A stretch of DNA of 32,000 bases from Dickeya dadantii NCPPB 898 (GTDB lineage Bacteria; Pseudomonadota; Gammaproteobacteria; Enterobacterales; Enterobacteriaceae): assembly GCF_000406145.1 (NCBI RefSeq), contig NZ_CM001976.1, positions 2,443,543 to 2,475,542 of the forward strand. The letters run 5' to 3'. This document shows, piece by piece, positions 1-32,000 of the stretch. Under the pieces are notes generated by a model that was not told the origin of the DNA, did not search any database, and saw only the letters and a program-made list of their open reading frames with translations. Position 1 is the first letter of the stretch. Each line of letters begins with the position of its first letter. The position numbers and the translations under genes are program-made.

Positions 1-112
1 ACGCCCGGAAACGGTCCATATCGGCAATCACGCTGGGTTCTCCCAGCAGCGCCTGCACTTCTTCATGGCGCTCTTGTAACGCTTCCAGTTTGGCAACAAT
101 AGAAGGCTTCAT
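1..112 (-). CDS. prfA: Peptide chain release factor 1, N-terminal ~37 codons (gene runs off the window start)
   Basis: Reverse-strand ATG at 112-110. My translation [37 protein letters not shown] matches the RF1 N-terminus as I remember it from E. coli. It lies 47 nt downstream of the hemA stop, the classic hemA-prfA order. Confidence 0.9.
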
Positions 113-159
113 GCGGGCAGTTCAATCCTGTGTTGAATCATTATGGGGGAAGAAGAATG

Positions 160-1416
160 CTAGTTCAGACCGAGGCTGTCACGCAAAATCTGCAAACGCT
201 CCAGATCGCCGTCGCGGGCGGCCTGTTGCAATGACCGGGTGGGAGCATGAATCAGGCGATTGGTCAGCCGGTGCGCCAGTTCCTGCACGATGGCATCCAC
301 ATCGCCGCCGTTCTGTATCGCCGCCAGCGCTTTGGCGGTCATATCATCACGCAGGCGATCGGCCTGAGAACGATAGTCGCGGATGGTGTCCACCGCCGCC
401 TGCGCACGCAGCCAGGCCATGAACTCCGAACACTCCTGCTGCACGATGGACTCAGCCTGAATGGCCGCCGCCTTACGCTGCGCCAGATTGTGCTGAATGA
501 TCGCCTGCAGATCATCGACGCTATACAGATAAATGTTCGGCAATCGCCCGACTTCAGGCTCGATGTCGCGCGGTACGGCGATGTCCACCATCAGCATCGG
601 CTGATTACGGCGGGTTTTCATCGTACGCTCCATCATCCCTTTACCGATGATGGGCAACGTACTGGCGGTAGAACTGATGACGATGTCCGCCTGCGGCAAA
701 TAAGCACCCAGTTCCGCCAGCGTAATCACATCGGCGCCCACTTCTTCGGCCAGCAACTGAGCACGCTCGCGCGTCCGGTTGGCAATCACCATCCGCTTCA
801 CGCGATGCTCGCGCAAATGACGGGACACCAGTTCGATGGTTTCGCCTGCGCCCACCAGCAGGACATTGACGTCGGCCAAAGATTCGAAGATCTGCCGCGC
901 CAGCGTACAGGCGGCAAACGCCACCGACACCGCGCTGGCGCCGATATCGGTTTCGGTGCGTACCCGTTTGGCGACGGTAAACGACTTCTGGAACATGCGC
1001 TCCAGTTCGCCTGACAATGAACGTTCGCGCTGAGAATCGGCGAAGGCTTTCTTGACCTGCCCCAGAATCTGCGGTTCGCCCAGCACCAGCGAATCCAGTC
1101 CGCTGGCGACGCGCATCAGATGGCTGACGGCAGCATTGCCTTCGTGCCAGTAGAGATTTTTACGGATTTCATCAGGACTGAGCCGGTGATAATCACACAA
1201 CCAGGCGATCAACTGTTCGCGCCGGTTTTCCTGCTCTTCCACGCTGAGATAAAGTTCGGTGCGATTGCAGGTGGAAAGCAACACCCCGCCCTGAACCAGC
1301 GGTTGCTGTAACAGACTGTGCAGCGCCTGCCCCTGTCTGTCCGGAGAGAACGCTACACGTTCCCGCAGAGAGACTGGTGCTGTTTTATGATTGATGCCAA
1401 GCGCAAGCAGGGTCAT
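160..1416 (-). CDS. hemA: Glutamyl-tRNA reductase
   Basis: 418-aa ORF starting [21 protein letters not shown], with the STCNRTE active-site Cys motif and the NAD(P)-binding [13 protein letters not shown]. Same length as E. coli HemA and followed by prfA. Confidence 0.97.
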
Positions 1417-1625
1417 GGTCTACAGAGTAATCCCGATGTTAGTATGGGTTTCATCTGAGTGGCATTCTACTTGAAGCCTGCGGGCAAGAAAAGTGACCCT
1501 GGGCGACTACATTCACGTTGTTCCACCGCGCCGGGCAGCATCACAGGCATTGACGCTGCCAGTCAACCCCGCTAGCGTGACGCCTTGTTGTGAACCCATG
1601 ATGCTTGTAACAGGACCTTTTCGAC

Positions 1626-2246
1626 ATGCCCAATAATCCCGTTCGCGCCTTACGGTTACTGCCTTTGGCGAGTGTGTTACTGACAGCCTGTACCCTGACG
1701 CAGCCCACCTTGCCGGGTAAAAAACCGACCTCTCCCGAGTGGCGCGAACATGAGCAAAAAGTACAAAATCTGACCCAGTATCAGACCCGCGGCTCCTTCG
1801 CCTATATTTCCGATAGGAAAAAGCTGTACGCCCGTTTCTTCTGGCAACAGCCTTCTCCACAGCGTTACCGTCTGTTGCTCAGCAATCCGCTAGGGGGCAC
1901 AGAACTGGAGCTACAAGTCAGCCCGGACCTGGTGCAGATTACCGACAATCAAGGTAAGCGCTACATGGGTAAAGACGCGCAGCACATGGTTCAGCAGCTC
2001 ACCGGCATGGCGATTCCGCTCGATAATTTGCGCCAGTGGATGCTCGGTCTGCCGGGCGACGCGCAGGATTTCGCTCTGGATGAACGCGCTCTGCTGCGCA
2101 GCGTGAACTATCAGCAGGGCGACCAGCACTGGAACGTGTCCTACCTGTCCTATACTGACGGTCCACTGCCGTTGCCGCAGAATCTGGAACTGACCCAGGG
2201 CGAGCAACGCATCAAACTGAAAATGGACAACTGGACGACGCAATAG
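1626..2246 (+). CDS. lolB: Outer-membrane lipoprotein LolB
   Basis: 206 aa with a lipoprotein signal and lipobox (LLTAC). Strong similarity to remembered E. coli LolB (QYQTRG.FAYIS...YARFFWQQ...RIKLKMDNW). Divergent from hemA and upstream of ispE, as in E. coli. Confidence 0.95.
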   Translation: MPNNPVRALRLLPLASVLLTACTLTQPTLPGKKPTSPEWREHEQKVQNLTQYQTRGSFAYISDRKKLYARFFWQQPSPQRYRLLLSNPLGGTELELQVSPDLVQITDNQGKRYMGKDAQHMVQQLTGMAIPLDNLRQWMLGLPGDAQDFALDERALLRSVNYQQGDQHWNVSYLSYTDGPLPLPQNLELTQGEQRIKLKMDNWTTQ

Positions 2247-2249
2247 CTC

Positions 2250-3122
2250 ATGGCGACCGCATGCAACCGCTGGCCTTCCCCGGCCAAACTGAATCTGTTT
2301 TTATACATCACTGGTCGTCGCCCGGACGGTTACCATAATCTGCAGACGCTGTTTCAGTTTCTGGATTACGGCGACACCCTGGCCATTACGCCACGGCAGG
2401 ATCAGCAAATCGTCTTACTGACACCGCTGCCCGGCGTTCCCGATGAACAGAATCTGGCCGTTCGCGCCGCCCGCCAGTTGCAGGACCATTGTCGACAGGC
2501 CGGATTGCCGTTTGCCGGCGCCGATATCGCCGTCGACAAACGTCTGCCGATGGGCGGCGGCCTGGGCGGTGGTTCGTCTAACGCCGCCACGGTACTGGTG
2601 GCGCTGAATCAGCTGTGGGGCAGCCGGATACCGGTCGACACATTGGCCGCACTGGGCCTGAAGCTGGGGGCGGATGTGCCGGTATTCGTGCATGGGCACG
2701 CCGCGTTCGCCGAAGGCGTGGGAGAACGGTTAACACCCGCGTCGCCGCCGGAAAAATGGTATCTGGTGGTGCACCCCGGCGTCAGCATTCCCACCCCGCT
2801 CATCTTTGCCGATCCGGATTTGACGCGAGATACGCCGGTACGCCCGCTGTCACAATTACTGACACAAACTTTCAGCAACGATTGTGAAGCTGTCGCAAGA
2901 AAACGTTTTCGTGAGGTTGAAGAGCGACTTTTATGGCTGTTAGAATACGCACCGTCGCGCCTGACCGGCACCGGCGCTTGCGTGTTTGCCGAATTCGACA
3001 CCGAGTCCGCCGCTCGTCAGGTGCTAAACCGGGCCCCGGAAGGATTGCATGGTTTTGTTGCGCGTGGTGTTAACGTTTCCCCGCTGCAGCGGCGGCTTTC
3101 CGGGCAATTCAAGGATTGCTAA
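2250..3122 (+). CDS. ispE: 4-diphosphocytidyl-2-C-methyl-D-erythritol kinase
   Basis: 290 aa. [21 protein letters not shown], the GHMP kinase motif [14 protein letters not shown], and C-terminal [14 protein letters not shown] all match E. coli IspE as remembered. Confidence 0.95.
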
Positions 3123-4199
<1,077 letters not shown>

Positions 4200-4223
4200 T
4201 CGATATTTCGGCTGCAATGACTA

Positions 4224-4260
4224 CGCCACCGGATAATGATTATCCGGTGGCGTTTTTATT
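4224..4260 (+). terminator. Rho-independent terminator of prs
   Basis: Near-perfect palindrome of two 14-nt arms, CGCCACCGGATAAT / ATTATCCGGTGGCG (4224-4252, the outer ~12 bp pairing around a tiny loop), followed directly by TTTTTATT. Confidence 0.8.
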
Positions 4261-4321
4261 AGAGATGAAGAACATTTCCGTATTTTTACTGAAATACTCA
4301 ATCGTTCAACAGGATCCTTAA

Positions 4322-4523
4322 TATACCCGTCATACTTCAAGTTGCAGGTGTGTTGGCTACGTTACTCGGCCCCTCCTTGGGCCTCGCCCTTTCAGGGCCG
4401 CAGCAAGCTGCGTTCAAATCTGCTCCCGGCAGATTTGTCGTTCACCCGAATAACTTGTCTGAATAAGCTCATCGAGATTCACTCACTTGCCGCCTTCCTG
4501 CAACTCGAATTATTTGGGGTATA
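4322..4523. repeat. ERIC (enterobacterial repetitive intergenic consensus) element, enlarged variant
   Basis: The termini TATACCCGTCATACTTCAAGTTGCAGGTG... and ...GATTCACTCACTTGCCGCCTTCCTGCAACTCGAATTATTTGGGGTATA match both ends of the ERIC consensus as I remember it. At 202 bp against ~127 bp, the centre is replaced or expanded. Confidence 0.8.
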
Positions 4524-4538
4524 GACCGGAATGATCGG

Positions 4539-5324
4539 TTATAGAGCGACTTTGCGCTGAGTCCTGGCTTGTAACGCTTTAACCACAGCCTCCCCAAGCG
4601 CCGTTGCAGAAGCTGGGTTTTGTCCGGTAATTAAACGCCCATCAACAACAACGTTGTTCTCAAATATTGGTGCTTCTTCAAACTTTGCCCCGCCTTTCTT
4701 CAAAGCACCTTCCAGTTCAAATGGCACGATCTTGTCATACTGCCGGGAAACCTCTTCCGCTGCTGTAAATCCTGTGAGGCGACGACCTTTGATTAAGCTT
4801 TCACCGTTGCTGAGTTTCACATTTATGAGCCCTGCCGGGCCATGGCAAACGGCACTAATAACATCCTTGTTTTCGTACATAGTTCGCACAATATTATTGA
4901 GTTCAGTATTATTTACAAAATCCCACATCGGACCATGACCACCGACGAGCAGAATCGCAGAATATTTTGATGGGTCAACATCCGATAATTTAATCGTTTG
5001 ACCAAGCTTGTTTCGGTGTTGGGGGTTGGTCCAAAAATCCAGGCTAGCCTGATCTTTCAAGTCGAAACCATCGAAAGGAGCCAAGCCACCTTTGGGACTT
5101 GCAATGTCAAAGTCAAAACCCGCTTTATCAAAGACCTTTACTGGATGAGTCAATTCTGGAAACCAAAATCCCCCAACGAGATTTTCTGTTTTCTTATCCA
5201 GACTGGAGACGACAATTAATATCTTTTCCTGTTGTTGAGTTTCCTGGGCAGCCCCCGCAATAACAGATGCCGAGAATACGGTAATGGCGATGATGAGACG
5301 CACAAAATACGTTGCAAGTGACAT
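4539..5324 (-). CDS. Secreted/periplasmic DJ-1/PfpI (class I glutamine amidotransferase-like, Hsp31-type) protein
   Basis: Nucleophile-elbow motif ISAVCHGPAGL plus LLVGGHGPMWDF. I place the start at ATG 5324 (AAGGA 6 nt upstream), giving the signal peptide MSLATYFVRLIIAITVFSASVIAGAAQE. The track start at 5372 is a TTG without an SD. Low GC: 17 G+C in the 60-nt line at 4861. Confidence 0.8.
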   Translation of the reverse strand: MSLATYFVRLIIAITVFSASVIAGAAQETQQQEKILIVVSSLDKKTENLVGGFWFPELTHPVKVFDKAGFDFDIASPKGGLAPFDGFDLKDQASLDFWTNPQHRNKLGQTIKLSDVDPSKYSAILLVGGHGPMWDFVNNTELNNIVRTMYENKDVISAVCHGPAGLINVKLSNGESLIKGRRLTGFTAAEEVSRQYDKIVPFELEGALKKGGAKFEEAPIFENNVVVDGRLITGQNPASATALGEAVVKALQARTQRKVAL

Positions 5325-5503
5325 ATGATTTCCTTCGGATTGTTGGTGTGTCCTCACTGTATCTGAGTTCAAAACCCAGAGGTAGACGGCTAAAACGGAA
5401 CAGATTGTTTAAAAAAACATGCCAATAGCCTTGTATTAAGGTGAATTATTACCACAGAATATAAATACGCGAACGAGATGAAAATAATACGAGAGGATTC
5501 GAG

Positions 5504-6406
5504 ATGAGCCAAAACAATGATTTTGATGGGTTGCCGGAATTTCTGGCTATCTCGAAAAGGCTTAGTATTCGGAAAGCGGCTATCGATCTTGGCAAAACAC
5601 CAGGTTCAGTCAGTCAAGCGTTGCAGAAATTGGAGAATCGCCTTGGCATGCTCCTTTTTCATAGGACAACGCGTAAAATGGCATTGACAGAGGCCGGAAA
5701 GAACCTGCTCTTGAAGATAGAGCCCGCTGCGCGTGCAATTTCAGTAAGTCTCGAAGACGCGGTTCAGTCGTCAAAGGCTCCGGCTGGGACATTGAGGTTA
5801 ATCGTAGAGCGTCTGGCCTTACCGCATGTTATTGAACCTTTATTACCCGCATTCCGCCAGGAATGGCCAAATGTAAACCTGGATATTACTGTCAGTAATC
5901 GCCACAACAATTTTATTTCTGAGGGTTATGATGCGGGTATCTTGATCGGTTCATACATTGAGCAGGATATGATTGCGATACGACTTTCCAGGCCTTTTCA
6001 ATGGGCGGTTTTTGGGGCTCCAGCCTATTTCAAACTACATGGGAAACCTAAAGTCACCAATGATCTTGTTCATCATGAATGTATTCGGTTTCGTCGCCCG
6101 GAAAAAGGCGATATTTATCGTTGGGAATTTATTGAGAACAATGAAACAGTACGTATTGACCCGACAGGAGCCATTACGGTCAATGATGGTGAACTTATGC
6201 GTAACCTTGCTGTTAAAGGGGTCGGCCTCATCTACTCGTCTACATTCCACACTTCGCGCGAACTGGCAACGGGAAGCCTGGAGCCCGCACTGCTTGACTG
6301 TTCCCCAGGAAATGATGGTCTTTTTCTCTATTTTTCGAAAGCAGGCAGAAATCAACCCAAGTTGCGCGCGTTTATTGAGACATGTTCCCGTATAATGAAT
6401 GTTTAA
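5504..6406 (+). CDS. LysR-family transcriptional regulator
   Basis: 300 aa. N-terminal wHTH (FLAISKRLSIRKAAIDLGKTPGSVSQALQKLENRLGMLLFHRTTRKMALTEAG) and a typical LysR substrate-binding C-terminus. Divergent from the DJ-1/PfpI gene. GAGG SD 7 nt upstream. Confidence 0.9.
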   Translation: MSQNNDFDGLPEFLAISKRLSIRKAAIDLGKTPGSVSQALQKLENRLGMLLFHRTTRKMALTEAGKNLLLKIEPAARAISVSLEDAVQSSKAPAGTLRLIVERLALPHVIEPLLPAFRQEWPNVNLDITVSNRHNNFISEGYDAGILIGSYIEQDMIAIRLSRPFQWAVFGAPAYFKLHGKPKVTNDLVHHECIRFRRPEKGDIYRWEFIENNETVRIDPTGAITVNDGELMRNLAVKGVGLIYSSTFHTSRELATGSLEPALLDCSPGNDGLFLYFSKAGRNQPKLRAFIETCSRIMNV

Positions 6407-6474
6407 AATTTATAATATATTTTATGTTTAAAATAATTCAAATTGCAGGACAAGGCTCATTTTAGCCTTGTAAT

Positions 6475-6552
6475 ACGGTCCCAAAGCAGCGAAACACAGG
6501 GGGACCGAGTAGCAAAGCCAGAGCACCTGCAACTTGAAGTATTATGGGTATA
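6475..6552. repeat. Partial ERIC element (one half), inverted relative to the left end of the 4322 copy
   Basis: ...GGGGGACCGAGTAGCAAAGCCAGAGCACCTGCAACTTGAAGTATTATGGGTATA. Its terminal 29 nt are 27/29 identical to the reverse complement of 4322-4350. Confidence 0.6.
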
Positions 6553-6634
6553 AACATGTCGACGGATAAAGCGACACTGCCGCCATCCGGTTTCCACCAG
6601 TTGGCGCTTATTGGATATAGCCGTTACTTGTTAA

Positions 6635-6904
6635 TCAGGGATGCCGTTCGCGACGACAGCGTTTATCAAAGTGCTTCAGCCACCAATAACGATCCGTCAC
6701 ATTTTCCCGTCCACTAATACGCGCGCCCGCCAGCCACAAAATAGCGCCGGCAAAAATAGCCAGTAACTCCACGTAATAGAGCGAACCCGGCAAATTCAAT
6801 TCAGGCAGCTGATTAGCTATCGAATAAGCTATTCCGGCAATCATAAGCAACATACCTAATCCCATAAATACGTTGCCCATCATCACAGCATTTCTACGTT
6901 TCAT
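6635..6904 (-). CDS. ychH: Small inner-membrane stress-induced protein YchH
   Basis: 89 aa. MKRRNAVMMGNVFMGLG...ILWLAGAR...DRYWWLKHFDKRCRR closely resembles remembered E. coli YchH. GGAGG SD 6 nt upstream. Adjacent to pth as in E. coli. Confidence 0.85.
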   Translation of the reverse strand: MKRRNAVMMGNVFMGLGMLLMIAGIAYSIANQLPELNLPGSLYYVELLAIFAGAILWLAGARISGRENVTDRYWWLKHFDKRCRRERHP

Positions 6905-7106
6905 ATTTCACCTCCAGAAATATCCAGTGGAAATAACCAAAATATTGCTGCGTGTCTTTCTGATTTATTCACAGTATAAGCAGCACTTCACTATGGGGTT
7001 GCGTGAAGGATCACATGTTGGTGATCAAGTGCCCCTGCGTTACACTAACGGTTTTACCAATTATCCTGATACGTCGTGACCTTAGGCTCCCCTAAAAACG
7101 TATCAT

Positions 7107-7174
7107 GTGAGTCGTATCAAATTATGAGTGGTATCAAACTGTGAGTGGTATCAAATTGTGAGTGGTATCAAATT
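7107..7174 (+). repeat. Four tandem copies of a 17-bp unit equal to the first 17 nt of pth
   Basis: GTGAGTCGTATCAAATT (7107), ATGAGTGGTATCAAACT (7124), GTGAGTGGTATCAAATT (7141), GTGAGTGGTATCAAATT (7158). Copies 1-3 each encode MS(R/G)IKL followed by TGA overlapping the next start. Confidence 0.9.
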
Positions 7175-7745
7175 GATTGTAGGTCTGGCGAACCCTGGTG
7201 CCGAATACGCCACCACCCGCCATAACGCCGGCGCCTGGTACATTGACCGCCTGGCGGAAGCCTACCGACAGCCGCTGAAAGAAGAGAGTAAATTTTTCGG
7301 CTATACCGCACGTCTGTCTATGGCGGGTAACGATGTACGCCTGCTGGTGCCCACAACGTTCATGAACCTGAGCGGCAAAGCCGTAGCGGCGATGGCAACC
7401 TTCTATCGCATCCAGCCCGATGAAATTCTGGTGGCGCACGATGAACTGGACCTGCCGCCCGGCGTCGCCAAACTGAAGCTCGGTGGCGGTCACGGCGGCC
7501 ACAATGGGTTGAAGGATATCGTCAGCAAACTCGGCAACAACCCCAATTTTCACCGTTTACGCATCGGCATCGGCCATCCGGGTGATAAAAACAAGGTGGT
7601 GGGATTTGTGCTAGGCAAACCGCCCGCCAGCGAACAGACGCTGATCGATCAAGCGATTGACGAATCATTGCGCTGCACCGATATCCTGATGAAGGAAGAC
7701 ATGATCAAAGCCATGAACCGCCTGCACGCGTTCAAAGCGTCATGA
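7158..7745 (+). CDS. pth: Peptidyl-tRNA hydrolase (GTG start in the fourth repeat copy)
   Basis: From 7158 the protein reads [27 protein letters not shown]..., aligning with E. coli Pth [26 protein letters not shown]. The track start at 7128 would add a repeat-encoded 10-aa extension with no counterpart in Pth. Confidence 0.9.
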
Positions 7746-7874
7746 TGGGCGATCGGGCGAATCGAGTTCATGCCACATTATGTGTATAATTGGCATTAAG
7801 ACTGACTTTTTCCATTATGACAGGCTTTTTCCAAACAAAGCCTGATGATTAGTGATTTTTAAGGTGACATAAAC

Positions 7875-8966
7875 ATGGGATTCAAATGCGGTATCGTTGG
7901 GCTGCCTAACGTGGGTAAATCCACTCTGTTCAACGCGCTGACCAAAGCCGGTATCGAAGCGGCCAACTTTCCGTTTTGTACTATCGAACCCAACACCGGC
8001 GTAGTGCCGATGCCGGACCTGCGCCTCGACCAGTTGGCCGAGATTGTCAAACCGCAGCGTACCGTCCCCACCACCATGGAGTTTGTGGATATCGCCGGTC
8101 TGGTGAAAGGCGCCTCCAAAGGCGAAGGTCTGGGCAACCAGTTCCTGACCAACATCCGTGAAACCGAAGCCATCGGCCACGTGGTACGTTGCTTTGAAAA
8201 TGAAAATATCATCCACGTTGCCGGTAAAGTGAACCCTGCCGATGATATTGATACCATCAACACTGAGCTGGCGTTGTCGGATCTGGACACCTGTGAACGC
8301 GCGCTGCATCGCGTACAGAAGAAAGCCAAAGGCGGCGATAAAGACGCGAAAGTTGAACAAGCCGCGCTGGAAAAATGCCTGCCGCAGTTGGAAAACGCCG
8401 GTATGCTGCGCGCGCTGGATCTAAGCGCGGAAGAGAAAGCGGCGATCCGCTATCTGAGCTTCCTGACCCTTAAACCAACAATGTACATTGCCAACGTTAA
8501 TGAAGACGGCTTCGAGAACAACCCTTATCTGGATCAGGTTCGCGAAATCGCAGCGAGAGAAGGTTCCGTGGTAGTGCCGGTATGTGCCGCGGTTGAATCC
8601 GACATTGCTGAACTTGATGATGAAGAGCGCGATGAATTCATGGCGGAGCTGGGTCTGGAAGAGCCAGGCTTAAACCGCGTAATCCGCGCGGGTTATGAAT
8701 TGCTGAACCTGCAAACCTACTTCACCGCTGGCGTAAAAGAAGTTCGCGCCTGGACCATCCCGGTTGGCGCCACTGCCCCACAGGCGGCCGGTAAAATTCA
8801 CACCGACTTCGAAAAAGGGTTTATTCGCGCCCAGACTATCGCCTTTGATGATTTCATCACTTACAAAGGTGAACAAGGCGCCAAAGAAGCCGGTAAAATG
8901 CGTTCAGAAGGGAAAGAATATATCGTTAAAGATGGCGATATTATGAACTTCTTGTTTAACGTCTAA
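7875..8966 (+). CDS. ychF: Ribosome-binding ATPase YchF (Obg-like)
   Basis: 363 aa. [23 protein letters not shown] (G1 motif), a TGS-like C-terminus, and pth-ychF synteny. Confidence 0.98.
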
Positions 8967-9057
8967 ATTTTCTTCTGTTGTCTTCATGAGGCTTCACTGA
9001 TTCTCATGAAGGCCGACAAACCCATAAAATCCACGCAGTTGCGTGGATTTTTCTTTT
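8958..9057. repeat. Left copy of the ~100-bp direct repeat bounding the ychF-linked island (last codons of ychF + hairpin + ychF terminator)
   Basis: AACGTCTAAATTTTCTTCTGTTGTCTTCATGAGGCTTCACTGATTCTCATGAAGGCCGACAAACCCATAAAATCCACGCAGTTGCGTGGATTTTTCTTTT recurs at 17462-17560 with one 1-nt indel and two substitutions. Both copies are preceded by TT(T/C), so each encodes F-N-V-stop. Confidence 0.9.
9027..9057 (+). terminator. Rho-independent terminator of ychF
   Basis: Stem AAATCCACGC / GCGTGGATTT around a short AGTT loop, followed by TTTTTCTTTT. Lies inside the direct repeat, so a second copy sits at 17530-17560. Confidence 0.8.
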
Positions 9058-9123
9058 CGTAATGTCTCATGTAATGGACTGACCCCCTCCCCGGTAGACG
9101 ATCCTGGACTGGCCCTGGACTGA

Positions 9124-9195
9124 CCCCACAACCGCAAACAGCCCCATGAATCCCTGAATAATCTGACGCCAGCAGAATACCGGCATGATGGCTGA
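9124..9195 (+). pseudogene. Relic of the 3' end of an rve/DDE (IS3-family-like) transposase gene
   Basis: The frame reads [23 protein letters not shown]-stop, the typical (YN..)RPH.SL..LTP.EY transposase tail. About 75% nt-similar to an inverted copy at 15728-15791. No upstream transposase body. Confidence 0.5.
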
Positions 9196-9633
9196 AAAAC
9201 CGGATATATCAAAAAGTACGTGGAACCAAAACGGGTGTGCTTACACCATCACACACTGACAAAATAGGTCGCAGAGAAAATAGCCCGATAATATTTAACC
9301 GTTTGTTTTTTTAATGAATATATTCTTCGCGGGAAATATTAGTCGCATTATCCTGTCAATAACTGGCTTATCGAAGCTGGAACAATCCACCACCTTATTG
9401 CTGCAATAAATAGCGCTAATAGACGTTGTGAACTGCTGGTAAATCCCAAGTTTCATGTGGCTTAGGTGGCTTTTATCCTTTATCGTATAAAGCATTAAGA
9501 CAATTCTTAAGGCTATATATCATGTCGACGATAAGTTGGCCTGGTAGCCCTATTCAGCAGGATTTGTGTTCACCGGGCTCCTCCATCAATAAACATGGCC
9601 TGAGTGATATATTCTCATTGGAGACGGAATTTT

Positions 9634-12600
9634 ATGAGCATTAAGGCATATGTCAGTGTCGCCCATAAGCTGGGATTCACTTCGCACCAAAATGCGGTTC
9701 CCCTGTTACGTGAACTGGTATTACATAACGAATCTGACCAAACGTACCAGGATTTAACGCTGCATTTGCAGACAACACCTGCGGTGCTGGAAGCAAAACA
9801 GTGGAAAATTGATCGCTTGCTTCCTCACTCCTCACTAGATATTCGCGATCGCGATGTTAAGCTCGACGCAAAATGGCTGGCTGAACTGACTGAAAGCGTG
9901 GTGTGCGAAATTACGCTGTGTTTACGTCAGGGAGAGGATGAACTTTTTACCGTTAATTATCCGCTTGAAGCCCTGGCAAAAAATGAATGGGGCGGCGATG
10001 CAATGGTTGAATTGTTGCCGTCTTTCATTACGCCTAACGACCCTGCGATTGATCGCCTGCTTAAAGCCACATCGGATGTTCTTCGTAGTGCAGGGAAAAG
10101 AGAAGCCCTGGATGGCTACGAAAGCAAATCCAGAACTCGGGTCTGGGAGATAGCCTCCGCCCTCTGGACTGCCATCTGCAACATGAATATCAGTTACGCT
10201 CTTCCCCCTGCCAGCTTTGAACACAACGGTCAGAAGATTCGTACACCCGGAGCCATCGTGGAGGCAAGGGTCGCCACATGTCTGGATACCACACTCTTAT
10301 TTGCATCCACGCTAGAACAACTCGGTCTAAATCCGCTGGTCTTTTTAACGGAAGGTCATGCTTTTGTCGGCCTGTGGTTGCAACCGCAAGAGTTTGCGCA
10401 ACTCGTCACCGAAGATGTCTCCGCCGTACGTAAGCGAATCGATTTAAAAGAGATGGTCGTATTTGAAACGACGCTGGCAACACAAGCGTACCCGGCATCG
10501 TTTACTCAGGCTTCCGTAGAGGCTCTCCAGCATCTGACAGAAAAAAAATTCTACGCCGCCATTGATGTACGGCGTGCTCGAATGCAAAAAATCCGCCCGT
10601 TGGCGCTGGGAGCATTGTGTACGACAGGGCAGACTGCCGACACGGAACAGATCATTTCTCATGGATTTGAAGATGCGCCGCAGCTGCCTTCATTTGATAT
10701 TGAGATCGACATCACTGATGAAAAAGGTGCAACCAGCCGGCTGGTCCAATGGCAACGAAAATTGTTGGATTTAACAACCCGGAACCGCCTATTGCATCTG
10801 CCGGAAAGTGCGAAAGGCATCCGATTGGTATGTTCTAACCCTGGGATGCTTGAAGATAAACTTGCGGAAGGCAAGCGTCTGCGTATTGTCTCTTTGCCAA
10901 ATCTCGAAATGGGCGGTCGGGATGCAGAATTATACCAGCAACAGACGCATGAAAACTTACGTGATGAGTATGCACAAAACGCGCTGGAACGTGGCGAAGT
11001 CGTCTCCCCTCTTGAACAAGAACGCCTTGAATCTTCACTAATTGATCTCTATCGCAAATCCAAAAGTGACCTCGAAGAAGGCGGTGCCAATACACTTTTT
11101 CTGGCTGTCGGTTTCCTTAAATGGAAAAAGGCTGCCGATGACCCTAAGAGTTATTTCGCGCCACTCATTCTTCTGCCCATTCAGTTGGATCGGAAAAGTG
11201 CGCTCTCTGGTGTGACAATGCGCTTGCTGGAAGAAGAACCTCGCTTCAATCTGACGCTACTCGAGCTACTGCGTAACGATTTCGCGCTGACCATCAACGG
11301 GCTGGATGGCGAATTACCAACCGATGAAAGCGGTATTGATGTTGATGGTATATGGAATGTTATACGCCGCGCAGTCCGTGATATCCCGGGCTTCGAGGTC
11401 ACTCGCGATGTCGTGATTGGTACCTTTTCGTTCGCCAAATATCTAATGTGGAAGGATCTCGTCGACCGCACGCCGCAACTGATGGAAAGCCCGTTGGTCA
11501 AATACCTGATTGAGCGTGGACAGGAAAATGCCACGTTGCAAAAGAGCGGTGAAATCATAGATGTCGATAAACTAGATGACGAAATAGGAACACAGGAACT
11601 TTTTTTGCCATTACCTGCAGACTCGTCGCAAGTTGCAGCTGTAGTGGCATCGGCAAAAGGTCGCGATTTTGTGCTGGACGGGCCGCCTGGAACAGGCAAG
11701 TCGCAAACAATAGCCAATATGATTGCGCACAACCTTGCGCTGGGTAGACGCGTGCTGTTTGTGGCTGAAAAAAAAGCCGCTCTGGATGTCGTTTACCGCA
11801 GGTTGGAGGCGCAAGGATTAGGTGAGTTTTGCCTAGAATTACACTCCAGTAAAACCTCGAAGATGGATTTCCTCAAGCAACTCGAACGCGCGTGGGACGT
11901 ACGCGACGTGCTGACCACCCAGGAATGGGAAGAGGAAGCAAGCAAGTTGCAAACTCTTCGTGACAAGCTTAACGAAGTTGTCCGTTTGCTTCATAAACGT
12001 TGGCCTAACGGTTTAACGCTACATCATGCAATGGGTCGAGTTATAAAAGATGTCAGTGCAGCAACACCGCTATTTACATGGCCGGCTGATACGCTGCATA
12101 CCGCAGAACAGATGGAATATTTCAGGCAGATAGCCAGACGCCTGGAGCTTAACCGTGCTGCTTTTCAACAACACGGCGAACATTTTGCCGCCATTGCACA
12201 AACGGACTGGACGAACGGATGGCAGTCATCACTGATTGTCAGTGCGAAAGCTCTGCCCGGAAAAATAGAAAACCTAGAACAAGCGGCTGATGCGCTACTG
12301 CAGGCAAGTGGACTTGAACTGGACGTCAAAGAGCCAGCAAAACTGGCACAGCTGCTCGCTTTTTGCGAACTCCTGACCAAAGCAGGCGACATCGATCTCA
12401 GTTTTATGTTCACTCCCGATGCGACAGCCCGCATTCAGGCTGCCCATACAGCAATCGCCCTGCTGCAGGAGATAACCACCACTAAAGAACGGTTGTCAGT
12501 CAACTATCCTGCGGATAGCTGGCAACACGTCAACGTGCCGCAAATCCAACAAGCACTAACGCAAGCGGGTAAAAAGTTCTGGTTCTTCGCCACCAGCGCA

Positions 12601-15528
12601 CGCAAAAAAGTTATCCAGGGTGTAATGCAGCAACATGCGCTCAGTTCAGCACCGGATTTGGCTGCCGATTTACCTGTTATTGATCTACTGCAGCCGTTGT
12701 CACAACGTCTGACGGCGATAAGTAGCGAGACGGCAACGCTACCGGGCTGGAGCAGTCTGGCAACAGATTACACAAAATTAGCAGCGACGGTGGCACTCGC
12801 GGAAGAGATCCGCAACAAACTCGGTACGTTAGCGTCTTCACCACAACAACTTGCAGGGATTCGCACTGCCGTTAAAACCCTAGTCATTGATGCCAATGAT
12901 TTGCTGGGTGCGGCCGGTGTGGTTGCGAATTTATGCCAGAACCTTCGTACTGCACTTACCGGGTTTAGCGAAGCCAAAACAACCTTCTGTGGCCTGATAA
13001 AAACGCAAGAAGAAAATCCGTCTATCCCCACATTGCGGAACTGTGCGTTAAACATAATGCAGAATTCATCAGCACTGAAAGCATGGAGTGACTGGAGTCG
13101 CGTGCGGGAAGAAGCCATTTCTCAGGGGCTGATGCCCATGCTGGATGCGCTGGCTCATCTTGATACCTCAGAAACGAGTGCCTCAGAGATTTTCGAAACT
13201 GCCTATTGTCGCTGGTTCGCCTCATGGGTCATTGATTCGGAACCGCTACTGCATAATTTTGTTCCGGCCGAACATATGAGTGACATTGAGGCATATCGCC
13301 AGCATACCGATCGCCTAGCAAAGTTAACGGTTCGTTACATTCGTGCCCGCCTGTGTGGCGTGATCCCCGCAAAAAACGAAATAGACAAACAGGGTGGCTT
13401 TGCCTTACTGAAGCATGAACTACAGAAATCTCGTCGTCATAAGCCTGTTCGGCAAATGGCCGCAGAGATGGGCGATGCAATGTCGAAACTTGCACCTTGT
13501 ATGCTTATGAGCCCTCTTTCAGTAGCGCAATTTTTGCCTTCCAGCCAGGCTTTGTTTGATTTGGTGATCTTTGATGAAGCATCACAGATATCCCCCTGGG
13601 ACGCCATTGGCGCAATGGCTCGTGGTAAACAAGTTGTCGTGGCTGGCGACCCACGTCAGATGCCGCCAACCAGTTTCTTCAATCGTGGGGCAAGTGATGT
13701 GGACGATGATGTTGAAGAGGATATGGAAAGCATTTTGGATGAATGCCTTGCCGCCGGGTTATACAACCATAGCCTGAGCTGGCACTACCGTAGTCGCCAT
13801 GAAAGTTTGATCACCTTCTCTAACCACCGCTATTATGACGGGAACCTGATCACCTTCCCTGCGTCGGAAACGCGACAAAGTGCTGTTCAGTGGTGCAAAG
13901 TTGCTGGCGTTTATTCGAAAGGTAAAGGTCGTCACAATCAGGCCGAAGCCGAAGCCATCGTCGCAGAGACCGTAAAACGTCTGACGGATAAAAAATTTGT
14001 CGCTTCAGGTAAGTCGATTGGCATTATTACCCTGAATACCGAACAACAAAAACTGATCAATGACTTGTTGGATAGAGCCCGTCAGCAACATCCTGCAATT
14101 GAGCCCTTCTTTCAGCAAGAGCTTGAAGAACCCGTGGTGGTTAAAAACCTTGAGACAGTTCAGGGCGATGAGCGCGATCTGATTATGCTCGGTATTGGGT
14201 TCGGCCCTACAGAACCCGGTGCCAATACGATGTCCATGAGCTTTGGCCCACTCAATCGTGAAGGAGGCTGGCGACGCCTGAATGTTGCCGTCACGCGTGC
14301 GCGTCAGGAGATGATGGTATTTACCTCATTCGACTCTTCAATGATCGACCTCAATCGAACCAGCGCACGTGCTGTCGCCGACCTTAAGCATTTCATCGAA
14401 TTTGCTCAACGGGGCCCGGTAGCATTGGCACAGGCTGTTCGTGGTTCGGTTGGCGGCTATGACTCACCTTTTGAAGAAGCGGTTGCTAGTGGTCTGAGAA
14501 GAAAAGGCTGGCATGTTGTTCCGCAAATAGGTGTCTCCCGTTTCCGTATTGATCTGGGGATCGTTCATCCGGATAAACCGGGCGATTACCTGGTCGGCGT
14601 TGAGTGTGATGGCGCCACCTACCATAGCGCAGCCACAGCCCGCGATCGTGATAAAGTTCGCAGCGCTATCCTGCAAGGCCTCGGCTGGAAATTATTACGC
14701 CTCTGGTCAACGGAGTGGTGGATTGATAAAGAAGGTGCGCTTGAGCGACTTGATTCGGCCATTCGAGATCTGCTTGAAGAATCCAGAGCCACTGATGCAA
14801 TGCATACGGCGGAGGCAGAGGAACCTGCTGATATTAGCGGTGAAACAACCGCGATTGCAGAGTCGGATGATCTCCTCGTAACTACCGCCATTGCGCAGGG
14901 AGCCAACGATGAAGAAATCTCAGCACCTGTCGAAGTGATAAAGCAACCCAGTAAAAAGTCTGAAGACGACGATAGCGCAGAGACCGCTGTGCCAGAGCTA
15001 AAATACGCCTCATCACCGACCCCGGAAATTACCTTACCCGCTCAGGGGGCTAAATACATCGTTAATGACCTGCAAGAATGGAATAGCAGAGTTGATGCCG
15101 AACGCTTCTACATTGGTGGGTATGACGAAACGCTGAGAGGGCTCATCGACTCAGTGGTGAAAGCTGAATCTCCACTGCTGGAAACAACGTTGGTGCAGCG
15201 CATTGCACGCGTCCACGGTTTCAATCGTGCTGGCAGGCTAATTCGTGAAAGGGTGATGGAGTTGGTGGATCAGCATTATCATGTTGCGACAGATCATTTT
15301 GGTGAAAATTTTGTCTGGCAGTCCACAACTCAGCAGGCAGACTGGAATACATTCCGTTTGCCTGCGACAGAAAATGATATTCGCCAGATTGATGCTATCC
15401 CTGCAGAAGAGTTACGCGCATTGGTGCTGAATACAAAAGGCGAGTACAAAATTGCAGATATCACCCGATCATTGGGCATTAAGCGGCTAACAAGCCAAGC
15501 AAGACAAAAACTGGAGTCATTACTCTAA
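9634..15528 (+). CDS. Giant multidomain SF1 (Upf1/DNA2-like) helicase fused to a DUF559/Vsr-like PD-(D/E)xK endonuclease, with an N-terminal transglutaminase-like core, a DUF4011-like segment and a DUF3320-like C-terminus
   Basis: Single uninterrupted ORF; I prefer ATG 9634 (GGAG ~10 nt upstream) over track GTG 9604. TGase-like motifs: ARVATCLDTTLLFAS (Cys codon 10279-81) and TEGHAFVGLW (His codon 10357-59). DUF4011-like: WQRKLLDLTTRNRLLHL (~10750-10800). Helicase: Walker A GPPGTGKSQT (11680-11709), motif II VIFDEASQI (DE at 13573-78), then VVVAGDPRQMPPT, YRSRHESLITFSN, VETVQGDERD and LNVAVTRAR. Nuclease: FRIDLGIVHP...LVGVECDGATYH...LGWKLLRLWSTEWW (~14470-14725). After an acidic linker comes the DUF3320-like tail (~15050-15525). 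GC is lower than the core genes (26/60 in the line at 12001). Confidence 0.9.
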   Translation: MSIKAYVSVAHKLGFTSHQNAVPLLRELVLHNESDQTYQDLTLHLQTTPAVLEAKQWKIDRLLPHSSLDIRDRDVKLDAKWLAELTESVVCEITLCLRQGEDELFTVNYPLEALAKNEWGGDAMVELLPSFITPNDPAIDRLLKATSDVLRSAGKREALDGYESKSRTRVWEIASALWTAICNMNISYALPPASFEHNGQKIRTPGAIVEARVATCLDTTLLFASTLEQLGLNPLVFLTEGHAFVGLWLQPQEFAQLVTEDVSAVRKRIDLKEMVVFETTLATQAYPASFTQASVEALQHLTEKKFYAAIDVRRARMQKIRPLALGALCTTGQTADTEQIISHGFEDAPQLPSFDIEIDITDEKGATSRLVQWQRKLLDLTTRNRLLHLPESAKGIRLVCSNPGMLEDKLAEGKRLRIVSLPNLEMGGRDAELYQQQTHENLRDEYAQNALERGEVVSPLEQERLESSLIDLYRKSKSDLEEGGANTLFLAVGFLKWKKAADDPKSYFAPLILLPIQLDRKSALSGVTMRLLEEEPRFNLTLLELLRNDFALTINGLDGELPTDESGIDVDGIWNVIRRAVRDIPGFEVTRDVVIGTFSFAKYLMWKDLVDRTPQLMESPLVKYLIERGQENATLQKSGEIIDVDKLDDEIGTQELFLPLPADSSQVAAVVASAKGRDFVLDGPPGTGKSQTIANMIAHNLALGRRVLFVAEKKAALDVVYRRLEAQGLGEFCLELHSSKTSKMDFLKQLERAWDVRDVLTTQEWEEEASKLQTLRDKLNEVVRLLHKRWPNGLTLHHAMGRVIKDVSAATPLFTWPADTLHTAEQMEYFRQIARRLELNRAAFQQHGEHFAAIAQTDWTNGWQSSLIVSAKALPGKIENLEQAADALLQASGLELDVKEPAKLAQLLAFCELLTKAGDIDLSFMFTPDATARIQAAHTAIALLQEITTTKERLSVNYPADSWQHVNVPQIQQALTQAGKKFWFFATSARKKVIQGVMQQHALSSAPDLAADLPVIDLLQPLSQRLTAISSETATLPGWSSLATDYTKLAATVALAEEIRNKLGTLASSPQQLAGIRTAVKTLVIDANDLLGAAGVVANLCQNLRTALTGFSEAKTTFCGLIKTQEENPSIPTLRNCALNIMQNSSALKAWSDWSRVREEAISQGLMPMLDALAHLDTSETSASEIFETAYCRWFASWVIDSEPLLHNFVPAEHMSDIEAYRQHTDRLAKLTVRYIRARLCGVIPAKNEIDKQGGFALLKHELQKSRRHKPVRQMAAEMGDAMSKLAPCMLMSPLSVAQFLPSSQALFDLVIFDEASQISPWDAIGAMARGKQVVVAGDPRQMPPTSFFNRGASDVDDDVEEDMESILDECLAAGLYNHSLSWHYRSRHESLITFSNHRYYDGNLITFPASETRQSAVQWCKVAGVYSKGKGRHNQAEAEAIVAETVKRLTDKKFVASGKSIGIITLNTEQQKLINDLLDRARQQHPAIEPFFQQELEEPVVVKNLETVQGDERDLIMLGIGFGPTEPGANTMSMSFGPLNREGGWRRLNVAVTRARQEMMVFTSFDSSMIDLNRTSARAVADLKHFIEFAQRGPVALAQAVRGSVGGYDSPFEEAVASGLRRKGWHVVPQIGVSRFRIDLGIVHPDKPGDYLVGVECDGATYHSAATARDRDKVRSAILQGLGWKLLRLWSTEWWIDKEGALERLDSAIRDLLEESRATDAMHTAEAEEPADISGETTAIAESDDLLVTTAIAQGANDEEISAPVEVIKQPSKKSEDDDSAETAVPELKYASSPTPEITLPAQGAKYIVNDLQEWNSRVDAERFYIGGYDETLRGLIDSVVKAESPLLETTLVQRIARVHGFNRAGRLIRERVMELVDQHYHVATDHFGENFVWQSTTQQADWNTFRLPATENDIRQIDAIPAEELRALVLNTKGEYKIADITRSLGIKRLTSQARQKLESLL

Positions 15529-15536
15529 GTCAGACA

Positions 15537-15567
15537 GGCTATTCCTGGGTTATCGACAGGAATAGCC
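15537..15567 (+). terminator. Perfect 11-bp stem-loop 9 nt after the giant gene's stop (possible terminator or RNA-stability hairpin)
   Basis: GGCTATTCCTG-ggttatcga-CAGGAATAGCC. There is no immediate U-tract; a T8 run lies ~25 nt further on. Confidence 0.4.
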
Positions 15568-15601
15568 ATCATTCAATTCTTCAGTCCCTTGTTTTTTTTC
15601 C

Positions 15602-15733
15602 CACCTGCGCAAATTTGACCGCCTTGGTCGTAATGCGATGGATATTCGAAAAACAGTGGAACAGCTGGCGACTTCCGATATACGTGTTAATTGCCTAGCA
15701 CTCGGAGAAGTGGATTTAACCAGCCCTGCCGGT
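15602..15733 (+). pseudogene. Internal fragment of a serine recombinase (resolvase/invertase) gene
   Basis: The frame reads [44 protein letters not shown]. This fits the resolvase pattern (k)lDRLgR...l...v..L...g......l.e.iDtstpaG. There is no N-terminal catalytic Ser region and no C-terminal HTH, and the sequence changes identity right after SPAG. Confidence 0.6.
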
Positions 15734-15791
15734 ACTCTTCCGGTGTCAGGTTATTCAGGGATTCGTGAGGCCGTGACCAGCTCCTCATTGA
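15728..15791 (-). pseudogene. Second relic of an rve/DDE transposase 3' end, inverted relative to 9124-9195
   Basis: The minus strand reads (M)[21 protein letters not shown]..., sharing [10 protein letters not shown](A/E)EYR with the left relic. The junction with the resolvase fragment is ambiguous by a few nt. Confidence 0.45.
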
Positions 15792-16041
15792 TTAATACTC
15801 GGCTACGTTAGTGACGCTTAAAAACTGCTTTCAAAGAATCGCAAACTTCCGCTCATCGCTCATTGCGCCGCTCAGATACTTCGCATTGTCGACTCTATAA
15901 AGGATAGAGTTCAATCACTATTAGCTGTTCTATTTAACTGTAAGACGCAGTAACTCCCCGCTGGGGGGTTTGACCTGCTCCCCATTGATTAACACACGAC
16001 GATGTTAGTAATGTCTTCATCAGCAACATGAGGACAACCCC

Positions 16042-16305
16042 ATGAAGAAGCGTTTTTCCGACGAACAGATCATCAATATTCTTCGCGAAGCCGAGGCGGG
16101 TGTTTCCGCCCGCGAACTTTGCCGTAAGTACGCCATCTCCGACGCCACGTTTTATACGTGGCGTAAGAAGTTTGGTGGCATGGAATTACCTGAAGTAAAA
16201 AGGCTTAAGTCACTTGAAGAAGAGAACGCCCGCCTCAAGAAGCTGCTCGCCGAAGCCATGCTGGATAAAGAGGCACTACAGGTGGCTTGGGACCGAAAGT
16301 ACTGA
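16042..16305 (+). CDS. IS3-family transposase OrfA (HTH + leucine zipper)
   Basis: [48 protein letters not shown]...[22 protein letters not shown] is the typical IS407-group OrfA. Confidence 0.9.
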
Positions 16306-17162
16306 CGACAGACCAGAAGCGGGAAGCCGTGACAGTGATGTGCAAAGCGACAGGTCTGTCGCAACGGCGTGCCTGCAGGCTGACAGGTTTGTCCCTGTCG
16401 ACCTGCCGTTATGATGCGCACCGCCCGGCTACTGATGCGTATCTGTCTGCACGTATCACCGAACTGGCAATGGAACGCCGACGTTTCGGTTACCGGCGTA
16501 TCTGGCAGCTTCTGCGTCGTGAAGGCCTTTGCGTTAACCACAAACGGGTCTACCGCATCTATCATCTCAATGGCCTGGGCGTAAAACGCAGACAGCGCCG
16601 TAAGGGTCTGGCGACTGAGCGGCTTCCGCTTCTTCGCCCGGATGCGCCGAACCTGACATGGTCGATGGATTTTGTCATGGATGCACTTGCCAGCGGCCGC
16701 CGGATTAAGTGCCTGACTTGTATGGATGATTTCACGAAAGAATGTCTGACGATCACTGCTGCTTTCGGTATTTCAGGCGTTCAGGTCACGCGTATTCTGG
16801 ACAGCATCGCGCTCTTTCGTGGCTATCCGGCGACAATAAGAACCGATCAGGGCCCGGAATTTACTTGCCGCGCGCTCGAACAATGGGCCTTTGAGCATGG
16901 TGTGGAGTTGCGACTTATCCAGCCAGGTAAGCCAACGCAGAGCGGATTTATTGAGAGTTTCAACGGTCGCTTTCGGGATGAATGCCTGAATGAACACTGG
17001 TTCAGCGATATTCTTCATGCCCGGAAAATCATTAATGACTGGCGGCAGGACTATAATGAGTCCAGACCTCATTCATCGCTGAATTACCAGACGCCGTCTG
17101 AATTTGCAGCAAGCTGGAGAAATGGAAAATTAGAAGGTAAACAAACCGACATTACTAACTGA
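16287..17162 (+). CDS. IS3-family transposase OrfB (DDE/rve catalytic domain), probably made as an OrfAB fusion by -1 frameshifting
   Basis: -1 frame relative to orfA. This frame is open from 16269, so any frameshift must occur between 16269 and 16303. DDE context: [27 protein letters not shown]. Tail [18 protein letters not shown]. Confidence 0.9.
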
Positions 17163-17194
17163 TCGTTGTATCTAATACTGGGGGCAGGTCAGTT

Positions 17195-17370
17195 TGCGCT
17201 GACGTACCGTCACAGTACGTATTGAGTGTCTGTGTTTTCCCTAGGTAACTCTACGGGCTGGTTGCGTTTGAATGTGTAGCGGTACATATTCAGATAAACG
17301 GCCCCCGGCGACACAGTCATCTCGAAGACATTAGTCCAAAATGGATAAACAGGTGTTGTGGTAGCTAGCC
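17195..17370 (-). pseudogene. Tn3-family transposon end: terminal inverted repeat (split by the IS) plus a tnpA 3' relic
   Basis: Joining 15965-15970 (GGGGTT) to 17195-17226 gives GGGGTTTGCGCTGACGTACCGTCACAGTACGTATTGAG. This is 38 nt, starts with GGGG, ends in an ACGT..AG-like motif and resembles the gamma-delta/Tn3 IR as remembered. A minus-strand frame reads ...FEMTVSPGAVYLNMYRYTFKRNQPVELPRE...stop (stop at 17212-17210, inside the IR), like the Tn3-family TnpA C-terminus (SP.gw.hIN..G.Y.F). Confidence 0.4.
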
Positions 17371-17461
17371 TTAGAGGAAGACACAAATCAAAGTGAGTAC
17401 ATGAATGAGTATAAAAATAAATAAACTATTTATCAAAATTTTAAACTTAAAATCACAGTTC

Positions 17462-17560
17462 AACGTCTAATTTTCTTCTGTTGTCTTCATGAGGATTCAC
17501 TGAATCTCATGAAGGCCGACAAACCCATAAAATCCACGCAGTTGCGTGGATTTTTCTTTT
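17462..17560. repeat. Right copy of the ~100-bp direct repeat (pseudo-3' end of ychF + hairpin + terminator copy)
   Basis: See 8958-9057. Differences: TAA-TTTTC versus TAAATTTTC, GGATTCACTGAATC versus GGCTTCACTGATTC. The terminator copy is at 17530-17560. Confidence 0.9.
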
Positions 17561-17711
17561 TATGCTGTCTTACCAGGTCTTGTGGAGGCGCGTTGAAAAA
17601 CGCGTATAAACAGTTTCCATCTTTATGGTAGTCGGGTACAACAGCATTATAAGAAATGTATAAGAAACCATGATGCTCGCAGATATTCAGTTATGAGCAT
17701 AATTTTTTTCG

Positions 17712-17778
17712 TAAAAAATGAGAGTTACCTTTGTTTGCATCAGGTGTTTGCATCAGGGCGCCACCATCGGTAACTCTC
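17712..17778 (-). terminator. Candidate xynA terminator (10-bp stem with a large loop, followed by a U-tract on the minus strand)
   Basis: GAGAGTTACC (17721-30) pairs with GGTAACTCTC (17769-78). On the minus strand the stem is followed by CATTTTTTAC. The 38-nt loop carries a tandem GTTTGCATCAGG x2 (17733-17757). Confidence 0.45.
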
Positions 17779-17825
17779 ACGCTTTCAGGCTGATATGTCA
17801 GAGCTGGTCGGGATAATGCAAATGA

Positions 17826-19067
17826 TTATTTACCGACAAAGGTGGTCACACTTAACGGATTCAGCCATACCGTCGCCTTGCCGCTGTCATCGACCTGATA
17901 TGAGCCGCCATATTCAACATTCAGCACTTCTGATGTGCTGTATTTTTCAAATTTACCGACGTTAGCGTTACTGATATTCAGCGACAACATTTGGTCTGAG
18001 TCATTCGTGTTTACAGCAACAATAACCATTTTTCCATCCGAGTTCTTGTAGGCTGTAAGGTGAACATTTGACTGGGGATTTTCCGTAGCCTGAATACGAA
18101 GGGCACCAGGGCGAACAAACCGGGCATATTGCGACATCACGTAACCACGCTTACTGACTTTACCGTCTTCAGTCAGTAATCCATACGAGCGACGGATATA
18201 CCACCAGACATAGGCGCTATAATTTGACACCATGCTGGCATTCAGTTCAGTACCCACGTCAAGGGCTGAGGTCCAGTTATTGGCCGATTGTTTGGAATCA
18301 ACATAGTGTTCGGTCATCCACAGTTGCTTACCTGCATTCTGTGCTAACGGATACGGTTTAGGCGTCGTTCCATACAGGTGCCCACCGATGATTGACACAT
18401 ATTTTGATGCGTCACTATCTTTCAATACCGGATCAGTTAATGCAGGGTTAAAACCTAACGATTCCGCGACAATGACTTTGAGTGAACCAAATTTAGATCC
18501 TTGCGATTTGAGATAGTTTTTGAATTCATCACCACTCCACTCGCAGGATTCATAATCAGGCTTCCAGTCGGGCTCGTTTTGTATAGAAATAGCATAAATG
18601 GGGGCACTGTTAGTCTGCATGTATTTGGAAAAATCCAGCAGGTGCGAGGTATAGGCAGAGTAATGTGCCGGAAGCAAACGCCCACCGTTTATCAAACTGT
18701 TGTTGCTTTTCATATACGCGGGTGGCGTCCAGGGGGTAGCCATTAATTTAGCCCCCAGCGAGACGGCCTTACGCGCACTCGGAACTTGTATATTCCATTT
18801 ATTGTAGTCGGGATCAATTCTTATTCGCATAATTGATAGCCCTATCTGGCCAGCATCATTACCGAATGCAGTATTAATTTGCTCTGTTGTCAGATCATTT
18901 ATCCACCCAGCACCATTCATCCCGCCAAAACCTTGAATTGTCTGGTAATTAACTTTTGCGTCAATCTTCACTGTATCAGCATAGGCAGAAAACGCTCCTG
19001 CCGTGACTGAAACCACAATAGCCGCACTCAAACAATGGCGAACCCAGCAAGTTACATTTCCATTCAT
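17826..19067 (-). CDS. xynA: Secreted GH30 glucuronoxylanase (endo-beta-1,4-xylanase XynA)
   Basis: From ATG 19067 (AAGGA 8 nt upstream) the 413-aa protein MNGNVTCWVRHCL...ADTVKIDAKVNYQTIQGFGG...ISIQNEPDW...WMTEHY... is nearly identical to the Erwinia chrysanthemi/Dickeya XynA sequence as I remember it. The two catalytic Glu contexts (NEPD, TEHY) are present. Confidence 0.95.
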   Translation of the reverse strand: MNGNVTCWVRHCLSAAIVVSVTAGAFSAYADTVKIDAKVNYQTIQGFGGMNGAGWINDLTTEQINTAFGNDAGQIGLSIMRIRIDPDYNKWNIQVPSARKAVSLGAKLMATPWTPPAYMKSNNSLINGGRLLPAHYSAYTSHLLDFSKYMQTNSAPIYAISIQNEPDWKPDYESCEWSGDEFKNYLKSQGSKFGSLKVIVAESLGFNPALTDPVLKDSDASKYVSIIGGHLYGTTPKPYPLAQNAGKQLWMTEHYVDSKQSANNWTSALDVGTELNASMVSNYSAYVWWYIRRSYGLLTEDGKVSKRGYVMSQYARFVRPGALRIQATENPQSNVHLTAYKNSDGKMVIVAVNTNDSDQMLSLNISNANVGKFEKYSTSEVLNVEYGGSYQVDDSGKATVWLNPLSVTTFVGK

Positions 19068-19436
19068 AGCATCCATCCTTAATAACATGAATATTGGGAA
19101 ACAATTATAAAAACTAACTTTATTATTCCTGAAAAGCTATAAATACAACAAACAAAAGCCACCTATATTTAATTTTGATGGCATCTTATTTATATTCCAT
19201 TTTTATATTTAGTTCTAGCGCTAAAATCTGCATCCCCGTCTTCTATATTGGGTAAATAGTATCAGCAGATTAATCAGATGCGGGCTAATAATGACGTTAT
19301 CTTATTTTCCTGTCTTTTTCCTAAAGTATAAAACGAGAAAACCAGAGCAGGTTCTGACCGCAGGAGCGGCCAGAAAACCCTATATCACCAGTTAGTCAAG
19401 GCCCATCAGAGCACAGCATGATTGCTTTTTCTCACC

Positions 19437-20810
19437 TTACTTCAGCAACCTGACCTTCACCGCCTTCCCTTTAATTTTCCCCTGCTGCAACTGCTTCCAC
19501 GCGTGGCGCGCCACCGACTGCTTCACCGCCACATAGGCGTGCATCGGATGAATCGTAATCTTACCGATATCAGCGCCATCCAGCCCCATGTCGCCGGTTA
19601 ATGCGCCCAAAATATCGCCGGGACGCATTTTGGCTTTCTTGCCGCCGTCGATGCACAGCGTCGCCATCGTCGCTTCCAGCGGGGTGATGCGTAATCCGGT
19701 CGGCAGCGGATGCCAGCTGAGTTTCATATTCAGCATCTCTTCCAGCGCATTGGCACGCTGGGCCTCTTCCGGCGCGCAGAGACTGATGGCCAGCCCGCTT
19801 TCACCGGCGCGGGCGGTACGGCCGATGCGGTGAATATGCACCTCGGGATCCCACGACAACTCGTAGTTAATCACCATCTCCAGCGCTTTGATATCCAGCC
19901 CACGCGCGGCAACGTCGGTTGCCACCAGCACGCGGCTGCTACCGTTAGCGAAGCGTACCAGCGTCTGGTCGCGGTCACGCTGTTCCATGTCGCCGTGCAG
20001 CGCCAGCACGCTCTGGTTACTGTCGGTCAGGGCATCGTATACCGCCTGACAATCTTTTTTGGTATTGCAGAACACCACGCAGGAAGCCGGTTGTTCGCGG
20101 CTGAGCAGTTTTTGCAGCAGATCGATTTTACCGCTGCGGGAAACTTCATAGAACTGCTGTTCAATCGCCGGCAGTTCATCCACCGTGTCGATTGCGATGG
20201 TCAGCGGATCGCGCTGAATACGGTGGCTAATGGCGGCAATGGCATCCGGCCAGGTGGCGGAAAACAGCAGCGTTTGACGCTGAGCGGGCACGTGGGCGAT
20301 AACCTCATCGATGGCGTCGGCAAAACCCATATCGAGCATCCGGTCAGCTTCATCCAGCACCAGCGTCTGCAGGGCATCAAGGCTTACCGTCTCCTTTTTC
20401 AGGTGATCCAGCAGTCGGCCCGGCGTGGCGACAATGATGTGAGGAGCATGGATCAGCGAGTCGCGCTGGAGACTGAACGGCACACCGCCGCACAGCGTCA
20501 GCACCTTGATGTTCGGCAGGTAGCGCGCCAGCCGGCGCAGTTCATTGGCGACCTGATCGGCGAGTTCGCGTGTCGGGCACAGCACCAGCGACTGGGTGTT
20601 GAACTGCCCGGCATCCAACTGCTGCAACAGGCCCAGCCCGAAAGCCGCGGTTTTGCCGCTGCCGGTTTTCGCCTGCGCGCGGACATCTTTACCTGCGAGG
20701 ATCGCTGGTAACGCCGCGGCCTGAATCGGGGTCATGGTCAGGTAGCCCAGCTCGTTAAGGGTGGTGAGTTGTTCCGCAGGAAGCGCGTTAAGTTCAGCAA
20801 ATGAGGTCAC
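19437..20810 (-). CDS. dbpA: ATP-dependent RNA helicase DbpA (DEAD-box, 23S rRNA-specific)
   Basis: Motifs AKTGSGKTAAF, VLDEADRMLD (DEAD), SAT, HRIGRTARAG, and the C-terminal RNA-binding domain MATLCIDGGKKAKMRPGDILGALTG. Aligning with E. coli DbpA (MTAFSTLNVLPPAQL) favours GTG 20810 (VTSFAELNALPAEQL) over track start 20882; the start remains uncertain. Confidence 0.93.
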   Translation of the reverse strand: MTSFAELNALPAEQLTTLNELGYLTMTPIQAAALPAILAGKDVRAQAKTGSGKTAAFGLGLLQQLDAGQFNTQSLVLCPTRELADQVANELRRLARYLPNIKVLTLCGGVPFSLQRDSLIHAPHIIVATPGRLLDHLKKETVSLDALQTLVLDEADRMLDMGFADAIDEVIAHVPAQRQTLLFSATWPDAIAAISHRIQRDPLTIAIDTVDELPAIEQQFYEVSRSGKIDLLQKLLSREQPASCVVFCNTKKDCQAVYDALTDSNQSVLALHGDMEQRDRDQTLVRFANGSSRVLVATDVAARGLDIKALEMVINYELSWDPEVHIHRIGRTARAGESGLAISLCAPEEAQRANALEEMLNMKLSWHPLPTGLRITPLEATMATLCIDGGKKAKMRPGDILGALTGDMGLDGADIGKITIHPMHAYVAVKQSVARHAWKQLQQGKIKGKAVKVRLLK

Positions 20811-20938
20811 GGTGAGAATTCCAGATGAAATAAGCCGGCAATGATACCATCCCTTTCCTGCCGCGCCGTGAGGAGTTTTCACCTCGCCGCCATCGGGTTC
20901 GGCTAATATCGCAAGGCAGGGTTAGCTCAGGTCACTTT

Positions 20939-20996
20939 TTTCGAAGAGAGACTTTCGAAAAGAAATGTTCGACAAGAAATATTCGAAGAGAAATGA
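20939..20996. repeat. Four tandem 14-15-bp repeats, each centred on the palindrome TTCGAA (TTCGAC in one copy), in the dbpA / TPR-operon divergent intergenic region
   Basis: TTCGAAGAGAGACT (20939), TTCGAAAAGAAATG (20954), TTCGACAAGAAATA (20968), TTCGAAGAGAAATG (20982). The period is 15/14/14 bp. Confidence 0.7.
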
Positions 20997-21001
20997 GCGG
21001 C

Positions 21002-21028
21002 GAATAAAAACGAATGCCGAGACGTTAA
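21002..21028 (+). promoter_or_regulatory. Candidate ECF-type promoter for the TPR/sigma/anti-sigma operon
   Basis: GAAT (21002-05), a 17-nt spacer, then CGTT (21023-26), ~45 nt upstream of ATG 21073. It resembles the generic ECF pattern (G)AAC-N16/17-CGT. Pattern match only. Confidence 0.25.
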
Positions 21029-21072
21029 CTCATCATTCACACCGCGCATTCATTAACCCTGGAGTAAATACG

Positions 21073-21624
21073 ATGAACCCTGTCTCCCGCTTCCAACCTT
21101 CCATTGCCCGTCGTCTGGCTATCCCGGTACTGCTGTTTTCTTTGCACGTCCCGCAGGTGTTTGCTGCCGGCGACGACGACACCAACCGTAAAACGCCCGA
21201 CTGCCCGGCCGGCCAGATTTATAACAGCGCCACGAAACAGTGTGTGCCGGAGAAAACCAGCCGTCTTAGCGATCAGGATAAAACGAACTATGCTTATCAT
21301 CTGGCTAAAAAAGGTGAGTATCAGGCGGCGCTGAACCTGCTGGATACCCTGAAAAACGGCAATACCGCCGAAGCCTGGAACTACCGGGGGTACGCCACGC
21401 GAAAACTCGGGCGTACCGACGAAGGCATCGGCTATTATCAACGCTCGCTGGCGCTTAACCCGAATTATGCGAAAGTGCGCGAATATCTCGGCGAAGCGTG
21501 GCTGGTGAAAGGCCGCCCCGATCTGGCGCGGGAACAACTGAAAACGATCGCCGGTCTGTGCGGCCAAAACTGCGAAGAGTATCGCGATTTACAGGCCGCG
21601 ATTAACGGGCATCCTGAATCCTGA
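21073..21624 (+). CDS. Secreted TPR-repeat protein
   Basis: ATG 21073 with GGAG 8 nt upstream. Signal peptide MNPVSRFQPSIARRLAIPVLLFSLHVPQVFA-AG. TPR units (AWNYRGYATRKLGRTDEGIGYYQRSLALNPNYAKVREYLGEAW). Two Cys pairs (CPAGQIYNSATKQCVP and GLCGQNCEEY). The track start at 20965 reads through the repeat array and is rejected. Confidence 0.8.
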   Translation: MNPVSRFQPSIARRLAIPVLLFSLHVPQVFAAGDDDTNRKTPDCPAGQIYNSATKQCVPEKTSRLSDQDKTNYAYHLAKKGEYQAALNLLDTLKNGNTAEAWNYRGYATRKLGRTDEGIGYYQRSLALNPNYAKVREYLGEAWLVKGRPDLAREQLKTIAGLCGQNCEEYRDLQAAINGHPES

Positions 21625-21646
21625 GTATCAGCACGAGGACAAAAAA

Positions 21647-22162
21647 ATCACTACCAGTGAAGTTCGCCAGCAGCTTGCCGCGCATCTGACACGCCTGTGG
21701 CGCTATGGTCTGGTGCTGTCGCGCAGTCACGACGCTGCTGAAGAATTAGTTCAGTCCACCTGCGTTCGCGCGCTCGAAAAGAGCGCGCAATTTACGCCGG
21801 GTACCCGTATCGACAGATGGCTATTTTCCATTCTTCACTCTATTTGGATTTCCGACCTGCGCGCCCGCCGCGTGCGTATGGGGCAAGGATTTGTCGAAAG
21901 CGATGAATTGTTGGCGCCGGATACCCACGCGCTGAATGACGATCGCCGGCATTACCAGAAAATCATGCAACGGGTAAACGCGCTGCCTGAAGCGCAACGC
22001 AACGCCATATTTTTAGTTTATGTCGAAGGGTTTACCTATCAGGAGGCGGCAGACACGTTATCGGTACCGATCGGCACGATTATGAGCCGGCTGGCGGCGG
22101 CACGGACCATTCTGGCCCAATCGGTTGACGCCCCGGTGTCCGAGAAGGAAAAACGTTCATGA
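21647..22162 (+). CDS. ECF (sigma-70 family group 4) RNA polymerase sigma factor; start codon unresolved
   Basis: Region 2 (DAAEELVQSTCVRALEK...RIDRWLFSILHSIWISDLR) and region 4 (LPEAQRNAIFLVYVEGFTYQEAADTLSVPIGTIMSRLAAAR). The frame is open from 21542 with no ATG/GTG/TTG before GTG 21713, which would delete region 2.1. ATC 21647 sits 7 nt after GAGGA. Stop overlaps the anti-sigma ATG (ATGA). Confidence 0.75.
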   Translation: MTTSEVRQQLAAHLTRLWRYGLVLSRSHDAAEELVQSTCVRALEKSAQFTPGTRIDRWLFSILHSIWISDLRARRVRMGQGFVESDELLAPDTHALNDDRRHYQKIMQRVNALPEAQRNAIFLVYVEGFTYQEAADTLSVPIGTIMSRLAAARTILAQSVDAPVSEKEKRS

Positions 22163-22962
22163 GATCAACGAGTTTTATTCCCCCTTACAGCGACGAAGCC
22201 ATCGTTGCCTGGCTTGACGGTGAGATGAATGACACCGATGCACAGCGGTTCGAACAAGAGCTCAGAAGCGACGATCAACTTGCCGTGCGCATCGCTACGC
22301 TGCAGAAAAGCGATCTGGCGTTTAAAGAAGCCTTCGAGCCGTTGCTCGATGACGCGCCCCAGGCCCGCATGCAGCATCGGCTTGAGCAACTGCTAACAAC
22401 GACGCCCTCGGCGGGAGAAACCTCACCGCGCACCGGGGTTAGCCGCCGTTCGCTGATTGCCGCCTCGCTCAGTTTTCTGGTGATGGGTTCAGGGCTGGGG
22501 TATCTGGCGCGCCCGGCCTCGGCGGTGCGTAGCGAGAGCGAGAAAATTCGCGATCTTGAGGCCCGCTACATGTCGCTATACAGCGCGGAAACGCTGCTCG
22601 ATATGGACAGCGCATCGCCCGTGCTGGCTCGCGGACTGGCGCGTACCGCGCAGGACATTGGGCTACATCTGAGCGAACAGCAGCTTACTATTCAAGGCGC
22701 GGAGCTGAAAATGGTACGTATGCTGCGCTACGACAGCACCTCAATCGCACAGATTGCCTGGATGCATGCCGATTACGGGCCGATGGCGTTGTGCATTTCC
22801 CCTGATCGTCAACAAAGCGCAACCTCGATCAACCATGAACAGCGACATGGAATGCATCTGGCCTGGTGGTATGCCGGGGGCTATCAGTTCGTATTGATCG
22901 GCCGCAATCCCGTCTCGCAGCTTAGCGATAGCGCGCTCAGGTTGCAGACCTCACTGACCTAA
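22159..22962 (+). CDS. Single-pass membrane anti-sigma factor
   Basis: The 4-nt ATGA overlap with the sigma gene implies translational coupling. N-terminal anti-sigma domain pattern (AWLDGEMNDTDAQRFEQELRSDDQLAVR), without zinc-ligand Cys/His. One TM segment (SLIAASLSFLVMGSGLGYLA). Periplasmic C-terminal domain. Confidence 0.8.
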   Translation: MRSTSFIPPYSDEAIVAWLDGEMNDTDAQRFEQELRSDDQLAVRIATLQKSDLAFKEAFEPLLDDAPQARMQHRLEQLLTTTPSAGETSPRTGVSRRSLIAASLSFLVMGSGLGYLARPASAVRSESEKIRDLEARYMSLYSAETLLDMDSASPVLARGLARTAQDIGLHLSEQQLTIQGAELKMVRMLRYDSTSIAQIAWMHADYGPMALCISPDRQQSATSINHEQRHGMHLAWWYAGGYQFVLIGRNPVSQLSDSALRLQTSLT

Positions 22963-22979
22963 CCTGTGGCCCAACGATG

Positions 22980-23022
22980 CCCTTCCCTCCACGCCCCGCT
23001 AGCCAGCGCGTGGAGGAAGGGG
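22980..23022. terminator. Hairpin between the convergent anti-sigma and yceI genes (possible bidirectional terminator)
   Basis: CCCTTCCCTCCACGC (22980-94) pairs with GCGTGGAGGAAGGGG (23008-22) with one bulge. GTTTCAT follows on the plus strand. The U-tract is weak in both directions. Confidence 0.45.
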
Positions 23023-23024
23023 TT

Positions 23025-23600
23025 TCATAATGCGCGCCGGACCTGCGCCTGAATATCAATGTTAATCGCGACCCGGTCATCCACCAGCGCCATAAACCGA
23101 TCCATATCAAAGGCCGAACGTGAAATAGCGGTTGTCGCATGAAGAAACAACGTCCCCCCGGTCGGCGATGCGCCCGTATATTCCTCCAGCGTGGTTTCCA
23201 GAACGACGGGTCGCTGAATGTTTTTTACCGACAGCGAACCAAACACCCGAAAGTGGCCATGCCCTTGCGCCACAACCCTATTGCTGGTGAAAACAATCCA
23301 GGGATAGTGTTTTGCGTCAAAAAACATACCGCTTTTCAACTGGTAGGTCAGCAGGGAGTTGGACGCTTCAAGCGTAGCAACGGGGATTTTCACTTCAATG
23401 CGATCATCGGTTTCCTTCGCGGAATCCAGTGTGACGTCCCCCGTTACGCCATCCAGATGCGCCTGTGAGGTATCGCCAAATGCGCGCCATGACAACGCAA
23501 TGGCGGTCTTATTCGTTGAAATAGTGTAGTTGAGGGGAGTGGCGTGTAGCGTTGAACTTATCAGCAGCCCAACGGCCACTGCGGGAATGATGCGCATCAT
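23025..23600 (-). CDS. Periplasmic YceI-family (polyisoprenoid-binding-like) protein
   Basis: ATG 23600 (GAGGAG 9 nt upstream) gives the signal peptide MMRIIPAVAVGLLISSTLHA. Features characteristic of the YceI lipocalin-like fold as I remember it: FDAKHYPWIVFTS, GSLSVKNIQRPVVLE, AISRSAFDM. Confidence 0.85.
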   Translation of the reverse strand: MMRIIPAVAVGLLISSTLHATPLNYTISTNKTAIALSWRAFGDTSQAHLDGVTGDVTLDSAKETDDRIEVKIPVATLEASNSLLTYQLKSGMFFDAKHYPWIVFTSNRVVAQGHGHFRVFGSLSVKNIQRPVVLETTLEEYTGASPTGGTLFLHATTAISRSAFDMDRFMALVDDRVAINIDIQAQVRRAL

Positions 23601-23736
23601 AACGGGAAGCTCCTCAAAGCAGACAACGCGTAAACGCTTCAAGGTGCTACTTTATTCATTCCCCCTGGGGACAGACAAAAAACGGCCGCATCAAGGCCCG
23701 GACATTCACCGTAAAAATGAATCATGCGCTGATTTT

Positions 23737-25194
23737 TCACACAGTAAACGCCAGATGAATTTCCCGGTCGGACAAACGGCGCAAATACCGGGAGTGTTCT
23801 GAGTTAACCGAATATCCGAATATCTCGATACGGTTTCGGCCGTTGGCCTTGGCCTGATATAACGCGTTATCGGCCTTTTTGATCAGTTGCTGATAATCCG
23901 GGTGGTTATCGAACTCGGCAATACCAACGCTGATGGTTACCGAGATGCCCTTTTCCGCCGTTGCCGGAATATATAACCCGGCGATCAATTGACGAATCGA
24001 ATCAAAGATCATGGCGGCTTGCGACGTCTGGGTTTCGACCAGCAGCACCATGAATTCTTCGCCGCCATAGCGAAAGACATAATCGCTGCTTCGCACACTT
24101 TCGTATATTTTCGTCGCGATTGTCTTAAGTGTCAGATTACCGGTTTCATGCCCGTAATTGTCATTGATCTTTTTGAAATGATCGATATCAATCATCGCCA
24201 GAATAAACGGCTTTCCCGAGCTGATAGCCAGCGCGATTTCCCGCCGCATAATGGTCGGAATAAAGCGGCGATTGAGCAGATTAGTCAGCGGATCCTTACC
24301 GTTTTCGAATTTAATCAGTTCATCAAACATGGAACAGAGTATTGAATTAACCTGCCCAACTAACTGGCGGACGTCGCGTAATAATTGAGTGCGTATCGCC
24401 GTATTTTCGACGTGGTGGGGAAATGTCTCCCTCACCCGATTATCCACCTGCCGGATCAATGCCTCCAGCTTTTTCAATAAATCCGGACCATTGAACAAAT
24501 GCCGTCCTTTATGAAAAAACCACAGACCAAATTCCGATTTTTCCAGCAGGACAATCTCTTCAGACGGTAGCCCAGTCGCCACGTTATAAATGAACTGATT
24601 TTCCCAATTCATTAATGCGCCAAGTTGCCGCTCTCGTTCAACATTCACATCGTCATAAATCGACAAAATACGATAGCGTTCCTGATCGCGCATCGCGCTT
24701 TTGTAACCGGGAGAATACGCGGTGGTCATCGCCTCAATCGCGGTATCGATAACCAGACTGCTAAAACAGACCGCCTGATTAATCAGCGCGGCATCCAGGT
24801 TGCGTTTCCTGTCCAATAACCTGAACAGTTCATTTTTCAGTTTACGCGCGCCTCTGGCCACCAGGTCGGTCGGAATACCGATGCGCGCATGAATAACGCC
24901 AACCTGCTGCTGCCGTTCCAGCAATGCCGATAACGACTCGGTGGCGCTGCCCAATACCGAACGTAGCCAGTGATACATACTTTCGTTGAGTTGGTTGGCG
25001 ACTTGTTGGGTATTGAGATACAGACTGGCCTTTTTATCCTGAAGCATATAGTCGTAAAACACGCTGACCAGCTGACGCAATTCTTCTTCACATAAATCGC
25101 GTAATAATTCATGAGCGTCAGAAGACGTCAAATTAACCAGCTCTTGCCACTCAGCGAGCAGCAATTCATTATTATCACTTTGTTCAGTATGCAT
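23737..25194 (-). CDS. dosC: Globin-coupled sensor diguanylate cyclase (DosC/YddV homologue)
   Basis: N-terminal sensor-globin with the proximal-His motif VGVIHARIGIP; middle domain FGLWFFHKGRHLF; GGDEF domain with LTNLLNRRF and RYGGEEF. Collinear with remembered E. coli DosC along its length, with ~20 extra C-terminal residues. No dosP partner adjacent. Confidence 0.9.
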   Translation of the reverse strand: MHTEQSDNNELLLAEWQELVNLTSSDAHELLRDLCEEELRQLVSVFYDYMLQDKKASLYLNTQQVANQLNESMYHWLRSVLGSATESLSALLERQQQVGVIHARIGIPTDLVARGARKLKNELFRLLDRKRNLDAALINQAVCFSSLVIDTAIEAMTTAYSPGYKSAMRDQERYRILSIYDDVNVERERQLGALMNWENQFIYNVATGLPSEEIVLLEKSEFGLWFFHKGRHLFNGPDLLKKLEALIRQVDNRVRETFPHHVENTAIRTQLLRDVRQLVGQVNSILCSMFDELIKFENGKDPLTNLLNRRFIPTIMRREIALAISSGKPFILAMIDIDHFKKINDNYGHETGNLTLKTIATKIYESVRSSDYVFRYGGEEFMVLLVETQTSQAAMIFDSIRQLIAGLYIPATAEKGISVTISVGIAEFDNHPDYQQLIKKADNALYQAKANGRNRIEIFGYSVNSEHSRYLRRLSDREIHLAFTV

Positions 25195-25445
25195 TATTAA
25201 ATTAACAGTAAGTTGTTTTCATATTGTCCTACGACGTCGCCTGACAAACTCGTGGCCCCTTTTTGACGCCACGGAGTGTACCCAACTTACCTCAAATTCC
25301 CAAATGTATTTCAGCGCCAATACATTAATAAAATTACTTATTTTGGTAATGATTCGTTAAAAAAACGCCATAATACGGCACTAATCGCTACGGAAAGGCG
25401 GCACCATCGCATAATCAATAATGCCGCCTTAATAATAACCGCCGT

Positions 25446-27491
25446 TTATTCCACCAGTCCGCTTACCCGCAACACCCGCCGGTCGACCGCCTCCGCCAGC
25501 ACCGTGCTGTGCTTCCCCACGCAGCCGAGGCTGAACGCGTGTTTGGCGCGGGTAATACCGGTGTACACCAGTTCGCGGGTCAGGATCGGGCTTAAAGAAT
25601 CCGGCAGCAGCAAGGCGGTGTGGGCGAATTCCGACCCCTGGGATTTGTGCACCGTCATGGCGAACACCGTTTCCACCGCGGGCAGTCGCCCCGGCAGCAC
25701 CCAGCGGATACCCGATGAGCCATCGCCGGCCGGAAACGCCACCCTGGTCGCCCACCCCCATGAACCGTCCGGCTGGAGCAGCGGCACCTGTAGGGTGATG
25801 CCGATATCGCCGTTCATCAGCCGCTGGCTATAATCGTTGCGGGTCACCATCACCGGCCGCCCCGGATACCAGCCTTGCCAGGCCGCCAGCAAGCCGTCCC
25901 GATACAGCAGTTGGGCGATGCGCCCATTCATACTGTCGACGCCCCACGGCCCGTTGCGCAACGCGCACAACAGTTGGAACTGGCCGAAGGCATCCAGAAT
26001 CTGCGCCGCCCAGATGTCGAACTCGCTTTGCGGCGCCGTCAGCGCCGGCCGAGTCGAGGCCATCCGTCTCAGGTAGTTGCCGTAGCCCACCGGCGCCGCC
26101 GCAGCGGGCTGAGCGCCGAACCGATCGGCGGCGCCGTCAATAACCCATTCACGCAGCGCGCGGTTATCATTCGCCGTCAACGTCAGGCGCGCCAGGTCGG
26201 CATACCCCTGCCGCCAGACAGACGCCAACGCCGCCGCATCGCCGGCGTTCACCGCCTCCGCCAGTTGGCCGATGCCGCTGTCAGCGCCAAAGCGGTAGCT
26301 GTGACGCAGCATGGCGATGGATTGATCCAGCGCGCTGCCTTGCGGGTCGAGCAGCGAATCGTCCGGCGCGTCCCCCGCCACCTCGCGTAACCAGTCGCGG
26401 GTCTGCGGCAGGTAATGCCCTTGTGCGGCGCGCTGGCACAGTTCGCCCATCAATGCGCCGGCTTCCACCGACGCCAGTTGATCTTTATCGCCCAGCAGAA
26501 TCAGGCGGGACCGGGCCGGCATCGCCGCCAGCAGCGCCGCCATCATCTCCAGATCCACCATCGACGCTTCATCCACCACCAGCACATCCAGCATCAACGG
26601 ATTATCGGCGTGATGACGGAAATGCCGGGTATCCGGCCGGCTGCCCAGCAACCGGTGCAGGGTCACCACCTCGCTATTGATATGCTCCCGAATAACCTCT
26701 CCCTGCGCCAGCCCATCCAGCGTCAGGCCGGCAATGGCCCCGGCAATCGACTCGTTCAGACGGGCCGCCGCCTTGCCGGTGGGCGCCGCCAGCCGAATCC
26801 GCAACGGCTTGCCGTGCTGTTCCATCGCCAGCGACTGCAACAGCGCCAGCAGTTTCACCACGGTGGTGGTTTTCCCGGTGCCCGGCCCGCCGGTGATGAT
26901 GCTGAAGGCACTGCCCGCCGCCAGCGCGCAGGCCAGTTTCTGCCAGTTGGCGGAGCCGGCCGCGGTGGCAGGAAACAGCGCATCCAACCGCTGGCGCAGC
27001 GCCGCTGGCGTTATCGCCGCCCGCAGCGCGTCGTTTTGTGTCAGTTGCTGCGTAATGGCGTGGCGCACATCCTGCTCGTATCGCCAGTAACGGCGCAGAT
27101 ACAGACGCGCGCCGACCAGCACCAGCGGCGTGCTGCCTTCCCCCGACGATACCAGTTGCGGCTGTTGCAACGCCGCCTGCCAGGACGACAGGGTAACGCC
27201 CGCCAGAACCTCCGCCGGGCGCGCAATCTTACGATTTTCACTGCGATCGCCTTCCGGCGGCAGCGCCAATGAAAACCCGCTGTCGGCAAGCGTGGCGTCC
27301 AGATCGAGGCACACATGCCCGCGCCCAAGCTGATAGCTGACCAGCGCCGCGCCCAGCAGCAACAAGGGCGACGCCTCCGGGCACTCCTGATGCAGAAAGC
27401 GCACCAACGCCCGATCCAGCTCCCGCAACCAGCCGCACTCAACCCACTGGTCCAGCAACAGGGTTAATTCGTCATAACGGGTTATGTTCAT
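25446..27491 (-). CDS. recD: Exodeoxyribonuclease V alpha subunit RecD
   Basis: 681 aa. Walker A ITGGPGTGKTTTV, LAAPTGKAAARL, VLVVDEASMVD, LGDKDQLASVEAG, AMTVHKSQGSEF, YTGITRAK. Collinear with E. coli RecD but longer. Start overlaps the recB stop (ATGA). Confidence 0.93.
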   Translation of the reverse strand: MNITRYDELTLLLDQWVECGWLRELDRALVRFLHQECPEASPLLLLGAALVSYQLGRGHVCLDLDATLADSGFSLALPPEGDRSENRKIARPAEVLAGVTLSSWQAALQQPQLVSSGEGSTPLVLVGARLYLRRYWRYEQDVRHAITQQLTQNDALRAAITPAALRQRLDALFPATAAGSANWQKLACALAAGSAFSIITGGPGTGKTTTVVKLLALLQSLAMEQHGKPLRIRLAAPTGKAAARLNESIAGAIAGLTLDGLAQGEVIREHINSEVVTLHRLLGSRPDTRHFRHHADNPLMLDVLVVDEASMVDLEMMAALLAAMPARSRLILLGDKDQLASVEAGALMGELCQRAAQGHYLPQTRDWLREVAGDAPDDSLLDPQGSALDQSIAMLRHSYRFGADSGIGQLAEAVNAGDAAALASVWRQGYADLARLTLTANDNRALREWVIDGAADRFGAQPAAAAPVGYGNYLRRMASTRPALTAPQSEFDIWAAQILDAFGQFQLLCALRNGPWGVDSMNGRIAQLLYRDGLLAAWQGWYPGRPVMVTRNDYSQRLMNGDIGITLQVPLLQPDGSWGWATRVAFPAGDGSSGIRWVLPGRLPAVETVFAMTVHKSQGSEFAHTALLLPDSLSPILTRELVYTGITRAKHAFSLGCVGKHSTVLAEAVDRRVLRVSGLVE

Positions 27492-30400
27492 GCCGTCGCC
27501 TCCGTTTCGCCGCTAAACAGGCGATCCAGCGCCTCAATCAGCGATCGGTCCGGCCGCTCGGCGCACACGCCGCCGCCCGGCGCCTGACTGCCGCGCAGGA
27601 ACAGGTATAACGCGCCGCCGACGTGACGGTCGTAGTCGTAATCCGGCAGGCGGGATTTCAGCAAGCGGTGCAGCGCGAACAGATACAGCGCCAGTTGCAG
27701 ATCGTAACGGTGATCCAGCATGTCGCTCGCCATACGCGGTGGGTCATAGTCGGCGGCGTCCGCCCCCAGCCAGTTGGATTTGTAGTCCAGCACGTAGTAG
27801 CGCCCCTGATGTTCAAACACCAAATCGATAAACCCTTTCAGCATGCCGTTAAGCTGTTCACGCATCAGCGCCGCACGCGGTTCACCCGCCAGCGTGGCGG
27901 CCCTGACCTGTTGATCCAATATCTGGGTGTCGACCTGATTGAGCGCAAACCAGAACTCCATTTCCACCTGATACTGCGTCAGCCCGGCCAGCGAGACTGC
28001 GCTGCCGGGTTGCGTCGGCAACGCCAGTGGCTGGCTAAGCAGCGTCATCAACCAGTCGGTGAGCATCGGTATCCACTGCGTCCAGCCTTGCCGGTTACAG
28101 CGCCGCGCCACCTGATCCTCCACCCGGGGCCGATCCGCCGCCAGCAAGGCGAAGCCCTCTTTCCCGGCCCACTCCAGCAGGCCGTGCAGAAAACTGCCCG
28201 GTGCCGCGCCGCGTGGAAAACTGTACATGTCGAAGCCGGACGGCAACGGCGGCAGACGCTCCGTCGACGCCTGCGGTTCGCTAAAGGTTTCCTGCTTCGC
28301 GCTCTGCACTTCGGGCTCGTCGCCCGCAGCAGGTTCACGAAACTCGCGGTAATGCCCTTCCGGTGCCAGTTGTAAACCGGAATAGCTGGTGATACGCCAG
28401 CGGTGACTGCGCATATCCGGCAACGGCGGCTCCTGCCCCAACGCCGGCGTATGCAGCTCGGCGCGATAGACAGCGTCATCCGTCTCCGGCAACGGCGCAA
28501 TCTGGCTGTCCGCGCCGCACCAGGTCGACAGTTGTTGCGTCAGTTGCGCCGGTTCCAGCGGTTCGCCGGCGCCGAGCAGGTAACCAGGCGCGCTTTTCTC
28601 CAGCTCTTTCAGCGGCGCCATGCCAAGCCACATGGCGTAGCGGGCGCGGGTCAGCGCCACATAAAATTTACGCAGGTCCTCGCCCAGCCGCTCATGGTCG
28701 GCACGCTGCACCGCCTCGTCGCTGGCAATCAACTCAAGGCGCGGCTTCGCGTCATCATCATGAAATTTCAGCGGCACGTCCCGGTGGCTGACGGTGCGAA
28801 ACGCACAGGCAAACGGCAGAAACACCAGCGGATACTCCAGCCCTTTGGACTTGTGGACGGTGACCACCTTCACCAGATCGGCATCGCTTTCCAGCCGCAG
28901 TTTCAGGGTGTCGCCGCCGGGGTTATCCGCCTGGCGCTGCTCCGCCAGATAGCGGATCAGCGCGTGCTCGCCGTCCAGATGCACGCTGGCCTGTTGCAGC
29001 AATTCCGACAGGTGCAGCATATCGGTCAGCGCGCGGGTATTATCGGCGGCCAGCAGCCGGCGCGGCACATCGAAATCCCACATTAGCCGCCGCAGCATCG
29101 GCAACACGCCTTGCTGTTGCCAGCAGCGCTGGTAGTGGTCAAATTGCATCACCCGGCGTTCCCACTCCTGCTCGTCGTGGTTTAAGCGGTCGAGCGCCTG
29201 CCAGCTCAGCCCCAGCGCTGGGGTCGCCAGCGCGGCGCGCAGCAGCCGATCGTTCTCTGGGTCGGCGCAGGCCGCCAGCCAGCAGTGCAGTTCGCCGGCC
29301 TGCGGACTGTCGAACACCGACTCCCGGTCCGACAGATACACGCTGCGCACGCCACGGGCGGAAAGTTGCGCCCGCACCGCCATCGCTTCGCGCCCGGTAT
29401 TGACCAGCACCGCCATATCCCCCGGTTTGACCGGGCGCAGCGGCTGCCCCGGTACGGCAAAACCGGCCCGGCCTTGCCCGCCGAGTTGCAGCAGCCGCAC
29501 CATTTCGCGGGCGCAGCCGGCAGCCATGCGCTGGCGGTATTCCGCCGACGACAGCGGTTCGTCCGTCGCCAGCGTCCAGCAGGTCAACGCCGCGGCGTCA
29601 GCGCCGTCCAGCACCCACGCCTCGTCGCGGCCGTTGGCCTGCACCGGTAAAAACGGCACCGGATTGTCGCCGTCCGGCTGACGAAACAGAAACGCCCCCG
29701 CGCCGTCGGCACGATTTTCCGCCTGCATGAACACCTGATTGACGGCGCCGACCATCGCCTGGGTGGATCGGAAGTTAGTGCCCAGCGTGTAATGCCGCCC
29801 GTCGGTATCGCGGCGGGCGCGCAAATAGGTATAGATATCGGCGCCGCGAAACGCGTAAATCGCCTGTTTCGGGTCGCCGATCAGAATCAGCCCTTGCTGC
29901 GGGTCGTTGTCCGCCACCCGGTAAAGGGTATCGAAAATGCGGTATTGCAGCGGATCGGTGTCCTGAAACTCGTCGATCATCGCCACCGGGAATTGACGGC
30001 GAATACGCTGCGCCAGCCGTTCGCCGTTGTCGCTGCGCAGCGCGGCATCCAGCCGGGTCAGCAGGTCCTGAAACCCCATTTGCGCCCGGCTCTCCTGCTC
30101 GTGGCGAAACCGCTGGCTGACCCAACGGCAGGCGTGCCGCAGTAACTGACTGCGCGGCTCCGGTAATTCGCTCAGCTGCTGCGGCAACGTCTCCATCGCG
30201 GTCAAGGCCGGATGCTGCGGCGCCTCTTCCGGCACTTTCCAGCACTCCCGCAACCCTTGCGGGGTCAGCCGCGTCCAGCCGGTGCCGATATCCAGCGTCG
30301 TCTCATCGCTGGTGGCCCAGTGGTGCAGTTTGTCCAGCCACGGCTCGAAATAGCGGGCCTGCAGCTTATGACCATTCGCCTTTTTCTGTGCCACCGCGTC

Positions 30401-31162
30401 GTTCAACAGGTCGCGCAACTCGACGCACCACTGCGGCCAGGGCGCTTTCAGCGCGCTCAGACGGCGCGTTTTTTCTTCACGGACCGCGCTGAAAATCTGC
30501 GCGGGCAGCTCGTCGATGCCAATCTCGTCGGCGTACTCCAGCAGCGGCGTCACGCTGCGATAAAAGTGTTCCGGCGACGGCCAGCTATCGCGCAGTTCCA
30601 GCACATCGCGGGCATCAAGCGGAAAAAAGAACGTGCGCCAGTAATCGCGCACCACCTCCAGCAGCAAATCGCTCTGGTCGGTTTCCAGCGTCTGGTTAAA
30701 CAGGCTGCCGCTGTCAAAGGCGTGTTCGCCCAGCATCCGATTACACCAGCTGTGGATGGTGGACACCGCCGCTTCGTCCATCCATTCAGCGGCCAGCTGC
30801 AATTTGCGCGCGCAGTCCGGCCACTGTTCCGGCGGGTAGTCGGCGCGCAGTTCGCCCAGCAGCGGATCGACCGCGTCATCCTTGCCATCCGGCTGAAAGT
30901 AAGCGGCCGCCTGCGCCAGCCGGGCGCGAATACGGTCGCGCAGCTCGCGGGTGGCGGCATCGGTAAAGGTCACCACCAGAATGTCCGGCGGATTGAGCGG
31001 GCGAGAGAACGCCTGCTCGCCGCCGTGCCCCAACACCAGCCGCACATACAGCATGGCGATGGTGAAGGTTTTGCCGGTGCCGGCGCTGGCTTCGATCAGC
31101 CGGCTACCGGCGAGCGGAAAGCGCAGCACATCCAGCGGAGAAGGTAACGCACGCGCCGTCAT
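27488..31162 (-). CDS. recB: Exodeoxyribonuclease V beta subunit RecB
   Basis: 1,224 aa. LIEASAGTGKTFTI, VAMIDEFQDTDPLQY, IGDPKQAIYAFRGADI, TVHKSKGLEYPLVFLPF, and the C-terminal nuclease motif MLKGFIDLVFEHQGRYYVLDYKSN. ATGA overlaps with recC upstream and recD downstream. Confidence 0.95.
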   Translation of the reverse strand: MTARALPSPLDVLRFPLAGSRLIEASAGTGKTFTIAMLYVRLVLGHGGEQAFSRPLNPPDILVVTFTDAATRELRDRIRARLAQAAAYFQPDGKDDAVDPLLGELRADYPPEQWPDCARKLQLAAEWMDEAAVSTIHSWCNRMLGEHAFDSGSLFNQTLETDQSDLLLEVVRDYWRTFFFPLDARDVLELRDSWPSPEHFYRSVTPLLEYADEIGIDELPAQIFSAVREEKTRRLSALKAPWPQWCVELRDLLNDAVAQKKANGHKLQARYFEPWLDKLHHWATSDETTLDIGTGWTRLTPQGLRECWKVPEEAPQHPALTAMETLPQQLSELPEPRSQLLRHACRWVSQRFRHEQESRAQMGFQDLLTRLDAALRSDNGERLAQRIRRQFPVAMIDEFQDTDPLQYRIFDTLYRVADNDPQQGLILIGDPKQAIYAFRGADIYTYLRARRDTDGRHYTLGTNFRSTQAMVGAVNQVFMQAENRADGAGAFLFRQPDGDNPVPFLPVQANGRDEAWVLDGADAAALTCWTLATDEPLSSAEYRQRMAAGCAREMVRLLQLGGQGRAGFAVPGQPLRPVKPGDMAVLVNTGREAMAVRAQLSARGVRSVYLSDRESVFDSPQAGELHCWLAACADPENDRLLRAALATPALGLSWQALDRLNHDEQEWERRVMQFDHYQRCWQQQGVLPMLRRLMWDFDVPRRLLAADNTRALTDMLHLSELLQQASVHLDGEHALIRYLAEQRQADNPGGDTLKLRLESDADLVKVVTVHKSKGLEYPLVFLPFACAFRTVSHRDVPLKFHDDDAKPRLELIASDEAVQRADHERLGEDLRKFYVALTRARYAMWLGMAPLKELEKSAPGYLLGAGEPLEPAQLTQQLSTWCGADSQIAPLPETDDAVYRAELHTPALGQEPPLPDMRSHRWRITSYSGLQLAPEGHYREFREPAAGDEPEVQSAKQETFSEPQASTERLPPLPSGFDMYSFPRGAAPGSFLHGLLEWAGKEGFALLAADRPRVEDQVARRCNRQGWTQWIPMLTDWLMTLLSQPLALPTQPGSAVSLAGLTQYQVEMEFWFALNQVDTQILDQQVRAATLAGEPRAALMREQLNGMLKGFIDLVFEHQGRYYVLDYKSNWLGADAADYDPPRMASDMLDHRYDLQLALYLFALHRLLKSRLPDYDYDRHVGGALYLFLRGSQAPGGGVCAERPDRSLIEALDRLFSGETEATA

Positions 31163-32000
31163 GGCTGGCCTCCTGATTTTTTATTCTTCGCCGACGCCGC
31201 TTTCATCGTCAGGTACAGCGGCGCCAGCAGTTGCTGCGTCCAGCGGGCAAACTCGCCGTTGGCCCACAGGTGGTCGAAACTCGGGAAAGCCCGCGCCAGA
31301 TAGGCGTTAGACGCCGATTCGGCAAACTTGCGGTTGGCCGGATCATGTTCCTCATAACACTGACGTGCCGCCTTGCCCGCCTCACCGTCCGGCGGCTGAT
31401 CCGGTTCTCCGCCCGTCTCCAGCCAGCGAAATCCGCTTTTCACCGCCAGCGGCAGCGGGTAACGCATGCCTTCCCGCCAGGCATCCACCAGCGCCTGCCA
31501 GTATACTTTCGCCTGCTCCGGCTCCAGCGTCGGCAGGTAAACGGTGCCGTTTTTGCTGACCAGCGTGCTGTGCAGTGGTTGCCCGCCAAGGTGCCCGGCC
31601 AGATGCGCCACCCAGAACGGCAATAGCTTGTCGAAGCGATAGCTGCGCCGCGTGGGATGAAGCAACCCACCGCTTTCCAGCACCAGCCGGCACCGGTTGC
31701 CCTGCCCGTCTGTGCGCAGCTCGTTCAGCCAGTCTTCCAGCGGGACATCGGGCAGCGACAGCGCTTCGTCAGCCGTCGCTTCAGGCCATTTTTCCCGTTC
31801 CTGCTCGTAACGGGTGAACAGATCCGCCATCGGCTCCGCCAAATCCTGCTCCAGCACCGCGGTAAAGCCGCCCGGCGCCAGTTCGCCGCGCCGGGCGATG
31901 CGCGCCAGCTGTTCCGCCAGCGCCTGCTCGCGGGGGATACGCTGGCGTAACGCCGCGTGCTGCACCTGAATCAGCTCGTGTTGCAGGCGCCAGTTTTCCA
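31159..32000 (-). CDS. recC: Exodeoxyribonuclease V gamma subunit RecC, C-terminal part (continues beyond the window end)
   Basis: The reading frame stays open past the track start (GTG 31965) to position 32000 (...ENWRLQHELIQVQHAALRQ...). The stop overlaps the recB ATG. The call rests mainly on position and coupling in a recC-recB-recD block; I did not recognise specific RecC motifs. Confidence 0.8.
   Translation of the reverse strand, partial: ENWRLQHELIQVQHAALRQRIPREQALAEQLARIARRGELAPGGFTAVLEQDLAEPMADLFTRYEQEREKWPEATADEALSLPDVPLEDWLNELRTDGQGNRCRLVLESGGLLHPTRRSYRFDKLLPFWVAHLAGHLGGQPLHSTLVSKNGTVYLPTLEPEQAKVYWQALVDAWREGMRYPLPLAVKSGFRWLETGGEPDQPPDGEAGKAARQCYEEHDPANRKFAESASNAYLARAFPSFDHLWANGEFARWTQQLLAPLYLTMKAASAKNKKSGGQP

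Follow-up and report, generated by a model that had tools for sequence, protein, structure and literature searches.

A ProA-family helicase-nuclease gene, probably anti-phage, in a horizontally acquired module of Dickeya dadantii

By profile comparison, the long gene in the window (the whole 32,000-nt stretch of Dickeya dadantii NCPPB 898 DNA that was analyzed) encodes a full-length member of the ProA family and belongs to a family already labelled anti-phage in curated databases, not to a new kind of system. The explanation that we favor, and regard as probable, is that Dickeya ProA is a stand-alone anti-phage helicase-nuclease, transferred horizontally to the ychF-GH30 site within a 6.6-kb single-gene module. 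Its family membership, domain content, autonomy and mobility, and the purifying selection on its folded domains, were observed in the comparisons described below (coordinates are in Table 1).

The NCBIfam equivalog model NF058533.1 ("anti-phage protein ProA") was matched at 2203.1 bits against a cutoff of 1500, with aa 15-1934 aligned to positions 2-1879 of the 1903-position profile. The match spanned the N-terminal domain, DUF4011, the split SF1 helicase, the nuclease and the tail; no difference from the family was detectable by sequence, and what is new here is the host, D. dadantii, and the insertion site. The protein also matched the PADLOC model PDC-S37 (E = 0, 1191.7 bits), with aa 367-1963 aligned to positions 7-1529 of the 1550-position profile, but that profile begins at DUF4011 and leaves out the N-terminal 366 aa. 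PDC systems in PADLOC are candidates, not validated systems. A preliminary description of this DNA had proposed profile and PADLOC searches, by which a described family now claims the protein, and had held that the domain combination lacked an assigned function; the latter contention fails, as the architecture, including the N-terminal domain, is that of the ProA model itself. A primary description of the name ProA was not found in a literature search, and the relevant terms were absent from a 2026 NAR domain-centric discovery paper; the designation "anti-phage" consequently rests on the curated label and on candidate status in PADLOC. Public records label the Dickeya gene only as "DUF3320 domain-containing protein"; it can be renamed ProA.

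The reading frame is intact, with 1,964 codons (1,964 aa) counted from ATG 9634. The ORF has possible starts at GTG 9604 and ATG 9634, with an RBS-like GGAGAC located 8 nt 5' of the latter, and it terminates at 15526-15528, confirming the single unbroken ORF claimed earlier. A D. dadantii database protein is 100% identical to the product, and the frame of 1,964 codons is preserved intact, at 100% identity, in 35 database entries. Every motif quoted in the preliminary description was found in the translation: LLDLTTRNRLL (aa 377-387), GPPGTGKSQT (683-692), FDEASQ (1313-1318), GDPRQMPPT (1338-1346), QGDERD (1510-1515), VAVTRAR (1551-1557) and RIDLG...VECDGATYH (1638-1664). The codons that had been put forward for mutagenesis, when computed from the translation, were also correct: K689 (11698-700), D1314/E1315 (13573-78), E1657 (14602-04) and C216 (10279-81). 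The gene had further been described as low in GC, which held relative to the genome core (GC 0.50 and GC3 0.48, compared to GC3 values of 0.59-0.80 in core genes), but the contrast with ychF (GC 0.526) is small.

Table 1. Features of the ProA locus, in window coordinates
Feature	Coordinates	Strand	Evidence
Left direct repeat, 104 nt (ychF 3' end and terminator hairpin 9026-9051)	8954..9057	+	blastn against other strains
Transferable module: leader of 387 nt, ProA, and 335 nt of downstream sequence with resolvase/transposase relics	9247..15863	+	90-94% nucleotide identity in D. fangzhongdai and E. hormaechei
Leader/promoter region	9247..9633	+	Alignment of five upstream regions; blocks conserved across genera
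ProA-family anti-phage helicase-nuclease CDS	9634..15528	+	ORF, RBS, NF058533.1, PDC-S37, dN/dS
N-terminal beta-sandwich, aa 1-113	9634..9972	+	AF2 strands 3-113; Foldseek
Putative transglutaminase/papain-like alpha/beta domain, aa ~124-320	10003..10593	+	Invariant C216, H242, E278
DUF4011, aa 376-546 (conserved block to ~660)	10759..11271	+	Pfam 151.7 bits; dN/dS 0.02-0.04
SF1B helicase RecA1 part, Walker A GPPGTGKS (K689), aa ~661-790	11614..12003	+	Pfam AAA_30/AAA_19; PDB sequence matches IGHMBP2, UPF1
~500-aa insertion between helicase motifs Ia and II, aa ~791-1295	12004..13518	+	No recognised domain; less conserved in alignment
Helicase motifs II-VI (DEAS 1314-1317, GDPRQMPP, QGDERD, VAVTRAR), aa ~1296-1570	13519..14343	+	Pfam AAA_11, AAA_12; PDB matches SEN1, NAM7/UPF1, DNA2
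MTES_1575/Vsr-like PD-(D/E)xK endonuclease, aa 1613-1710 (D1640, E1657, D1659)	14470..14763	+	Pfam PF18741; dN/dS 0.03
Acidic, poorly conserved linker, aa ~1716-1815	14779..15078	+	Translation; dN/dS ~1 vs D. fangzhongdai
DUF3320, aa 1824-1872, in C-terminal tail	15103..15249	+	Pfam 39-43 bits
Serine-recombinase (resolvase) relic	15608..15800	+	Pfam Resolvase E 1.1e-4, profile 70-130 of 145
Intact IS3-family insertion sequence	15973..17190	+	Pfam HTH_Tnp_1, rve; orfA 16042-16305, orfB 16287-17162
Right copy of 104-nt direct repeat	17458..17560	+	blastn against other strains

ProA was searched against the Pfam profiles, and domains were called above threshold; DUF4011, AAA_11/AAA_12, AAA_30/AAA_19, MTES_1575 and DUF3320 were thus assigned. 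The helicase is of the SF1B Upf1-like type, with motifs I, II, III, V and VI present and with scores of 58.8 bits (AAA_11) and 62.3 bits (AAA_12) against a cutoff of 27. In a PDB sequence search, the only solved structures with detectable similarity to ProA were remote Upf1-like helicases. UPF1, IGHMBP2, SEN1 and DNA2 have the helicase motif set in common with ProA, but the matches covered just parts of the core, with E-values no better than 1e-7 to 1e-4, and ProA features the ~500-aa insertion between motifs Ia and II as well as unrelated flanking domains. No Pfam family was detected in the insertion at E <= 1 except for a chance match to DIL. The AF2 model of DUF4011 (pLDDT 70) had no fold match in the PDB (best E 0.16). 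For the nuclease, the Vsr-like restriction-endonuclease part of the earlier DUF559/Vsr-like call was supported, but MTES_1575 (PF18741; 119.4 bits against a cutoff of 38.2) describes the domain better than does DUF559 (20.6 bits).

Using Foldseek, the N-terminal sandwich was matched to sandwiches of the Ig/Fn3-like type as well as to the sandwich at the N terminus of animal transglutaminases. The adjoining transglutaminase (TGase)-like domain had no Pfam match that reached threshold; subthreshold matches were obtained to DUF553 (TGase-like) in 7 of 20 family members (best E 0.014) and to Transglut_core in 2 of 20 (E 0.0027). Foldseek matches to TG2, FXIIIa, TG3, 3isr and PNGase were weak (E 1e-3 to 1e-2, TM only 0.22-0.26). 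C216, H242 and E278 were invariant in 18-24 homologues. The TGase-like call made earlier is retained as putative, favored by these residues and disfavored by the subthreshold Pfam scores and the low TM values.

Strong purifying selection was observed on every ProA domain except the acidic linker, with dN/dS values of 0.06-0.10 for the whole protein and 0.02-0.13 per domain. Across homologues of 42-96% identity, K689, D1314/E1315, R1555/R1557, C216/H242/E278 and the acidic residues of the nuclease (D1640, E1657 and D1659) were all invariant.

A further close comparison is Hhe, a single helicase-nuclease gene of E. coli that encodes a DUF4011 protein with a Vsr-type nuclease; ProA has in common with it the core of DUF4011, Upf1-like helicase and Vsr-like nuclease, as well as the single-gene logic. 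ProA is thus a relative of Hhe, yet it falls short of assignment to that family. The NCBIfam Hhe_antiphage model was matched only in part, mainly over aa 1126-1739, at 815.8 bits against a cutoff of 2000, and the PADLOC Hhe model scored 580 bits, which is below PDC-S37; the best models were ProA and PDC-S37. The score was far higher against the ProA model, which covers the first ~366 aa of the protein, in a comparison with models in which no Hhe sequence was included. The candidate triggers of Hhe are class II DNA-metabolism genes of T7, and the toxicity of a Bas63 gene depends on the presence of hhe.

In Nhi, Hna, HmaA and type II Mokosh, as in ProA, an ATP-driven helicase and a nuclease are housed in one polypeptide. 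Sensing in these systems, and presumably in ProA, is tied to the proteins or intermediates of phage replication. Hna forms an autoinhibited dimer that is activated by a phage SSB, and Nhi degrades phage replication intermediates. These systems differ from ProA in their helicases (DUF2075 SF1, SF2, Snf2) and in their nucleases (HsdR-like, C-terminal PD-(D/E)xK, NOV_C, PLD). Assignment to type II Mokosh (MkoC; COG1112 helicase and PLD nuclease) was rejected, with MkoA/MkoC matched only weakly and partially in the helicase core at 46-99 bits and no Pfam PLD match. Nhi (DUF2075 SF1 and HsdR-like) and Hna (SF2 and C-terminal PD-(D/E)xK) were likewise rejected; the Pfam helicase is AAA_11/AAA_12, and neither an Nhi nor an Hna model was matched in PADLOC at E <= 0.01.

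With Hhe, Nhi and Hna as analogues, the mechanism of ProA would be one in which the helicase senses phage DNA metabolism and is coupled to a Vsr-like nuclease that cleaves. ProA would be kept inactive in the uninfected cell. The DUF4011 and Upf1-like SF1B motor would load on DNA structures, such as single-stranded regions, ends and intermediates, that arise when phage DNA replicates or recombines, and would translocate with ATP, and translocation would license the C-terminal MTES_1575/Vsr-like PD-(D/E)xK nuclease, such that DNA would be cut and phage replication blocked; strong activation may also arrest the cell. The N-terminal beta-sandwich and the transglutaminase/papain-like domain (Cys-His-Glu) would most likely serve as a regulatory or sensing module. 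The DUF3320 tail is probably an optional accessory, since short-form homologues (~1710-1760 aa) stop before DUF3320. Which nucleic acid ProA works on (DNA or RNA), with what polarity and trigger, and whether the outcome is direct phage killing or abortive infection, are all matters of inference. Upf1-like helicases act on RNA too. One study suggested that NAD+ or adenine depletion may be involved in the action of Hhe, which would be a poor fit with a simple nuclease model.

More speculatively, and in our estimation with perhaps a modest chance of being correct, the Cys216-His242-Glu278 domain may be an active enzyme that acts as a sensor or switch. By cleaving, deamidating or cross-linking either ProA itself or a protein of the phage, it might couple a protein-level infection signal to the firing of the helicase-nuclease. 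The invariance of the triad extends across phyla, and the TGase-like domain is itself under purifying selection. We know of no characterised helicase-nuclease defence that uses a transglutaminase/papain-like module. If this enzymatic reading were true, DUF4011, for which the solved structures offered no match, would be another unexplored part of the protein beside the putative TGase-like N-terminus, which is likewise conserved.

The ~8.5-kb insertion with flanking direct repeats that was reported earlier is real; copies at 8966-9067 and 17469-17570 are 102 nt in length, 94% identical and spaced by 8503. The reported transposase and resolvase relics are likewise genuine. C-terminal fragments of IS3-type transposases are located at 9138-9185 (+) and 15687-15788 (-); the former makes an inverted repeat with the relic region at 15608-15800, where rve_3 was matched at E 0.019, and the latter overlaps the resolvase relic there. 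The intact IS3 element, which lies 445 bp downstream of ProA, is bounded by a 3-bp target duplication (GTT, from the junction sequences) and is strain-specific, being missing in strains L084 and L086. D. fangzhongdai and Enterobacter hormaechei carry the 6.6-kb module over exactly the same span, at 90-94% nucleotide identity, elsewhere on the chromosome; a Kosakonia copy is more diverged (82% nucleotide identity, from 9385). In D. dadantii 3937, the module is absent and 9245 is joined to 17190, and in other D. dadantii strains the ychF-GH30 intergenic site is empty, scarred or differently filled. The module was acquired by horizontal transfer and is now in a variable ychF-GH30 intergenic hotspot. 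The transfer proposed in the preliminary description is supported by movement between genera, carriage on plasmids and patchiness in D. dadantii, and the gene is not a housekeeping orthologue held at this locus by all relatives. In D. dadantii annotation, the site can be entered as a small variable hotspot. This bears on the biocontrol of soft-rot Dickeya by phages, since strains that carry the gene may differ in phage sensitivity from those that lack it.

The gene appears to act alone. The window's ORF list contains no co-oriented flanking ORF of >=60 aa, and a 40-codon ORF is present at 9522-9644, both as described earlier. A conserved partner gene was rejected: no neighbor family occurred in more than 12 of 80 related loci, the recurrent ones were generic (LysR regulators, sensor kinases, ABC and MFS transporters), and no small upstream ORF was conserved in the same loci, in support of the autonomy previously claimed. 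The gene is also solitary on IncF plasmids, in Kosakonia and in D. fangzhongdai. Defence genes are neighbors in a minority of related loci only; the 118 nearest neighbors of 33 loci, counted with no background control, included three type I MTases, two S subunits and two MADS mad5 genes, and HsdM adjoins the ProA-family gene in one locus (L027). The Dickeya copy has housekeeping genes as its neighbors and lies outside any defence island.

Full-length homologues were found in more than 548 species. The family is large, with about 1,450 clusters at 50% identity and a presence on many clinical IncF plasmids, but it is without a solved structure. Full-length copies were found in 73 plasmid records, many of them conjugative IncF plasmids with the gene beside IS26 and repA, and the gene travels with IS and resolvase fragments; in phage genomes it is very rare (1 of 50,697 records with >=80% coverage of ProA). 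These observations would suit a gene that mainly restricts plasmids or other mobile elements, or that serves its carrier element in competition between elements, like DdmDE-type helicase-nucleases. We consider such a role unlikely, as the curated family name is anti-phage and phage-defence genes are commonly plasmid-borne too.

The anti-phage reading was also weighed against a housekeeping or DNA-repair function, such as that of a Vsr-like enzyme for mismatch or replication-fork processing with no part in immunity. Repair makes use of the Vsr/DUF559-type fold, replication intermediates are the substrates of SF1B helicases such as DNA2, and in some Pseudomonas groups (L030-L033, L056) the gene looks vertically stable, with conserved synteny; a large DUF4011 gene has been reported as core in P. 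aeruginosa (PMC10250203). This function is nevertheless very improbable given the absence of the gene from the same site in D. dadantii 3937 and other strains, its different sites in close relatives, its foreign codon composition and its curation as anti-phage. It is also absent from 5,426 complete E. coli genomes at megablast/blastn sensitivity (only a 46-nt IS3 fragment was matched), and copies disrupted by insertion elements are tolerated on E. hormaechei and K. pneumoniae plasmids.

In the leader, promoter-like sites are located at 9295-9324 and 9495-9523; the search around ProA revealed no strong consensus promoter and no canonical terminator. The 40-codon ORF was rejected as a conserved leader peptide, its start being lost or its frame broken in D. 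fangzhongdai, Kosakonia and E. hormaechei. An Rfam search of the leader returned no match, only subthreshold Leu_leader matches on the ychF terminator hairpin, and no RNA structure was supported by covariation (the alifold covariation term was unfavorable with four sequences). It is scarcely credible that this ProA copy is a silent passenger, unexpressed or inactive and left behind by IS-mediated rearrangements, as the decayed flanking fragments, the fresh IS3 insertion and the promoter and terminator results might suggest, when its frame is intact and invariant in the database entries, its dN/dS against the 96%-identical D. fangzhongdai copy is 0.10, and its leader blocks and RBS are conserved across genera.

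ProA, encoded at 9634-15528 (+), was found to lie in a single unbroken frame that begins at 9604 (GTG) or 9634 (ATG) and stops at 15526-15528; GGAGAC stands at proper spacing before the ATG, and the product is 1,964 aa long. Translation bore out the uninterrupted frame and every motif quoted in the preliminary description, which also gave exact positions for the four codons it named for mutagenesis. An ORF scan bore out the absence of any adjoining co-oriented ORF of at least 60 aa in the window. The gene has a GC content of 0.50 and a GC3 of 0.48, compared with a GC3 of 0.59-0.80 in the surrounding core genes; its reputed lower GC thus held against core genes, but the difference from ychF is small.

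Pfam domains were counted if they exceeded their gathering scores (see table); DUF559 overlaps the MTES_1575 segment as a weaker match. A 100% identical D. dadantii protein is labelled only “DUF3320 domain-containing protein”. The domain combination had been thought to be without an assigned function, which is not so: the protein passed the NCBIfam equivalog model NF058533.1 (“anti-phage protein ProA”) with 2203 bits against a 1500-bit cutoff, aa 15-1934 being aligned to positions 2-1879 of the 1903-position profile. PADLOC, one of the searches proposed for learning whether a described system claims the protein, returned the candidate system PDC-S37 (E = 0, 1192 bits), the profile of which starts at DUF4011. 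Among known helicase-nuclease anti-phage systems, the Hhe models aligned only partly (816 bits, below the 2000-bit cutoff), those of Mokosh matched in the helicase core only, and those of Nhi and Hna gave no match. Neither this kind of protein nor the family, which already has a name, is new; family membership and context speak for a role in defence. The paper that gave ProA its name did not turn up in a literature search, so that its experimental standing is taken here from the curated label.

Coordinates of features of ProA and its insertion site (aa, residues of ProA; other numbers, window positions unless a locus from another assembly is named)
Feature	Coordinates	Remarks
DUF4011	aa 376-546	Pfam
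AAA_30/AAA_19, around Walker A (split SF1 helicase)	aa 664-725	Pfam
AAA_11 (split SF1 helicase)	aa 1302-1347	Pfam
AAA_12 (split SF1 helicase)	aa 1366-1564	Pfam
MTES_1575 (restriction-endonuclease-like)	aa 1613-1710	Pfam, 119 bits
DUF3320	aa 1824-1872	Pfam
Duplicated segment (ychF 3' end and terminator hairpin)	8954-9057; 17458-17560	102-104 nt
Intact IS3-family element	15973-17190	Ends TGACCTGC...; 3-bp GTT target duplication
Site state: minimal		Single repeat copy; L082, L088
Site state: 570-bp scar	9058-9245 joined to 17190-17457	Scar with IS relic, between two repeat copies; strain 3937
Site state: scar and ProA segment	9246-15972	L084, L086
Site state: pentapeptide-repeat gene instead of ProA	L090 11390-12046	

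Modelling of aa 1-345 with AlphaFold2 (pLDDT 77.6), run as the proposed check on a TGase-like fold, gave a beta-sandwich (1-113) and, after it, an alpha/beta domain (124-317). Foldseek matched it in the PDB to transglutaminase 2, factor XIIIa, TG3, protein 4.2, the putative cysteine protease 3isr and PNGase; E-values for these matches were between 1e-3 and 1e-2, and TM-scores reached no more than 0.22-0.26. Subthreshold Pfam matches to DUF553 and Transglut_core were obtained for 7 and 2 of 20 homologues, respectively, and C216, H242 and E278 were invariant in the aligned homologues. Taken together, these data make the suspected TGase-like Cys...His core plausible, not established: the residues are conserved, but the fold and profile matches are weak. 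A profile search with this domain yielded 5,488 cluster representatives with E ≤ 1e-3, including 1,453 with E ≤ 1e-30. The top 150 had the domain at the N-terminus or close to it; some two-thirds of them were proteins of ~1,200-2,700 aa (mostly 1,700-2,300 aa), and the remaining, shorter sequences were read as fragments. No structural match was found for the DUF4011 region (aa 360-662, model pLDDT 70; best E 0.16), nor a recognisable family for the ~500 aa that separate helicase motifs Ia and II. By sequence, only Upf1-like helicases were detectable in the PDB, with no solved structure of a relative.

The direct repeats said to bound the insertion are real (see table). Rfam Leu_leader matches on the ychF terminator hairpin (9000-9071, both strands; 28 and 26 bits, below the gathering score of 50) are most likely an artefact of terminator shape. 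Comparison with other D. dadantii assemblies having an identical YchF revealed four states of the ychF-GH30 intergenic site in addition to that of the window; the site is a small variable hotspot in this species. The IS3-family element, which starts 445 bp downstream of ProA, is missing from the otherwise identical L084 and L086. In the D. dadantii chromosome CM001982.1, the prmC-ychF-GH30 region occurs twice, ~48.7 kb apart (2446079-2467170, L083; 2494758-2515849, L084), the first time without and the second time with ProA; the explanation is a genuine large duplication or an artefact of scaffolding.

In D. fangzhongdai (beside the phn operon) and Enterobacter hormaechei, segment 9247-15863 was found again with 90-94% nucleotide identity; a Kosakonia radicincitans copy (82% identity from position 9385 on) lies between MCP and EamA genes. 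This recurrence defines a 6.6-kb single-gene module. The transposase and resolvase relics noted around the gene are present: downstream of ProA, the module includes a resolvase fragment (Pfam E 1.1e-4) and the C-terminal piece of an IS3-type transposase, which has the opposite orientation to a similar piece at 9138-9185. In E. hormaechei, a ~2-kb insertion divides ProA (L048 12532-14489; 5-bp overlap at window 12161-12165), and two K. pneumoniae plasmids have it interrupted by IS21/ISEc10; its loss is thus tolerated.

Upstream, the 40-codon ORF at 9522-9644 was rejected as a conserved leader, being broken in the closest relatives, and no conserved small upstream ORF was found across related loci. 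Despite the broken ORF, the leader blocks (window 9470-9633: CTTTATCGTATAAAGCATTAAGACAATTCTTAAG; CACCGGGC...GCCTGAGTG) and the RBS are conserved across genera, and a TCTC/GAGA mini-hairpin takes in the Shine-Dalgarno sequence. This leader matched no Rfam family, and four compared sequences gave no support for covariation.

Full-length relatives occur in at least 548 species (548 of 600 pattern matches listed, among 185,579 species representatives); phyla among the listed matches include Proteobacteria, Verrucomicrobiota, Acidobacteriota, Chlorobiota and Myxococcota. Two architectures were evident, one of ~1,950 aa with a DUF3320 tail and one of ~1,710-1,760 aa without it. Pseudomonas syringae GR12-2 has both at separate loci (1,945 aa, L016; 1,743 aa, L022). 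ProA was absent from the 5,426 complete E. coli genomes searched and nearly missing from phage genomes. Clustering of 1,147 neighbour ORFs from 80 loci produced no family in more than 12 loci, and the recurring families were generic. In the survey of homologues for defence neighbours, the 118 genes nearest to ProA at 33 loci included a few for type I RM or MADS proteins; these raw counts suggest some association with defence genes. A core flank of the P. aeruginosa defence hotspot cDHS1 is reported to be a large DUF4011 gene with a small hypothetical gene ahead of it (PMC10250203).

Hhe is a single helicase-nuclease gene, for which seven class II genes of DNA metabolism are the candidate triggers in T7; toxicity of a Bas63 gene depends on the presence of hhe, and phages carry counter-genes. 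The Hna dimer is autoinhibited until a phage SSB releases it, and Nhi breaks down phage replication intermediates. By analogy, ProA would rest in an inactive state; once its DUF4011-SF1B motor had engaged DNA structures from phage replication, ATP-driven translocation would license the Vsr-like nuclease; the N-terminal TGase-like module may be a regulator or sensor, and DUF3320 an optional accessory. A rival explanation is action against plasmids or in inter-element competition; full-length ProA is itself on 73 plasmid records, among them conjugative IncF plasmids from Klebsiella and Raoultella that carry it, at 78% identity, again as a solitary gene. A repair role is another. Lastly, this copy could be a silent passenger. 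Against that reading, whole-gene dN/dS was 0.10 versus D. fangzhongdai; it was 0.06 versus Kosakonia. Regional values were 0.02-0.04 (DUF4011), 0.03 (nuclease), 0.05-0.08 (helicase) and 0.08-0.13 (N-terminal domain), from which all three putative catalytic centres are judged to be maintained. The acidic linker (aa 1716-1815) had a value of ~1 versus D. fangzhongdai and of 0.07 versus Kosakonia, where dS is saturated.

Elsewhere in the window, recD and recB (25446-31162) have a GC of 0.65-0.66 and a GC3 of ~0.79, far over the rest (0.54 overall). The divergent DJ-1/PfpI and LysR pair between prs and ychH (4539-6406) has a GC3 of 0.41-0.43, well under that of the core; it was found in all D. dadantii assemblies examined and looks like an older, fixed acquisition.
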